NCBI GenBank assembly: GCA_035760625.1
Contig: DASTSP010000042.1
Location: forward strand, 1 to 43,795
Length of the DNA stretch: 43,795 bases
Source: Minisyncoccota bacterium
Lineage (GTDB): Bacteria > Patescibacteriota > Minisyncoccia > Phycocordibacterales > UBA918
Direction: 5' to 3'
Shown: piece by piece, positions 1-43,795 of the stretch
Position numbering within the stretch: the stretch's first letter is position 1
Layout: the number at the start of each line of letters is the position of its first letter
Made by a program: the position numbers and the translations under genes
The notes under the pieces: generated by a model
The model's input: the letters and a program-made list of their open reading frames with translations, nothing else
Told to the model about the DNA's origin: nothing
Database searches by the model: none

Positions 1-75
1 GTCGAAGAGGGTCCTGCCCGCGAGCTCGTCCGCCGGACCGATTGAGATGGACACGAGGCGCGCCCCTAGTATATT

Positions 76-1761
76 GTGATGCGTATGGAAGGAGAGATAC
101 GAGAGCTCATCGACGCCGCGCTTGCCGCGAAGGGTCTCGACGCCGTCGCCGTTACCGTCGAGCACCCGGCCGATGAGTCGCACGGCGACTACGCGACGAA
201 CGCGGCGCTCGTCGCCGCGAAGCGACTGGGCGCGAATCCTCGCGCGCTCGCGGAAGACCTCGTGGCCCAGATGGCGGGGAAGTCGCCGAACATTGAATCC
301 ATCGAGGTCGCAGGACCCGGGTTCATCAATTTTCACATTGCACGGAGCTTCTTCGCGGAAGCCGTCGCGAACGCACGTGCGAAGGGGGACGCGTACGGAA
401 CGAACGATACGCGAAAGGGCCAGGAGATACTCTTCGAGTACACGAGTCCGAACCTATGGAAGCCGCTCCATGTCGGGAATCTGGTCGGAAATATAGTCGG
501 TGAGTCCGTCTCGCGGCTCTTCGAAGCGGAGGGTGCGACGCTCCGTCGCATAAATTACCCGTCGGACATCGGCCTAACCGTCGCGAAGGGCGTCTGGGGC
601 CTTAAGAAGACGGGCGGCGACCCCGAAGATATCAACGCCATTGGCGAGGCGTACCGGGTTGGAAACGAGGCGTATGAAACCGACGAGACCGCGAAGACGG
701 AGATCGAGGCGGTGAACCGCGCGCTCTACGCGGGCGACGACGAAGGACTAAAAGCGCTTCGCGAGAGGGGGCTTCGGACGTCGCACCGCCACCTTATGGA
801 GCTTTGCCGCATGCTCGGGACGTCGTTCGACCTCGAGATACGCGAGAGCGAGGTGAGCGATATCGGCACGGAGCTCGTTCGGACGCATACGGGCGACGTG
901 TTCGTGGAGAGCAACGGCGCGGTCGTCTTCCCGGGTGAGCAATATGGACTCCATACGCGCGTCTTCCTCAACTCGCAAGGTCTCCCGACGTACGAAGCGA
1001 AGGACCTCGGTAACTTCGCGCGGAAGGAACGTGCGTACCCCCATTGGACGCACTCGTATATCGTGACGGGCGGGGAACAGCGCGAGTATTTCATGGTTCT
1101 CTTCGAGGCGATGCGAAGGGTGTTCCCGGACACTGCCGATAAGATCCTCGCGCACATCCCCACGGGATTTCTCACGCTCACGACCGGGAAGATGTCCTCG
1201 CGGAAGGGAAACGTCCTCACCGCGGAGTCGCTTCTTGCGAGCCTTATGGAGGAGGTAGAGAAGCGAGCGACGGAGAGCCGCGCGGAGAACCTTGCCTCGC
1301 TCGTCGAAGAGGTCGCTGTCGGCGCGCTCAAGTATCAGATACTCCGCCAGGCCGCAGGGCAGGACATCGTCTTCGATAAAGAGCGCGCGCTCTCGCTTGA
1401 GGGAGACTCCGGCCCGTACCTAATGTACGCGCACGCACGCATGAGCTCCATCGAGGAGAAGGCCGCGGCGGCGGGTATGCACGCGGGAACGGACGCACCA
1501 GAGGTGCCGTACGCTCTCGAGCGCTTTCTCTACCGCTTTCCCGAGGTCGTTCTCCGGGCCGGTCACGAGTGCGCGCCGCACCACCTCGTCGTCTACCTCA
1601 CCGAACTCGCGAGTCGCTTTAACGCCTTTTACGCCGTGGAGAAGATCGTCGATGACGGCGACCCGTATGCCCCCTATAAGCTCTCGCTCACGAAAGCCGC
1701 GCGCGTCGTTCTTCGAAACGGGCTCGCGCTTCTCGGTATCGCGGCTCCGGAGCGAATGTAG
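76..1761 (+). CDS. argS: arginyl-tRNA synthetase
   Basis: 561-aa ORF with class I aaRS blocks (KPLHVGN HIGH-like, GKMSSRKG KMSKS-like) and an ArgRS-type C-terminal anticodon-binding region. Start is ambiguous (GTG 76, ATG 79, ATG 85). ATG 79 lies 7 nt after a TAGTAT -10-like hexamer at 67-72. Confidence 0.93.
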   Translation: MMRMEGEIRELIDAALAAKGLDAVAVTVEHPADESHGDYATNAALVAAKRLGANPRALAEDLVAQMAGKSPNIESIEVAGPGFINFHIARSFFAEAVANARAKGDAYGTNDTRKGQEILFEYTSPNLWKPLHVGNLVGNIVGESVSRLFEAEGATLRRINYPSDIGLTVAKGVWGLKKTGGDPEDINAIGEAYRVGNEAYETDETAKTEIEAVNRALYAGDDEGLKALRERGLRTSHRHLMELCRMLGTSFDLEIRESEVSDIGTELVRTHTGDVFVESNGAVVFPGEQYGLHTRVFLNSQGLPTYEAKDLGNFARKERAYPHWTHSYIVTGGEQREYFMVLFEAMRRVFPDTADKILAHIPTGFLTLTTGKMSSRKGNVLTAESLLASLMEEVEKRATESRAENLASLVEEVAVGALKYQILRQAAGQDIVFDKERALSLEGDSGPYLMYAHARMSSIEEKAAAAGMHAGTDAPEVPYALERFLYRFPEVVLRAGHECAPHHLVVYLTELASRFNAFYAVEKIVDDGDPYAPYKLSLTKAARVVLRNGLALLGIAAPERM

Positions 1762-1800
1762 GTTCACGCTTGCTTCATGGCCTCTCCGGTACGATAGGGC

Positions 1801-1830
1801 GGAAGGGAGACAGACTGTCTTCCGCTTTAT
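1801..1830 (+). terminator. hairpin plus T-rich tail downstream of argS
   Basis: GGAAGGGAGACAG / CTGTCTTCC imperfect stem followed by GCTTTATAAATT. Weaker than the other terminators in the window. Confidence 0.4.
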
Positions 1831-2063
1831 AAATTAACGTGCGGCTATGGACAACAGCAAGGATGACAAGAAGAACGACCGCCAGCATGGGAACCGCTAA
1901 GCGGTAGGCGGAGAATCGAACATCGAAACGTCGATAAGAGCACGCAAGAACGGCGAACCCATCGCCGTTTTTGTGTTTCTTCGCGGATGGCGCGCGGTTC
2001 ACGTGGATTTCACTCGTATTCCCGTATGCTTCACGGAGTTACTCGCATAATATCGCTAGCACC

Positions 2064-2600
2064 ATGAAACAAGTCGTGCTCGGACTATTCTCCTCGCGCG
2101 CCCGCGCCGAGGAGCTCATTAGACATCTCACGGAATCTCTCGGCGTACGAACCGATGATATCTCATACATCTATCGGAACACGGAAGGCGACGTCGAAGC
2201 CGCTCCGGCGACGGACGCGCACACGCCGGCCTCCGGCGCGGCGACCGGCGCGCTCGTCGGCGGGTCCGTCGGCGCGCTCGCGGGCATCGCGACCGCTATC
2301 GGCGTCATTCCCGTCATCGGACCCATCTTCGCGGCCGGCCCCTTGGTCGCCGCGCTCGGCATCGGTACGGCGAGCGCCGTCGGCACGACGGCCGTGGGAG
2401 CGGCGACCGGCGCCGTCGCCGGCGGCGTGATAGGCGCCCTCGTCAATCTCGGGGCACCCGACGTCGAGGCGAAGGAGTACGAGAATCGCATCCTCGCGGG
2501 CGACGTCCTCGTCGCCGTCACGACCGATGAGGTACCGCCGGTCCATACCGCGTTCACGACGTATGGCGCGACGGACCTCCGGACCTACGGCGCGAAGTGA
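2064..2600 (+). CDS. YflT / general-stress-protein-17M-like protein with Gly/Ala-rich central segment
   Basis: ORF track 1971..2600 trimmed to ATG 2064 (MKQVVLGLFSS...). N- and C-terminal parts resemble the GSP17M/YflT fold (VVLGLF...A...L, ...YENRILAGDVLVAV) and the centre is a G/A/V-rich hydrophobic stretch. Confidence 0.6.
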   Translation: MKQVVLGLFSSRARAEELIRHLTESLGVRTDDISYIYRNTEGDVEAAPATDAHTPASGAATGALVGGSVGALAGIATAIGVIPVIGPIFAAGPLVAALGIGTASAVGTTAVGAATGAVAGGVIGALVNLGAPDVEAKEYENRILAGDVLVAVTTDEVPPVHTAFTTYGATDLRTYGAK

Positions 2601-2630
2601 AAAACGGGCCGCGACCGCGGCCCGTTTTCG
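2601..2630 (+). terminator. rho-independent terminator
   Basis: ACGGGCCGC / GCGGCCCGT stem immediately after the stop codon, followed by TTTT. Confidence 0.8.
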
Positions 2631-2678
2631 TATTCGTGCTATGATAGCCGGGTACGCCTGATATGCGTACGCTTATAT

Positions 2679-5600
2679 ATGTCTGATACACATAGCGCCA
2701 TGGAAAACAATGAAAAGAGCGACGCCGCGCGTCGCGAGGAGGAAGTACTCGCGTTCTGGAAGGAGCGCGACATTTTTCATAAGAGCCTTACGAAGGACGC
2801 GCCGAAAGGCGATTACGTTTTCTACGACGGACCTCCGTTCGCGACGGGTACGCCGCACTACGGGCACATACTCGCGGGCACCATCAAGGACGCGATACCG
2901 CGATTCTTCACGATGCGCGGTTACCGGGTGAAGCGAAAGTGGGGCTGGGACTGCCACGGGCTTCCCCTCGAGAACATCATCGAGAAAAAGCTCGGACTCG
3001 CGACGAAGCGAGACATCGAGGAGCTTGGCGTGAAGAAGTTCAACGAGGCCGCGCGCGAGGCGGTCCTCGAATACGAGGACGACTGGAAGGAGGTCGTGCC
3101 GCGCATGGGACGCTGGGTCGACATGGAGCACGACTACAAGACGATGGACTCGACGTATACGGAGTCCGTATGGTGGGCGTTCTCGGAGCTCGATCGACAA
3201 GGTCTCGTCTACGAGGGTTTCAAATCGATGCATCTTTGCCCACGCTGCGGGACGACGCTTTCCAATTTCGAGGTGAACCAGGGCTACAAGGACATCAAGG
3301 ATATCGCGGTCACCGTCAAACTCCCGCTCCTCGGTACGGATGGAAACGTGACGGATACGTCGCTCCTCGTTTGGACGACGACGCCGTGGACGCTCCCGGG
3401 GAACATGGCCGCGGCGGTCAATTCGGAAATCGAGTACGTGAAGGTCCGCGTTCCGATAGAAGACGGTGACGAGGTCGTCATTCTCGCGAAGGAGCGGCTT
3501 GCGCAGTTGGATACCGACGCGTACGAGGTTCTCGAAACCATGAAAGGGAAGGACCTCGTCGGTCTCCGCTACGAGCCGCCTTTCGACTATTACAAGCACG
3601 AGGAGTTTCAGAATAAGGAGCACGCGTGGAAGGTGTACCACGCGGACTACGTCGAAGTCGGCGAGGAGGGGACAGGTGCCGTCCACCTCGCGCCCGCCTA
3701 CGGCGAGGAGGACCTCGAGCTCGCGAAGCGAGAAGGTATTCCCGTCATCCACCACGTCGGAGAGGATGGCCGTTTCAAGGACGTCATCACCGATTTCAAG
3801 GGGCGCCTCGCGAAGCCGAAGGACGATGACGCGACCGGCGTGACGCATCTCGAAGCGGACATCGAGGTCGTGAAAGCGCTCAAGGAACGGGGTCGTCTCT
3901 TCAGGAAGGAGAACATTACGCACAGTTACCCGCACTGCTGGCGCTGTGATACGCCGCTCCTTAATTTCGCGACGACGTCGTGGTTCGTTCGCGTGTCCGA
4001 GATGCGGGATACCCTCGTCGCCGAGAACGCGAAAATACGCTGGGTTCCCGAGTACGTCGGGCGCGCACGCTTCGGCAATTGGCTCGAAGGAGCGCGCGAT
4101 TGGGCGATCTCGCGTCAGCGTTACTGGGGCGCACCGCTACCCATTTGGAGGAATCCTAAGACGAAGGAACATCGAGTCATCGGTTCTTTGGCCGAACTTC
4201 AGGCACGCGTTCGAAAGAGCGGTAATACGTACGTCATCGCGCGCCATGGCGAATCCGTGTTCAATACGAAGTCGCTCCTAAGCTCGCTCGCAGAGACGGA
4301 GAACCCGCTTAGCGCCACGGGCCGAGAACAGGTGAAGCATGCCGCAAAGGCGCTTCGAGAGCGCGGCATCGACGTCATCTACACGTCTCCGCTCGGTCGT
4401 ACGAGGGAGACGGCGGACATGTTTGCCGAGGCGCTCGGTATGCCGAGGGAGCGCGTCATCGAAGACGAGCGACTCGGTGAGGTTCGCTTCGGCGAGTTCG
4501 AGGGGAAACTGATCGACGAATACCACGCGTACTTCAAGGACGGGCATGAACGCCTCACGAAGAGGCCGGAGGGCGGCGAGTCGTGGACCGAGTTGAAGCG
4601 TCGCATGGGGTCGTTCCTCTACGATATCGACGCGAAGCATACGGGGGAGCGCGTTCTCATCGTCTCGCATAACGGTCCTATTCAGATGCTTCGCGCCGCG
4701 GCGGCGGGAGACGACAGAGCGACGACCGCGAAGCGCATCGACGACAACGCGTACGACGTCGCGAACGCCGAGCTCTCTGATCTCGCGTTCACGCCGATGC
4801 CCCACAACGACGACTTCGAACTCGACTACCACCGACCGTACATCGACGAGATCGACCTCTTCGACCCCGATGGCAGGAAGCTCGAGCGGGTTCGTGACGT
4901 CTTCGACTGCTGGTTCGAGTCCGGCTCGATGCCGTACGGCCAGAATCACTACCCGTTCGAGAACCTCGACGCGTTCGACCCGGGGAAGGGCGCGGGATAT
5001 CCGGCCGAGTTCATCGCCGAGGGGCTCGACCAGACGCGCGGCTGGTTCTATTCGCTCCTCGTCCTCGGGACGGCGCTCTTCAAGCGCGCGCCGTATCGCC
5101 ATGTCATCGTGAACGGGCTCGTCCTCGCCGAGGACGGGAAGAAGATGTCGAAGCGGCTTCAGAACTACCCCGACCCCATGGCGCTCGCCGACCGCGTCGG
5201 CGTCGATGCGATGCGGTTCTACCTACTCTCGTCGCCGGTCGTGCGCGGCGAGGACCTCAATTTCTCCGAGAAGGAGGTTCGCGAGCTCGAGCGGAAGAAC
5301 ATCGGCCGACTCCACAACGTCCTCGCGATGTACGAGATGTACGCCGACGGCACCGCGGCGTCGGACTCCTCGGACAATGTCCTCGACCGATGGATGGTCG
5401 CGCGCCTTCGCGAGGCGACGAAGGAGATGACCGACGGGTACCTCGCGTACGAGCTCGACCGCGCGACGCGCCCCATCGAGGGACTCATTGACGACCTTTC
5501 CGTCTGGTATCTTCGCCGTTCGCGCGAGCGTCTCAAGGGCATCGACGCGAAGGACCGCGCGCGCACTCTCTCGACGCTTCGCTACGCGCTCCGCACCGTC

Positions 5601-6197
5601 GCGCTCCTCATGGCACCGGCGATGCCGTTCTACGCGGAGTACCTCTTCGGGCGCGTGCGAGAGGCGGGGGATAGGGAGAGCGTTCACCTCATGGATTGGC
5701 CCGCTAGCGTGGAGCCCGACGGCCACATCATCGCCGACATGGCCGAGGCGCGGCGCGTCACGTCTCTCGGTCTTGAGGCACGCTCGAAGGCGAACATCAA
5801 GGTGCGCCAACCGCTCGCGCTGCTTCGGGCTCGGGCGAACGCTCGCGTCGAATATCTCGCGGACATCGTGAAGGCGGAACTCAACGTAAAGCGACTTGAG
5901 ATCACGCCAGATCTCCCGGTCGACGTCGAACTCGATACGGAGATAACCTCCGAACTTAGACGCGAAGGCGATGCGCGTGAGCTTATCCGCGCGGTCCAAG
6001 ACGCGCGCAAGGAGGAAGGGCTCGACCCGCGCGATCGCGTGACCCTCTATGTCGACGGCCGCACGCGCGACCTCCTCATGGGCTTCGAGAAGGAGCTCTC
6101 GCACGTCGTCGGCGCCGAGGAGATCGCGGTGGGCGAGACGACGAAGGAGGTGAAGACCGAGGGAGAACCGCTCCGGTTCTCCATCGCGAAGCGATAA
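2679..6197 (+). CDS. ileS: isoleucyl-tRNA synthetase, type-2 (eukaryote-like), with a nested histidine-phosphatase domain
   Basis: 1172-aa continuous ORF with PPFATGTPHYGH (HIGH), CP1 editing-domain blocks (TTTPWTLPGN), ISRQRYWGAPLPIW, DCWFESGSMPY and KMSKRLQNYPDP (KMSKS, type-2 flavour). Confidence 0.95.
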   Translation: MSDTHSAMENNEKSDAARREEEVLAFWKERDIFHKSLTKDAPKGDYVFYDGPPFATGTPHYGHILAGTIKDAIPRFFTMRGYRVKRKWGWDCHGLPLENIIEKKLGLATKRDIEELGVKKFNEAAREAVLEYEDDWKEVVPRMGRWVDMEHDYKTMDSTYTESVWWAFSELDRQGLVYEGFKSMHLCPRCGTTLSNFEVNQGYKDIKDIAVTVKLPLLGTDGNVTDTSLLVWTTTPWTLPGNMAAAVNSEIEYVKVRVPIEDGDEVVILAKERLAQLDTDAYEVLETMKGKDLVGLRYEPPFDYYKHEEFQNKEHAWKVYHADYVEVGEEGTGAVHLAPAYGEEDLELAKREGIPVIHHVGEDGRFKDVITDFKGRLAKPKDDDATGVTHLEADIEVVKALKERGRLFRKENITHSYPHCWRCDTPLLNFATTSWFVRVSEMRDTLVAENAKIRWVPEYVGRARFGNWLEGARDWAISRQRYWGAPLPIWRNPKTKEHRVIGSLAELQARVRKSGNTYVIARHGESVFNTKSLLSSLAETENPLSATGREQVKHAAKALRERGIDVIYTSPLGRTRETADMFAEALGMPRERVIEDERLGEVRFGEFEGKLIDEYHAYFKDGHERLTKRPEGGESWTELKRRMGSFLYDIDAKHTGERVLIVSHNGPIQMLRAAAAGDDRATTAKRIDDNAYDVANAELSDLAFTPMPHNDDFELDYHRPYIDEIDLFDPDGRKLERVRDVFDCWFESGSMPYGQNHYPFENLDAFDPGKGAGYPAEFIAEGLDQTRGWFYSLLVLGTALFKRAPYRHVIVNGLVLAEDGKKMSKRLQNYPDPMALADRVGVDAMRFYLLSSPVVRGEDLNFSEKEVRELERKNIGRLHNVLAMYEMYADGTAASDSSDNVLDRWMVARLREATKEMTDGYLAYELDRATRPIEGLIDDLSVWYLRRSRERLKGIDAKDRARTLSTLRYALRTVALLMAPAMPFYAEYLFGRVREAGDRESVHLMDWPASVEPDGHIIADMAEARRVTSLGLEARSKANIKVRQPLALLRARANARVEYLADIVKAELNVKRLEITPDLPVDVELDTEITSELRREGDARELIRAVQDARKEEGLDPRDRVTLYVDGRTRDLLMGFEKELSHVVGAEEIAVGETTKEVKTEGEPLRFSIAKR
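4221..4817 (+). other. in-frame histidine phosphatase (PGAM-like, His_Phos_1) domain insertion within ileS
   Basis: aa ~515-712 read VIARHGES...SPLGRTRETA...GEFEG...PEGGES...VLIVSHNGPI, the full RHG / R / E / H signature set of branch-1 histidine phosphatases. It is flanked by the IleRS blocks PLPIW and HRPYIDE. Confidence 0.8.
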
Positions 6198-6772
6198 TGG
6201 CCTATAAGACGTACATCACGAACGCGCTCGTTTGCGCCGGGTTCGACAGCCATAGCGCGGACCGCTCGTTCCTTCTTTTTACCCGTGAAGCGGGGATGCT
6301 CTTTGCGAGCGCGAAGGGCGTTCGCAAAGAGATCTCGAAACACCGGTACGCGCTCCAAGAGTGTTCCGAGGCGCGCGTCACGCTCGTTCGCGGAAAGGCC
6401 GGCTGGAGGGTGACGGGCGCGGAGCCGGTGCGTAATTTCTATGCGATGGCGAGGACGCGCGAAGCGCGCGCGCTTCTCAAGAACGCCATTCTCCTCATAC
6501 GGCGAGTCATGCACGGAGAGACGCCGCACGCTGGCGTCTTCGACGATGTCATCGCGTCCTTCGAGCGGATGCATGACCATCGCTATGAGACCCTGGGGAG
6601 CGTGCTCTCGCTCCGCGTTCTCCACGCGCTCGGATACATCGCCCCCTCGCCGGAATATGACCTATTCCTCTCGCCGACGTTCCCGTTCTCCGCGGTCGGT
6701 GACCTCAAGGACGAGACCGCCGAAGCGCTCGAGCGCGCGGTCGAACGCGCGCTCGTCGAGAGCCACCTCTGA
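6197..6772 (+). CDS. recO: probable DNA repair protein RecO (short form)
   Basis: 191-aa ORF whose start overlaps the ileS stop by 1 nt. The N-terminal OB-fold-like pattern and size are consistent with compact RecO. Assignment is by eye only. Confidence 0.5.
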   Translation: MAYKTYITNALVCAGFDSHSADRSFLLFTREAGMLFASAKGVRKEISKHRYALQECSEARVTLVRGKAGWRVTGAEPVRNFYAMARTREARALLKNAILLIRRVMHGETPHAGVFDDVIASFERMHDHRYETLGSVLSLRVLHALGYIAPSPEYDLFLSPTFPFSAVGDLKDETAEALERAVERALVESHL

Positions 6773-6801
6773 CCCGGAGGCCCTGTGTTATACTCGTAGA
6801 T

Positions 6802-8796
6802 ATGTCGAACGAGGAAGCGCGACGAGAACAACCCGAGCCGTCGGACCCGCGTCGAGTCCCCGAGGATCGCATCAAAGAGCTTCGCGAACGTCTCTACGCG
6901 CGTGGCGATGCGCCCACGGACGTACGGCACAAGCTCCCCGAGCGCCCGCATGAGCCGCTCCGCTCGGATATCCAGCCGGCCCGGCCCGCGCCCGAACCTG
7001 AAACGGAGCGAGCGGAAAAGCCTCGGGAAGAGCAGACGGTACCGTATACTAGACCCATGGCCGCAAACAGCATGCGAAGTTCGTTTCGTAAGAAATTCCT
7101 CATATTCGGCTTCCTCTTCTTCGTCATCGCGATCGGGCTTTCCGCCGCGTTCATGTTCCTCGGCACCCATTCGGTCTCGGGCGAGAACATCAGCGTGAAC
7201 GTCACCGGACCGCTTACCGTGAACGGCGGCGGGGAGTACCCCTTCCAGGTATCGATCGCGAACCAGAACACCGTCCCCATCCAGTCCGCGACCCTCATTG
7301 TCGAATATCCCGCGGGGACGCACAGCGCGACCGACCCCAATGCGGAGGTCTCGATCATTCGTCAGCCGCTCGATACGATCGGCTCCGGTGAGATCGTGAA
7401 CATACCGCTTCGCGCGCGTATCTTCGGTGAGGAGAACGACGAAAAAGAGATCAAGGTCTCCGTCGAGTACCGTGTCGAAGGCTCGAACGCGACGTTCGAG
7501 AAGGAAGCGGCGCCGCTCTCGTTCAAGGTCGGCACGTCACCCGTCGTTGTCACCATAGATGGCCTCAAATCCATCTCTTCGGGACAGGAACTCGACTTCA
7601 CCATCACCGTCCAATCGAATTCGCCCGCGCCGCTCTCGAATCTTCTCCTCAAGGCGACGTACCCAGACGGTTTCGATTTCACGTCGTCGAAGCCCGAGAC
7701 GCTCGCGGGCGAGGATACGTGGGGCATCGATACGCTGAAGCCGGGAGAGAAGAAGGTCATCAAGGTGACGGGGCTCATGACGGGCTACGAGGACGAAACG
7801 CGCTCGATCACCGTCGAGGCCGGCGTTCCCGCCGGAGCGGACATCAGCCATATCGCATCGATGCTCGCCTCCGCGACCGCGGACGTGAAGATAGAGAAGT
7901 CGTTCCTCGGCGTCGACCTCTCGGTGAACGGTATGGAGACGGAACCGGTCATCATGAACGCGACCGAGGTCGCGAACGCGCGCGTTACCCTCACGAACTC
8001 CCTTGATACGGCGATCTACGACGGCAAGGTGACCATCGAACTCACGGGGAACGCGCTCGACGAGTTCAACGTGAAGTCGGCGGGCGGATTCTTCGATTCC
8101 TCGAAGAACACCATCACATGGGACAGCGCCGAGTTCGAGAACCTCAAGGAGATATTGCCAGGCGAGGACGTCATCCTCGGATTCACGCTCGAGCCGAAAC
8201 AGAACGTCGGTACCGCGCCGGAGATCCACCTCAAGGTCACGGCGGAGGGCTCGCGCGTCTTCGAGGACCGCGCGCCGGAGAAGCTCTCGGGCATCGCAGA
8301 GCGTACCGTGAAGATCGAGAGCATCTCGTCGGTTGATGCCGCCGCGTACCATGCGACCGGACCGTTCACGAACACTGGTCCTATACCGCCCGTCGCCGAA
8401 GAGGTCACGCAGTACACGCTCACCTTCCGCGTGAAGACCGGCGCGAACGACGTGACCGGCGCGGAGGTGACCGCGGCGCTCCCGCAGTACGTGAGCTGGC
8501 TCGACCTCGTCTCCGAAGGAGCCGACGTCTCGTACAATCCGACGACGCGAACGGTGAAATGGACGCTCGGCAAGGTCGACGCGAACACGACGAAGGAGAC
8601 GTCGATGCAGGTGTCCTTCAAGCCGTCTCTCTCGCAGGTCGGGACGATGCCGACCATTCTCGAAGCCCAGCGCTTCAAGGCGACGGACCGGTTCACCGGT
8701 ACCGTCGTCCGCGCGGAGCATCCGGCCGTCACGACGAGCCTCACGAATGAGCCCGACTCTGCCGCCGAGGATGGCAGGGTTCGCGCGAGCGAGTAG
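6802..8796 (+). CDS. hypothetical membrane-anchored extracytoplasmic protein
   Basis: 664-aa ORF with a charged or disordered N-terminus, one TM helix (FLIFGFLFFVIAIGLSAAFMFLG), then a long beta-rich T/V/E-rich region resembling tandem Ig-like (DUF11/CARDB-type) modules. Confidence 0.7.
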   Translation: MSNEEARREQPEPSDPRRVPEDRIKELRERLYARGDAPTDVRHKLPERPHEPLRSDIQPARPAPEPETERAEKPREEQTVPYTRPMAANSMRSSFRKKFLIFGFLFFVIAIGLSAAFMFLGTHSVSGENISVNVTGPLTVNGGGEYPFQVSIANQNTVPIQSATLIVEYPAGTHSATDPNAEVSIIRQPLDTIGSGEIVNIPLRARIFGEENDEKEIKVSVEYRVEGSNATFEKEAAPLSFKVGTSPVVVTIDGLKSISSGQELDFTITVQSNSPAPLSNLLLKATYPDGFDFTSSKPETLAGEDTWGIDTLKPGEKKVIKVTGLMTGYEDETRSITVEAGVPAGADISHIASMLASATADVKIEKSFLGVDLSVNGMETEPVIMNATEVANARVTLTNSLDTAIYDGKVTIELTGNALDEFNVKSAGGFFDSSKNTITWDSAEFENLKEILPGEDVILGFTLEPKQNVGTAPEIHLKVTAEGSRVFEDRAPEKLSGIAERTVKIESISSVDAAAYHATGPFTNTGPIPPVAEEVTQYTLTFRVKTGANDVTGAEVTAALPQYVSWLDLVSEGADVSYNPTTRTVKWTLGKVDANTTKETSMQVSFKPSLSQVGTMPTILEAQRFKATDRFTGTVVRAEHPAVTTSLTNEPDSAAEDGRVRASE

Positions 8797-8858
8797 CGCA
8801 TTTGCTCGCCGCTCCATATCTCTATATAGTGTAGGAATTACGCGGTAATCCCGTTTCC

Positions 8859-10172
8859 ATGGAACACAGCGCCGAAAAGATGGAGAAGATCGTGTCGCTC
8901 TGTAAGCGGCGTGGGTTCGTGTTCCAAGGCTCCGAGATATACGGCGGCTTCGCGGGGGCGTATGACTACGGGCCCCTCGGCGTCGCTCTCAACAACAACC
9001 TGAAGCGCGAGTGGTGGAAGATGTTCGTCGAATCGCGGGAGGATATGTACGGGCTCGACGCCGCCATTCTCATGAACGAGAAGGTGTGGGAGGCGTCCGG
9101 CCACACCGGCGCGGGCTTCAGCGATCCCTTGGTCGAGTGCGAGAAATGCAAGCGTAGGTTCCGCGCAGATCACCTTGAGAACAAGGAGACGTGTCCGGAG
9201 TGCGGCGGGAAGCTCGGCGAGGAGCGCCAGTTCAATCTCATGTTCGAGACGAAGGTCGGTGCACAGGGCGACGCGAAGTCGTATCTTAGGCCCGAGACCG
9301 CGCAGGGTATCTTCGTCAATTTCAAGAACGTCCTCGACTCGATGAGCCCGAAGCTCCCCTTTGGTATCGCGCAGATAGGGAAGGCGTTTCGAAACGAGAT
9401 CGCGCCCCGCGAATTCCTCTTCCGCGTCCGCGAGTTCGAGCAGGCGGAGATCGAGTACTTCCTCAAACCGGAGGATTGGGAGCGCCTCTTCGAGGCGTGG
9501 CGCGAGGACGTGTGGAAGTGGATCGACCACATCGGCGTCGCGCGCGAGCACGTTCGCGAGCTCGAGGTCGACGCGAACGACCTCGCACACTACTCGAAGC
9601 GCACCGTCGACTTCGAGTACGACTACCCGGGGAAGGGTTTCGCCGAGCTCCTCGGTCTCGCGTACCGCACCGACCATGACCTCCGCTCGCATATGGAGGC
9701 GTCCGGCGAGAAGCTCGAGTATATCGAGCCGGATGGCACGCGGTTCATCCCCCATGTCATCGAGCCCTCCTTCGGGCTCGGTCGCGCGTTCATCGCGGTT
9801 CTCGCGGAAGCGTACACGGAGGACGAGATGAACGGCGAGGTGCGTACGTATCTCAAGCTTCCGACGCACCTCGCGCCGTACCGCGCCGCGGTATCACCGC
9901 TCCTGAAGAACAAACCCGAGCTCGTCACGAAGGCACGCGAGGTCTTTTCCATGCTCAAGCAGGAATTCGGGAACGTCGCGTGGGACGACAACGGCAACAT
10001 CGGAAAGCGCTATAGGCGGCAAGACGAGATCGGTACGCCCGCATGCATCGTCATCGATTTCGAGACCATCGAGGGAGAGACGAAGGATACGGTGACCGTT
10101 CGCGACCGTGACACGGGCGCACAGGTGCGCGTCCCGATCGCAGACCTCGTGTCGCACCTCACGAGCGCGTAA
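8859..10172 (+). CDS. glyQS: glycyl-tRNA synthetase (dimeric class II type)
   Basis: 437-aa ORF with RRGFVFQGSEIYGG, FRNEIAPR and GLGRAF motifs. An alternative start is ATG 8880. Confidence 0.95.
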   Translation: MEHSAEKMEKIVSLCKRRGFVFQGSEIYGGFAGAYDYGPLGVALNNNLKREWWKMFVESREDMYGLDAAILMNEKVWEASGHTGAGFSDPLVECEKCKRRFRADHLENKETCPECGGKLGEERQFNLMFETKVGAQGDAKSYLRPETAQGIFVNFKNVLDSMSPKLPFGIAQIGKAFRNEIAPREFLFRVREFEQAEIEYFLKPEDWERLFEAWREDVWKWIDHIGVAREHVRELEVDANDLAHYSKRTVDFEYDYPGKGFAELLGLAYRTDHDLRSHMEASGEKLEYIEPDGTRFIPHVIEPSFGLGRAFIAVLAEAYTEDEMNGEVRTYLKLPTHLAPYRAAVSPLLKNKPELVTKAREVFSMLKQEFGNVAWDDNGNIGKRYRRQDEIGTPACIVIDFETIEGETKDTVTVRDRDTGAQVRVPIADLVSHLTSA

Positions 10173-10180
10173 ATTTCATT

Positions 10181-11599
10181 ATGGCGAACAAGTATCTCAC
10201 CACGACGCTGCCGTACGTGAACGCCGACCCGCACGTCGGCTTCGCGTACGAGCTCGTCGCTGCCGACGCGCTCGTCCGCTACTGGAAGGCGACCGGAGAC
10301 GACGTCTTCTTCAATACGGGAACGGACGAGCACGGTCAGAAGATAGCCGGGAAGGCCGACGAGAAGGGGGAGAGCCGCCAGGCGTACGTCGACCACTACG
10401 CGAACGAGTTTCGAAAATTGATACCGGCCCTCGGCGTTTCCGAGGACATCCATTTCATACGTACTACCGACGAACGCCACAAGAAGGCGGCCGAGGAGCT
10501 CTGGCGCCGGTGCGAGGCCGCGGGCGACATCTATAAGAAGAAGTACAAGGGGCTCTACTGCGTCGGCGACGAGATGTTCGTAAAGGAGAGCGAGCTCGTT
10601 GACGGCAGGTGCGCGAATCACCCGAACCTCGAACTCGAGGAGATCGAGGAGGAGAACTACTTCTTCAAGCTCTCGAACTACCAGTCGTACCTCGAGGAAT
10701 ACCTCTCTCGGGACGGTGTCATCGTCCCCGAGTGGCGACGGCAGGAGGCGCGGAGCTTCGTGAAGAAGGGTCTCGAGGACTTCAGCATCTCTCGCGAGAA
10801 GGCGCGTCTCGATTGGGGCATTCCGGTCCCGGGCGATGAGAACCAGGTCATGTACGTATGGTTCGACGCCCTCACGAACTACGTCTCGACCTTGGGCTGG
10901 CCCGAGGATACTGAAGGAAACTACGAGAAATTCTGGAAGAGCGGCGAACCGATGCAGATAGCGGGGAAGGACCAGGTCCGCTTCCAGTCCGTCATGTGGC
11001 AGGCGATGCTCAAATCGGCCGGTCTCGCGCCGACCGCGAAGGTCCTCTACCACGGGTTCATCACCTCGGGAGGTCAGAAGATGTCGAAGTCATTGGGGAA
11101 CGTCGTGAGTCCCTTCGAGCTCGTCTCGCGCTACGGCACAGAGGCGACACGCTACCTCCTCCTTCGCCACGTCCATCCCTTCGAGGATACTGACGTCACG
11201 TGGGAGCGCCTCGACGAGTGGTACAACGCGGGACTCGTGAACGGCATCGGGAACCTCACCGCGCGCATCCTCAAGATGTCCGAGACGCACCTCGGCGCGT
11301 TCGAAGCCCACGACTTCATATCTGAGATGAAGGGCATGGAGGAGTATGACTGTAAGAGCGCGCTCGACTACCTCTGGTCGCGCATCCAGGCGCTCGATGA
11401 GAAGATAGCCGAGACCGAGCCTTTCAAGCTCGTGAAGACGGAACCCGAACGTGCGAAGGCGATCCTCGAGGAACTGCGCGCCGACCTCTACAGGCTCTCC
11501 ATCGAACTCCGGCCGTTCATGCCCGCGACGGCCGTGACGATAGAGGAGGCGGTCAAAGCGAACAAGAAGCCGGAGAATCTCTTCGCGCGCATCGACTGA
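10181..11599 (+). CDS. metG: methionyl-tRNA synthetase (short form, no C-terminal tRNA-binding domain)
   Basis: 472-aa ORF with TTLPYVNADPHVGF (HIGH), GTDEHGQKI and KMSKSLGN. Confidence 0.95.
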   Translation: MANKYLTTTLPYVNADPHVGFAYELVAADALVRYWKATGDDVFFNTGTDEHGQKIAGKADEKGESRQAYVDHYANEFRKLIPALGVSEDIHFIRTTDERHKKAAEELWRRCEAAGDIYKKKYKGLYCVGDEMFVKESELVDGRCANHPNLELEEIEEENYFFKLSNYQSYLEEYLSRDGVIVPEWRRQEARSFVKKGLEDFSISREKARLDWGIPVPGDENQVMYVWFDALTNYVSTLGWPEDTEGNYEKFWKSGEPMQIAGKDQVRFQSVMWQAMLKSAGLAPTAKVLYHGFITSGGQKMSKSLGNVVSPFELVSRYGTEATRYLLLRHVHPFEDTDVTWERLDEWYNAGLVNGIGNLTARILKMSETHLGAFEAHDFISEMKGMEEYDCKSALDYLWSRIQALDEKIAETEPFKLVKTEPERAKAILEELRADLYRLSIELRPFMPATAVTIEEAVKANKKPENLFARID

Positions 11600-11600
11600 T

Positions 11601-11966
11601 ATGAGGAAGGTGTACAACAAGCTCGTTCGGGACAAGATGATCGACGTCTACAAGCACGACGTCGAGAACAAGATAAGCTCGAGCGATTACAGCGTTCGCT
11701 ACCTCAATCCGGCGGAGACCTTGGAGGAATTAAAGAACAAACTCCTCGAGGAGGTGGCGGAGGTCTTCGAGGCGTACGGGAAGGACAGGGAACACCTCAA
11801 GGAGGAGATCGCCGACGTCATCGAGGTCATCGACGCGATACTCTTTCACAACGGCATGACCCTCGACGAAGTTCTCACAATACGCGACGCGAAGAAGGCG
11901 AAGAAAGGCGGTTTCGAGACCGGCCTGTATCTCGAGAGCATCGATTACTTCGATAGCGCCGAATAA
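11601..11966 (+). CDS. MazG-superfamily all-alpha NTP pyrophosphohydrolase (COG4997-like house-cleaning enzyme)
   Basis: 121-aa ORF with N-terminal KLVRDKMI and a central EExAEVxE...EEIADVIEV acidic helix pair typical of MazG/PRA-PH-like proteins. Confidence 0.7.
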   Translation: MRKVYNKLVRDKMIDVYKHDVENKISSSDYSVRYLNPAETLEELKNKLLEEVAEVFEAYGKDREHLKEEIADVIEVIDAILFHNGMTLDEVLTIRDAKKAKKGGFETGLYLESIDYFDSAE

Positions 11967-11998
11967 GAAACATACGATTAATCGTATGTTTCTTATTC
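11961..11998. repeat. 38-bp perfect palindrome (P1) spanning both convergent stop codons
   Basis: GAATAAGAAACATACGATT|AATCGTATGTTTCTTATTC, every position verified complementary. It contains the TAA of the + gene (11964-66) and the TTA (stop on the - strand) at 11993-95. It probably acts as a bidirectional terminator and/or second operator. Confidence 0.9.
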
Positions 11999-12409
11999 TC
12001 TTGTGAATTTGAGCAAGGTTTTCTTCCAGCGTCCTCGGCCCCTCGGAGGAAAGCCCATCTGCAGGATCCTTTCCAGCGTTTCCACTATCCGAGTGTATTC
12101 GCCTTTGTCTTCCGTTACGAACCGTCGTATTGCGCCGTATTTCCCAATTTCATAATTGAGCCTTATACGGTCGGTGGTAGAGGGGCTGAGATTGAGAAGT
12201 ACGGACACTCGATACGAAGAGACGCCTTCGGTGTAGAGGATGATCGCCGCGAGTCGTTTCGCGAACATGAGCCGCTCTTCCTCTCCGAATAGTTCGCTCA
12301 GAAACGCGGACGCTCGTTTCGAATCGAGTTGCGCGACAACCTTGTATAACTGATTCAAGAGTTGGTCTTCCTTCTTATGTGGTAGTTTACGTTTGGAGAC
12401 ATGTGTCAT
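11993..12409 (-). CDS. TrpR/YerC-YecD family DNA-binding protein
   Basis: 138-aa ORF with ...EERLMFAKRLAAIILYTEGVSSYRVSVLLNLSPSTTDRI..., the helix-turn-helix pattern of Trp-repressor-like YerC proteins. GC is visibly lower than in the neighbours. Confidence 0.7.
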   Translation of the reverse strand: MTHVSKRKLPHKKEDQLLNQLYKVVAQLDSKRASAFLSELFGEEERLMFAKRLAAIILYTEGVSSYRVSVLLNLSPSTTDRIRLNYEIGKYGAIRRFVTEDKGEYTRIVETLERILQMGFPPRGRGRWKKTLLKFTRE

Positions 12410-12444
12410 ATCACAATCATACGATTAATCGTATGATTGTGATA
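12409..12444. promoter_or_regulatory. 36-bp perfect palindrome (P2): candidate operator overlapping divergent -10 elements
   Basis: TATCACAATCATACGATT|AATCGTATGATTGTGATA shares the 18-bp core CATACGATTAATCGTATG with P1. TATGAT reads on both strands (12432-37 on +, 12416-21 on -). The minus-strand copy ends 6 nt before the ATG at 12409. Confidence 0.7.
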
Positions 12445-12454
12445 GGGAGAGCGT

Positions 12455-13087
12455 GTGCTATGCTGGTTCGCAATGACGGAGAACGGAAAAGGTATCGTGG
12501 ACATCGGTAGACTCATCCTCGCGTTCGCGAAGGTAAACCGCGCAACGACGATGGAGGACGGCGTGACGCCGGAATCGGACACCGACCACACGGTCATGCT
12601 CTCCGTCGTCGCCTCTGCCTTCGCCAAGAAGCTCTACCCGGACTCGCTCGACGTGGGGCGAGTCGCCGAGTTCGCCATCGTCCACGACCTCGTCGAAGCG
12701 TACGCCTGTGACACCGATAGTTTTGGCATCAGCGCGGAGGCAAAGCGAGCGAAGGACGAGCGAGAGCGCGAAGCGTACCTTCGCATCGAGCGCGAGTTTC
12801 GGGACACGTTCCCGTGGATTCCCGAGACCATCGCGGCGTACGAGCGCCTCGATAGCCGCGAAGCGCGTTTCGTGAAGACCGCGGACAAGCTCCTGTCGAA
12901 GGTGACGCATATCCTGAACGGCGGCGCATACTTCAAGTCGCGCGGCATGGATGAAGAGACGATGTGGAATAATTACCAGCAGATGGTGCGCGCCGCCGAG
13001 GAGAAGTACGGCGCGGAATTCCCGGAGGTCCTCGCCCTCATGGACGAGCTCATTAGGGAAGCGAAGCGAATCGCCTATGGAGCATAA
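12455..13087 (+). CDS. HD-domain phosphohydrolase (YfbR-like 5'-nucleotidase family)
   Basis: DTDHTVMLSVVA ... AIVHDLVEAYACD ... KTADKL give the H..HD..D pattern. GGGAGA Shine-Dalgarno at 12445-50. The start may be GTG 12455 or ATG 12473. Confidence 0.8.
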   Translation: MLCWFAMTENGKGIVDIGRLILAFAKVNRATTMEDGVTPESDTDHTVMLSVVASAFAKKLYPDSLDVGRVAEFAIVHDLVEAYACDTDSFGISAEAKRAKDEREREAYLRIEREFRDTFPWIPETIAAYERLDSREARFVKTADKLLSKVTHILNGGAYFKSRGMDEETMWNNYQQMVRAAEEKYGAEFPEVLALMDELIREAKRIAYGA

Positions 13088-13475
13088 GACCTTCAAGGAC
13101 ATCTACGCGATAGCGGAACGGAACGTGAAGGAGAATCCGTACGTACGCGAAAAGGAGGCCGATGAGATCATCGGTATCTATCTCGATTGGCTTCGCGGCG
13201 AGGTAGAAGAAGTGAGGGATGAAACGAAACCAAGGAATAGGATACATCTCGCCGATGAGCTCGCAGATATACTCTGGGTGTACGCGGGGCTCTTAGCAGT
13301 TCTCAAGGATAGAGGGTATATCGATTCGGTCGAAGAGGTCTTCATGCAGTCGCACGAGAAGTATACCGAGCGTATGCCGGCATTTTTACGAAGCTCCGCT
13401 GAGCTGTGGGAATCCATCAAGGCGAGGCAGAAGGAAGACCTCGCCCTGCGTCATCAAAAGGAATATGGACAGTGA
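13077..13475 (+). CDS. MazG-type nucleotide pyrophosphohydrolase
   Basis: ORF track 12951..13475 trimmed to ATG 13077 (MEHKTF...). LRGEVEEVRDE...ADELADILW acidic motifs are present. It overlaps the HD gene end by 11 nt. Confidence 0.8.
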   Translation: MEHKTFKDIYAIAERNVKENPYVREKEADEIIGIYLDWLRGEVEEVRDETKPRNRIHLADELADILWVYAGLLAVLKDRGYIDSVEEVFMQSHEKYTERMPAFLRSSAELWESIKARQKEDLALRHQKEYGQ

Positions 13476-14277
13476 ATTTCGATACATCGACGTGCACACG
13501 CACCTTAACCTCGATGCGTTCGACGCTGATCGCACGGCGGTCGAAACGAGGACTCTCGAAGACCGCGTCGCACACATAAACGTAGGGACCGCGCGGGAAA
13601 CAAGCGAGGCGGCGATTCGTCTCGCAGAGTCGTTTAATGCCGGCGTCTACGCGACGGTCGGCCTCCATCCCGTTCGCGCGAGCGGCGCATCGGAGCACGA
13701 GGGCACGGAGGCGTTCGACCACGAGGCGTTTCAGGCGCTCGGAGCGCATGAGAAGGTCGTCGCGATCGGCGAGTGCGGCCTCGACTACTTTCGCGTCGAG
13801 AAAGATACGAAGGCGAAGCAGGAGGGGGCCTTTAGCGCGCAGATAGCGCTCGCGAACGAGCTCGAAAAGCCGCTCATGCTCCACATCCGCGACGAGAAGG
13901 GAAAGATGGACGCGTACGAGGATGCGCTCGCCATACTGAAGCGCGAGGCGAAGGTTCTCGGGAACGTGCACTTCTTCGCGGGGACGTACGACATCGCGAA
14001 GCGCTTCTGGGAGATGGGGTACACGACGTCCTTCACCGGCGTCGTCACCTTCGCAGATGAGTACGATGACATCATTAAAAACGCGCCGCTCGACATGCTC
14101 CACGCGGAGACCGATGCGCCGTACGTCGCTCCCGTGCCCTTTCGTGGGACGCGGAACGAGCCCGCGCACGTCCGCGAAGTGTACGCGCGCATCGCGGCGC
14201 TTCGAAGCGAGGACCCTGAAGTAGTGCGCCGGGCCCTTCTCGAGAACGCCCGTCGGCTCTTCGGCGTCCTTATTTGA
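13465..14277 (+). CDS. tatD: TatD-family metal-dependent hydrolase/DNase
   Basis: YIDVHTHLN, GECGLDY, LHIRD, VHFFAG and ETDAPY motifs. It overlaps the preceding gene by 11 nt, which suggests an operon. Confidence 0.9.
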   Translation: MDSEFRYIDVHTHLNLDAFDADRTAVETRTLEDRVAHINVGTARETSEAAIRLAESFNAGVYATVGLHPVRASGASEHEGTEAFDHEAFQALGAHEKVVAIGECGLDYFRVEKDTKAKQEGAFSAQIALANELEKPLMLHIRDEKGKMDAYEDALAILKREAKVLGNVHFFAGTYDIAKRFWEMGYTTSFTGVVTFADEYDDIIKNAPLDMLHAETDAPYVAPVPFRGTRNEPAHVREVYARIAALRSEDPEVVRRALLENARRLFGVLI

Positions 14278-14330
14278 CAGTGGCGTCCTGAACGCTTACC
14301 TTGTTTCAAGACATACTTCGGAGAGAGACC

Positions 14331-14621
14331 ATGGAACCGGGAGAAGAGACCTGCGGCGTCCTTACGTCGGACATCCACATCACCGGCGGTTCGGCAGAAC
14401 CGCTCGAATGCCTTCGACCGCGGCACCAGTTCGGCCAACACCTCATCAGGCGCGACGACGGAGGCTACGTCGCCTACGAAACGGATTGGACGTGCGGCTG
14501 CGAGATGTGCCAGTCCGATGAGCCGGACGATTGGTGCGAGATCTATCGCGACGTCAGCGACGAGGAGGCGAAATACCTTCTCGGCTCTGCGGACGCGGAG
14601 CTGAAGGGTTTCCAAGACTGA
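14331..14621 (+). CDS. hypothetical Cys-rich acidic protein
   Basis: GGAGAGAGA Shine-Dalgarno just upstream of ATG 14331, 96 aa with six Cys (CxC..C cluster WTCGCEMC). I recognise no family. Confidence 0.5.
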   Translation: MEPGEETCGVLTSDIHITGGSAEPLECLRPRHQFGQHLIRRDDGGYVAYETDWTCGCEMCQSDEPDDWCEIYRDVSDEEAKYLLGSADAELKGFQD

Positions 14622-14646
14622 ACGAACGTTCAGTCTTGATTTTTTG
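14613..14646 (+). terminator. rho-independent terminator
   Basis: CAAGACTGAACG / CGTTCAGTCTTG 12-bp arms overlapping the stop codon, followed by ATTTTTT. Confidence 0.85.
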
Positions 14647-14694
14647 ACATCCTGTGGTTAAATCTTCCGAGACCATTACGATGGAGGAACGAGC

Positions 14695-15498
14695 ATGCGG
14701 CGCGTCTATGACCTGTCGTTCGTATCGAAAGACGTCTCGAATAGCGGCGCGCCGGAGATCATCATCTCGATCCAACCGGAGCACGTCACGCAGTTCAAGG
14801 TGGGCATCGGCGAGTACGCCACGCGGTATTCCGAGAACGCGGAGCGGTATCTCGGCGAAATGCCGAATTTCGTCTCGCCGACGAATTGTCGTTTCGGCTA
14901 CCGGGGGTGCGGCGAAGTGCGAGAGGGAAGGACGCTCGATATCGCGTTCCCGCTCTACGATTTCGATGGGAGGCATGTGGCGTACACGCTCATGGTGACC
15001 TTCGAAGAGTTGAGGACGTTCTTTCCGGCGACGCGCACGGCGGAACTTCCGAGCGAGAAGAGCCAGTACGTCGACGTCTCACTGCCTTGTAGGCAGGCGG
15101 TCCACGGACACAATCCGAGCGGCTGGATTCTCCCTCACTTCGGTATGTGGCTTCGAGCGAAGGGCGGAGAACCGAGAGAACAGGGTACCGTTCGGAGAAA
15201 GGTCACGCAGGCGATCTTCGAAGTATGGAACGCGCTCGTACATCGCAGGCAGAAGCAGGGCACACAGAGGGCAGTCCTCCTCATCGGGGACAACGGGCAT
15301 TTCGTGCTCCACTGTCCCGGCGATGCGTGCGACCTCGGCGTCTATCCTGATCTCGTCCGAGAAGGAATGGGAACGCGGCCCGTTCGGTTCGAGTCGCATA
15401 ACGTCGAGTCGTACGTGCAGGGTCTCGCGCTCCTCTCGGGGCTCGCTGCGCTTGCGACGATCGCTCGCGAGGAGAACGAGCATGTCCACCAGCATTAG
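14695..15498 (+). CDS. hypothetical protein
   Basis: 267-aa ORF with high-GC third-position bias like its neighbours and its own terminator. No recognisable motifs apart from His/Cys clusters (HGHNPSGW, HCPGDACD). Confidence 0.6.
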   Translation: MRRVYDLSFVSKDVSNSGAPEIIISIQPEHVTQFKVGIGEYATRYSENAERYLGEMPNFVSPTNCRFGYRGCGEVREGRTLDIAFPLYDFDGRHVAYTLMVTFEELRTFFPATRTAELPSEKSQYVDVSLPCRQAVHGHNPSGWILPHFGMWLRAKGGEPREQGTVRRKVTQAIFEVWNALVHRRQKQGTQRAVLLIGDNGHFVLHCPGDACDLGVYPDLVREGMGTRPVRFESHNVESYVQGLALLSGLAALATIAREENEHVHQH

Positions 15499-15508
15499 CA
15501 CCTTTCGA

Positions 15509-15540
15509 AGAGGCGCCTCACCCGAGGCGCCTCTTTTTTA
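15509..15540. terminator. bidirectional terminator between convergent genes
   Basis: AGAGGCGCCTC ACCC GAGGCGCCTCT followed by TTTTT. It abuts the stop of the minus-strand gene at 15538. Confidence 0.85.
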
Positions 15541-16473
15541 ATCGAAGATGTGGAGGAGGTACGTATCGATGGTCCGCTGTTCTATATCGTAGAAATACTT
15601 GTCGTCGACATGGAGGTCGTGCGCGAGGTCGGTCCCGACGAAGCGCCAGTGCCACGGCTCATAGACGTAGTATCCGTTGTTCTCGGGGTACGAGATGACG
15701 AATCCGTACCGGTACGCGTGCTTTTGAAGCCACGTGTACGCGGCGGTATTCTCGAAGCCGGTGAGTCCGCCGAGCGCGGCGGTCGTGAAGTCGACGGTGG
15801 TGCCGAGTTGATGTTCCGAGTATCCCTGGTCCGCGGAGAACGTGTTCGCACCCGAGCCGTATTGTACCGTGTACGCGCTCTTCAGCCCCTTCTGCTCCTC
15901 GTACGAGCGGTACGCGGAGAGGACGAGGAGATCGACGCCGTCCTCCTTCGCGTCAGAGAGCATGTCTTCGAGGAAGGGGAGCACTTCACTCTCGATGTAT
16001 TCGGGTTCGTTCTTTCTTAGACGGTCCTCTTCCGGTATCTCCTCGAGCTTCGCAGGTTTGTAGTTCTCGTTGAGGAAGTAGACCTTGGAGTACTTCTTGA
16101 GGAGTTCGGGGTCGAGTTTCGACAGTTTGTCGAGCTTCGTCACGTCCTTCGTGATGCTCCGTATCTGGTCCTCGAAGTCCTCGTTCCGGTTCTTCTCCTC
16201 GGAGAGTTGCTTGAGCAGGTCGGCACCCGTCGCTTCGGAGGTCGCGTACGCGGCCTTGAGGGCCTCGAGCGTCGCCTCATCGTCGGCGAAGGTAGCCTCG
16301 CGCTCCGAGAGGGTCGTCCGTACGGCGTTAAGGTCGTTCCCGAGATTCGCGTTCTCGCTTTCGAGCGTCCGGATGACGTAGAGCTCGTAGCCTGAAACGG
16401 CGAAGAGCACGACGATGAGCGCGGCGCCCGATATGAGCCATATTCTTAGCTTCCGTTCCGAGAGGTCCACCAT
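15538..16473 (-). CDS. D-alanyl-D-alanine carboxypeptidase, peptidase M15B (VanY-like), membrane anchored
   Basis: N-terminal TM plus coiled coil, then SAYRSYEEQ, SEHQLGTTVDF and EPWHWRFVG motifs. Confidence 0.85.
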   Translation of the reverse strand: MVDLSERKLRIWLISGAALIVVLFAVSGYELYVIRTLESENANLGNDLNAVRTTLSEREATFADDEATLEALKAAYATSEATGADLLKQLSEEKNRNEDFEDQIRSITKDVTKLDKLSKLDPELLKKYSKVYFLNENYKPAKLEEIPEEDRLRKNEPEYIESEVLPFLEDMLSDAKEDGVDLLVLSAYRSYEEQKGLKSAYTVQYGSGANTFSADQGYSEHQLGTTVDFTTAALGGLTGFENTAAYTWLQKHAYRYGFVISYPENNGYYVYEPWHWRFVGTDLAHDLHVDDKYFYDIEQRTIDTYLLHIFD

Positions 16474-16578
16474 GTGCCTCCCATTCTAGCATGCCGATCC
16501 GGCATTCCCTCATCCTTGAATCGACCGCGTAACTATGGTACGGTAACGCCACATTATTAGATAACGTCTACGGGTGCG

Positions 16579-16596
16579 GCCATAATCAAACGGTCG
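16579..16596 (+). repeat. GCCATAATCAAACGGTCG motif upstream of rpsF (copy 1, contains a CATAAT -10-like hexamer)
   Basis: 16 of 18 nt identical to 17909-17926 downstream of rpsR. Confidence 0.6.
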
Positions 16597-16606
16597 TACA
16601 CTCACT

Positions 16607-17170
16607 ATGACAGAATCAACAATGCCAGCAGCCGAGGCGGCCGCGCAGTCGTACGATGAACGAAACGACTACGAGTTCGCCTTCCACGTACTTCCAACGG
16701 CTACTGAAGGGGAAGTGACGAGCGCCTTCGAGGCCATCAAGGCCGAGATCGCGAAGGAGGGGGAGATTACCGGAGAGGAGGCACCCGAGCGAATCGAGCT
16801 CGCGTACCCCATCGTGAAGTCCATCGAGGGCAAGAACCGAAAGTTCGCGAGCGCGTACTTCGGTTGGGTACGTTTCAAGCTCGAGGCGGAGAAGCTCGAG
16901 GCCGTGAAGGAGGAACTCGCGTCCGTGAACGTCATCCTTCGCCATCTCCTCATCAAGCTCACTCGCGAGGAGGTAGCGGAGCCGTTCCGCTTTCACGAGA
17001 ACCGAAAATCGGTGAAGATGGTGGAAGTGGTGAACGAGGAGCCGCAGGCCCTCCCCGAGGCGCCGCGAGAGACCGAGGCACGCGCCGAGGTATCCGCGGC
17101 GGCGCTCGACGAATCGCTCGAGAAGATAACGAAGGACGAGGGTGAGAAGAAGGAGGAGTCCGCATCGTAA
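16607..17170 (+). CDS. rpsF: 30S ribosomal protein S6 with long acidic C-terminal extension
   Basis: YEFAFHVLP... S6-like N-terminus, and first position in a conserved rpsF-ssb-rpsR arrangement. Confidence 0.85.
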   Translation: MTESTMPAAEAAAQSYDERNDYEFAFHVLPTATEGEVTSAFEAIKAEIAKEGEITGEEAPERIELAYPIVKSIEGKNRKFASAYFGWVRFKLEAEKLEAVKEELASVNVILRHLLIKLTREEVAEPFRFHENRKSVKMVEVVNEEPQALPEAPRETEARAEVSAAALDESLEKITKDEGEKKEESAS

Positions 17171-17192
17171 TTATTGGTTTTAGCGAATCGAT

Positions 17193-17621
17193 ATGTACCT
17201 TAACAAGGCAATGGTCTACGGGAATCTCACGAGAGACCCGGAACTCAAGTCGCTGCCGAGCGGGATGCAGGTGTGTTCCTTCGGCATCGCGACGAACCGC
17301 GTGTACAAGGACCGAGACGGGAAGCGAGCGGAACAGACCGATTACCACAACATCGTGGTCTTCGGTCGGCAGGCCGAGACGTGCGCACAGTACCTCAAGA
17401 AAGGTGCGGGCGCGTTCGTCGAGGGCCGGCTCCAGACCCGAAGCTGGGAGCAAGACGGCGCGAAGCAGTACCGGACCGAGATAATCGCCGACCGCGTCCA
17501 GTTCGGACCGAAGTCGACCGGCGGCGGCGCACCGATGGGTGCGAGCCCGAAGGCCGAACCGGCGGGAAACGCTCCCGAGTACCCGGAAGAGGAGATCAAT
17601 CCCGAGGACATACCGTTTTAG
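17193..17621 (+). CDS. ssb: single-stranded DNA-binding protein
   Basis: OB-fold N-terminus (NKAMVYGNLTRDPELK...), Gly/Pro-rich linker, and acidic tip ending DIPF. Confidence 0.95.
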   Translation: MYLNKAMVYGNLTRDPELKSLPSGMQVCSFGIATNRVYKDRDGKRAEQTDYHNIVVFGRQAETCAQYLKKGAGAFVEGRLQTRSWEQDGAKQYRTEIIADRVQFGPKSTGGGAPMGASPKAEPAGNAPEYPEEEINPEDIPF

Positions 17622-17627
17622 AGTCAT

Positions 17628-17831
17628 ATGGAAAAAGAAAAGAAGCAGAAGACGACGAACGTCGAGCACTACGACTACAAGGACGTGCAGCGCCTCCGCG
17701 CGCACATGAACCCGCATGCGCGTATGATGAGCCGGAAGCGAACCGGCCACAACGCGCACGAACAGCGAGTCTTCGCCACTGCGGTGAAGCGCGCGCGATT
17801 CATGGCGCTCCTCCCGTACGTCTCGGAATAA
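17628..17831 (+). CDS. rpsR: 30S ribosomal protein S18
   Basis: 67 aa with DYKDVQRLRAHMNPHARMMSRKRTG...RARFMALLPY. Confidence 0.95.
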   Translation: MEKEKKQKTTNVEHYDYKDVQRLRAHMNPHARMMSRKRTGHNAHEQRVFATAVKRARFMALLPYVSE

Positions 17832-17908
17832 CCTAGAATCAACGAGCGCAGCGACTATGATTCTAGAGTCCGTCGGTGCATGCGTCCACAAAGACGCCTT
17901 GAACCGAC

Positions 17909-17926
17909 GCCATAATCGAACGCTCG
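17909..17926 (+). repeat. GCCATAATCGAACGCTCG motif (copy 2)
   Basis: See 16579-16596. It lies between rpsR and the shared terminator. Confidence 0.6.
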
Positions 17927-17944
17927 ATAGAGTTTCACACTCAA

Positions 17945-17980
17945 AAAACCGCCGACCCTACGGGCCGGCGGTTTTCGTTT
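17945..17980. terminator. bidirectional terminator (rpsR / efp)
   Basis: AAAACCGCCGACCC TAC GGGCCGGCGGTTTT with one A/C mismatch. It is a near-exact reverse complement of the hairpin at 19701-19735. Confidence 0.85.
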
Positions 17981-17981
17981 T

Positions 17982-18004
17982 ACGCTTTCTCCACCCGTTC
18001 GGTG
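17982..18004. repeat. 23-bp direct repeat, distal copy (orphan copy of the efp 3' end)
   Basis: ACGCTTTCTCCACCCGTTCGGTG is identical to 18116-18138. On the minus strand it encodes ..TERVEKA followed by TAA. Confidence 0.9.
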
Positions 18005-18113
18005 CCTAGAATTCCTTAAGAGCGAAGCGAATCAGAATTCTTGGCCGTCATTTTGCGCGCCTTCGAAGCGCCTCAAAATGACGAACAAAGGTTCTTATAC
18101 CTCACGCGCAAGA

Positions 18114-18689
18114 TCACGCTTTCTCCACCCGTTCGGTGTATTCAGCTGATTCCGTATTGATGCGGATGACGTCGCCCTCGTTGATGAAGAGGGGAACCAT
18201 GATCTTCGCGCCGGTCTCGAGGATGGCCTCCTTAAGGGCACCCGACGACGTATTGCCACGGACCGCGGGAGCGGCCTCCTTCACCTTGAGTTCGACCTTG
18301 ATCGGCATCTTCACGCCGATTATCTTCTCGTCGAAGACGACCGCGTCGATGACGGTCTTCGGCTTCAGAAACTTTATCTCGTCGCCGACGATGTCGCCGG
18401 AGAGCGCGAATCGTTCTGCGGGCTTACCCGGCGTATTGAACCAGTACTCGCCGCGGTTCTCGTAGATGAACTCGATCGGCCGCGACTCGATGTCCGCCTC
18501 CTCCGCGGTCTCGTTCTGATGGAACGTCTGCTCGATGACCCGTCCCGAGATGAGGCTCTTCAGCTTCGTGATATTGACAGGCTTTCGCTGTTGTTTTCGA
18601 AAGACGTGCGATGCGAGCACGATATGGGGCTCATCGTTCCAAAGTATGACTTTTTTGAGGGTGATCTCGTTGTAGGAAAGGACAGACAT
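18114..18689 (-). CDS. efp: translation elongation factor P
   Basis: ORF track 18114..18827 trimmed to ATG 18689 (MSVLSYNEITLKK...). The three-domain EF-P pattern ends ...INTESAEYTERVEKA. Confidence 0.93.
   Translation of the reverse strand: MSVLSYNEITLKKVILWNDEPHIVLASHVFRKQQRKPVNITKLKSLISGRVIEQTFHQNETAEEADIESRPIEFIYENRGEYWFNTPGKPAERFALSGDIVGDEIKFLKPKTVIDAVVFDEKIIGVKMPIKVELKVKEAAPAVRGNTSSGALKEAILETGAKIMVPLFINEGDVIRINTESAEYTERVEKA
18116..18138. repeat. 23-bp direct repeat, proximal copy (functional efp 3' end)
   Basis: Identical 23-mer. Here it is followed on the minus strand by a TGA stop at 18114-16. Confidence 0.9.
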
Positions 18690-18738
18690 TTGGTAGTGGT
18701 GTACTATGTGGGTAAATAGGCAGGCATAGTAACAGGTT

Positions 18739-19329
18739 ATGTTCGGGCTTTCAACCGGAGACAGCGCGCGAGACCTCACCGATGAGGCCATCCTTTCGCG
18801 CGTACAGCAGGAGCCTTGGCTCTTCACCGCGCTCCTCGAACGCTACCAAGCTGCTTTTCTCCGGAAGGCGAAGACCATCCTCCACAAGAACGAGGACGCC
18901 GAGGAGGTCGTCCAGGATGCGTTCACGAAGATTTACATGAACGCGCACCGTTTCGAGGTGCGACCACGCGCGAAGTTCTCGTCGTGGGCATACGCCATAC
19001 TCATAAACACGGCGCTCACGCGATACCAGAAGTGCGTGCGGGAGGGGAAGCGGACCATGCTCATCGACCCCGAATACATGGAACAGCTCGGCGAGATGAA
19101 GGAGCACAACGCCTTCCGGCAAGATAAGGACGCGATCGACCGGCTCCTCGAGAAATTGCCCGGTCACTTCGCGCGCGTCCTTCGGCTCCACTACCTCGAG
19201 CATTGGTCGCACAAGGACATCGCCGCGGAAACGGGGGAGTCGGTCGGCGCCGTAAAGGCCCGCATCCATCGCGCGAAGGCGGAGTTTAGAAAGCAGGCGG
19301 GCGCGGAGGGCGCGTCACTTTTGGGGTAA
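18739..19329 (+). CDS. RNA polymerase sigma-70 family factor (ECF-like)
   Basis: Region 2 (EEVVQDAFTKIYMNAHRF, FSSWAYAILINTA) and region 4 HTH (HKDIAAETGESVGAVKARIHRAKAEFRK). Confidence 0.85.
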   Translation: MFGLSTGDSARDLTDEAILSRVQQEPWLFTALLERYQAAFLRKAKTILHKNEDAEEVVQDAFTKIYMNAHRFEVRPRAKFSSWAYAILINTALTRYQKCVREGKRTMLIDPEYMEQLGEMKEHNAFRQDKDAIDRLLEKLPGHFARVLRLHYLEHWSHKDIAAETGESVGAVKARIHRAKAEFRKQAGAEGASLLG

Positions 19330-19369
19330 GAGCATCGTTATATAAACGTAACGCTAATTTTATCATCGT

Positions 19370-19690
19370 ATGAAAAAGCTTCAGCGGAAGATCATGAGAG
19401 GCATCTACTACGCGTACGCGCTTCGTCTCGTCTCGCTCCCGGGCGTGCTCCAGGGGTTCTTCATGCTCGCCATCATGATAGCGCTCACACGCTTCGTCTC
19501 CCTTGGCCACGTCATCGCGAACTTCGAGACGGGCGGTTTCGCGCACGTCGGCACGTTCCTCTACAATGCGGTGCGTACGACGGAGATATGGACGCTTCTC
19601 CTCATCGGACTCTTCGTCTTCTCGCTCCTCTCGCTTCGTATCAGCCTCGTACCGCGAAGGGAAGAGGCGTACTCGTTCGCGCGCATTTAG
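19370..19690 (+). CDS. small integral membrane protein, possible anti-sigma partner (function unknown)
   Basis: 106 aa with 2-3 predicted TM helices, located immediately downstream of the sigma factor. Confidence 0.55.
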   Translation: MKKLQRKIMRGIYYAYALRLVSLPGVLQGFFMLAIMIALTRFVSLGHVIANFETGGFAHVGTFLYNAVRTTEIWTLLLIGLFVFSLLSLRISLVPRREEAYSFARI

Positions 19691-19700
19691 CGCTTCGATA

Positions 19701-19735
19701 TGAAAACCGCCGGCCCGTAGGGCCGGCGGTTTTCA
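19701..19735. terminator. bidirectional terminator (membrane protein / recA)
   Basis: TGAAAACCGCCGGCCC GTA GGGCCGGCGGTTTTCA, a perfect 16-bp stem with A/T-runs on both sides. Confidence 0.9.
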
Positions 19736-19742
19736 TATCCGC

Positions 19743-20828
19743 CTACGCGGCGGTACCCTCGTCCTTCAGTGCCTTTCGAACGTGCTTGAGGAGCTCGTTC
19801 TGGAGTTTCTTGTCCTCGCGAAGTGTCGTTCGCGCCGCATCGTAGCCACGGCCGAGCTTCACCTCGGCGCTCTGGTCGCCTCCCGGGGGGAGGTACGAGT
19901 AAGCCGCGCCGGACTTCTTCACGAGGCCGTACTTCTCGCCGAGGGCGAGGAGCTCGCCCTCGCGGCTGATGCCCTCGTTGTAGATGAGGTCGAACTCCGT
20001 CACGCGGAAGGGGGGCGCGACCTTGTTCTTCACGACCTTGACGCGGTGTCTGCCGCCGACGACCTCATCGCCCTTCTTTATCTGGGCGATGCGTCGAATG
20101 TCGAGGCGCACCGATGTGTAGAACTTGAGCGCCTTGCCACCCGGCGTCGTCTCGGGGTTGCCGAACATGACGCCTATCTGCATGCGGATCTGGTTGATGA
20201 AAATGACGATGGTCTTCGACTTCGCGGTGATCGCGGTGAGCTTCCGAAGCGCCTGGCTCATGAGGCGCGCCTGCTTACCGACGTGCGTCGCGCCCATCTC
20301 GCCCTCGATCTCGTCCTTCGGGGTGAGTGCGGCGACCGAGTCGATGACGACGATGTCTATCTTTCCCGAGCGGACGAGCGACTCCACTATCTCGAGCGCT
20401 TGCTCGCCGCTCTCCGGCTGTGAGATGAGGAGCTCGTCGAGCTTCACGCCGAGGCGCGCGGCGTACTCCGGGTCCATCGCGTGCTCCGCGTCGATGAACG
20501 CGCAAATGCCGCCCTGCTTCTGCGCCTCCGCTATCGCATGGAGGGAGAGCGTCGTCTTGCCCGAGGACTCGGGACCGAATATCTCGATGATGCGGCCGCG
20601 CGGGTAGCCGCCGATGCCGAGCGCGTCGTCGAGCCCGATCGAACCCGAGGGAATGGCATCGATGTCGACCTTCCTCGTGCTCCCGAGGGTCATGATGGCG
20701 TCGTCGCCGAACTTCGTCTTGATGCTTCGGAGCGTCTCCGCGATGTCGCCCATACCCTTCGTCTCCTTCGCCGGCGCTTCCGCGTCGCGTTCGATGGTCG
20801 TCTCTCCCTTCGTGCTTTTCTTGGGCAT
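19743..20828 (-). CDS. recA: recombinase RecA
   Basis: 361 aa with [16 protein letters not shown] (Walker A), [33 protein letters not shown]. Confidence 0.97.
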
Positions 20829-20878
20829 GCTAGATCTTCTTATCCGCGAAGTACGCTTCGCACTTTATAATATTCGCC

Positions 20879-20884
20879 ATTATA
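20879..20884 (-). promoter_or_regulatory. candidate recA -10 element (TATAAT on minus strand)
   Basis: GGGTATAATGG on the minus strand directly after the upstream gene stop. A GCGAAG-CGTA-CTTCGC hairpin lies in the resulting ~45-nt 5' UTR. Confidence 0.35.
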
Positions 20885-20886
20885 CC

Positions 20887-21255
20887 CTAGGACTCTGGGT
20901 CATACACGTACCGTTCCGTGAGGGTGGTCGTCCGGCCGAAGCGGTCTTTCGCCGCGAGGGTGACGATGGTCAATCCGTTCTCGAGGATCAGGTCCTGCGC
21001 GAACTCACCGGCCTCGTTCGTGTGTATCTCGCGGCCGTTTAACGTCAGTTTGACGATGTTCTCCGCCTCGCCGCGGAGAGTGACCGTGCGGTCCCGCTCC
21101 ACGAGAGGAGGCTCTTCGGTGAGCGTTATCGAGGGTCCGTGAATGAGGTTTCGTGCCTGGAACTCGACGTACCCGACGATACCGATGACGAGGAGCGAGA
21201 CGCCGAGGAAGCGAAGGAGGATGCCGAGGGTGATGTTCGAGAGGATGACGCGCAT
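20887..21255 (-). CDS. hypothetical membrane-anchored protein
   Basis: ORF track 20887..21486 trimmed to ATG 21255 (MRVILSNITLGILLRFLGVSLLVIGIVGY...) because the longer form overlaps ftsK. It has one TM helix plus a ~90-aa beta-rich ectodomain. Confidence 0.65.
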   Translation of the reverse strand: MRVILSNITLGILLRFLGVSLLVIGIVGYVEFQARNLIHGPSITLTEEPPLVERDRTVTLRGEAENIVKLTLNGREIHTNEAGEFAQDLILENGLTIVTLAAKDRFGRTTTLTERYVYDPES

Positions 21256-21259
21256 ACGG

Positions 21260-23419
21260 TTAGACCTCTTCGGTCTCTGGTCCGTCGGCGATGACGGGGC
21301 GGGGCTTCGAGCCGTCCGCGGGGCCGATGACGCCGCGCTCCTCGAGCATGTCCATGAGGCGTGCGGCGCGCGAGTAGCCGAGACGGAGCTTTCGCTGGAG
21401 GTACGAGGTCGACGCCTTTCCGGCCTCCATGACCGCGAGGCGCGCGTCTTCGTAGAGCTCGTCGTCGTCCCCGTCCTCGAGGCCACCCGCGAATATCGCG
21501 TTCGGGTCGGCCTTATCGCCCTGTGGGTCGAGATTGATGGTGTCGAGCTCCATACCGCTCTGGTCCTTGAGGTACGAGACGACCTTCTTCACCTCCTCGG
21601 TCGTCACGAACGCGGACTGGAGGCGCGTCGGCTTCGGGCTCTCTGCCGAGAGGAAGAGCATGTCGCCGCGGCCGAGGAGCTTCTCCGCGCCGGACTGGTC
21701 GAGGATGGTCCGTGAATCTATCTGCGAGGCTACCTGGAGCGCGATACGGGTCGGCACGTTCGCCTTGATGAGGCCGGTGATGACGTTGACCGATGGTCGT
21801 TGCGTCGAGAGTATGAGGTGGATGCCGACCGCGCGGCTCATCTGCGCGAGGCGGACGATGCACGCCTCAAGCTCCTTCGGGTACGCGGTCATGAGGTCGG
21901 CGAGCTCGTCGATGATGACGACGATGTAGGGAAGCGGCTCGGGGAGCTCGCCACGCTCCTCCTCGGGAGAGCCCTTCTTCTCGAACTTCTCCTTCGCGGG
22001 GTGGTACACGTGGTCGTGGTACGAGGCGATGTTCTGGACCTTCGCCTCGGAAAGGAGGTCGAGGCGCCGCTCCATCTCCTTGATCGCCCAGCGGAGGGCG
22101 ACGATGACCTTCTTCGCGTCGGTGATGACCGGCGTGAGGAGGTGCGGGATGCCGTTATAGAGCGTGAGCTCGATGCGCTTCGGGTCGACCATGATGAAGC
22201 GGAGCTGGTCGGGCGAGTTACGGAAGAGAAGCGAGATGACGACGTTATGGATGGCGACCGACTTTCCCGAGCCGGTCGTACCCGCGATGAGGCCGTGCGG
22301 CATGCGCGCGATGTCCGCGAACCACGCCTCGCCGGTGATGTTCTTCCCCAAGGCGACGAGGAGCGGCTTCGGGCTGTCGGTGTATTCCGGGGAAGAGAAG
22401 AGGGACGCGAGGCCGACCATCGCCTTTTGGCGGTTCGGGACCTCGATGCCGACGAGCGACTTCCCGGGTATCGGCGCCTCGATGCGGATTGGGCTCGCGG
22501 CGAGCGCGTACTCGAGGTTCGTCTGGAGGCCGACTATCTTCTCGAGCTTCACGCCCTCGGCTGGCTTGATGGCGTAGCGGGTGATGGAGGAACCGATCGT
22601 GACCGAGTCCATCTCGACGTCGATGTTGAACTTCTTCAGCGTACGGCGGATGGTGTTCGAGCTCGCCTTCACGTCGCCGACGTCCGGCGTACCCTTGTCC
22701 TTGTGGAGGAGGGAGAGGGGAGGAGGCGCGTACGTGCCCTCAAAGCTCGAGACGACGAACTCACCGGCCGCCTTCGAGAGGAACTTCTCGGTGAGCGAAC
22801 GCTTCTTCGGCTTCTCATCGTCGGCGTTCGCCTCGGCGGCCGCCGCGGCGCCTTCCAGAGGCTCACCGGAATCCGGTAGCGGCATCGTGACGACGGGCTC
22901 GAGCGCCTCGTCTACTTCCTCGTCGCGCTTCCTATGGAGGAAGTCCATGAAGCTCGTATTGAACGTGAGGAAGAGCGCGATGAGGAGGATAGCGACGAGC
23001 ATGATACCCGCGACGATACCGCCGAAGAGCGACGCGAACGGATAGAGCATGAGCGCGCCGGCGCCGCCGCCTTCCGTAAACCAGAGTTCCATGAGTCCGA
23101 GAGAGGCGAGGAAGAAGAGCGTGACGCCGACGAGCTTGGAGACGGAGACCGGATTGTCTTCGAGCGGCTTCATAAAGACGTATACGAAGAGGAGACAGGC
23201 GACGGGCGCGAGGACGAAGCCCCAGCCGAAGAGGTAAGTGAGCGCCCTGAAGGTCATGTCGCCCGCGATGCCCGCGTAGCCGAGGGACGAGAGGACGAAG
23301 AAGACCGCGAGGACGACGAAGAAGATGGCGGCTATCGCGTGCTTCGTCTGGGGCGAGACGTCATGAAAGAAGGAAGGGCCTGCGGGCGGTGGCGTCGTCG
23401 GTCTGCGTCGTTTGGCCAT
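21260..23419 (-). CDS. ftsK: DNA translocase FtsK/SpoIIIE
   Basis: 719 aa with N-terminal TM helices, GTTGSGKSV Walker A, VVIIDELADL Walker B, and a C-terminal gamma winged helix (YLQRKLRLGYSRAARLMDMLEERGVIG). Confidence 0.95.
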   Translation of the reverse strand: MAKRRRPTTPPPAGPSFFHDVSPQTKHAIAAIFFVVLAVFFVLSSLGYAGIAGDMTFRALTYLFGWGFVLAPVACLLFVYVFMKPLEDNPVSVSKLVGVTLFFLASLGLMELWFTEGGGAGALMLYPFASLFGGIVAGIMLVAILLIALFLTFNTSFMDFLHRKRDEEVDEALEPVVTMPLPDSGEPLEGAAAAAEANADDEKPKKRSLTEKFLSKAAGEFVVSSFEGTYAPPPLSLLHKDKGTPDVGDVKASSNTIRRTLKKFNIDVEMDSVTIGSSITRYAIKPAEGVKLEKIVGLQTNLEYALAASPIRIEAPIPGKSLVGIEVPNRQKAMVGLASLFSSPEYTDSPKPLLVALGKNITGEAWFADIARMPHGLIAGTTGSGKSVAIHNVVISLLFRNSPDQLRFIMVDPKRIELTLYNGIPHLLTPVITDAKKVIVALRWAIKEMERRLDLLSEAKVQNIASYHDHVYHPAKEKFEKKGSPEEERGELPEPLPYIVVIIDELADLMTAYPKELEACIVRLAQMSRAVGIHLILSTQRPSVNVITGLIKANVPTRIALQVASQIDSRTILDQSGAEKLLGRGDMLFLSAESPKPTRLQSAFVTTEEVKKVVSYLKDQSGMELDTINLDPQGDKADPNAIFAGGLEDGDDDELYEDARLAVMEAGKASTSYLQRKLRLGYSRAARLMDMLEERGVIGPADGSKPRPVIADGPETEEV

Positions 23420-23704
23420 GCTTAGATTTTATTATGAATGTAATGAATTATAAAATCTTAGCCGTCGCCGAGTGCGTCTCTCCTTGACGCCTCGCGGCGA
23501 CGAACGAGCATTTGACTAAAACTCGCACGCTCTATGACAGATTTGTAACCTCTGCATGATAGCACACGGCGACTCCGAGAAACCGTGTGGATTAGCGGAT
23601 CCATGCGTACATGAGGAGAGACGAACAGCGTTGCGTATGCGACAAAAAGGCGTATACTGACCGATACGAATGTCCGCTATTATAAAGGTCAGGTATACGA
23701 CATC

Positions 23705-24412
23705 ATGGAAGCCAAAGAGACAGTATTAGAGACAGAACGTCGACATCGTATCGTCAATGATACCGAATATTTCAAATATATTTTTAAAAAGACAGAAAAG
23801 ATTGCGTGTGCTGTCGTTTATGTGCTGCGTGGTGATACTTCAATCCGTCATACCGACCAGATTGTCCTAGACCTCGAAACCGCATCTCGGACAGTTCTCG
23901 ATGCGTCCCTTGCGTCTCTTAAGAGCACCGACCTCACGGTCCATGAGAGCGCGCTTAGTCTCGCGTACGAGCTCATGAACCTCGAGTCGAAGCTCCGGGT
24001 CGCGCACGCGGCGCGGCTCATCGACCAGGGCCTTCTCGATGTCTTCGTGCATGAGATCGACTCGGTCCATCGTGCGCTCCGCAAGTACGTGGGCACGGAC
24101 GTTCGAAACCCGCTTCTTGGCGATACGGCACCCGAGAGGAGGGAGCGCGAGGGGAGAACGCCGCGCCGTAGCCTCGCGCCCGTGGGCGACGCGCCCCTTA
24201 CGGAGCGAGCACCATCGCCCTCGAGCGTGGGGAGGCGCGACCGCGTCCTCGACGTCATCCGTACTAAGGGACAGGCGAGTATCAAAGACATAGTAGAGGT
24301 CGTATCCGACGTGAGCGAAAAGACAATCCAGCGAGAGCTCAATAGTCTTATAAAAGACAATATAGTACATCGCGAGGGAGAGAGAAGGTGGAGCAAATAC
24401 AGCCTGGTTTAG
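23705..24412 (+). CDS. hypothetical DNA-binding protein with C-terminal winged-helix (DeoR/HTH_11-like) domain
   Basis: 235 aa. The C-terminus RVLDVIRTKGQASIKDIVEVVSDVSEKTIQRELNSLIKDNIV is a typical wHTH. The N-terminal helical domain is unassigned. Confidence 0.7.
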   Translation: MEAKETVLETERRHRIVNDTEYFKYIFKKTEKIACAVVYVLRGDTSIRHTDQIVLDLETASRTVLDASLASLKSTDLTVHESALSLAYELMNLESKLRVAHAARLIDQGLLDVFVHEIDSVHRALRKYVGTDVRNPLLGDTAPERREREGRTPRRSLAPVGDAPLTERAPSPSSVGRRDRVLDVIRTKGQASIKDIVEVVSDVSEKTIQRELNSLIKDNIVHREGERRWSKYSLV

Positions 24413-24436
24413 ACAAAGACAATTCTCTCAAGAGAA

Positions 24437-24470
24437 AAAGGACATAACGTGTGGCGTTATGTCCTTTCTT
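24437..24470 (+). terminator. rho-independent terminator
   Basis: AAAGGACATAACG TGTGG CGTTATGTCCTTT followed by CTTGTT. Confidence 0.8.
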
Positions 24471-24626
24471 GTTATAAAAGACGTTATCATTTGTCCATAT
24501 CTTCCTCATTTTATCATCGCAGGACGATGTCCTAAAGGACGCAGTGTTTCCGCCCTTTAAGGGCATTTCGGTGCGTAAGATGTTCGCGCATAGTGCGTCA
24601 TCACCGGTAGCGAGAGCGCGTTCGTG

Positions 24627-24655
24627 TTGACTTTATGAAGACGTGCACGTATGCT
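24627..24655 (+). promoter_or_regulatory. candidate sigma-70 promoter (TTGACT-17-TATGCT)
   Basis: TTGACT at 24627-32, a 17-nt spacer, TATGCT at 24650-55. It would give a ~580-nt leader for the surface-protein gene. Confidence 0.35.
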
Positions 24656-25185
24656 CTCATCCAGATTTTGTGGCTTGATTCGTAGGCAGTTATGCACACA
24701 TCGCCGCACTATCCGGGGTATACAAGCGAAACGCTTTTGTATACTATTCGTATGCGCTTCAGTGCGCTCTTTTTTGAAAGGAAAAGGGACCACGTTTTGG
24801 AGGGTAGCTCGGTTCATCCAAGTATCCACCAAATGGCGCGTATACTCGTTCTTTGAGAGACGAACACGCCATGTACATATGTATGTACATCCGTTTTTCA
24901 TGAGACATATGAAAAAATGGTGGAGGCGAGGTTCGGTCCCGGGGGAAACACCTGGATCTCATATCTAAGTCCGCAGATGCGGACCGACGGCGTCTACGAC
25001 ACAGACGCACTTTGCCGTTTCCTGTTCGGGAACGGTGCTTCAGAAATTCCTTTTCCCGTTACGGTTGCGTACGATAGAAATTCCTTCTCTCTTGTAGCTA
25101 GGCCACGGCGCGTGGGGTGTCGACCCGTTAACGCGCGCCGCGGAATAGTGATATTCGTGAACGGTCCTTCGACGGGCCGTTCGCA

Positions 25186-25205
25186 AATAAGAATTAATTC
25201 TTATT
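25186..25205. repeat. 20-bp perfect palindrome (P3) AATAAGAATT|AATTCTTATT
   Basis: Located 37 nt upstream of ATG 25242. It shares the outer arms AATAAGAA / TTCTTATT and the ATTAAT centre with palindrome P1. Confidence 0.85.
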
Positions 25206-25241
25206 ATTAGGTTAACAGTAATTCGTTACTGGTAAACAGTT

Positions 25242-27236
25242 ATGAACATCACAGCAAACAATGCTGTCTCGAAGCTCTTCGTAGCGTTCGTGGCAGCAGC
25301 GATGCTCTTCATGCTCGCGGCTCCTTCAGCGAAGGCGGCTACGGTTGAGGAGCTTCAGGCACAGATCGCAGCGCTCATGGCGCAGATCGCAGCCCTCTCG
25401 GGCGGATCGACGTCGGGCAGCACGGCGGCTTGCACCTTTACTCGTTCACTCACGGTGGGTGTCTCTGGCGACGACGTTAAGTGCCTCCAGAACTACCTCA
25501 CCCCGACCTACTTCAGCAATGCGGCAGGCGCAACGGGCTACTTCGGTCCGGTGACGCAGGCGGCGGTCGCTGCATGGCAGGCGGCTAACGGCGTCACGCC
25601 GGCGGCTGGTTACTTCGGTCCTGTTTCACAGGCTAAGTACTCCGCTATGGCGTCGGCAGGTGGCAACACCGGCTCGACTGGTGGCAACACCGGCTCGACT
25701 GGCGGCAACCAGGGCGGTAGCACCTCGAACCTTTCGGGCGAGGCTGACCTCGATGACGTTCAGATCGACGATGCTGACGACGATACGGTCCAGGAGGGCC
25801 AGGACGACGTTCAGATCGGCCAGATTACCGTTAAGTTCAAGAACGGCGATGCTCGCATCGATCGAATGGACATCGCTCTTCAGGGCGGTGACGATGAGAC
25901 CGATCCGTGGGATACGTTCGACAAGGTCATGCTCTCCGTCGATGGCGATGAGATCGCTTCGATGGACGCTTCTGACCGAGACAACTACCTTAACGATGAT
26001 GAGGGCTCACTTCGCTTCTCGCATCTCGATCTCGTTGCAAACGAGGACGATGAGGTGGTCATCGACGTAACGGCTGACCTCCAGTCCGGCATGGATGATT
26101 CCAATGACGGCGAGGCGTGGTCGCTCTACGTCGGTTCTGTCCGCTACTTCGATGCGGAGGATGTTGCGACGACCGAGGACGGAGTTGGTGACCAGGTTTC
26201 TGATTTCGGCAGCGTTGGAGCTGCGGCATCGGCTGACTTCACCATTAACGAGGCGGGTAACGATGACGAGATCATCGTGAAGACCTCGTCGGAGGATCCG
26301 GACGCTACGACGCTCGAGGTCAAGGATGACCAGAAGTCTGACTGGTACACGGTCTTCGCGTTCGACCTCGACACGAAGGATTCCGAGAACGACATTGACC
26401 TCAACACCATCCAGGTGGGCGTTCACACGCCGGGCACGTCGACCTACAACGGTCTCGTGGACGACGCTGAACTCGTTATTGATGGCACGACCATCGATGA
26501 TGTGACGGTCACTGGCGGTGGTACGAACGACGCAACGCTCAGTTTCGACGTCAACAACGATGTGACGATCAACGCTGGCGACCGCGTTACCGCAGAGCTC
26601 AAGCTCAAGTTCAAGTCGCTCGCTTCGGGTGATGAGGGCGCAACGATCTACGCAGAGGTCAGCTCGGCTGATCGCGCAGCGATCGACGCGACGGGTGCAG
26701 ATGATCTCGCAGCAGGCCAGCTTTCTGGCTCGGCGACGGGTGATACGCACACGCTCCGCACGTCGGGTGTAGCGGTCGAGGATTTCTCGGCAGACACCGA
26801 CGTAACGACCTCTGATACGGCAACGAACAGCTACGGAACCTTCACCTTCACCTTCGACGTTACGACGATCGGAGATGACGAGGTGTTCATCCCGCTTACG
26901 GCTGCTTCGACGACCGCATCGGGCTCGACGACGAAGGGTGCAGTCTACAAGATCACTGACGCTAACGGCACGACCGTTACGGCATCTGACTCTAACTCGG
27001 CTTCACTCGTTCGTATCTCGGGTGGCGACACCAGCACGGCTGGCTATGTCCGCCTCGATTCTGGTGAGACGGCGACCCTCAAGTTGACGGTCACGTTCAA
27101 CCCGACGACGGCTGGCCAGTTCATCGGTGTACTCGACAGCGTTGGGTTCGCGGCTACGGCTGATCCTGCTACGGACAGCACGACCCTTACCCCGTCGACC
27201 GACTACGATACTGACCCGGCGTTCATCACGAGCTAA
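25242..27236 (+). CDS. secreted acidic cell-surface protein with peptidoglycan-binding domain
   Basis: Signal/anchor (FVAFVAAAMLFMLAAPSAKA), a short coiled coil, a PG_binding_1-like module (DDVKCLQNYL...GYFGPVTQAAVAAWQAANGV...GYFGPVSQAKY), a G/S/T linker, then a ~480-aa D/T-rich beta region. Confidence 0.85.
   Translation: MNITANNAVSKLFVAFVAAAMLFMLAAPSAKAATVEELQAQIAALMAQIAALSGGSTSGSTAACTFTRSLTVGVSGDDVKCLQNYLTPTYFSNAAGATGYFGPVTQAAVAAWQAANGVTPAAGYFGPVSQAKYSAMASAGGNTGSTGGNTGSTGGNQGGSTSNLSGEADLDDVQIDDADDDTVQEGQDDVQIGQITVKFKNGDARIDRMDIALQGGDDETDPWDTFDKVMLSVDGDEIASMDASDRDNYLNDDEGSLRFSHLDLVANEDDEVVIDVTADLQSGMDDSNDGEAWSLYVGSVRYFDAEDVATTEDGVGDQVSDFGSVGAAASADFTINEAGNDDEIIVKTSSEDPDATTLEVKDDQKSDWYTVFAFDLDTKDSENDIDLNTIQVGVHTPGTSTYNGLVDDAELVIDGTTIDDVTVTGGGTNDATLSFDVNNDVTINAGDRVTAELKLKFKSLASGDEGATIYAEVSSADRAAIDATGADDLAAGQLSGSATGDTHTLRTSGVAVEDFSADTDVTTSDTATNSYGTFTFTFDVTTIGDDEVFIPLTAASTTASGSTTKGAVYKITDANGTTVTASDSNSASLVRISGGDTSTAGYVRLDSGETATLKLTVTFNPTTAGQFIGVLDSVGFAATADPATDSTTLTPSTDYDTDPAFITS
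25659..25709 (+). repeat. in-frame 21-nt tandem repeat (2.4 copies) encoding GGNTGST
   Basis: GGTGGCAACACCGGCTCGACT occurs twice, followed by GGCGGCAAC. Confidence 0.9.
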
Positions 27237-27282
27237 TTCGCACGAATTAGCCTAGATGATCCGTTCGGATCTAGTCTAGTCA

Positions 27283-27312
27283 GCAAAAACTCCCCGCAAG
27301 GGGAGTTTTTGC
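27283..27312 (+). terminator. rho-independent terminator of the surface-protein gene
   Basis: GCAAAAACTCCCC GCAA GGGGAGTTTTTGC. Confidence 0.9.
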
Positions 27313-27336
27313 GTATATGGATTCGGAAAGAGAAGA

Positions 27337-27385
27337 AGGGAAACGAAAAATGCACGCGCATCGCGCGTGCATTTTTCGTTTCCCT
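27337..27385. terminator. 23-bp perfect-stem hairpin (second terminator or insulator)
   Basis: AGGGAAACGAAAAATGCACGCGC ATC GCGCGTGCATTTTTCGTTTCCCT, with all 23 pairs verified. Confidence 0.65.
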
Positions 27386-27393
27386 GGTATACT
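27385..27393 (+). promoter_or_regulatory. extended -10 promoter TGgTATACT
   Basis: TGNTATANT pattern whose hexamer ends 6 nt before ATG 27400. Confidence 0.45.
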
Positions 27394-27399
27394 AACCTC

Positions 27400-27501
27400 A
27401 TGTTCAACAGGTCCTTCTACCGCTTCCTCTTCGGCTTCCTCGCCATCATCGCGTCGACCCTCATTCTCATCCTCCTCGTCGGCGGGAGCAAGGGTTCATA
27501 A
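27400..27501 (+). CDS. candidate 33-aa hydrophobic mini-protein (leaderless)
   Basis: MFNRSFYRFLFGFLAIIASTLILILLVGGSKGS forms one TM helix. It is absent from the ORF track (shorter than 60 aa) and ends 12 nt before the DUF1360 gene. Confidence 0.35.
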   Translation: MFNRSFYRFLFGFLAIIASTLILILLVGGSKGS

Positions 27502-27513
27502 TCGCCATCGACC

Positions 27514-27996
27514 ATGAGAATCACCGATCAATACTTCTGGAACGTCATCTTTCTCATCTTCTTCGTCGTCCTCGTCTTCCTCGGGACGGTGATCCTTGAG
27601 AGCGAGGCGTGGAAGCCGCTTTCCGACCTCACCATGACGGACTACGTCCTCATCACGCTCGCGTCGTTTCGCATCATCCGCGCCGTCCTCTACGATAAGA
27701 TATTCGCGTTCTTCCGCGAGCAGTTCTACGACGCGAAGGAGGTGCGCGGGAAGGTCATACTCGTGAAGCCGGAGAGTGGGCCGCGCCGCACGCTCGCCGA
27801 GCTCCTCTCGTGCCCGTGGTGCTTCGGCATTTGGTCGGCCGCGATGGTCTCGTTCTTCTATCTCTTGAGCCCGGTCTTCTTCTATCCCGTCCTCTTCATC
27901 GCGCTCGCCGGCGTCGCCTCGTTTCTCCAGATACTTTCGAATTACATCGGCTGGAAGGCCGAAGAGGCGAAGCAGAACGTCGAAGGACGAATGTAG
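27514..27996 (+). CDS. DUF1360-family membrane protein
   Basis: 160 aa with DYVLITLASFRIIRAVLYDKI and LLSCPWCFGIWSAAMV motifs typical of DUF1360. Confidence 0.8.
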   Translation: MRITDQYFWNVIFLIFFVVLVFLGTVILESEAWKPLSDLTMTDYVLITLASFRIIRAVLYDKIFAFFREQFYDAKEVRGKVILVKPESGPRRTLAELLSCPWCFGIWSAAMVSFFYLLSPVFFYPVLFIALAGVASFLQILSNYIGWKAEEAKQNVEGRM

Positions 27997-28016
27997 CGGG
28001 GAAGGGCATGGAGAGA

Positions 28017-28046
28017 GGAAGCGGCCGCGAGGCCGCTTCCTTTTTT
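28017..28046 (+). terminator. rho-independent terminator
   Basis: GGAAGCGGCC GCGA GGCCGCTTCC followed by TTTTTT. Confidence 0.9.
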
Positions 28047-28055
28047 CGCGCACTC

Positions 28056-28233
28056 TGGTATAGTGTCCGGGTCAGACTCTAGACAGCCGGTCGCTTTCCG
28101 AAAAGGGGAAGCCATAATGAGCCGTTTGGCTCGCCAGCCGAGGTCCAACTACTCCTAGTATTTGGCGGTCGAACTCTGGTCTCTCCCATGGGGAGGTCTG
28201 ACGTCATTAGCAATCAGTACGTTTCGGTCTACT
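28056..28233 (+). promoter_or_regulatory. rplJ promoter (extended -10 TGgTATAGT, 28056-64) and ~165-nt structured leader
   Basis: A long untranslated region precedes rplJ and contains hairpins (for example CTCCC ATG GGGAG). Its position matches the known L10(L12)4-autoregulated leaders. Homology to Rfam L10_leader was not tested. Confidence 0.5.
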
Positions 28234-28719
28234 GTGGCAATAACGAAAGCAAAGAAGCAGGATATCCTCGCGAAGCTCGAGAATATCAAGAAGGACGCCG
28301 AAGCGATCGTCTTCGTGAACTTCAAGGGTGTCACGGTGAAGGATACGACGGCCATGCGCCGCACCATGCGGGACGCGGGTGTCGGTTACTTCGTCGCGAA
28401 GAAGACCCTCATGAAGCGCGCGTTCGGCGAGGCGTACGAGGGCACGATGCCCGAGCTCGATGGAGAGATAGCGGTCGCGTATTCGACCGACGCCATCCTC
28501 CCGGCACAGAACGTCAAAGACTTCGCGAAGCAGTTCAAGGACAAGATCGCGATAGCCGGCGGCATGTTCCAGGGCGTCTGGAAGTCGAAGGAAGAGATGA
28601 CGGAGATCGCGTCGATACCGTCTCTCGACGTCTTGCGCGGTATGTTCGCACAGCTCATCAACTCGCCGCGTCAGCGGTTCGCGGTGGTGCTTAGTAAGGT
28701 TTCGGAAACGAAGTCCTAA
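28234..28719 (+). CDS. rplJ: 50S ribosomal protein L10
   Basis: ORF track 28162..28719 trimmed to GTG 28234 (VAITKAKKQDILAKLENI...), which matches the usual L10 N-terminus and length. Confidence 0.9.
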   Translation: MAITKAKKQDILAKLENIKKDAEAIVFVNFKGVTVKDTTAMRRTMRDAGVGYFVAKKTLMKRAFGEAYEGTMPELDGEIAVAYSTDAILPAQNVKDFAKQFKDKIAIAGGMFQGVWKSKEEMTEIASIPSLDVLRGMFAQLINSPRQRFAVVLSKVSETKS

Positions 28720-28745
28720 TCTATTAACGACTAACTATCAGTATT

Positions 28746-29108
28746 GTGAATAAGGATCAAATCATCGAAGCAGTGGAGAAGATGACCGTTCTCGAGCTCA
28801 ACGATCTCGTGAAGACCATCGAGGAGAAGTGGGGCGTGTCCGCGGCGGCTGTCGCGGTAGCGGCTCCGGGTGCGGCGGCTGACGCTGGCGAGGAGCAGAG
28901 CTCCTTCAACGTCGAGCTCACCGACGGCGGCGCGCAGAAGATCGCCGTCATCAAGGTCGTGAAGGAGGCTCTCGGCCTCGGCCTCAAGGAGGCGAAGGAC
29001 CTCGTCGATGGCGCACCGGCTATCGTCAAGGAGGGCATGAAGAAGGAGGATGCTGAAGCGCTCAAGGCGAAACTCGAGGAAGCTGGAGCGAAAGTTACGC
29101 TCAAGTAA
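28746..29108 (+). CDS. rplL: 50S ribosomal protein L7/L12
   Basis: 120 aa with an N-terminal dimerisation helix, an Ala-rich hinge, and the C-terminal domain [27 protein letters not shown]. Confidence 0.95.
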
Positions 29109-29117
29109 ATTTTCTCA

Positions 29118-29155
29118 CAAAACAAAAACACCCCAATAGGGGTGTTTTTGTTTTG
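29118..29155 (+). terminator. rho-independent terminator
   Basis: CAAAACAAAAACACCCC AATA GGGGTGTTTTTGTTTTG. Confidence 0.85.
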
Positions 29156-29252
29156 CAAAAAAATATGAGCGTAACTTTTGCTCCGAGCGTAGCGAAATAG
29201 TATGTCTCGCAACTAGCGGTAAAGTAACACGTAAGTAAAAAGAAACCCCACG

Positions 29253-29585
29253 CTATCGCGTGGGGCGCGGGGTCGACTCGAGCTCGAGAAGACGCTCGAT
29301 GGAAACCCGCATGTAGTTACCGAGGTCATCTTTCGTGTAGAGGTGGAACGAAAGCGCGTCGGAGACGGCGAGCCCCTTGAGGAACCGCTTCGCGGCGCCT
29401 CTCGTCGTTCGCCAGAACACGTGGTCGACGAGGTCGAGGCGGACGTGAGAGCTCAAGAGACGTTTTTCTTGGAGCCGTCGTTCGAGCCGCTTTTCCACCG
29501 GCTCTGGCAGTTGCTTTATCTCCAGCCAAGCGGGTGCGTTGGGGTCATCGTTTTCCTCCGGCATCCGCTTCTTTCGCGTCCTCAT
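29253..29585 (-). CDS. hypothetical protein
   Basis: 110-aa ORF. Its start overlaps the upstream gene stop by 4 nt (ATGA), which suggests translational coupling. No recognised family. Confidence 0.5.
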   Translation of the reverse strand: MRTRKKRMPEENDDPNAPAWLEIKQLPEPVEKRLERRLQEKRLLSSHVRLDLVDHVFWRTTRGAAKRFLKGLAVSDALSFHLYTKDDLGNYMRVSIERLLELESTPRPTR

Positions 29586-29989
29586 GCGCCCTCCCTCACG
29601 GTCGGCCGCGTCCGCTTGAGGGCGCCTTTCGCCCGTCTTGTCTTCGCGCCCACCTTCTTCCCGTCGGAGCGGTAACGGTAGAGCGGTCCGCCCTCCGTCA
29701 TTCGCACGAAGAGCTTGTAGTGCCCGCTGAAGCTCGGCTCGGACGCGACCCGCGCGATGACCGCCGAATCGACGCGGTAGAGCTGCTGTTCGTCCGCATA
29801 TCCGGGGACGCGGCGCGTCACAGTTTGAGGGAGCTTCACGTCGATCGTGCCGAGCGCGACCGCCTCGCTCACGAGGTTCGAGAGCGGGAGGAGGTAGTAC
29901 TCGAGGACCGACTGCGCCGGCCTCGCCTTGAAGCCAGGACGGAACGTCGCCGCGATGGCGCCCATACGCACAACGGTCTTCCTCGTCAT
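29582..29989 (-). CDS. hypothetical protein with basic C-terminal tail
   Basis: ORF track 29582..30178 trimmed to ATG 29989, which is preceded by AAGGA 5 nt upstream. 135 aa with a C-terminal KKVGAKTRRAKGALKRTRP tail. Confidence 0.5.
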   Translation of the reverse strand: MTRKTVVRMGAIAATFRPGFKARPAQSVLEYYLLPLSNLVSEAVALGTIDVKLPQTVTRRVPGYADEQQLYRVDSAVIARVASEPSFSGHYKLFVRMTEGGPLYRYRSDGKKVGAKTRRAKGALKRTRPTVREGA

Positions 29990-30098
29990 GATTCGTCCTT
30001 TCGGTTTGAAATGTACGGCCGCGCTCATAGTATCGAAAAACGGGGAATGAGCAAGGCAGTGAAAAACGCTCCGGGCAAAGCCGGAGCGTCGTGGTCGT

Positions 30099-30314
30099 TT
30101 AGGTCGTCGGTTGCGGACGGCGGTACGCGAAGAAGAGGCACGCCGTGCCGGCCGCGGAAAGGACGGTGGGAAGCACACCGCCCAGGATGCCCTCGATGGG
30201 CGGGCGGGGAAGCGTTCCCGAGAGGGCGAGCCCCATCAGGACGCCGCCGATGACGAGGAGGGTCCCGGCGATGCCGAGGGTGACCTTCATATCAACGCTC
30301 ATGCGGGTGGCCAT
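30099..30314 (-). CDS. small two-TM membrane protein
   Basis: 71 aa with GGGAGA Shine-Dalgarno 5 nt upstream of ATG 30314 and two hydrophobic helices. Confidence 0.5.
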   Translation of the reverse strand: MATRMSVDMKVTLGIAGTLLVIGGVLMGLALSGTLPRPPIEGILGGVLPTVLSAAGTACLFFAYRRPQPTT

Positions 30315-30429
30315 GCGTTCTCCCGTGTCGTGGAAACCGGAAAAACACTACCACGAATCTCGAATGCGTCAATGGCGGAATGGAACACTCGCCGCTTTGC
30401 CTGTCTAGACATGTGGATAATGAGCCGCG

Positions 30430-30438
30430 TGCTATAAT
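30430..30438 (+). promoter_or_regulatory. extended -10 promoter TGcTATAAT
   Basis: A consensus extended -10 element 22 nt upstream of ATG 30460. Confidence 0.5.
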
Positions 30439-30459
30439 CGCGGCAACGGAATTCCTCCC

Positions 30460-31095
30460 ATGAAAGACTCTCTCGCCATTCTCTTCGGTAACCAGGCACG
30501 CGTCAAACTTCTCCGATTCTTCCTCTTCAATCCGAAGCAGGAATTCACGTTCGATGATATCTCGAGGCGAGCGAAACTCGTCCGTCGCACGGCACGCACC
30601 GAGATAAACGCGCTCGAGCGCGCGGAGGTCATCAAGCGAAAGATGATATACGTGAAGCATCCGACGAAGGACGCGAAGCTTCGCGTGCAAGGCTACGTGC
30701 TCAACGACAAATTTCCCCAGCTCAATTCGCTCCAGTCGTTCTTCTTCGAGACGGCGCCCATCAACGGTACGACGCTCCTCAAGCATCTTCGAAAGGCGGG
30801 ACCGCTCGACTTTCTCGCGTCGACGGGCGTCTTCATGCGTGAGTTCGACCGCCGCCTCGATTTCCTCGTCGCGACGAAGAAATTGAACGAGCACCGGGTC
30901 GAGATCGCGGTCCGAGCGCTCGAGGCGGAGCTTGGCATCGAGATACGCTACGCGACGTTCTCGACGGAGGACCTCATCTACCGCGTCGGTATGTACGACA
31001 AGCTCACGCGCGACGTCTTCGATTACCCGCACCAGATACTCGTCGACCGCGTGGGCGTCCGAAACGAGCTCTTGAGCCGCCCCGCCTTCGCCTAG
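30460..31095 (+). CDS. hypothetical protein, N-terminal winged-helix-like region
   Basis: 211-aa ORF with typical local codon bias. The N-terminus (ARVKLLRFFLFNPKQEFTFDDISRRAKL...INALERAEVI) resembles ArsR/MarR-type wHTH. Confidence 0.65.
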   Translation: MKDSLAILFGNQARVKLLRFFLFNPKQEFTFDDISRRAKLVRRTARTEINALERAEVIKRKMIYVKHPTKDAKLRVQGYVLNDKFPQLNSLQSFFFETAPINGTTLLKHLRKAGPLDFLASTGVFMREFDRRLDFLVATKKLNEHRVEIAVRALEAELGIEIRYATFSTEDLIYRVGMYDKLTRDVFDYPHQILVDRVGVRNELLSRPAFA

Positions 31096-31173
31096 AGAGG
31101 GAAGGAAAGAGTCCCCGTGAGGGGCTTTTTTCGTCCGTTTTTCGCGAAACGGAGCCGACACCTGAAATAGCGC

Positions 31174-31201
31174 TTGACTCTCGAATCCTTTCGTATATAA
31201 T
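31174..31201 (+). promoter_or_regulatory. near-consensus sigma-70 promoter TTGACT-16-TATAAT
   Basis: TTGACT at 31174-79 and TATAAT at 31196-201. This is the strongest promoter match in the window and lies ~435 nt upstream of the 23S gene. Confidence 0.65.
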
Positions 31202-31271
31202 GGCGCCTACGTGTTTATGAGAATCACTAAGGAAACCACCTAGCGGACCATCTTCGCCTAGCGAAGTGTGT

Positions 31272-31292
31272 GCCGCGGAGAGCGGCTTTTTT
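31272..31292 (+). terminator. intrinsic-terminator-like hairpin in the rRNA leader
   Basis: GCCGC GGAGA GCGGC followed by TTTTTT, ~70-85 nt downstream of the predicted start site. Confidence 0.55.
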
Positions 31293-31342
31293 AGTCAAAA
31301 AGTTCAGGGATGGACTTCGGAGAGATTCTCACGGGAACATGC

Positions 31343-31356
31343 GATCGTTGAAAATT
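31343..31356 (+). promoter_or_regulatory. boxA-like antitermination motif
   Basis: GATCGTTGAAAATT resembles Gram-positive rRNA boxA (GTTCTTTGAAAACT, recalled from memory). Confidence 0.35.
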
Positions 31357-31852
31357 GCATATTCCGGAAACGAGATTGATAAGGTCTCGTTTCTAAAATC
31401 CTACGTGTTCGACGCACGTAGGTGTGTTCGCTATTCGAGAGAATAGCGGACGCCAGGTAAGCGCATGCAGCGAAGAGGACAATGCTTCGGCAGGGTCTTT
31501 TCGTCCGCTGCATGCACGACACAAAGTCTCACCTGAGCTTGTATCTCAGGTGAGCGCACTCAAAAATTGTACAGCGGTGTACAGCGTTCGTGTAATAGAC
31601 TATCGCGGCACAAAAGATGCCGTGTCCAGCCTTCCTTACAGGAACGATAAGGGTGTATGGTGGATGCCTTGGCTTCAAAGAGCGATGAAGGACGTGGTAT
31701 GGCTGCGATAAGCGCGGGGGAGATGCCAAACGATCGTAATATCCCGCGATGTCCGAATGAGGAAACTCACCTGCTTACGGCAGGTACCCTCGCAAGAGGG
31801 AGCGCACCCGGTGAAGTGAAACATCACAGTAGCCGGAGGAAGAGAAAGCAAC

Positions 31853-31918
31853 ACAGGGAGGTTTCTTTCTGATCGGAGGGCCGCAAGGCTCACCATTACG
31901 GTCAGGAAGAAGCTTCTT
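31853..31918 (+). other. 66-nt helical expansion/intervening segment in 23S domain I
   Basis: Inserted between GAAAGCAAC and GCGATCCCCTAAGTAGCGGCGAGCGAA, which are contiguous in E. coli. It folds as TTTCTTTC/GGAAGAAG plus CTGATCG/CGGTCAG plus a GCC-GCAA-GGC tetraloop hairpin. Confidence 0.7.
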
Positions 31919-32188
31919 GCGATCCCCTAAGTAGCGGCGAGCGAAAAGGGAAGAGCCCAAACCATTCGTGTTTACACGAATGGGGTTGTAGGGCAGGAGC
32001 GTCATTTAGTTGAGAAGAGTCACCAATTGGTGTGATAGCAGAACGCGTTGGGAAGCGCGACCCTAGCAGGTAATAGTCCTGTATGCGAAATTACATCAAC
32101 TCTTTTGCTTCTGTTCCTGAGTAGTTCGAGACATGAATAGCTCGAATGAATCTGGGAGCACTAACTCCTAAGGCTAAATATCTTTGAA

Positions 32189-32234
<46 letters not shown>

Positions 32235-32802
32235 GGAGAGGGGAGTGAAATAGAACTGAAACCATACATCTACAAGGAGTCGGAGCCCTGCGGGGCGACG
32301 GCGTGCCTATTGAAGAATGAGCCGGCGAGTGTATCTGTATCCTTTGTCTAAGCGGTAACCCCGCGGAGGCACAGTGAAAGCGAGCGTGAATAGCGCGAAT
32401 ATAGGGTACGGATACGACCCGAAGCGGGACGAGCTTGCCATGAGCAGGGTGAAGCGGGGGTAAAACCCCGTGGAGGCCCGAACCGGTGGACCGTTCAAAA
32501 TCCTCGGATGACTTGTGGTAGGGAGTGAAAAGCTAATCGAGTTCCGTAATAGCTGGTTCTCTCCGAAACAGCTTTAGGGTTGGCGTCGCGTGTTCCTCCT
32601 GGGGGTAGAGCACTGGAAGGTCTAAATAGGGGGAAACCCCGTTAGACCTATCAAACTACGAATACCAGGCAGTTAGAGCGCGGCAGTTAGACTACGGGGG
32701 AGAAGCTCCGTTGGTCAAAAGGGAAACAGCCCAGATCGCCAGTTAAGGTCCCTAAATATATGCTCAGTGCGTCTTGAGGAGGTGAGGATTCACTAACAGT
32801 CA

Positions 32803-32834
<32 letters not shown>

Positions 32835-33676
32835 GAAAGCGTAACAGCTCACTGATCGAGAGTCCTCGCGCCGAAGATGATCGGGGCTTAAGCATATTAC
32901 CGAAACTGCGGATTGTACGTTTCTTCGGAAACGTACAGTGGTAGGAGAGCGTTCTCTGTTGCGATGAAGGGAAGGTGAGAACCGCCCTGGAGTACAGAGA
33001 AGTGAGAATGCCGGCACAAGTAACCGCAAGATGGGTGAGAACCCCATCCGCCGAAATACCAAGGTTTCCTTCGCTATGCTGATCAGCGAAGGGTTAGTCG
33101 GTCCTAAGCCGATCCCGACAGGGGGAGGCGATGGATAGCAGGTTAATATTCCTGCACACTGTTCTGTTCGAAGGAGGGACGAAGCGTTGTACTCGAAGCA
33201 TCTTATTGGATTGGTGCTGGAGCTACGAGGAGGTCTGGTAGGCAAATCCGCCGGACATTAACTCCGAGTAGAGTCTGAACCTAAGGCTACGGCCGAGGGA
33301 ACGAGAGGAGCACGCTTTCGAGAAAAACTTCTAAGGTTAAGCAGGACGGTTCCGTACCGCAAACCGACACAGGTGGTAGGGTCGAGAAGACCAAGGCGAA
33401 CGAGTGAGGGGTCCTTAAGGAACTCGGCAAAAAAGCGGCCGTAACTTCGGGATAAGGCCTGCCCTTTCTCCGCAAGGAGGCGGGGCCGCAGCGAAAGATT
33501 TCCTGGCGACTGTTTAACAAAAACACAGCTCTCTGCGAAGACGTAAGTCAATGTATAGAGGGTGACGCCTGACCAATGCCGGAAGGTCAAACATGGAAGG
33601 TGGTACGGATTCGTCCGTACTGCTGGGCTATGTAAGCCCCGGTCAATGTCAGCGATAACTATAATCGTTCTAAGGT

Positions 33677-33866
33677 ACCGCGCGCGTCCACGACGCGCGC
33701 GGTAGGACTGGAACGATTATGGGAGTGTAAAACAGATACGCATAAAGCTACCTTTGCGCGCAGCGATGCACGCATTGTCCAAATGTGACCATCAAGAGAC
33801 CAAATGTCACACACCTCTCTGAGGTGAAGATAGAGTCCTTCTTGCAAAAGAAAAAAGGAACAGAAG
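33677..33866 (+). other. 190-nt insertion in 23S at E. coli position U1931 (candidate intron / intervening sequence)
   Basis: The conserved CTAAGGT|AGCG.AGTTCCTTGTCGGG is interrupted. The flanks read ...CTAAGGT | ACCGCG...CAGAAG | AGCGCAGTTCC. Internal hairpins include a 9-bp CCGCGCGCG stem and a TTCTT-GCAA-AAGAA tetraloop. Confidence 0.75.
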
Positions 33867-34505
33867 AGCGCAGTTCCTTGTCGGGTAAGTTCCGACGTGC
33901 ACGAAAGGCGTAACGACTGGGAAACTGTCTCAAGGACCTGCTCGGTGAAAATACAATGGGGGTGAAGATGCCCCCTACCTGCAATTAGACGAAAAGACCC
34001 CAGGAGCTTTACTGTAGCTTCGTATTGAGGCTGTTTGATTGATGCGTAGCATAGATGGGAGAGGTTGAAGCGTTCCTTTCGGGGGACGTGGACTCGTCAG
34101 TGAAATACCATTCTTCAATTGGGCAGTTTCTAACCTCGTTGGCAAAACCTTCGAGAGACAGTGCGTGGCAGGCAGTTTTAGTGGGGCGCTACCCTCCTAA
34201 AGAGTAACGGAGGGGTCTCAAGGTTGGCTAGGTGCGAATGGAAACCGTACCGATAGTGTAATGGCATAAGCCAGCTTGACTGTAAGGTGTCAGTACCGAA
34301 CAGATGCGAAAGCAGAGCATAGTGAACCGATGGTCCGCGTTAGATGCGGCCAGAGATTATCTGACAAAAGTTACCCTGGGGATAACAGGCTAGTCGTGCC
34401 CAAGCGTCCATAGCGACGGCACGGTTCGGCACCTCGATGTCGGCTCAACTTATCCTGGGGCTGGAGCAGGTCCCAAGGGTTTGGCTGTTCGCCAATTAAA
34501 AAGTT

Positions 34506-34543
<38 letters not shown>

Positions 34544-34815
34544 CTCTATCTATTGCAGGCGTCGATTCTTGAAGAGATTTGTCCCTAGTACGAGAGGACC
34601 GGGATGAACTGACCTCTGGTCTATCTGCTGTCACGCCAGTGGCACCGCAGAGTAGCTATGTCGGGAACGGATAACTGCTGAAAGCATCTAAGCAGGAAGC
34701 CGACTCTAAGATGAGGAATCATTAAGTCCCCTGAGAGATGATCAGGTTGATAGGCATCAGATGGAAGCACAGTAATGTGTTGAGTCGAGATGTACTAATA
34801 GGACGTAGTTCCTGT

Positions 34816-34834
34816 AGGGAATGCTGCACATGGC
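34816..34834 (+). repeat. 19-bp direct repeat copy 1 (overlaps the 23S 3' end)
   Basis: AGGGAATGCTGCACATGGC is identical to 34913-34931. Confidence 0.9.
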
Positions 34835-34912
34835 ACACGCGCCGTGTACGCAAGAACTCCGATTCGGACATACGTTCGAATTCGAAAGCAACCGTCGCAC
34901 GCGCTCGGTTGG

Positions 34913-34931
34913 AGGGAATGCTGCACATGGC
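34913..34931 (+). repeat. 19-bp direct repeat copy 2 (in 23S-5S spacer)
   Basis: Identical 19-mer 97 nt downstream of copy 1. The intervening 78 nt contains the palindrome TTCGAATTCGAA. Confidence 0.9.
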
Positions 34932-35008
34932 GATACGCGATGGAGGCATGAACGCTGGACTGCTGACAATTTTTGAAGTGTTTGTACCTGATACGGAATA
35001 TGCGATGT

Positions 35009-35081
35009 CGAGGGTGTGGCGCAGCTGGTAGCGCGTCGGCCGTGAGGCCGAAGGTCGTTGGTTCGAATCCAACCACCCCGA
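35009..35081 (+). tRNA. tRNA-like element, probable pseudo-tRNA or processing signal, with a non-canonical anticodon loop
   Basis: It has a canonical D-arm (GCGC AGCTGGTA GCGC), an AGGTC variable loop and a perfect T-arm (GTTGG TTCGAAT CCAAC). The anticodon arm is TCGGC-CGTGAG-GCCGA with only a 6-nt loop and no U33. The top of the acceptor stem has G/G and A/C mismatches, or a bulged A. No CCA is encoded. Confidence 0.55.
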
Positions 35082-35088
35082 CCCGACC

Positions 35089-35120
35089 CCGCGGACGGAC
35101 GAAATTCGGTCCGTCCGCGG
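35089..35120 (+). other. 12-bp perfect hairpin in the spacer (candidate processing stem)
   Basis: CCGCGGACGGAC GAAATTCG GTCCGTCCGCGG with no T-run. Confidence 0.6.
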
Positions 35121-35154
35121 AGGCACGTGTTCATTCGAGAATTGAATATTTAAA

Positions 35155-35254
35155 GTTGGTGCTATAGCGAGAAGGGTGAGACAGTCCGGGGGACTGTCGC
35201 AAGACCTTGAGCAGTTGCTGCGAAAGGTGTACAGCTCCTGTAAGGAGCACCGAC
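35155..35254 (+). ncRNA. 5S-like structured RNA candidate (shares 5S leader and helix I, unrelated interior)
   Basis: The closing helix GTTGGTGCT / AGCACCGAC has 9 bp with one G-U. The first 23 nt are near-identical to the true 5S 5' end. The interior has an 8-bp GACAGTCC/GGACTGTC hairpin but lacks 5S loop C and loop E motifs. Confidence 0.45.
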
Positions 35255-35283
35255 GAACGTAGATTGAAAATTGAATATTTAAA

Positions 35284-35391
<108 letters not shown>

Positions 35392-35401
35392 TTTAAGTAT
35401 T

Positions 35402-35441
35402 CAAAAGAAAAAACTACCCGTTTGGGTAGTTTTTTCTTTTG
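35402..35441 (+). terminator. rRNA operon terminator
   Basis: CAAAAGAAAAAACTACCC GTTT GGGTAGTTTTTTCTTTTG. Confidence 0.9.
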
Positions 35442-35551
35442 ATGTCCCTAAAGTGACGAATTAGTTTTGTCGACTTCGTCCAGCGGTTTCCTCTGGTAGA
35501 GGAAACTGAGACAGAAATTCAGCATAGTCGCTTCGCTCGTTGCTTCATTTC

Positions 35552-35608
35552 ACTTTAAGTATTCTGTGGCTTTCATCCCCGTGCTCGCTCGTCTCAGTAG
35601 GTCGGCGC
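35552..35608 (+). repeat. 5S-derived fragments (trailer 13-mer plus 5S 3'-end 13-mer around a truncated 5S-like core)
   Basis: ACTTTAAGTATTC (35552-64) equals 35390-35402, and AGTAGGTCGGCGC (35596-608) equals 35375-35387. GTGGCTTTC lies between them and resembles the 5S 5' end. Confidence 0.5.
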
Positions 35609-35650
35609 GCGCATATTTTGTATTTCATGCAAATACGATATAGTGGCGAA

Positions 35651-36949
35651 ATGCGACAGACCATAACCGACCCGGGGGCGTCAGAGCTCGTCTACGAGAT
35701 ACGCGAGATCGTCGAAGTGGCGAAGAAGTTCGAGGCCTTGGGTCAGCCGATCACCTGGGAGAACATCGGCGACCCGGTCGCGAAAGGGGAGGAGGTCGCC
35801 CCGTGGATGAAGGAGTACGTCGTCGAGGCGGTCAAGGAGAATGCCGTCTACGCGTACTCGCCGACGAAGGGGCTTCAGGCGACTCGTGAGTACATCGCGA
35901 ACGAGCGGAACCTCGAGGGCGGCATCGAGATAACCCCCGACGACATCCTCTTCGTGAACGGTCTCGGTGACGCGATCTCCAAGGTGTATCGGAGCCTCAA
36001 TCCGAAGGTGCGCGTCATCGGGCCGAATCCCGCGTATCCGACGCATTCCTCGGCCGAAGCGGCGCACGCCGACGGCCCTCACCTCACGTACCCCTTGGAC
36101 CCTAAAAACGGTTGGAAGCCCGACCTCGATGCGATGGAGCGGACCATCGTCGAACACCCGGAGATCGGCGGCATTCTCATCGTGAACCCGGACAATCCGA
36201 CCGGCTACGTCTACCCGCAAGACGTCGTCCGCGATATCGTGGCGATCGCGAAGAAGCATGACCTCTTCATCATCTCCGATGAGATATACTCGAACCTCGC
36301 GTACGGCATAGAGCACAAGAAGCTCGCATCGGTCATCGACGACGTCCCCGGTATCGCGATGCGTGGCGTCTCGAAGGAGTTCCCCTGGCCGGGCGGACGC
36401 TGTGGCTGGATGGAGTTCTACAACCGCGACAAGGACGAGGACTTCGACCGTTTTTGTAAGTCCCTGATCGACGCGAAGATGCTCGAGGTCTGCTCGACGA
36501 CCCTCCCGCAGTACGTGCTCCCGCGCATCATGAAGGACGAGCGCTACTACCCGATGCTCAAAGAGCGCACGGCGCGGTACGCGAAGCGAGCGAAGCTCGC
36601 GAAGGACGTACTCTCGGAGATCCCCGGCGTCATCATCCATGAGCCCAACGGCGCGTTCTATATGTCCCTTGTCTTCGAGGCGGGCGTCCTCACTGACCGA
36701 CAGACCCTTCCGGTAGAGAACGAGGCCATTGCCACCGAGCTCGGAAAGCTCCTCACCGGCGTCACGAACGACAAGCGCCTCGTGTACTACCTTCTCGCGG
36801 CGACCGGTATCTGCGTCGTTCCTCTCACGTCCGGATTCAACTCGACGTACGATGGTTTCCGCTTCACGCTCCTCGAGCGAGACGACGCGAAGTTTCGAGA
36901 GATCATCGAGACCCTCCGCGATGCGATACGCGCGTACATCGGCTCTTGA
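35651..36949 (+). CDS. PLP-dependent class I/II aminotransferase (AlaA-like)
   Basis: ORF track 35540..36949 trimmed to ATG 35651 (MRQTITDPGASEL...), which lies 7 nt after a TATAGT hexamer. SDEIYSNLAY and SKEFPWPGGRCGW (PLP-Lys block) motifs are present. Confidence 0.88.
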   Translation: MRQTITDPGASELVYEIREIVEVAKKFEALGQPITWENIGDPVAKGEEVAPWMKEYVVEAVKENAVYAYSPTKGLQATREYIANERNLEGGIEITPDDILFVNGLGDAISKVYRSLNPKVRVIGPNPAYPTHSSAEAAHADGPHLTYPLDPKNGWKPDLDAMERTIVEHPEIGGILIVNPDNPTGYVYPQDVVRDIVAIAKKHDLFIISDEIYSNLAYGIEHKKLASVIDDVPGIAMRGVSKEFPWPGGRCGWMEFYNRDKDEDFDRFCKSLIDAKMLEVCSTTLPQYVLPRIMKDERYYPMLKERTARYAKRAKLAKDVLSEIPGVIIHEPNGAFYMSLVFEAGVLTDRQTLPVENEAIATELGKLLTGVTNDKRLVYYLLAATGICVVPLTSGFNSTYDGFRFTLLERDDAKFREIIETLRDAIRAYIGS

Positions 36950-36976
36950 TATCGAAAGAGCCGGCCTAACCGCATC

Positions 36977-36985
36977 TGTTACAAT
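36977..36985 (+). promoter_or_regulatory. extended -10 promoter TGtTACAAT
   Basis: The hexamer ends 6 nt before ATG 36992, which predicts a leaderless transcript. Confidence 0.45.
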
Positions 36986-36991
36986 ACCTCC

Positions 36992-38350
36992 ATGAGATGG
37001 TGGGCCTTTTGGCGTCGAGTCGAGTACGGGGCCGCGTTCCTCGTCCTCTGTGCCGGTATCGGTACGGGCCTCTATTATATGTACGGGTATGAGGCGCCGA
37101 CGTGCTTCGACGGCCTCCAAAACGGCGACGAACGGAACGTCGACTGCGGCGGCGTCTGCCAGCGTATTTGTCCCATGGATATCACGATGCCGACCGCGCT
37201 CTGGGCGGAATCGTTCAAAGTCGTCAATGGACAGTACAACGCTGTCGCATACGTCGAGAATCGAAACAAAGATATCGGGTCTCCGGAGCTTTCGTACACG
37301 TTCAAGCTCTTCGACGCGCAAGGAGCGCTCATCACCGAGCGCTCGGGGACGACGGTCCTTCCGCCCGATGGCGTCTATCCTATCTTTGAGGGCCGCATCA
37401 TGACGGGCGACCGCGTGCCCGCGTACACGTCGATCGAGTTCGGCGAGGACATACTCTGGCGAAAGGGGAGCGTCGGGCGCGACCAGTTTACGCTCGAGAA
37501 GCGCGAGCTCGTAAACGCCGATAGCCTTCCCAAGCTCACGGCGAACCTACGGAACTCGTCGCTCGACGAAGCAGAGGACGTCGAGATCGTCGCGACAATA
37601 TTCGATTCACAGAAGCACCCCCTCACCGCCGCGCGGACCGTCCTCAAGTATTTCCCAGGGCGGACGAGCGAAGACGTCGTCTTCACGTGGCCGGAACCCA
37701 TCGCGAAGACCGTGAAGAGTTGTGAGATACCGACCGACGTCGCGCTCGCCATCGACCTCTCGGGAAGCATGGACAACGATGGGGGTACGCCGCCCGAACC
37801 GATAAGCTCCGTCCTCGCCGCGGCGACCGATTTCGCGAAGCAGTTGAAAGAGGACGACCAGGTGACCCTCGTCACGTACGCGACGAAGGCCGAGGTCGTC
37901 GAACCCCTCACGCACGAGTCGTCGCGGGTCGCGAACGATATTTCGAAACTCGCCATCGACCCGAAGGAGCAGACCGGGTCGACGAACACGGGCGATGCGC
38001 TCCTTAAGATAGCGAGCGAGCTCGGTTCGACCCGGCACAGCGCCGACGCGCGGAAGGTCGCGATCCTCCTCACCGACGGGCTCGCGACGGCGCCCGACGA
38101 TCCCGAGGTCTACGCGATACGGGAAGCCGAGGACTTGAAGCAGATGGACGTTCTTCTCTTCACCATCGGGCTCGGCGCCGACGTGAACGAGGACTTCCTC
38201 CGCGCCATCGCTTCGAATCCATCGATGTATCACAAGGCGCCATCGGCGAAGGACCTTTCGTCGATATACGCCGGCATCAAGAAGGACATCTGCGAGGACG
38301 GCCCGGCCGTCATCGAGATAATCGCGAAGCCGAAGACCTCGTTCCAGTAG
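36992..38350 (+). CDS. membrane-anchored von Willebrand factor A (VWA) domain protein
   Basis: N-terminal TM helix, a Cys-rich segment, then VWA with MIDAS DLSGSM...GSTNTG...LTDG. Confidence 0.85.
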   Translation: MRWWAFWRRVEYGAAFLVLCAGIGTGLYYMYGYEAPTCFDGLQNGDERNVDCGGVCQRICPMDITMPTALWAESFKVVNGQYNAVAYVENRNKDIGSPELSYTFKLFDAQGALITERSGTTVLPPDGVYPIFEGRIMTGDRVPAYTSIEFGEDILWRKGSVGRDQFTLEKRELVNADSLPKLTANLRNSSLDEAEDVEIVATIFDSQKHPLTAARTVLKYFPGRTSEDVVFTWPEPIAKTVKSCEIPTDVALAIDLSGSMDNDGGTPPEPISSVLAAATDFAKQLKEDDQVTLVTYATKAEVVEPLTHESSRVANDISKLAIDPKEQTGSTNTGDALLKIASELGSTRHSADARKVAILLTDGLATAPDDPEVYAIREAEDLKQMDVLLFTIGLGADVNEDFLRAIASNPSMYHKAPSAKDLSSIYAGIKKDICEDGPAVIEIIAKPKTSFQ

Positions 38351-38387
38351 TTTTGACCGGCATACGCTTCTCGCGCATAATGGACTC

Positions 38388-39506
38388 GTGACGCTCGTCC
38401 GAACACTCTTCAAAAGCATCGATTGGTGGCTTATTTCAGCCGTACTTTTCCTTACCTTTCTCGGGCTCGTCACGATGTACACGTTCGACGGCGATAACTC
38501 GTACTTCACGAAGCAGATCGCCTGGATAGTCATCGCGACCGCGGGGCTCGCCATCGCGATCGTTCCGGACTACCGGTTCCTCCGCACGGGGAACACGACC
38601 TTCTTCATCTACCTCGGCGTCCTCGTCCTCCTCGTCCTCGTCCTCTTCGTCGGTTCGACGGTGAAGGGAGCGGAGAGCCGCTTCGACCTCGGCGTGTTCT
38701 CGCTCCAGCCGTCGGACCCCGCGAAGCTCGCGCTCATCGCCGTCCTCGCGAAGTACTTCAGTAAGCGGCATGAGCTCATCGGCGACTTTCGGCATATCCT
38801 CGTCTCCGGAACGTACGCGCTCCTCATCTTCGGACTCGTCTTCATCCAGCCGGACTTCGGGTCGGCGATCATCCTCTTCTCCATTTGGTTCGGCATGGTC
38901 CTCGTCGCGGGCATCAAGTTTCGTCACCTCCTCATCGTCTTTTTGATAGGCGTCCTCTCGTTCGGCGTCATGTGGCAGTTCATTTTCCTCGACTATCAGA
39001 AACAGCGCATCCTCACGTTCCTCCATCCCTTGGCGGACATACAGGGGACGGGGTACAACGCGTACCAGTCGACCATCGCGGTCGGCTCGGGTCAACTTCT
39101 TGGGAAGGGAGTCGGCTACGGAACGCAGTCGAAGCTCCAGTTTCTTCCGGAGTACGAGACGGACTTCATCTTCGCGGCGTTCGCGGAGGAGTGGGGGCTC
39201 CTCGGCGTCCTCCTCCTTTTCTTCCTCTTCGGCGTCGTCATCTGGCGTCTTCTCACGCACGCGGTCCATGGCGCGACGAACTTCGAGCGCCTCTTCGCCG
39301 TGGGCGTCGCCATTCTCATCATCAGCCACTTCTTCGTCCACATCGGCATGAACATCGGTCTCCTCCCGGTCACGGGGACGACCGTCCCGTTCCTCTCCTA
39401 CGGCGGGTCGCACCTCCTCACCGAGTTCCTCGGCGTCGGCATGGTCATCGCGATGGGCCGCTATACGAAACGTCACTATGTCGGCGAGGACCTCCTCGCG
39501 AGCTAA
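38388..39506 (+). CDS. SEDS-family peptidoglycan polymerase (FtsW/RodA/SpoVE)
   Basis: 372 aa with ~10 TM helices and QPSDPAKLALI, GTGYNAYQS, ETDFIFAAFAEEWG, PFLSYGGS motifs. GTG start at 38388. Confidence 0.9.
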   Translation: MTLVRTLFKSIDWWLISAVLFLTFLGLVTMYTFDGDNSYFTKQIAWIVIATAGLAIAIVPDYRFLRTGNTTFFIYLGVLVLLVLVLFVGSTVKGAESRFDLGVFSLQPSDPAKLALIAVLAKYFSKRHELIGDFRHILVSGTYALLIFGLVFIQPDFGSAIILFSIWFGMVLVAGIKFRHLLIVFLIGVLSFGVMWQFIFLDYQKQRILTFLHPLADIQGTGYNAYQSTIAVGSGQLLGKGVGYGTQSKLQFLPEYETDFIFAAFAEEWGLLGVLLLFFLFGVVIWRLLTHAVHGATNFERLFAVGVAILIISHFFVHIGMNIGLLPVTGTTVPFLSYGGSHLLTEFLGVGMVIAMGRYTKRHYVGEDLLAS

Positions 39507-40648
39507 TCTCCGTAGAGCGCGAACGTCCGCTCGAGCATTCGTGCGATATCGAATTCACGCGCGACCTTCTCTTTAAGCGCGTTGCCGCAAGCGTCGCGCT
39601 TTTCCATCGAGCGCGCGTACGTCTCGAGGGCGGTGACGATGGTGTCGGTATTCCGAGGGTCGATGAGGAGGCCGGTCGCGCCGTTCTCGATGACCTCCGG
39701 TATGCCTCCCACGTCGCTCGCGATCGAGGGAAGGCCGGCGGCACCCGCTTCGAGGAGCGCGTACGGCATACCCTCCTTAAGGGAGGGGAGGAGGAAGACG
39801 TCGAAGGCCCGGAGGTAGGTTCGCGCATCGTCGAGATATCCCGTGAACCGGACCGCATGCGAGAGGCCGCGGTCGCGTACGTACATCTCGAGCTCGTGAC
39901 GCAGTTCGCCGTCGCTTATGAGCGTGTAGAAGATCTTCGTGTCGCGCACCTCGTTATAGCGCGAGACGGCGTCGAGCGCGGTGAAGAGGTTCTTGTTCTT
40001 CGTCAGTTCCGCGTTCGTGACGAGCCAGAGGTCGTGCTCGTGCTCGGATACGACGCCCGCCGAGAAGAGGCGGCCGCGCGCGTCCGCGCGGTCGAGAAAA
40101 TCGATGTGCGGCACCGCGGTATGTATGAGGGTGAGCTTCTCGCGTGAGAAGGGGAGTACGACCGCGCGATCGCGCGCGGAGACGACGATGACGCGATGGG
40201 AGAGGAGCGCGGTGAGCCATGAGAAGAACCACACGACCGCTCTCCAGAGAGCTCCCCGATCCTCGTAGAACGGCCAGCCGTGCGCGGTGAAGATGATCTG
40301 ACGGACGCCAAGGAGTCGGGCGACGAAGGCGCCCGAACCGCCCGCCTTCGAACTGTTGAGATGGACGACGTCCGGTCGCTCGCGTCGAATGATTCGAGCG
40401 AGCTCGAACATCGATCGGAGTTCCTTCGTGATGCTGATGTCCCGTTCGAAACTCGCTATCGTGACCGTGCGAACGCCCGCGGCGCGCAACTTCTCGAAGA
40501 GGATGCCGTCGCCGCCCGCCGCGACGACGGGCTCGAAGCGGTCCCTGGGAAGCCCGGTCGCGAGTTCGTAGACGTACCGCTGAGCGCCACCGAAATTCGA
40601 CTTCGTTATGATGTACAGTGTTTTTTGTTTTTTTGCGTTCGTCGTCAT
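39503..40648 (-). CDS. glycosyltransferase family 4 (GT-B fold)
   Basis: 381 aa with N-terminal FGGAQRY and C-terminal LPSLKEGMPYALLEAGAAGLPSIASDVGGIPEVI (EX7E-type). Confidence 0.9.
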   Translation of the reverse strand: MTTNAKKQKTLYIITKSNFGGAQRYVYELATGLPRDRFEPVVAAGGDGILFEKLRAAGVRTVTIASFERDISITKELRSMFELARIIRRERPDVVHLNSSKAGGSGAFVARLLGVRQIIFTAHGWPFYEDRGALWRAVVWFFSWLTALLSHRVIVVSARDRAVVLPFSREKLTLIHTAVPHIDFLDRADARGRLFSAGVVSEHEHDLWLVTNAELTKNKNLFTALDAVSRYNEVRDTKIFYTLISDGELRHELEMYVRDRGLSHAVRFTGYLDDARTYLRAFDVFLLPSLKEGMPYALLEAGAAGLPSIASDVGGIPEVIENGATGLLIDPRNTDTIVTALETYARSMEKRDACGNALKEKVAREFDIARMLERTFALYGD

Positions 40649-40658
40649 AGTGTTCCTT
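40594..40658. repeat. 65-bp perfect direct repeat, copy 1 (functional 5' end of the GT4 gene plus its AAGGA ribosome-binding site)
   Basis: AATTCGACTTCGTTATGATGTACAGTGTTTTTTGTTTTTTTGCGTTCGTCGTCATAGTGTTCCTT is identical to 40705-40769. Confidence 0.95.
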
Positions 40659-40673
40659 GAGGGTGGCGCACAA

Positions 40674-40698
40674 CTGGGGAGTGCCCCGCACTCCCCAG
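40674..40698. other. 11-bp perfect hairpin between the two repeat copies
   Basis: CTGGGGAGTGC CCC GCACTCCCCAG. The outer GAGGGTG / CACCTC flanks can extend the stem. Confidence 0.85.
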
Positions 40699-40702
40699 CA
40701 CC

Positions 40703-40759
40703 TCAATTCGACTTCGTTATGATGTACAGTGTTTTTTGTTTTTTTGCGTTCGTCGTCAT
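40703..40759 (-). CDS. possible 18-codon upstream ORF created by the duplication (MTTNAKKQKTLYIITKSN)
   Basis: It has the same ribosome-binding site and first 18 codons as the GT4 gene and runs into TGA at the repeat boundary. Translation is unproven. Confidence 0.25.
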   Translation of the reverse strand: MTTNAKKQKTLYIITKSN

Positions 40760-40769
40760 AGTGTTCCTT
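40705..40769. repeat. 65-bp perfect direct repeat, copy 2
   Basis: The identical 65-mer lies 111 nt from copy 1. Confidence 0.95.
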
Positions 40770-40886
40770 TTCGAGCTCGTCGTCATGGCGTCTTCCGTAC
40801 TCGTCGTTTCTATAACTTAAGAACCCACCTCCCTGGTACGACGGCGACCGCTTGCGTAAACGCGCCCTTCTCGTATTATACCTTCC

Positions 40887-42245
40887 ATGCACATGTTCGT
40901 GCGCGGTAGTACCGTGCTACTCCTCATCGGCGACCTCATCGTCTTCACGGGCTCTCTCGTCCTTACGCTCTTCGTGCGCTACCAAGCGTGGCCGTCGCAC
41001 GACCTCGTTTCGACGCACCTGCGCGCGTTCACCGTTCTCTTCGTCTTCTGGGTCCTCACGTTTCTCATCACCGGCCTCTACGACCGGTACATCTCGCTCG
41101 TTCGAAAGAGCATCCCCGCCCTCGTCCTCAAGGTCCAGTTCTTCAACATCCTCCTCGCCGCGCTCATCTTCTTCATCTTCCCGTTCGGCATCGAACCGAA
41201 GACGAACCTCGTCATCTACCTTCTCATATCGACGCTCCTCATCGTCCTCTGGAGGCTCTACGTGTACCCTCTGATCGCGACGGGGAAGCCGATGCGCGCG
41301 CTCGTGGTCGGCGATAGCGATGAGGCCTTGGCCATCGCGCGCATGTTCCAGGGGAACCCGTTCTTCAGGAACATCAAGCCGTTTCTCCTTCGAAAGAAGG
41401 ACATCTCGGACTTCGATGAGTTCCGTGCGTCGCTCCTTCGCTTCGTCGATCAGGGCTCCGCGGACATGGTCATCGCCGACATGCGCGACGAGTTCGCGAA
41501 TCGTCTTACGCGCGACTTCTATAAGCTCGCGTTCGAGAACTCGAACATCAGGTTCTTCAATCTGCCGGCGATCTACGAACACCTCTACCATCGCGTGCCG
41601 CCGGAGCTCGTCGAGGAGAGCTGGCTCCTCGAGAACGTCTCGGCCGGTTCGCCTCACTATGCGTACGATGTGCTGAAGCGCGGCATCGATCTCGCGGGCG
41701 CCATCGCCCTCCTCGTCCCGGCTCTCGTCCTCTTTCCGGTCATCATGCTCGCGATCTACCTCGAAGACCGCGGGGCGTTCTTCTACGAGGCCGAGCGTGT
41801 CGGGCAGTTCAATCGACCGATACGCATTCTCAAGTTCCGGACGATGACCGGCCGCGACGCCTCGGGCGATGCGCTAAAGAGCACGCTTACGATCACGAAG
41901 GTCGGTACGTTCCTCCGGAAGACGCGCCTCGACGAACTGCCGCAACTCCTCAACATACTCATGGGAGACCTCTCCTTCATCGGGCCGCGCCCGGAGATAC
42001 CGTCCCTCGTTTCGGTGTACGCGGAGAACATCCCGTACTACAACATGCGGCACCTCACGAAGCCCGGTCTCTCCGGTTGGGCGCAGATAAACAACTTCGA
42101 CGTACCGCGAGGCGGCGTCGACATTCCGCGAACGATCGACAAGCTCTCGTTCGACCTCTACTACCTCAAGCACCGCTCGCTCATCCTCGACATCGAGATA
42201 GCGCTGAAGACCATAAATACGCTCGTCCTCCGGAGCGGAACGTAA
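40887..42245 (+). CDS. polyprenyl-phosphate sugar phosphotransferase (bacterial sugar transferase, WbaP/EpsL-like)
   Basis: 452 aa with N-terminal TM helices and the C-terminal catalytic domain KRGIDLAGAI...RILKFRTM...LDELPQLLNILMGDLSFIGPRP. Confidence 0.9.
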   Translation: MHMFVRGSTVLLLIGDLIVFTGSLVLTLFVRYQAWPSHDLVSTHLRAFTVLFVFWVLTFLITGLYDRYISLVRKSIPALVLKVQFFNILLAALIFFIFPFGIEPKTNLVIYLLISTLLIVLWRLYVYPLIATGKPMRALVVGDSDEALAIARMFQGNPFFRNIKPFLLRKKDISDFDEFRASLLRFVDQGSADMVIADMRDEFANRLTRDFYKLAFENSNIRFFNLPAIYEHLYHRVPPELVEESWLLENVSAGSPHYAYDVLKRGIDLAGAIALLVPALVLFPVIMLAIYLEDRGAFFYEAERVGQFNRPIRILKFRTMTGRDASGDALKSTLTITKVGTFLRKTRLDELPQLLNILMGDLSFIGPRPEIPSLVSVYAENIPYYNMRHLTKPGLSGWAQINNFDVPRGGVDIPRTIDKLSFDLYYLKHRSLILDIEIALKTINTLVLRSGT

Positions 42246-42294
42246 CGGAGGAGGGATTTGTTACAATCGCTGAATACTCGTTAACCACAGACCA

Positions 42295-43200
42295 ATGTCC
42301 ACGTACCTCATCACCGGCGGCGCCGGCTTTATCGGGACCAATCTCGCCGAGCGACTCGTCCGTGACGGACAGACGGTGGTCGTCGTTGACGACCTCTCGG
42401 CGGGGAAGGCGGAGCGCCTTCCCAAGGAGGTCGATTTCCGGAAGCTCGACATCTGCGACACCGCGACACTTACGGCGGTGATGAAGGGCGTCGACGTTGT
42501 CGTCCACCTTGCGGCGCTCCCGCGCGTCCAGTTCTCGATCGAACATCCCTTCGAGGCCCAGCACGTGAACGTCGACGGAACGCTCTCCGTCCTCGAGGCG
42601 GCGCGGCAGGCGGGTGTGAAGCGCGTCGTCTATGCCGCGTCGAGCTCGGCCTACGGTGACCAAGAGAACCTCCCGCTCTCCGAGGACCTTCCGCCCCAGC
42701 CGAAGAGCCCGTATGGACTCCACAAGTACTACGGCGAGGTTCTCATGAAACTTTGGCATGACATTCACGGTCTCGAGACCGTCTCCCTCCGCTTCTTCAA
42801 CGTCTACGGTCCTCATTTCGATCCCGAGGGCGCGTACGCTTTGGTCATCGGAAAATTCCTCAAACAGCTCAAGGAAGGCAAGCCGATGACGGTGACGGGA
42901 GACGGCGAGCAGTCGCGCGACTTCACGCACGTCTTCGATACGGTGGACGCGGTCGTACGCGCCACCGTGAGCGAGCAGGTCGGGAAGGGCGAGGTCATAA
43001 ACGTCGGCGCGGGACGGAACGTTTCCATCAACGAGCTCACGAAGATGATCGGCGGACCGGTCGAGTACGTCGCACCGCGCATCGAACCGAAGCACACGCG
43101 TGCCGATAATCGCCGCGCGAAGGAGCTTCTCGGTTGGGCACCGACCATTCCGCTCGAGGAAGGCGTTTCGAGCCTCAAGAAGGAGTTCGGCATCGCCTAG
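42295..43200 (+). CDS. NAD-dependent nucleotide-sugar epimerase/dehydratase (SDR family)
   Basis: ITGGAGFIGTNL Rossmann motif and a YGLHKYYGE catalytic YxxxK. Confidence 0.9.
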   Translation: MSTYLITGGAGFIGTNLAERLVRDGQTVVVVDDLSAGKAERLPKEVDFRKLDICDTATLTAVMKGVDVVVHLAALPRVQFSIEHPFEAQHVNVDGTLSVLEAARQAGVKRVVYAASSSAYGDQENLPLSEDLPPQPKSPYGLHKYYGEVLMKLWHDIHGLETVSLRFFNVYGPHFDPEGAYALVIGKFLKQLKEGKPMTVTGDGEQSRDFTHVFDTVDAVVRATVSEQVGKGEVINVGAGRNVSINELTKMIGGPVEYVAPRIEPKHTRADNRRAKELLGWAPTIPLEEGVSSLKKEFGIA

Positions 43201-43212
43201 CGTATATTCTCT

Positions 43213-43795
43213 ATGAACGTCGACGGAAAACGACTCGCCTCCGGCGTCTACGAATCGCTCCGCACGCGGGTGCGGTCTCTCTCGCGCGCGCCGCGTCTCA
43301 CGATCGTGACCGCGAGCCCGAACCTCGAGACGAAGAAGTACCTCGCGCTCAAAGAGCGGCGCGCGGCCGAGGTCGGCATCGAGACGAACGTCATCGTTCT
43401 TGCGGAGAGCGCGACGACGGAGAACGTCGTGACCCTCGTCGCGAACGAGGCGGCTCGTGCCGATGCCCTCATCGTCCAACTCCCGCTCCCGCCGTCCATA
43501 GATGCCGACCGGGTGCTCGCCGCCGTCCCCGTCTCACGCGATGCTGACGGTCTTAACCCCGAGAGCGCCGTCCTCTCGCCGGTCGTCGGTGCCATCCGGG
43601 AGATACTCGCGCGCCATGGCGTTTTGCCCCAGGGGAAGCGTGTCGCCGTCGTCGGCGAGGGGCGCCTCGTCGGCCGGCCGGCGAGCGCGTGGTTTCGGTC
43701 CGTCGGCGCCCAGGTGCGCGTTCTCACGAAGGACACGGCCGACATCGAAGCGGAGACGAGAGACGCCGACATCATCGTCTCCGGTGCCGGAGTCC
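43213..43795 (+). CDS. folD: bifunctional methylenetetrahydrofolate dehydrogenase/cyclohydrolase, 5' partial (runs off window)
   Basis: Absent from the ORF track because no stop falls in the window. Manual translation gives MNVDGKRLASGVYESL...LIVQLPLP...DADGLNP...VVGEGRLVGRP...ADIIVSGAGV, the FolD pattern. Confidence 0.88.
   Translation, partial: MNVDGKRLASGVYESLRTRVRSLSRAPRLTIVTASPNLETKKYLALKERRAAEVGIETNVIVLAESATTENVVTLVANEAARADALIVQLPLPPSIDADRVLAAVPVSRDADGLNPESAVLSPVVGAIREILARHGVLPQGKRVAVVGEGRLVGRPASAWFRSVGAQVRVLTKDTADIEAETRDADIIVSGAGV

What the first reader, a model, noticed from the sequence alone, without database searches (positions are those of the whole stretch)
4221..4817. Complete histidine-phosphatase (PGAM-like) domain nested inside the catalytic core of isoleucyl-tRNA synthetase
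The 1172-aa IleRS reading frame is uninterrupted. Between the conserved blocks ISRQRYWGAPLPIW and HRPYIDE...DCWFESGSMPY it carries about 195 extra residues, where IleRS sequences I recall (for example Thermus) have only a few tens. The extra segment reads as a branch-1 histidine phosphatase with every catalytic signature intact: RHGES (aa 522-526), SPLGRTRETA, GEFEG, PEGGES and VSHNG (His664). It therefore looks like a functional second active site rather than decayed filler. There is no intein signature and no frameshift. I know of no described IleRS with this architecture. A phosphatase held next to the aminoacylation and editing sites could act on tRNA 3'-end phosphates or 2',3'-cyclic phosphates, on a phosphorylated inhibitor or analogue, or on a nucleotide by-product. 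All of these functional ideas are speculation.
Basis: partly seen in the sequence, partly recalled or inferred. Interest (0 to 1): 0.8.

Follow-up and report, generated by a model that had tools for sequence, protein, structure and literature searches.

The report
Histidine phosphatase domain nested in IleRS
The isoleucyl-tRNA synthetase of this Parcubacteria (CPR) bacterium carries a complete histidine-phosphatase domain, with its catalytic residues intact, spliced into a surface subdomain (CP3); the same arrangement is present in hundreds of related uncultured bacteria, I found no paper describing it, and its substrate is unknown.

Summary
ORF 2679-6197 (+) is an uninterrupted 1172-aa type-2 IleRS (TIGR00392 859 bits, cutoff 621). 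Its HIGH and KMSKS motifs and its editing motifs are intact. Residues 510-715 (nt 4206-4823) are an extra 206-aa segment where yeast IleRS has about 8 residues. The site lies inside the CP3 subdomain.

The segment matches Pfam His_Phos_1 (E 5e-38) and folds confidently (pLDDT 95). Its closest solved structures are the small phosphatases PhoE, PspA, GpgP and CobC, not the cofactor-dependent mutases.

It is not an assembly chimera. All 240 best homologues listed in two searches, and 80 species-representative genomes, carry the same insert at the same site. The genomes are named Kaiser-, Nomura-, Wolfe-, Adler-, Taylor-, Yonath- and Lloydbacteria among others. Insert length is 186-212 aa. R522, H523 and H664 are invariant, and R574 and E601 nearly so. 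Some relatives carry 2 to 4 or more tandem copies.

My best reading is an ancient, vertically inherited, catalytically active phosphomonoesterase tethered to IleRS. The substrate is unknown, and coupling to tRNA or to aminoacylation is neither shown nor excluded. I found no paper describing the architecture, although thousands of database entries have it. I rate it a new variant of known kinds, of moderately high interest.

The parts
2679..6197 (+). Complete ileS gene: 1172-aa type-2 (eukaryote-like) isoleucyl-tRNA synthetase carrying the nested domain
   Evidence: ORF. TIGR00392 ileS scores 859.2 bits against a cutoff of 621.4, in two stretches. Best solved relatives are yeast cytoplasmic IleRS, P. 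megaterium IleRS2 and T. thermophilus IleRS (E 1e-214 to 1e-195), against 1e-84 for type-1 IleRS. The AF2 model matches 8c8v and 8wnd with TMt 0.70-0.78.
2856..2867 (+). HIGH signature (H60-Y61-G62-H63) of the aminoacylation site
   Evidence: Read from the sequence. H60, Y61, G62 and H63 are invariant in 68 aligned homologues.
3372..3392 (+). Thr-rich WTTTPWT motif of the CP1 editing domain (aa 232-238)
   Evidence: Read from the sequence. W232, T233, T234, T235, W237 and T238 are invariant. Its role in editing is from general knowledge of class Ia synthetases.
2679..4205 (+). IleRS part upstream of the insert (aa 1-509): first Rossmann half, CP core, CP1 editing domain, CP2 and the first half of CP3, ending ...GSLAELQA
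   Evidence: Query 10-509 aligns to yeast IleRS 4-490. Domain boundaries of yeast IleRS are from PMC7955072.
4206..4232 (+). N-terminal linker of the insert (aa 510-518, RVRKSGNTY) with conserved S514-G515-N516
   Evidence: N516 is invariant in 120 of 120 homologues, S514 is 96% and G515 92% conserved. N516 is present in 80 of 81 species representatives.
4206..4823 (+). Whole inserted segment (aa 510-715, 206 aa): the histidine phosphatase domain plus its two linkers
   Evidence: It has no counterpart in yeast IleRS. Its length is 200-212 aa in 81 sequences and 186-211 aa in 121 more distant ones. AF2 of the segment alone gives pLDDT 95.3 and pTM 0.91.
4233..4733 (+). Pfam His_Phos_1 (PF00300) match, aa 519-685
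   Evidence: E 4.8e-38, 131.2 bits, profile positions 2-168 of 194. Foldseek best matches are PhoE 1h2e, PspA 4ij5/4ij6, GpgP 4pz9 and CobC 6nru, with TM 0.69-0.79.
4242..4250 (+). RHG motif (R522-H523-G524); H523 is the predicted phospho-accepting nucleophile
   Evidence: R522 and H523 are invariant in 120/120, 81/81 and 121/121 sequences. The role is inferred from the established mechanism of the histidine phosphatase superfamily.
4398..4400 (+). R574, the second phosphate-pocket arginine (SPLGRT motif)
   Evidence: Invariant in 120/120 and 81/81 sequences, and present in 119/121.
4479..4481 (+). E601, the predicted general acid/base
   Evidence: Invariant in 120/120 and 81/81 sequences. It is E in 100 and D in 21 of the 121 distant relatives.
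4668..4670 (+). H664, the second catalytic histidine (VSHNG)
   Evidence: Invariant in 120/120, 81/81 and 121/121 sequences.
4788..4823 (+). C-terminal linker of the insert (aa 704-715, FTPMPHNDDFEL), leading back into the native CP3 motif D716-x-HRPYID
   Evidence: F704 and P708 are invariant and H709, N710 and D711 are 94-98% conserved among 120 close homologues. P708 is present in 121/121 distant ones.
4824..6194 (+). IleRS part downstream of the insert (aa 716-1172): second half of CP3, second Rossmann half, anticodon-binding domain and the type-2 C-terminal domain
   Evidence: Query 716-1078 aligns to yeast IleRS 499-886. Pfam Anticodon_1 covers 903-1047 and DUF5915 covers 1074-1171.
5142..5156 (+). 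KMSKS loop (K822-M823-S824-K825-R826)
   Evidence: Read from the sequence. K822, S824 and K825 are invariant, and K822 and K825 are present in 121/121 sequences.

Best explanation
This is the housekeeping type-2 isoleucyl-tRNA synthetase of a Parcubacteria (Paceibacterota/Minisyncoccota) bacterium. A small histidine phosphatase of the PhoE/PspA/CobC type was inserted into a surface loop of its CP3 subdomain, probably once, early in the lineage. The domain has been inherited vertically ever since.

Shown:
- The IleRS keeps its synthetic and editing signatures.
- The inserted domain folds as an autonomous alpha/beta unit.
- The domain keeps the full catalytic set of the superfamily.
- The insert is under purifying selection and its length is tightly constrained.

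Inferred: the domain is an active phosphomonoesterase that works by the family's standard mechanism. H523 attacks the phosphate, which is held by R522, R574 and H664. A phospho-histidine intermediate forms while E601 protonates the leaving group, and water then releases phosphate.

My committed guess for its role is that it hydrolyses a small phosphorylated metabolite or nucleotide, and does so catalytically independently of aminoacylation. On this view the CP3 loop is a permissive display site that guarantees constitutive co-expression in a minimal genome. Relatives with 2 to 4 or more tandem copies in the same loop argue that exact geometry relative to the IleRS active sites is not critical.

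The substrate is unknown.
For: Architecture and integrity:
- The ORF is uninterrupted.
- ileS equivalog scores 859 bits against a cutoff of 621, and PF00300 scores E 5e-38 between two tRNA-synt_1 stretches.
- HIGH, KMSKS and the editing motifs are invariant.

Insertion site:
- Yeast residues 490/499 lie inside CP3 (459-526).

Fold:
- In the full-length AF2 model the insert has pLDDT 90-96 and the model has pTM 0.68.
- The insert alone gives pLDDT 95.3.
- The nearest structures are the roughly 200-aa phosphatases PhoE, PspA, GpgP, HFP and CobC, with TM 0.69-0.79 (sequence level).

Conservation:
- R522, H523, N529, R574, E601 and H664 are invariant in 120/120 close homologues and in 81/81 species representatives.
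- R522, H523 and H664 are present in 121/121 distant relatives.
- Insert length is 186-212 aa.
- Mean identity of the 80 species representatives to the window protein is 41% in the insert, against 71-75% for the Rossmann halves and 34% for the C-terminal domain. The insert is therefore constrained, but at the level of a peripheral domain.

Vertical inheritance:
- Pairwise identities of insert and host correlate (Mantel r 0.51, 0 of 500 permutations reach it).

Breadth:
- All 120 plus 120 best hits of two searches carry PF00300.
- The 80 best species genomes span many Parcubacteria lineages.
- 102 of the 150 nearest 50%-identity representatives of the insert have IleRS flanks.

Other:
- Tandem 2 to 4 or more copies keep their catalytic residues.
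- No kinase or other conserved partner gene sits nearby; the synteny is housekeeping only.
Against: - No activity and no substrate is known, and everything about the chemistry is inferred from conservation.
- Retention at one exact site, with conserved linkers (S514-G515-N516 and F704-x-x-x-P708), across a lineage that sheds dispensable sequence could equally mean a fixed, functionally coupled orientation. That would favour the coupled rivals.
- I could not obtain model coordinates, so the distance and orientation of H523 relative to the Ile-AMP site, the editing site or the tRNA acceptor path are unknown.
- I could not survey whole genomes for a second ileS or for other phosphatases or mutases.
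- In the more distant relatives N529 varies, and E601 is D in 21 of 121. These may be alignment shifts or real changes.
Confidence: 0.5

Rival explanations
1. Coupled model. The phosphatase works on the IleRS substrate or product stream. It might remove a 3'-phosphate, 2'-phosphate or (after opening) a cyclic phosphate from damaged tRNA(Ile) ends before charging. Alternatively it might act on a nucleotide by-product such as AMP. In either case its position in CP3 would be mechanistically important.
For: - The insertion site, the insert length (186-212 aa) and both linkers are strongly conserved across very deep divergence.
- In yeast IleRS the CP2-CP3 linker immediately upstream (ARDWNVSRNRYWG) lines the pocket for the tRNA CCA end (PMC7955072).
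- The full-length model has pTM 0.68, which is compatible with a defined rather than a floppy arrangement.
- The best NCBIfam hit of the insert is the phosphatase half of a bifunctional RNase H/acid phosphatase, though it is far below cutoff (106 bits against 326).
Against: - To my knowledge no branch-1 histidine phosphatase is established as an RNA-end phosphatase.
- Relatives with 2 to 4 or more tandem copies cannot place every copy at the same spot.
- The insert evolves much faster than the catalytic core, 41% identity against 71-75%.
- No conserved RNA-repair genes lie in the neighbourhood.
- The geometry was not testable here.
Confidence: 0.2
2. Regulatory or protein-directed model. The domain would be a protein phosphohistidine, phosphoserine or phosphotyrosine phosphatase, as SixA, PGAM5 and Sts are. 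Alternatively it would be mainly a structural or tRNA-binding appendage whose catalytic residues serve to bind a phosphate group rather than to turn it over.
For: - The superfamily contains protein phosphatases, and the insert has a weak SixA match (24.6 bits).
- Eukaryotic synthetases are known to acquire appended domains for non-catalytic roles (general knowledge).
Against: - The SixA model is far below its cutoff of 74.5 bits.
- The nearest structures are small-molecule phosphatases.
- Invariance of the proton donor E601 along with the nucleophile argues for turnover and not mere binding.
- No conserved kinase partner is found nearby.
Confidence: 0.1
3. Metabolic moonlighting as a phosphoglycerate mutase. 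The insert would supply the lower-glycolysis PGM step. Surveys fail to find this enzyme in some Parcubacteria, which feed 3-phosphoglycerate from the AMP/RuBisCO nucleoside pathway.
For: - Jaffe et al. [quoted passage not shown]
- The domain belongs to the PGAM superfamily.
- The small monomeric S. pombe mutase 1fzt is a detectable relative (E 1.4e-11; TM 0.74).
- IleRS produces AMP (general knowledge).
Against: - The curated mutase models are not reached: TIGR01258 scores 34.9 bits against 81.7, NF038349 (archaeal dPGM) 98 against 225, and GpmB 62 against 261.
- Sequence alignment to classical mutases stops after about residue 110.
- The best structural neighbours are phosphatases.
- The position after H664, which is Gly in the mutase His-Gly-Asn motif as I recall it from memory, varies across the family (N/G/A/E).
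Confidence: 0.07
4. Artefact. The segment would be an assembly chimera, a mis-joined contig, or a decaying mobile insertion such as an intein.
For: None found. The source is a metagenome-assembled contig.
Against: - The same architecture occurs in more than 240 non-redundant proteins from NCBI, JGI, ENA and Logan assemblies and in 80 species-representative genomes.
- GC content is flat across the junctions.
- There is no Hint or intein family hit.
- The catalytic residues are invariant.
Confidence: 0.01

Closest known systems
Type-2 (eukaryote-like) isoleucyl-tRNA synthetase, IleRS2 (solved examples: S. cerevisiae 7d5c/8wnd, P. megaterium 8c8v, T. thermophilus 1ile)
   Same: - The whole synthetase body matches: Rossmann fold with HIGH and KMSKS, CP core, CP1 editing domain, CP2, CP3, anticodon-binding domain and the type-2 C-terminal domain.
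- The ileS equivalog model is passed.
- E-values reach 1e-214 and TMt is 0.70-0.78.
   Different: It carries 206 extra residues forming a complete enzyme domain inside CP3, where the solved IleRS2 proteins have a short loop of about 8 residues.
Small branch-1 histidine phosphatases: PhoE/YhfR (1h2e, 1ebb), phosphoserine phosphatase PspA (4ij5), glucosyl-3-phosphoglycerate phosphatase Rv2419c (4pz9), alpha-ribazole phosphatase CobC (6nru)
   Same: - The fold is the same (TM 0.69-0.79, rmsd 2.3-3.3 A).
- Sequence identity is 24-29%.
- The catalytic set is identical: RHG, a second Arg, Glu and a second His.
- The size is similar, about 200 aa.
   Different: - It is not free-standing; both of its termini are spliced into another enzyme.
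- It does not reach the curated cutoff of any named subfamily: PspA 82 bits against 350, CobC 82 against 163, GpmB 62 against 261. Its substrate therefore cannot be transferred by homology.
Cofactor-dependent phosphoglycerate mutase (dPGM, GpmA)
   Same: It belongs to the same superfamily, has the same nucleophilic His in RHG and the same phosphate pocket.
   Different: - It scores below the mutase model cutoffs.
- The C-terminal half is not alignable to mutases.
- It lacks the mutase-type length and C-terminal tail (the insert is about 200 aa; dPGMs are about 250 aa).
Other synthetases with an added enzyme domain: NCBIfam NF040702 'isoleucine--tRNA ligase, N-acetyltransferase domain-containing', and the bifunctional RNase H/acid phosphatase NF005567
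   Same: - NF040702 is a precedent for an IleRS that carries a second enzyme domain.
- NF005567 is a precedent for a CobC-like histidine phosphatase fused to a nucleic-acid enzyme.
   Different: - The partner domains and the lineages are different.
- The window protein is far below both cutoffs: 296 bits against 1999, and 103 against 326.
- I could not establish where the GNAT domain sits in NF040702.

Membership tests
Isoleucyl-tRNA synthetase (type 2 / IleRS2) | Passes the curated ileS equivalog model | tested here: met
   TIGR00392 scores 859.2 bits against a cutoff of 621.4. The match is split into two stretches by the insert.
Isoleucyl-tRNA synthetase (type 2 / IleRS2) | Class I signature motifs HxGH and KMSKS | tested here: met
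   HYGH at aa 60-63 and KMSKR at aa 822-826. Both are invariant in the homologue alignment.
Isoleucyl-tRNA synthetase (type 2 / IleRS2) | CP1 editing domain with the Thr-rich motif | tested here: met
   WTTTPWT at aa 232-238 and G331-x-G333-x-V335-H336-x-A338-P339 are invariant. T. thermophilus editing-domain structures are matched (1wk8, E 4.6e-33).
Isoleucyl-tRNA synthetase (type 2 / IleRS2) | Type-2 rather than type-1 affiliation, with the type-2 C-terminal domain | tested here: met
   Eukaryotic, PmIleRS2 and TtIleRS structures score E 1e-214 to 1e-195, against 1e-84 for type-1. PF19302 covers aa 1074-1171.
Isoleucyl-tRNA synthetase (type 2 / IleRS2) | Charges tRNA(Ile) with isoleucine | not testable with these tools
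   This requires a biochemical assay.
Histidine phosphatase superfamily, branch 1 (PF00300) | Passes the Pfam gathering threshold | tested here: met
   131.2 bits against 21.7, E 4.8e-38, covering profile positions 2-168 of 194.
Histidine phosphatase superfamily, branch 1 (PF00300) | Catalytic core: Arg-His-Gly with the nucleophilic His, a second Arg, an acidic proton donor and a second His | tested here: met
   R522, H523, G524, R574, E601 and H664 are all present. R522, H523 and H664 are invariant in 322 aligned sequences (120 + 81 + 121), and R574 and E601 nearly so.
Histidine phosphatase superfamily, branch 1 (PF00300) | PGAM-type alpha/beta fold | tested here: met
   AF2 gives pLDDT 95.3 and pTM 0.91. 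Foldseek to PhoE, PspA, GpgP and CobC gives probability 1.00 and TM 0.69-0.79.
Histidine phosphatase superfamily, branch 1 (PF00300) | Phosphatase or mutase activity through a phospho-histidine intermediate | not testable with these tools
   This requires an enzyme assay.
Cofactor-dependent phosphoglycerate mutase (dPGM) | Passes curated mutase models | tested here: not met
   TIGR01258 scores 34.9 bits against 81.7, NF038349 98.1 against 225, and the GpmA-type models score 21-53 bits against cutoffs of 305-421.
Named phosphatase subfamilies (PspA, CobC, GpmB, SixA) | Passes the curated equivalog cutoff | tested here: not met
   PspA scores 81.9 bits against 350, CobC (TIGR03162) 82.3 against 162.9, GpmB 62.3 against 261, and SixA 24.6 against 74.5.
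Intein / mobile insertion | Hint or intein splicing domain, or a homing endonuclease | tested here: not met
   No such Pfam family is found at E <= 0.01 in the whole protein or in the insert. The whole segment is accounted for by the phosphatase fold.

The most novel reading that the evidence does not exclude
The phosphatase is functionally coupled to aminoacylation. One version is a built-in tRNA(Ile) 3'-end phosphate-removal or quality-control activity. Another is processing of the AMP released by the synthetase as an entry point to the Parcubacteria nucleoside-salvage/RuBisCO pathway. Either would make this a class I synthetase with a third active site that acts on its own substrate or product.
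Probability: 0.2. Interest if true: 0.85.

Novelty: new variant of a known kind. Interest (0 to 1): 0.6.

Why it matters
Aminoacyl-tRNA synthetases are among the most conserved enzymes known. New catalytic domains inside their cores are rare, and added domains have mostly been discussed for eukaryotes. Here a large, ubiquitous and mostly uncultured bacterial lineage with minimal genomes has kept an apparently active phosphatase inside its IleRS across very deep divergence. In some members it is multiplied 2 to 4 or more times.

The feature matters in four ways.

- It is a clean molecular synapomorphy-like marker for Parcubacteria-type IleRS.
- It is a possible source of mis-annotation. NCBI names the protein only 'class I tRNA ligase family protein', and HMM-based metabolic surveys could count it, or miss it, as a PGAM-family enzyme.
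- It is a concrete target for biochemistry. The protein can be expressed, and a co-cultured member of the class Minisyncoccia exists (PMC12281837), although I did not check whether its IleRS has the insert.
- If the phosphatase is coupled to tRNA or nucleotide handling, it would reveal a new layer of translation-linked metabolism in CPR bacteria.

Tried and rejected
- Assembly chimera: rejected because the architecture recurs in independent assemblies and composition is flat across the junctions.
- Intein or mobile element: rejected because there is no Hint or endonuclease hit and the whole segment is one phosphatase fold.
- Decayed filler: rejected because the catalytic residues are invariant.
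- Ordinary IleRS having an equally long segment at this site: rejected, since yeast IleRS has about 8 residues there and the ileS profile is split by the insert.
- dPGM, PspA, CobC or SixA membership: none reaches its curated cutoff.
- A functional partner in the neighbourhood: only conserved housekeeping synteny was found, in the order ArgRS, IleRS, RecO-like, DUF11 protein, class II aaRS.
- Free-standing donor proteins: many of the best short hits lie on contigs of 0.8-1.5 kb, and one clusters with a 723-aa protein. They are probably fragments of fusions, so the nearest genuine free-standing relative is unresolved.
- Literature: five searches on IleRS or aaRS combined with histidine phosphatase, PGAM, Parcubacteria or CPR found nothing that describes the architecture. 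A search for the GNAT-containing IleRS precedent led only to the unrelated SbzA/SbzC system.
- Geometry of the insert relative to the synthetic site, the editing site and the tRNA: the tools return no coordinates or PAE, so this could not be assessed.
- Limits of the distribution (Parcubacteria lacking the insert, other CPR classes): only the best-scoring hits are listed, all of which have the insert, so the boundary of the clade was not found.
Full report
**Observation**

The window holds an uninterrupted 1172-codon ORF at 2679-6197 on the + strand. Pfam finds the class I synthetase catalytic family tRNA-synt_1 in two separate stretches. Between them lies His_Phos_1 (PF00300) at aa 519-685, with E 4.8e-38 and 131 bits against a gathering score of 21.7. 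Anticodon_1 and the type-2 C-terminal family DUF5915 follow. NCBIfam's ileS equivalog TIGR00392 is passed (859 bits, cutoff 621), again in two stretches. GC content is flat (0.59-0.63) across both junctions.

**Size and site of the insertion**

The protein is a type-2, eukaryote-like IleRS. Its best solved relatives are yeast cytoplasmic IleRS, Priestia megaterium IleRS2 and Thermus IleRS (E 1e-214 to 1e-195), whereas type-1 enzymes score 1e-84. Against yeast IleRS, query 10-509 aligns to residues 4-490 and query 716-1078 aligns to residues 499-886. So 206 residues (aa 510-715, nt 4206-4823) stand where yeast has about eight.

The yeast structure paper defines CP3 as residues 459-526. It also describes the CP2-CP3 linker ARDWNVSRNRYWG as part of the pocket for the tRNA CCA end (PMC7955072). 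The insertion is therefore in the middle of the CP3 subdomain. CP3 is a peripheral insertion in the Rossmann-fold catalytic domain, not the Rossmann core itself.

**The host enzyme is intact**

HYGH (aa 60-63), KMSKR (aa 822-826), the Thr-rich editing motif WTTTPWT and the GxGxVHxAP editing motif are present. They are invariant across 68 aligned homologues. The full-length AlphaFold2 model (mean pLDDT 80, pTM 0.68) superposes on PmIleRS2 and on the yeast IleRS-tRNA complex with TMt 0.70-0.78.

**The insert is a complete phosphatase with its catalytic residues intact**

In the full-length model the insert is the most confident part, with 10-residue pLDDT blocks of 90-96. Modelled alone it reaches pLDDT 95.3 and pTM 0.91.

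Foldseek places it with the roughly 200-residue phosphatase members of the superfamily, at TM 0.69-0.79 and 24-29% identity:
- PhoE/YhfR
- phosphoserine phosphatase PspA
- glucosyl-3-phosphoglycerate phosphatase Rv2419c
- a riboflavin-pathway histidine-family phosphatase
- CobC

Classical mutases rank lower, and sequence search gives the same ranking. No curated subfamily model is reached:
- dPGM TIGR01258: 34.9 bits against 81.7
- archaeal dPGM: 98 against 225
- PspA: 82 against 350
- CobC: 82 against 163
- SixA: 25 against 75

The substrate therefore cannot be assigned by homology, and 'PGAM-like' should be read as phosphatase-type.

**Not a chimera, and not rare**

The protein itself is in NCBI as a Candidatus Paceibacterota MAG protein. 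There it is named only 'class I tRNA ligase family protein' and its start is called 7 codons later (P0001).

- All 120 best homologues (62-68% identity; NCBI, JGI, ENA and Logan assemblies) have the same Pfam architecture.
- A second search seeded with a distant fusion (P0164) again returned 120 of 120 with PF00300, down to 41% identity. They included Sungiibacteriota and 'Parcubacteria bacterium DG_74_2'.
The 80 best all cover flank, insert and flank. They come from Kaiser-, Nomura-, Wolfe-, Adler-, Taylor-, Yonath- and Lloydbacteria, Paceibacteria, Minisyncoccia and others. Several are labelled 'uncultured Saccharibacteria', which I suspect is a pipeline label.
- An exhaustive search with the insert alone against 1.84 billion representatives found 22,219 relatives. 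Of the nearest 150, 102 have IleRS flanks.
- Many of the short 'free-standing' top hits lie on contigs of about 1 kb and are probably fragments of fusions.

NCBI taxonomy equates Candidatus Paceibacterota with the phylum Minisyncoccota.

**Selection and history**

- Among 120 close homologues, N516, R522, H523, N529, S570, R574, R598, E601, E634, R642, H664, F704 and P708 are invariant.
- In 81 species-level sequences, R522, H523, N529, R574, E601 and H664 are 81 of 81, and the insert is 200-212 aa long.
- In 121 more distant sequences, R522, H523, S570 and H664 are 121 of 121, R574 is 119 of 121, and E601 is E or D. The insert is 186-211 aa long.
- Mean identity of the 80 species representatives to the window protein is 41% in the insert, against 71-75% in the Rossmann halves, 60% in CP1 and 34% in the C-terminal domain. 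The insert is constrained, but at the level of a peripheral domain.
- Pairwise identities of insert and host correlate (Mantel r 0.51, 0 of 500 permutations reach it). This is consistent with one ancient insertion followed by vertical descent.
- Both linkers are conserved: S514-G515-N516 before the first strand, and F704-x-x-x-P708 before the native DxHRPYID motif.
- Some relatives carry two tandem copies in the same site (for example P0194, 1468 aa), and one truncated protein carries at least four. Catalytic residues are retained in almost every copy.

**Context**

The neighbourhood is housekeeping: ArgRS, IleRS, a RecO_N-like protein, a DUF11 protein, a class II synthetase, a short MetRS-like protein, and MazG-like, HD and TatD proteins. 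The order ArgRS, IleRS, RecO-like, DUF11, class II aaRS recurs in 48-60 of 81 loci. No kinase, RNA-repair gene or other suggestive partner is conserved.

**Mechanism**

Three things are shown. The synthetase is intact. The nested domain is autonomous, confidently folded and has the full catalytic set. The arrangement is under long-term purifying selection.

One thing is inferred from the superfamily's established chemistry. H523 accepts the phosphoryl group, which is held by R522, R574 and H664. E601 acts as the general acid/base, and the phospho-histidine is then hydrolysed.

My committed reading has a confidence of about 0.5 for the whole statement. Within it, I put about 0.95 on 'real, clade-wide, nested domain' and about 0.85 on 'catalytically active'. 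The reading is an autonomous phosphomonoesterase tethered at a permissive CP3 loop and acting on a small phosphorylated metabolite or nucleotide. The tandem multi-copy variants, the faster evolutionary rate and the phosphatase-type structural neighbours favour this view.

The main rival (about 0.2) is functional coupling to tRNA ends or to nucleotide by-products. The strict conservation of site, length and linkers, and the proximity in sequence of the CCA-pocket linker, keep it alive.

A mutase role is attractive as an idea, because PGM is reported missing in some Parcubacteria (PMC7304191). The model cutoffs and the structural neighbours argue against it (about 0.07). Protein-directed or purely structural roles get about 0.1. 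An artefact gets about 0.01.

**Novelty**

Both parts belong to well-known families, and the combined architecture is abundant in sequence databases. Five full-text searches found no paper that describes an IleRS, or any synthetase, with a nested histidine phosphatase. NCBIfam has a model for an IleRS that contains a GNAT domain, so the general idea of an enzyme-bearing IleRS has precedent. I rate this a new variant of known kinds, of moderately high interest. It is real, ancient, lineage-wide and experimentally approachable, but its function is unknown.

**Limits**

- I had no access to model coordinates or PAE, so the spatial relation to the active sites and to tRNA is unknown.
- Whole genomes could not be scanned for a second ileS or for other phosphatases or mutases.
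- The edge of the distribution was not found, because every listed hit has the insert.
- The literature library covers open-access papers and bioRxiv only.

Noticed in passing
window 31637-35392: The 23S rRNA match spans 3182 nt for a 2925-position model, about 250 nt extra, which suggests insertions. A tRNA (35010-35081, Rfam 47.6 bits) lies between the 23S and 5S genes, and ARAGORN cannot name its anticodon. No 16S rRNA gene is in the window.
   Followed up: no
P0194 (1468 aa), P0131, P0140, P0158, P0160, P0199, P0225, P0132 (related proteins, not in the window): Some Parcubacteria IleRS carry two tandem His_Phos_1 copies in the same CP3 site. One truncated protein has at least four. Catalytic residues are kept in nearly every copy.
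   Followed up: partly
window 76-14277; loci L001-L080: The neighbourhood is rich in synthetase genes: ArgRS 76-1761, IleRS, a RecO_N-like protein 6197-6772, a DUF11 protein 6802-8796, a class II aaRS 8859-10172 and a short 472-aa MetRS-like protein 10181-11599. MazG-like, HD and TatD genes follow. The order ArgRS, IleRS, RecO-like, DUF11, class II aaRS is conserved in 48-60 of 81 loci.
   Followed up: partly
alignment position of window aa 60 (nt 2856-2858) in relatives of P0164: In 62 of 121 more distant Parcubacteria IleRS the first His of HIGH is Gly. This resembles the GxHH motif linked to mupirocin hyper-resistance in IleRS2 (PMC10485003). The window protein has the canonical HYGH.
   Followed up: no
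window 2679-2699: The public record of this protein (P0001, 1165 aa) starts 7 codons downstream of the first ATG. It is named only 'class I tRNA ligase family protein', although the ileS equivalog model is passed.
   Followed up: no
window 1971-2600: A 209-aa Gly/Ala-rich ORF between argS and ileS has no Pfam match. This region also has the highest GC in the first 10 kb of the window, up to 0.73.
   Followed up: no
loci L001, L007, L009-L011 and others: Many species-representative records titled 'uncultured Candidatus Saccharibacteria bacterium' encode the Parcubacteria-type IleRS with the insert, at 50-62% identity to the window protein over the insert region and its flanks. The organism labels of these records are probably generic pipeline labels.
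   Followed up: no

Follow-up and report, generated by a model that had tools for sequence, protein, structure and literature searches.

The operators recognized by TrpR and HisR are palindromes of 20 bp, the HisR motif being cacTTTA-n6-TAAAgtg, and about half of the hisR genes are autoregulated (PMC9413887). Gene regulation in the mostly uncultured CPR/Patescibacteria is almost unexplored, and the locus described here supplies a concrete, testable protein-operator pair for them. In other bacteria, a repressor can have, besides its site at the promoter, another one inside or downstream of a coding region, as for PurR in purB, lac O2, and gal OI, and such intragenic or downstream operators block the elongating polymerase or aid repression. 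Palindromes inside coding regions are also found in Rickettsia, where the Rickettsia palindromic elements (RPEs) are in-frame peptide inserts tolerated in surface loops of essential proteins. The RPEs are 100-150 bp long, numerous, and selfish, and no cognate binding protein is known for them.

In a stretch of 43,795 nucleotides from an uncultured, ultra-small member of the Patescibacteria, hereafter the window, a gene for a TrpR/HisR(YerC)-like protein is located between two perfect palindromes. The presence of a lineage-specific palindrome in the flanks of such regulator genes and also in essential genes points to an undescribed regulatory system in CPR/Patescibacteria, and no prior description of such a system in CPR was found in the literature.

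Results

The palindromes and the regulator protein

The features of the locus are summarized in Table 1. As the preliminary description had stated, the regulator gene is bracketed by perfect palindromes of 38 and 36 bp that share an 18-bp core, CATACGATTAATCGTATG. P1 (GAATAAGAAACATACGATTAATCGTATGTTTCTTATTC) is composed of 19-nt arms with zero loop and is perfect over its whole length, as is P2 (TATCACAATCATACGATTAATCGTATGATTGTGATA), and both were 100% complementary in an inverted-repeat search of the window. Among the nine perfect palindromes in the window that lack a loop and have arms of 7 nt or more, P1 and P2 are the longest by far. When up to 3 mismatches were allowed, exactly 2 copies of the core were found in the window, compared with 0.02 expected from shuffles, and there was no third copy in these 43.8 kb of the genome. 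The only degenerate copy in the window, TACGAACCGTCGTA at position 12116 within the regulator gene, has an asymmetric centre and is probably a chance occurrence. P1 spans both convergent stop codons, namely the TAA of the MazG-like ORF (11964-11966) and the TAA of the regulator gene (11993-11995, minus strand), while the first base of P2 (12409) is the A of the regulator ATG. A perfect 20-bp palindrome located elsewhere in the window, P3 (25186-25205), had been regarded as akin to P1, but it lacks the C-G/A at positions -5/-4 that is found in all half-sites of the family. Another genome retains a P3-like palindrome ahead of the orthologous surface-protein gene, and P3 is therefore better regarded as a separate operator than as a member of the family.

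Table 1. Features of the regulator locus (positions in the window; a dot marks features without strand)
Feature	Position	Strand	Remarks
Small MazG-like gene, last of the GlyRS-MetRS unit	11601..11966	+	convergent with the regulator gene; stop inside P1
P1 palindrome	11961..11998	.	perfect, 38 bp; 3' end of the regulator gene
18-bp core, P1 copy	11971..11988	.	common to P1 and P2
Regulator gene, 138 aa, TrpR/HisR(YerC)-like helix-turn-helix	11993..12409	-	profile, fold, ORF
P2 palindrome	12409..12444	.	perfect, 36 bp; overlaps two mirror-image divergent promoters
-35-like ATCACA, HD-MazG-TatD promoter	12410..12415	+	consensus scan
-10-like TATGAT, regulator promoter	12416..12421	-	6 nt short of the A of the ATG (12409)
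18-bp core, P2 copy	12418..12435	.	common to P1 and P2
-10-like TATGAT, HD-MazG-TatD promoter	12432..12437	+	predicted start near 12444
-35-like ATCACA, regulator promoter	12438..12443	-	16-nt spacer; consensus scan
Shine-Dalgarno-like GGGAG	12445..12449	+	5 nt ahead of the GTG start of the HD gene
HD-domain hydrolase (HD_3 / YfbR-like 5'-deoxynucleotidase)	12455..13087	+	first gene of the divergent operon
MazG-type nucleotide pyrophosphohydrolase	13077..13475	+	divergent operon
TatD-family hydrolase	13465..14277	+	conserved as divergent neighbour of the regulator throughout the family

The earlier assignment of the protein as TrpR/YerC-like was supported by two kinds of evidence. The regulator-family profile matched the YerC/HisR-type structures 3KOR, 3G1C, and 3FRW with E-values from 1.4e-4 to 2e-3. 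The AF2 model of the regulator (pLDDT 81.8, pTM 0.70) has a TrpR-like all-helical fold with the helix-turn-helix in helices D-E, and the structures at Foldseek ranks 1-13 were all TrpR-like, with probabilities of 0.89-1.0, target-normalised TM scores of 0.64-0.79, and weak E-values (0.1-1). The Pfam model PF01371 (Trp_repressor) scored below its cut-off of 27 with the window protein alone (12.5 bits, E = 0.16) and gave weak matches in 24 of 30 members of the regulator family, the best at 3.7e-7, and one distant homologue carries a precomputed PF01371 match. The regulator had only HTH-type matches in Pfam, with no HUH/Y1 or other catalytic domain, and no NCBIfam model matched it. Its C-terminal extension contains the conserved motif LPPRGRGRWK. 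The family comprises 864 clusters at 50% identity (E<=1e-10), and the regulator is a member of a large subfamily restricted to CPR/Patescibacteria. In the CPR loci examined, neither trp nor his genes adjoin the regulator gene.

Conservation of the bracketing palindromes

The first four homologue loci examined all contained two perfect palindromes of the same core. Usable flanks were available for 62 distinct relatives, of which 41 had perfect palindromes on both sides of the regulator gene; in 38 of these 41, the two palindromes share the same 14-mer core. The arrangement palindrome-regulator-palindrome is a hallmark of the family. The core varies between lineages and is identical upstream and downstream within one locus, the perfect arms reach 30 nt in the family, and the palindrome centre is located at a fixed distance of 17.5 nt from the regulator ATG. 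Furthermore, residue 77 of the recognition helix, which aligns with the DNA-contacting Ala80 of TrpR, covaries with base -4 of the half-site. All 39 cases with G at this base have Ser, and 12 of the 14 with A have Ala, Val, or Thr (Fisher p = 3e-10 without correction for phylogeny, the pattern being present in several clades). Because the same bracketing is found in most relatives and because residue 77 and base -4 covary, the bracketing palindromes are very probably the operators of the regulator.

The conserved neighbourhood also bears on the suggestion, made in the preliminary description on the basis of GC content, that palindrome, gene, and palindrome constitute an acquired cassette. The GC content of the regulator gene is 0.496, compared with 0.60-0.62 for the GlyRS, MetRS, HD, and TatD genes, and the flanking repeats are identical, as could be expected of a recently acquired mobile, invertible, or excisable unit. 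In addition, in one DNA contig (run X4) the left flank of P1 runs on into the right flank of P2, which might represent a deletion junction, although only one of the 8 DNA runs yielded it and assembly is error-prone at palindromes. However, about 45 loci, with protein identities as low as 34%, have the regulator gene between a divergent TatD gene and convergent MetRS(-GlyRS) genes, and in 22 of 23 orthologous loci the GC content of the regulator gene lies below that of either neighbour. The regulator family as a whole is low in GC, and the synteny is old. No recombinase is encoded, no match was found in a phage protein search or in a scan of viral contigs for the core, and the PADLOC defence models gave TatD/QatD homology only. 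A recent acquisition is therefore extremely improbable.

Predicted divergent promoters at P2

The consensus scan identified promoter-like sites at this locus only in P2, one on each strand. As described previously, their -10 hexamers are mirror images of each other, and the TATGAT on the plus strand faces the HD-MazG-TatD operon. In 16 of 16 close relatives with the 17.5-nt spacing, a TAnnAT hexamer ends 6 nt ahead of the regulator ATG. Since TATGAT in the window is located 6 nt from the ATG with no Shine-Dalgarno sequence, and this spacing is kept in relatives, a leaderless regulator mRNA is predicted, in agreement with the preliminary description, and the -10 geometry fits a transcript that would start at the A of the ATG. 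In metatranscriptome contigs, the HD-MazG-TatD operon was covered (the HD gene from position 12526) and the regulator gene was not, which is weak evidence. Contigs from public runs break or fold back at the palindromes.

P1 at convergent gene ends

The two stop codons at P1 are only 26 bp apart. The RNA fold of P1 has a predicted energy of -25.8 kcal/mol on the plus strand and -22.6 kcal/mol on the minus strand (z about -6), and its outer arms are A-rich and T-rich (AATAAGAAA / TTTCTTATT). A simple consensus scan for terminators does not call P1 because its stem is AT-rich. P1 is probably a second operator and, as judged from its position and fold, also a bidirectional terminator or roadblock hairpin. 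In the family, at least 6 T in 9 nt of flank were found for 17% of downstream and 9% of upstream copies. Since this excess is only modest, the terminator role is proposed for P1 and not as a rule for the family. The distance between the operators showed no significant helical phasing, and a phase-dependent repression loop was accordingly dropped as the main role of P1.

The folding of the palindromes raises the question of whether a binding protein is needed to explain them. P1 could be a bidirectional intrinsic terminator and P2 a structural element of the divergent promoters or of a 5' leader, with the core arising by local duplication or gene conversion. P1 and P2 both fold strongly as RNA, A-run/T-run flanks are present at P1 and at many downstream copies, and other terminators in the window are likewise perfect inverted repeats. 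Such protein-independent structures, however, would not account for the covariation of the half-site with the recognition-helix residue, for the fixed distance between centre and ATG, which leaves P2 out of the predicted transcripts on both sides, or for in-frame intragenic copies that follow the lineage-specific sequence. Moreover, no relevant Rfam family was found for the locus at a permissive threshold, where only a sub-threshold U7 match appeared, or for the whole window at the gathering threshold. This explanation is very unlikely.

Further copies in related genomes

In a scan of one genome per species, 63 stretches matched TAGTACGRTYRAYCGTACTA, about 59 of them in Patescibacteria and several per genome, and the number of exact copies per related genome ranged from 3 to about 10; no MAG had more than about 8 loci with an exact 20-mer. 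In 428 kb of CPR loci there were 68 exact sites, of which 24 were inside ORFs, at the same position in orthologues, and 9 at 3' ends between convergent genes. The same 428 kb contained 14 near-matches, 7 of them from one array; in one genome, an asymmetric variant is repeated seven times, without sequence change, within 2 kb. Among the genes that adjoin the regulator gene or the sites are those for TatD, HD, MazG, aminoacyl-tRNA synthetases, rsmI, murD, and others, and the site at the LysRS gene has the same promoter-overlapping geometry (17.5 nt) as that at the regulator gene.

Many of the extra copies are located in frame in rsmI, murD, leuS, prmC, and apbE of related genomes; none of these five genes is within the window. 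In RsmI, the lineage-specific palindromes encode the loops STVNRT, STVNCT, SPVNWT, IPVNWN, SPIDWT, and LTIDRK, and at the DNA level they are identical to regulator operators of other loci. The intragenic copies shift by single symmetric steps, and every intermediate was observed (STVNRT, STVNCT, SPVNWT, IPVNWN). The centres are symmetric in all of about 66 matches, though different centres coexist within one genome. The view that every site is strictly perfect had to be tempered, as the copy in one rsmI gene has one mismatch and many RsmI loops have decayed copies.

Because the intragenic sites track the lineage-specific operator, the regulator appears to control a small dispersed regulon and not its own locus alone. 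The earlier proposal that it represses itself and the divergent operon from one site gains support as to the identity of the operator, through the bracketing and the covariation, but a purely local pair is too narrow. It had also been argued beforehand that numerous occurrences of the core in unrelated contexts would indicate a generic REP-like element. Exact copies do occur elsewhere, and many of them are intragenic, but a generic REP is excluded because the copies are few and at conserved positions.

A more specific relationship to REP/RAYT systems also had to be considered, in which the palindromes are dispersed and self- or protein-propagated, and the bracketed single-copy gene encodes a recogniser that serves to keep or propagate them, perhaps in hairpin or cruciform form, instead of a classical repressor. 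This could explain why the gene is flanked by a palindrome that is also dispersed in the genome, between convergent genes and within ORFs, and is lineage-specific and inherited vertically with the gene, as well as the perfect arms of up to 30 nt, the strict symmetry even in the tolerated centre, the seven asymmetric-variant copies, and the contig that fuses the outer flanks of P1 and P2. On the other hand, the protein has a TrpR fold without any catalytic domain, the exact copies do not reach hundreds per genome, the fused contig is subject to the reservation given above, and the same codon position in orthologues together with stepwise symmetric change fits point-mutational co-evolution better than re-insertion. 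We consider a propagating system of this kind improbable.

Alternatively, the protein might serve as a marker of a handful of chromosomal positions, like the parS/ParB, matS/MatP, or Noc systems, with transcription control being secondary. The sites are few, highly conserved, perfectly symmetric, and tolerated inside coding genes, and they adjoin the gene of their own protein, like many parS sites. However, the 4 exact sites on a 997-kb contig, with positions at about 251, 346, and 636 kb, are not clustered, the promoter-overlapping geometry at the regulator and LysRS genes is typical of a repressor, and the fold family consists of metabolite-responsive repressors. A primary role in chromosome organisation therefore seems very doubtful.

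A broader hypothesis, which we regard as unlikely but not far-fetched, is a CPR-wide "palindrome and reader" system, in which a TrpR-fold protein would form, with a few strictly symmetric palindromes, a single evolving unit that changes in symmetric steps. The palindromes at the ends of the regulator gene, at convergent 3' ends, and in the loops of rsmI, murD, and leuS would then be protein-dependent stops or roadblocks, or hairpin or cruciform marks that organise transcription, and the protein would not be an ordinary metabolite-responsive operon repressor. If this were true, perfect symmetry would be required at the nucleic-acid level or be actively maintained, and transcription would be organised in this way in genomes with almost no intergenic space.

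Discussion

The regulator is likely a TrpR/HisR-fold repressor with P2 as its main operator, P1 as a second operator/terminator, and a small dispersed regulon. According to this model, the 138-aa protein would act as a dimer that reads a 20-bp palindrome of 7-6-7 architecture, the operator in this genome being (A/T)CATACG-ATTAAT-CGTATG(T/A). Since P2 covers the -10 hexamers of both mirror-image promoters, one bound dimer would silence both of them. One promoter would produce the leaderless regulator mRNA and thereby be subject to negative autoregulation, and the opposite one would drive the divergent HD-MazG-TatD nucleotide-hydrolase operon. P1 would be transcribed as a strong hairpin from either side and would most likely end both convergent units, and with the protein bound, P1 would also serve as a second operator or roadblock, shielding the regulator gene from GlyRS-MetRS read-through. 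In relatives, the same protein family may act on a small set of extra sites, including the in-frame copies in rsmI, murD, leuS, prmC, and apbE. A plain dimer-operator model leaves unexplained the perfect palindromy over 36-60 bp, the symmetric centres in all matches, and the retained intragenic copies.

Since the operator can be read from the DNA on either side of each regulator gene, the family provides hundreds of natural protein-site pairs, which are a ready data set for the recognition code of the TrpR fold. A first entry in such a code pairs Ser77 with G, and Ala77 with A, at base -4. The in-frame copies suggest that a DNA-binding site dictates loop peptides of essential enzymes across lineages, so that regulatory DNA constrains protein sequence. 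In addition, an operator at the 3' end raises the question of how transcription units with such closely spaced convergent stops are insulated from each other.

HisR (YerC) of Firmicutes and other bacteria gave the best profile and fold matches, and it is a small all-helical HTH protein like the regulator. Both have a 20-bp operator with a 6-bp variable centre (cacTTTA-n6-TAAAgtg for HisR, TAGTACG-n6-CGTACTA or CATACG-ATTAAT-CGTATG here), lineage-specific motif variants, frequent autoregulation, and a conserved S/T-x-R in the recognition helix. In contrast, HisR is under about 107 aa, whereas the proteins described here have 135-141 aa with two extra C-terminal helices and an AT-hook-like PPRGRGRWK. 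HisR targets his genes, while the neighbours here are TatD/HD/MazG, aminoacyl-tRNA synthetases, rsmI, murD, and others. Unlike HisR, the regulator family is restricted to CPR, its operator sequence diversifies much faster, and further copies of the operator are kept within coding genes and at the 3' end of the regulator gene itself. The regulator does not fall into the HisR orthologous group, which is defined by control of his genes through cacTTTA-n6-TAAAgtg, as it has another motif, non-his neighbours, and no NCBIfam match.

E. coli TrpR has the same fold (1TRR, 1ZT9, and 1TRO were among the fold matches), although the sequence similarity is marginal. At the trp, aroH, and trpR operators a palindrome lies over the promoter and TrpR is autoregulated, as we propose here. 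In its architecture, the core does resemble the trp operator, as noted in the preliminary description, the operators of TrpR and HisR being 20-bp palindromes (PMC9413887), and some lineages of the regulator family have an operator, TTCAGTTAACTGAA, that is very close to the trp operator CTAGTTAACTAG. However, E. coli TrpR has no 3' operator and no such intragenic regulon sites, and the regulator locus has no trp genes.

REPIN-RAYT systems share with this locus a single-copy, vertically inherited gene flanked by its dispersed palindromes, often between convergent genes, and a palindrome sequence peculiar to each lineage. In contrast, RAYT is a transposase-like enzyme of the HUH/Y1 (IS200/IS605-like) type, while the protein here is a TrpR-fold HTH protein without a transposase homologue. 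REPs occur in tens to hundreds of imperfect, extragenic copies, compared with the handful of perfect copies found here, many of them in frame at conserved positions.

The sites of PurR in purB, lac O2, and gal OI are imperfect and belong to one operon, whereas P1 is perfectly symmetric, closes the gene of its presumed regulator on the 3' side, and can also form a hairpin between convergent genes; the operators here show no helical phasing. Compared with the RPEs, the in-frame inserts described here are about 18-40 bp long, occupy orthologous positions, and co-vary with the operator of the regulator.

Regulator family and its bracketing palindromes

The system described here is one of the TrpR/HisR kind, in which a regulator from a subfamily confined to CPR and extended by a C-terminal tail is bracketed by its putative operators, the 3' copy of which would double as a hairpin between convergent genes. 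No prior description of this regulator-palindrome system was found in the searchable literature. The regulator sequence alone gave only a weak HTH_23 match, an E value of 0.16 for Trp_repressor and no match to NCBIfam models. The first homologue search returned 29 proteins, at most 65% identical to the regulator and all from metagenomes or from Patescibacteria MAGs (Nomurabacteria or Kaiserbacteria by label). In their alignment (A1) the HTH region is invariant and a C-terminal LPPRGRGRWK motif is conserved; the A1 profile matches the TrpR-like structures 3KOR, 3G1C and 3FRW. Furthermore, the 13 best PDB matches of an AF2 model of the regulator (pLDDT 81.8) were all TrpR-like, E. coli TrpR among them. 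It has been reported that 3G1C and YerC are HisR, a TrpR-family histidine repressor with frequent autoregulation, which binds 20-bp palindromic operators whose central 6 bp vary (PMC9413887). A profile search of 1.84 billion representatives put the family at 864 cluster representatives (E<=1e-10). One protein of 3724 aa (P0264) matches the regulator profile at 14 separate places, which amounts to a tandem array of many TrpR-like HTH modules.

Features of the window discussed in the text
Feature	Position	Strand	Description	Sequence
P1	11961-11998		perfect zero-loop palindrome	GAATAAGAAACATACGATTAATCGTATGTTTCTTATTC
Regulator ORF	11993..12409	(-)	138 aa	
TACG-N6-CGTA match	12116-12129		within regulator gene, centre asymmetric; probably a chance match	TACGAACCGTCGTA
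P2	12409-12444		perfect zero-loop palindrome	TATCACAATCATACGATTAATCGTATGATTGTGATA
Inverted repeat	19697-19739		perfect; A-run, GC-rich stem, T-run	
P3	25186-25205		palindrome upstream of surface-protein gene	AATAAGAATTAATTCTTATT
Inverted repeat	27337-27385		perfect; A-run, GC-rich stem, T-run	
rRNA cluster	31637-35392			
tRNA	35010-35083		between 23S and 5S; tRNA-??? in ARAGORN, no anticodon assigned	
Inverted repeat	35401-35442		perfect; A-run, GC-rich stem, T-run	

The two perfect palindromes that the preliminary description had placed at the ends of the regulator gene were confirmed directly in the sequence. Their common core, CATACGATTAATCGTATG, occurs twice in the window and nowhere else in it even at up to 3 mismatches, against a chance expectation of 0.02 from shuffles, and P2 starts at the A of the regulator ATG. 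A bracket of putative operators is a hallmark of the family. The gene again lies between two perfect palindromes in each of the four homologue loci examined first, and their core is common within a genome and different between genomes (...GATTAATC..., ...GATCGATC..., ...GGTTAACC...), and a metagenome scan added 71 loci with a regulator identity of 30-56%. Flanks of 60 nt or more on each side were available for 62 distinct regulators, and perfect palindromes (arms of at least 8 nt) were found on both sides in 41, of which 38 have an identical 14-mer in both copies; the remainder have the upstream copy only (7), the downstream copy only (6) or neither (8). The cores are highly diverse (GTACG.., TTACG.., ATACG.., TTTCGGTTAACCGAAA, TTTCAGTTAACTGAAA, CTTCAGTATACTGAAG, CTCCAATCGATTGGAG, CTATCATATATGATAG); the core of the window also appears in two loci, L082 and L133 (regulator identity 49-52%). 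About 250 perfect palindromes with arms of at least 9 nt were counted in the 800 kb of loci fetched, compared with ~3 expected.

It had also been suggested that the palindrome-gene-palindrome unit, with its low GC content, could be an acquired cassette. However, ~45 loci with identities down to 34% have the order TatD<-regulator-><-MetRS(-GlyRS), and the regulator gene is poorer in GC than either of its neighbours in 22 of 23 orthologous loci. Low GC is therefore a property of the gene family, and a mobile or acquired cassette is contradicted by this old synteny. On best matches alone, the window organism is placed among CPR bacteria near Paceibacteria/Kaiserbacteria; its GC content of 59% is unusually high for that group.

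Several individual loci deserve mention. One DNA run of eight (X4) yielded a single 83-nt contig in which CCGAATAAGAAA, the left flank of P1, continues into the core with the right-hand flank of P2, joining 11949-11988 to 12418-12488 in a form without the 447 bp holding the regulator gene; the remaining contigs are interrupted at the two palindromes or, in one case, fold back at P2, and the junction is possibly an artefact. In L102, a 50-bp perfect palindrome of tandem TAGTACGTTC units (1202-1251) is found 83 nt before a regulator that is itself flanked by operators with another core, CCTTTCGGTTAACCGAAAGG, so that two specificities may meet at one locus. Family-type palindromes with arms of 13-14 nt also occur in contigs binned as Patiriisocius (Flavobacteriaceae; L051 3871-3890, L053 7657-7676), which may be mis-binned CPR. 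A paralogous regulator in a Kaiserbacteria MAG (L008, 144..548) is without the PPRGRGRWK tail, and the DNA beside it (595-2700) contains a perfect site together with an asymmetric variant, TAGTTCGGTTAACCGTACTA, in seven identical copies, each followed after 15-25 nt by GTGTGGTGTA(A/G)TTTT in G/T-rich, non-coding DNA; this array resembles a promoter-like or repeat unit that has been multiplied.

Palindromes as putative operators

In the recognition helix, residue 77 corresponds in the alignment to Ala80 of TrpR, which contacts DNA. Ser is found at this residue in 39 of 39 regulators with G at position -4 of the operator half-site; with A there, 12 of 14 have Ala, Val or Thr (Fisher p = 3e-10, kinship ignored), a pattern found in several separate clades. 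This covariation, together with the 7-6-7 architecture and the co-localisation, largely supports the earlier reading of the palindromes as putative operators of the regulator. An explanation by RNA structure alone would leave the protein-DNA covariation, the promoter geometry and the intragenic copies unexplained, and is highly improbable.

In a consensus scan of 11000-14500, promoter-like sites (ATCACA, 16 nt, TATGAT) were found only in P2, one per strand. The minus-strand -10 element ends 6 nt before the regulator ATG, where a Shine-Dalgarno sequence is absent, and TAnnAT likewise ends exactly 6 nt before the ATG in 16 of 16 distinct relatives with the palindrome centre 17.5 nt from the ATG, a conserved geometry which predicts a leaderless regulator mRNA. 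The mirror -10 element on the plus strand has a predicted start near 12444, followed by GGGAG and, 5 nt on, the GTG of the HD gene. A single dimer on the P2 core would cover both -10 elements, from which we infer that the regulator represses its own gene together with the divergent HD-MazG-TatD operon. The -35-like hexamers from the outer arms of the upstream copies are weak (4/6 matches in only 5 of 16 loci) and offer one reason for the symmetry reaching the start codon. Metatranscriptome contigs, which may include DNA carry-over and were available as contigs only, cover HD-MazG-TatD from 12526 onward and leave the regulator gene uncovered, which is weakly compatible with repression at P2.

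The stop codons of both convergent ORFs, 26 bp apart, lie within P1, which is therefore the sole candidate for ending both transcription units. P1 RNA folds with -25.8 kcal/mol on the plus and -22.6 kcal/mol on the minus strand (z ~ -6), and its outer arms are A-rich and T-rich; a simple terminator scan did not call it. Many downstream copies in relatives resemble textbook bidirectional terminators (e.g. AGAAAAAACCTTTCGG..CCGAAAGGTTTTTTCT), but the T-run enrichment of downstream over upstream copies across the family is modest. P1 is probably an operator core that also forms the stem of a hairpin terminator, and protein bound to it could add a roadblock, insulating the regulator gene from read-through. 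The distance between the two operators is 422-564 bp (median 456), with no helical phasing found. The three other perfect inverted repeats in the window (see table) have unique GC-rich stems and look like ordinary bidirectional intrinsic terminators, and the AT-rich, operator-identical stem of P1 is therefore unusual for this genome.

P3, which had been considered a relative of P1, was not supported as such. It is centred 46.5 nt before the start codon (ATG, 25242) of a gene encoding a 664-aa secreted or surface protein, and ~60 nt upstream of the orthologous 659-aa gene in the Kaiserbacteria MAG (L008, about 5022-5041) is AATATGAATTAATTCATATT, which conserves the palindrome of AATAAGAATTAATTCTTATT with a symmetric double change. 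P3 thus appears to be a separate candidate operator for another factor, outside the P1/P2 family. Elsewhere in the window, the 23S gene spans 3182 nt compared with a 2925-nt model, which suggests insertions.

Dispersed and intragenic copies

A pattern scan for TAGTACGRTYRAYCGTACTA with one genome per species, for which ~9 chance matches are expected from database size and pattern degeneracy, gave 63 matching stretches, ~59 of them in Patescibacteria and several per genome. In one 997-kb contig the sites are at ~251, 346 and 636 kb. Because the sites are unclustered and their geometry is that of a repressor, a role as parS-like landmarks is very unlikely. The 68 exact sites in CPR loci are inside ORFs (24), flanking the regulator (18), between tandem genes (10), between convergent genes (9), in divergent promoter regions (4) or with one side unknown (3). 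Some copies directly precede LysRS (at 17.5 nt from the start once more), MreB, a peroxiredoxin and an exonuclease, and others follow SecY/Adk, PGK, L28, L32 and MiaA.

The intragenic copies read in one frame, (N/Y)ST(V/I)(N/D)RT, and have the same position in orthologues of different genomes: RsmI (6 genomes), MurD (5), LeuRS (5), PrmC (2) and ApbE (2). In 120 RsmI homologues with identities of 69-100%, RELTK is preceded by a loop that is short or that contains a hexapeptide encoded by a palindrome: STVNRT, STINRT and STIDRT, encoded by AGTACG..CGTACT, or STVNCT, SPVNWT, IPVNWN (ATTCCAGTTAACTGGAAT), SPIDWT, LTIDRK, LSINRK and MSINRH, along with decayed versions. STVNRT, STVNCT, SPVNWT and IPVNWN form a series of single symmetric base changes with all intermediates observed, in which G-to-A at -4 is the step that accompanies Ser77 to Ala. 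In their DNA, the intragenic copies track the operator of the lineage: rsmI of L143 contains AACCTTACGATCGATCGTAAGGTT, the regulator operator of L071, and rsmI of L144 contains AATAGTCCAATCGATTGGACTATT, that of L091; murD of L142 contains a 34-bp perfect palindrome around TTCCAGTTAACTGGAA. From these comparisons we conclude that the intragenic copies are putative functional sites within a small regulon, in fast co-evolution with the regulator; they could act as internal promoter-operators or as roadblocks, both of which are possible. In several relatives (L142-L144) murD, murC and rsmI are neighbours, so that the intragenic sites of murD and rsmI are within a few kb of each other; in L144 a PhdYeFM/ParE toxin-antitoxin pair is inserted directly before rsmI.

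Comparison with known systems

Some features are not required by a dimer that reads its half-sites independently. The centre is symmetric in all of ~66 CPR matches to a degenerate pattern, even though the pattern permitted hybrids and a single genome can have more than one type of centre (L052 and L046 vs L057 and L066). Perfect symmetry reaches 36-60 bp, and operator sequences change fast. These features might stem from template switching that corrects quasi-palindromes, or from a requirement for hairpin or cruciform formation. They would also suit a REP/RAYT-like or structure-dependent system, which is rather unlikely. The REP/RAYT architecture parallels that of a regulator gene with palindromes; however, the regulator has no catalytic domain and the copy number is low, near-copies being few as well (14 vs 68 exact in 428 kb, 7 of the 14 from one array). 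The operators of TrpR and HisR, among the closest known systems, have the same 7-6-7 architecture as the palindromes of this regulator family.

Follow-up and report, generated by a model that had tools for sequence, protein, structure and literature searches.

A short ORF-less insert at site L1931 of a Minisyncoccota 23S rRNA gene and its probable descent from LAGLIDADG-type group I introns

The insert and its rRNA context

The window, that is, the whole 43.8-kb stretch of DNA analysed here, contains a 23S rRNA gene to which the Rfam bacterial LSU model aligns at 31637-34818 on the + strand with 2420 bits. A tRNA-like element at 35010-35081 and a 5S gene at 35284-35392 lie downstream. The 23S gene is interrupted by a 190-nt insert at 33677-33866, directly 3' of the equivalent of E. 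coli U1931. Numbering on E. coli K-12 rrlH puts the T of CTAAGGT at rRNA position 1931, so the insertion site is L1931, as the first-pass annotation had proposed. The LSU alignment agrees: in its local form, about 193 nt between ...UCUA and AGCG(C)A(G)UUCCUUGUCGGG have no aligned counterpart in the model, so the extra bases are a true insertion and not an expanded variable helix, and the relocation to a normal variable helix that had been considered earlier does not occur. The joined exons align to E. coli 23S as a single piece.

Across the borders the sequence reads ...ATAATCGTTCTAAGGT / ACCGCG...ACAGAAG / AGCGCAGTTCCTTGTCGGG, with ACCGCGCGCG as the stretch that opens the insert directly after ATAATCGTTCTAAGGT and the 5' junction. 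The borders were chosen so that the U is kept upstream and the G is kept as the end of the insert; both the final U33676 of the 5' exon and the last insert base, G33866, are read directly in the sequence, in agreement with the earlier annotation. The view that the insert has no ORF likewise stands: no ORF overlapping it exceeds 78 codons, those that do overlap extend into the rRNA, and none is endonuclease-sized. Its fold is more stable than those of shuffled sequences (z = -3.7 alone, -6.0 with flanks).

The L1931 site adjoins H69 at the subunit interface, so removal of the insert from the rRNA seems necessary. CPR rRNA insertions were reported to be absent from transcripts, according to a passage in PMC9297842 that cites Brown 2015. 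We infer that the insert would be excised from pre-23S. L1931 is a homing site of LAGLIDADG group I introns of 654-700 nt in Simkania, Thermotoga and Synechococcus (PMC1995217), which documents the Thermotoga site named in the first-pass annotation, and it is among the frequent insertion sites in CPR 23S genes (PMC11270868).

A family of short L1931 inserts

Relatives of the insert were collected in two scans, and their intron loci are labelled L001-L240. The first scan covered one genome per bacterial species and searched for a group I S element followed within 14-44 nt by a G directly before AGCG.A.TTCCTTGTCGGG; it returned at least 120 rows. Among the matches listed, L1931 group I introns occur in many phyla, and the inserts mostly measure 613-750 nt, with about twenty of 197-402 nt. 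The closest relative among the matches listed is a 197-nt insert (L102) from a Saccharibacteria MAG, 80.5% identical over its full length. The 23S gene of this MAG is 93% identical to that of the window, its flanks are syntenic, and the insert occupies the same rRNA locus. This points to a Saccharibacteria-like member of the CPR as the source of the window.

The second scan covered metagenomes with a pattern that required the family core motifs AGAGACCA...AGATAGAGTCC and a G before AGCG. It found at least 92 L1931 inserts (window included) with both junctions and the AGAGACCA...AGATAGAGTCC core, 80 of which (69 distinct sequences) are 186-256 nt long. Short copies of this size that lack P4-P6 are called minis below. 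Near-full-length copies of 186-256 nt number at least 93, with 6 in species genomes and 87 on metagenome contigs; all copies with a named host (the 6 species genomes) are labelled Patescibacteria (CPR), among the matches listed. Viral contigs, scanned for L1931 inserts with a terminal G, contained none.

A profile HMM of 68 minis, with the window left out, matches 33692-33866 (nhmmer, E=1.3e-30, 100.5 bits). The match spans model positions 18-208 of 208 and is the only one in the window; with the Saccharibacteria-like clade also removed from the profile, it still has E=2.9e-25. This match, together with the ability of the insert to form all family helices, makes it a member of the CPR mini L1931 family as defined in this analysis.

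Secondary structure and group I identity

The structure was examined in an alignment, A1, of 69 sequences with 18 upstream and 14 downstream exon bases. Pairs were counted over A1 and compared with 3' partners slid by 1-3 columns and with 500 shuffles. Standard pairs fill 94.2% of cells, against 38-43% with slid partners, and the covariation score is 0.475, against 0.06-0.10; none of the 500 shuffles reached any observed pairing or covariation value. RNAalifold, run blind on A1, recovered helix A, H0, P2, P3, P8 and PX. The window sequence forms all family pairs apart from two positions, a U-U in helix C and a C-A in P2. Compensated helices spread over 69 distinct sequences suggest selection on the fold. 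P1, P10 and P7 are invariant across the family, so covariation is silent on them and their basis is complementarity and homology. MAFFT misaligns some of helix C as well as the variable joiner (33721-46). The parts of the insert and of its exons are listed in Table 1.

Table 1. Features of the insert and its flanking exons (intron position = window position minus 33676)
Feature	Window position	Exon or intron position	Strand	Evidence and remarks
5' exon, H69 3' half, AUAAUCGUUCU (helix A exon strand)	33661-33671	exon -16 to -6	+	11/11 complementary to 33710-33720, one pair G.U
5' exon AAGGU (P1 exon strand)	33672-33676	exon -5 to -1	+	complementary to 33750-33754; invariant; 5' splice site after U33676
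Hairpin H0, 10-12 bp, GC-rich, from first intron base	33677-33703	intron 1-27	+	10/10 pairs compensatory
Helix C 5' strand GGACU	33705-33709	intron 29-33	+	pairs with 33776-33780; 3 pairs compensatory
Helix A intron strand GGAACGAUUAU	33710-33720	intron 34-44	+	pairs with exon -16 to -6; 4 pairs covary
A-rich variable joiner, helix A to guide	33721-33746		+	aligns poorly
Internal guide sequence GCUACCUU	33747-33754		+	GCU to 3' exon +1 to +3 (P10); ACCUU to 5' exon -1 to -5 (P1)
P2 hairpin, GNRA tetraloop GCGA at 33763-66	33755-33774	intron 79-98	+	8/8 pairs covary
Helix C 3' strand UGUCC (AGUCC in most members)	33776-33780	intron 100-104	+	column-based pair extraction
P3 5' strand UGUGAC	33784-33789	intron 108-113	+	6/6 pairs covary; Rfam Intron_gpI aligns to P3
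6-nt linker CAUCAA at the place of P4-P5-P6	33790-33795		+	Rfam: 81 model positions reduced to 1; mini profile splits here
P7 5' strand G-A-GAC	33796-33800		+	matches group I R element; invariant, partly pattern-imposed
P3 3' strand GUCACA	33806-33811	intron 130-135	+	complementarity, covariation, Rfam alignment
P8 hairpin, conserved CC:GG step	33812-33826	intron 136-150	+	5/6 pairs covary; Rfam aligns to P8
J8/7 AAGAUAGA and P7 3' strand GUCC (S element)	33827-33838		+	Rfam alignment to UgAAGAUAUAGUC; invariance partly pattern-imposed
P9 5' strand UUCU	33839-33842	intron 163-166	+	pairs with 33862-33865; 4/4 covary; 96% of cells paired
PX intron strand AAGGAAC	33855-33861	intron 179-185	+	pairs with exon +7 to +13; 96.7% of cells paired; recovered by RNAalifold
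P9 3' strand AGAA and omega-G G33866	33862-33866	intron 186-189 (P9 strand)	+	3' splice site after G33866
3' exon, AGC for P10 and GUUCCUU for PX	33867-33879	exon +1 to +3 and +7 to +13	+	complementarity, covariation

Helix A joins the intron to the 3' half of H69. In the window it comprises ATAATCGTTC/GAACGATTAT plus one G.U pair, so the 10-nt complementarity to the 3' strand of H69 observed in the first reading is real and extends to 11/11. An 11/11 match to the exon strand is absent from 171 shuffled controls, whose maximum is 10. Several of its intron-exon pairs covary in the 69 sequences (CG42/UA23, GU33/CG25, CG53/UA16), so intron and exon change together. Single-sequence MFE folding with flanks favours helix A over H69. 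Taking helix A itself as P1, with a splice site after U1926, was rejected, since the exon would not be restored.

H0 is the 9-bp hairpin recognised earlier, present here as a 13-nt arm pair at 33676-88/33692-704. Helix C follows it. Its 5' strand, GGACU (33705-09), has two complementary stretches, 33776-80 and the P7 3' strand (33834-38); pairing with the second corresponds to the long-range AGGACT/AGTCCT interaction of the first-pass annotation. That complementarity is present, and it is possible in 61/69 members, yet the compensatory changes lie elsewhere: when the 5' strand varies (GGAUU x4, UGACU x4, GAACU, UGGCU), the partner at 33776-80 follows (AAUCC, AGUCA, AGUUC), while the P7 3' strand stays AGUCC. 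Helix C is thus the selected pairing, and AGGACT/AGTCCT was rejected as P7; the pairing of GGACU with the P7 3' strand could be an alternative, non-catalytic fold.

Most members share a UAAA(A)CA motif, which lies in the joiner at 33721-33746. The guide after it has the canonical order, the P10 part first and then the P1 part, and GYUACCU is found in nearly all minis. Inspection by eye for a canonical G.U-type guide (GCCUUAG-like) had found none, and the guide was recognised after aligning the relatives. The earlier statement that no canonical P1 or P7 could be folded needs to be revised, as both P7 and the guide GCUACCUU (33747-54) exist. Canonical L1931 introns likewise carry a P2 hairpin with its loop motif directly after the guide. 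In P7, A33797 is bulged and G33798-C33837 is the presumed guanosine-binding pair.

At the 3' end, the TTCTT-GCAA-AAGAA hairpin described previously is present in the window but unconserved: close relatives (e.g. L157, L169, L239) lack it, and it was discarded as a family element. The covarying partner of UUCU is AGAA at 33862-65, which forms P9. PX contains one covarying intron-exon pair (UA59/AU5/CG2); bases of the 3' exon also pair with 33931-41 in a native rRNA helix, which competes with it. Altogether the intron pairs with 26 exon bases (-16 to -1, +1 to +3 and +7 to +13); these pairings draw on bases of H69 and of a native downstream rRNA helix.

The arrangement of these helices suggests two higher-order models. 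In the first, a four-way junction would be closed by helix A, P1, P2 and helix C, because intron base 33 leads into 34, 78 into 79 and 98 into 100, on an unbroken exon strand; H0, which starts at intron base 1, might stack on P1 next to the splice site. In the second, P9 and PX would make up an H-type pseudoknot directly after P7, and its last loop would contain the terminal G and the 3' splice site.

A retained expansion segment or a non-functional 23S copy is hardly credible. Nothing specific speaks for either beyond the fact that CPR ribosomes are unusual; against them stand the position beside H69 at the subunit interface, the score of 2420 bits for the remaining gene as a full-length LSU rRNA, the occurrence of the insert with compensatory evolution in many lineages, and a Saccharibacteria relative with the insert in the same syntenic rRNA locus.

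The Rfam Intron_gpI model (RF00028) aligns to 33734-33854 with 25.3 bits, against a gathering threshold of 50 (E=2.3e-4 in a 601-nt search, 0.017 window-wide). The alignment covers P3, the R element (AGAGACCAAAUGUCACA), P8, the S element (GAAGAUAGAGUCC) and P9. The Infernal run that had been suggested as a check thus aligns the core elements and stays below the 50-bit threshold. Canonical ORF-less relatives (L001, L017) and L091 pass it with 51-74 bits; the minis L065, L066 and L116 fall below it. The insert keeps the P3-P7-P8-P9 half-core, with the P3/P7 pseudoknot, the bulged base in P7 and the J8/7 consensus. AGAGACC is conserved independently in 7 minis only, as the first-scan pattern did not require it. 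In L121-L240 the search pattern itself fixed AGAGACCA, AGATAGAGTCC and the G before AGCG. All relatives have a 5' exon ending in U and an insert ending in G, but the constancy of this terminal G is likewise non-independent, since G before AGCG was part of the search patterns.

Two features are missing. P4-P6 is absent, with just 6 nt (33790-95) between the P3 5' strand and P7, and this absence of a whole domain accounts for the small size of the insert. The 5' splice-site G.U is also absent: A33750 faces U33676, giving an A-U pair. Both are regarded as almost universal among group I introns. The base facing U-1 is A in 62/67 minis and G in canonical relatives; L001 and L017 read GUUGCCUU, with G at the base homologous to A33750. 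The A-U pair also occurs in L197, L206 and L225, which carry P4-P6, so the loss of G.U is not simply due to the loss of that domain.

Larger relatives show what is missing from the linker. L196, L091 and L078 (278-313 nt) share the entire 5' module and carry the P4 motifs AUGCUGGAAA...AAUCAGCAGG and P5/P6 at the linker point. L197, L206, L225 and L231 (684-722 nt) have in addition an ORF with its start in P4'/P5 that takes up P6; in L206 and L225 it encodes a Pfam LAGLIDADG_1 endonuclease. On larger L1931 introns the mini profile splits at model position 133/134 into two blocks, with the P3 5' strand on one side of the break, AGAGACC on the other and 60-540 nt in between. The minis are thus the same intron minus one internal block. 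Because relatives carry both elements at that spot, a single deletion probably took the LAGLIDADG gene together with its host P4-P6 domain, which is the simplest history.

Homology to L1931 introns and the secondary structure are well supported by these comparisons. Judged from its sequence, the insert is a group I-derived member of the L1931 family that fails two defining features (P4-P6 and G.U) and has gained exon-clamping helices. The earlier suggestion of a minimal or degenerate group I intron is borne out in this respect: the insert is homologous to L1931 introns that pass the Rfam threshold, and guide, P3, P7, P8, J8/7, P9 and the terminal G are kept.

Proposed splicing, known systems and significance

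The insert is, with fair probability, a miniaturised, ORF-less descendant of a LAGLIDADG-type L1931 group I intron that is removed by group I splicing. Group I-type chemistry overall is somewhat favoured. Protein-free self-splicing activity is a more tentative proposition, and a protein helper may take part. Equally tentative is the idea of a natural, widespread class that self-splices without P4-P6 or G.U, in which the four-way-junction/pseudoknot module would grip 26 exon bases and keep the substrate helix in place on the P3-P9 half-core.

The proposed route starts during pre-rRNA synthesis. The clamps would catch both exons and keep H69 from forming, and the junction would set P1 beside the P3-P9 half-core. 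Exon clamps and junction would thereby take over the docking normally done by P4-P6 and its G.U receptor, and such docking would be in keeping with tolerance of A-U at the splice site. In the first step, a guanosine at G33798-C33837 would attack after U33676; terminal G33866 would then take its place in the binding site. In the second step, the 5' exon would attack after G33866, joining the exons as CUAAGGU-AGCGCAG. After joining, H69 and the downstream helix would be free to fold.

Splicing without P4-P6 is feasible in principle, since an engineered T4 td ribozyme without this domain stays active, about 1000-fold slower than the full ribozyme, as a passage in PMC2879505 states with reference to Ikawa 2000. 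Like the insert, this construct (Ikawa, Shiraishi, Inoue 2000) consists of a P3-P9 half-core without P4-P6 and, according to the same passage, retains catalysis. It differs in that it is laboratory-made and, as described there, has no compensating module, whereas the insert is natural and widespread and has extra exon-binding helices. These helices could compensate for the loss of P4-P6.

Several points count against active splicing: P4-P6 and G.U are missing, the Rfam score is half the threshold, and the engineered deletion costs about three orders of magnitude in rate (~1000-fold). The same absences, and the 1000-fold slower engineered deletion in that passage of PMC2879505, would suit a catalytically dead group I relic whose helices only present the junctions to host factors that do or enable cutting and joining, a role for which extensive exon pairing would be equally fitting. 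Candidate factors would be a protein maturase, a pair of RNA ligase and endonuclease, or a P4-P6-like RNA acting in trans. This explanation is unlikely. J8/7, the bulged-A P7 and AGAGACC stay group-I-like in the 7 minis obtained with the AGAGACC-free pattern, and the 43.8-kb window contains neither a LAGLIDADG homologue (tblastn) nor a second group I fragment (Rfam).

An RNase III-type intervening sequence (IVS), cut out without religation so that the 23S is left fragmented beside H69, is very improbable. Short ORF-less CPR 23S inserts at other sites have been suggested to be IVSs (PMC11270868), and H0 and helix A plus P1 would offer double-stranded RNA. However, the two ends of this insert show no pairing with each other, a terminal inverted repeat is absent, and the MFE fold puts the 5' end in H0 and leaves the last 15 nt unpaired. 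In addition, the insert is homologous to group I introns and located at an intron homing site, and its guide sequence aligns both exons for ligation. RNase III-type IVSs of 23S genes sit in helices 9, 25 or 45. They resemble the insert as short ORF-less insertions in a 23S gene, but they are closed by a long terminal stem that serves as the cleavage substrate; no such stem closes this insert, whose homology is to an intron.

Among small group I introns, the tRNA introns of Azoarcus (about 205 nt) and Anabaena (about 249 nt) are ORF-less and use GNRA contacts such as that of L2 with P8; they have a complete P4-P6 and a G.U pair, lie in tRNA anticodon loops and have no long exon clamps. The insert resembles them in size and in the absence of an ORF, and may share their GNRA-loop contacts. 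Known L1931 introns share with the insert the insertion site, guide position, P2 loop motif, P3, P7, P8, J8/7 and P9, with sequence homology on both sides of P4-P6. They are 654-700 nt long and have an endonuclease gene and a complete P4-P6, in contrast to the 190-nt insert with neither ORF nor P4-P6; even the canonical ORF-less L001 and L017 have the splice-site G.U, where the insert has A-U. Helices that the insert has beyond these L1931 introns are H0, C, A and PX.

P4-P6 belongs to what is treated as the universal group I core, and its tertiary contacts, including G.U recognition, are central to docking models. A literature search found no natural group I introns without P4-P6 and no structure of the mini family, which is not proof of absence. 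In a CPR survey, 35/35 Saccharibacteria 23S genes carried an insert of at least 100 bp; 64/66 Saccharibacteria rRNA inserts were 250 bp or shorter, had no Rfam group I match and were unclassified, and across CPR 469 ORF-less 23S inserts had no intron match by Rfam classification (Tsurumaki et al. 2024, PMC11270868). The insert shares with these short inserts its small size, the absence of an ORF and a sub-threshold Rfam score, and the comparison with candidate-phyla 23S insertions proposed earlier thus places it, by size, ORF absence and Rfam miss and not by position, probably in this unclassified set (PMC11270868). Tsurumaki et al. left their inserts uncharacterised; here the mini family consists of group I derivatives with a defined secondary structure.

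The group I derivation would give an identity to several hundred short CPR 23S inserts so far called unclassified, and the P4-P6-less structure would explain why Rfam misses them. Alignment A1 could seed a covariance model for the annotation of metagenome rRNA. The minis occupy an essential position in the only kind of 23S gene that these small-genome bacteria appear to have. If the proposed splicing is true, a natural P4-P6-less family of about 200 nt would show what the minimal working ribozyme is and in what way half of the core can give place to another peripheral module; the 'minimal catalytic domain', to date seen only in laboratory deletions, would then have its counterpart in living cells.

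A possible competing pairing and related inserts at the L1931 site

The pentamer GGACU (33705-33709) of the 190-nt 23S insert is complementary to two partners, the 3′ strand of P7 (33834-33838), the helix of the presumed guanosine-binding pair, and its partner strand in helix C. This double complementarity recurs in 61 of the 69 aligned family members, the short L1931 inserts that lack P4-P6. Pairing of GGACU with the P7 3′ strand may represent a competing fold, one that would block the guanosine-binding helix.

Two further forms of insert were found among the loci fetched for comparison. In the acidobacterial 23S gene of locus L114, the L1931 insert comprises only the tail of a group I intron, J8/7-P7′-P9 (...GTGTGAAAGATAAAGTCCAGCTTCTCTGGAAACAGAG...), and because only this tail is kept, it is a remnant still more truncated than the short family inserts. 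A third architecture is present in three metagenome contigs (L215, L147, and L149): the 5′ hairpin H0, the intron strand of helix A, and a guide sequence, CUACCU, that places A across from U-1, the last base of the 5′ exon, occur together with a full P4-P6, and the P2 hairpin is apparently absent. Another fetched locus, NZ_AP027616.1 (L241), is a 2911-bp RefSeq record named 'E. coli plasmid pLR-72_4' and consists of a 23S rRNA gene alone; its 5′ end (GGTCAAGCTACGAAGGGCTTACGG...) does not resemble that of E. coli, and contamination or misassembly of this public entry is therefore probable.

Coordinates of the accessory features
Feature	Position	Strand	Context
L114 insert, 83 nt	L114:3777-3859		Terriglobia MAG CAVUGT010000013; acidobacterial 23S, L1931 site
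Second 23S insertion, 67 nt	window, about 31852-31918	+	domain I, relative to the Rfam model
tRNA-like element	window, 35010-35083	+	between 23S and 5S; Rfam tRNA, 47.6 bits
Direct repeats	window, 34818-34931 and 35141-35306	+	23S-5S spacer
Match to Pseudomonas sRNA P37	window, 19680-19738	+	sub-threshold in Rfam: 35.7 bits vs threshold 50, E = 0.0027

Domain I and the 23S-5S spacer

The domain I insertion resembles an extended hairpin, possibly an element of the IVS or expansion type. In the tRNA-like element, ARAGORN identified no nameable anticodon; read from the sequence, the anticodon arm is TCGGCC-GTGA-GGCCGA, a 4-nt GNRA loop replacing the 7-nt anticodon loop. The element may be an anticodon-less tRNA mimic serving as a processing signal. 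The same spacer carries direct repeats: GGGAATGCTGCACATGGC is found near 34818 and again near 34913, and ATTGAATATTTAAAGTTGGTGCT.T.GCGAGAAGGGT also has two copies, which suggests a partial duplication of the 5′ end of the 5S gene, since the second copy is the start of that gene. Elsewhere in the window, the match to Pseudomonas sRNA P37 may be due to chance.

Linkage of the rRNA genes

The 31 kb that precede the 23S gene (window 1-31636) contain no 16S rRNA gene, and the rRNA genes are therefore unlinked, an arrangement reported from many CPR genomes (PMC8172020).
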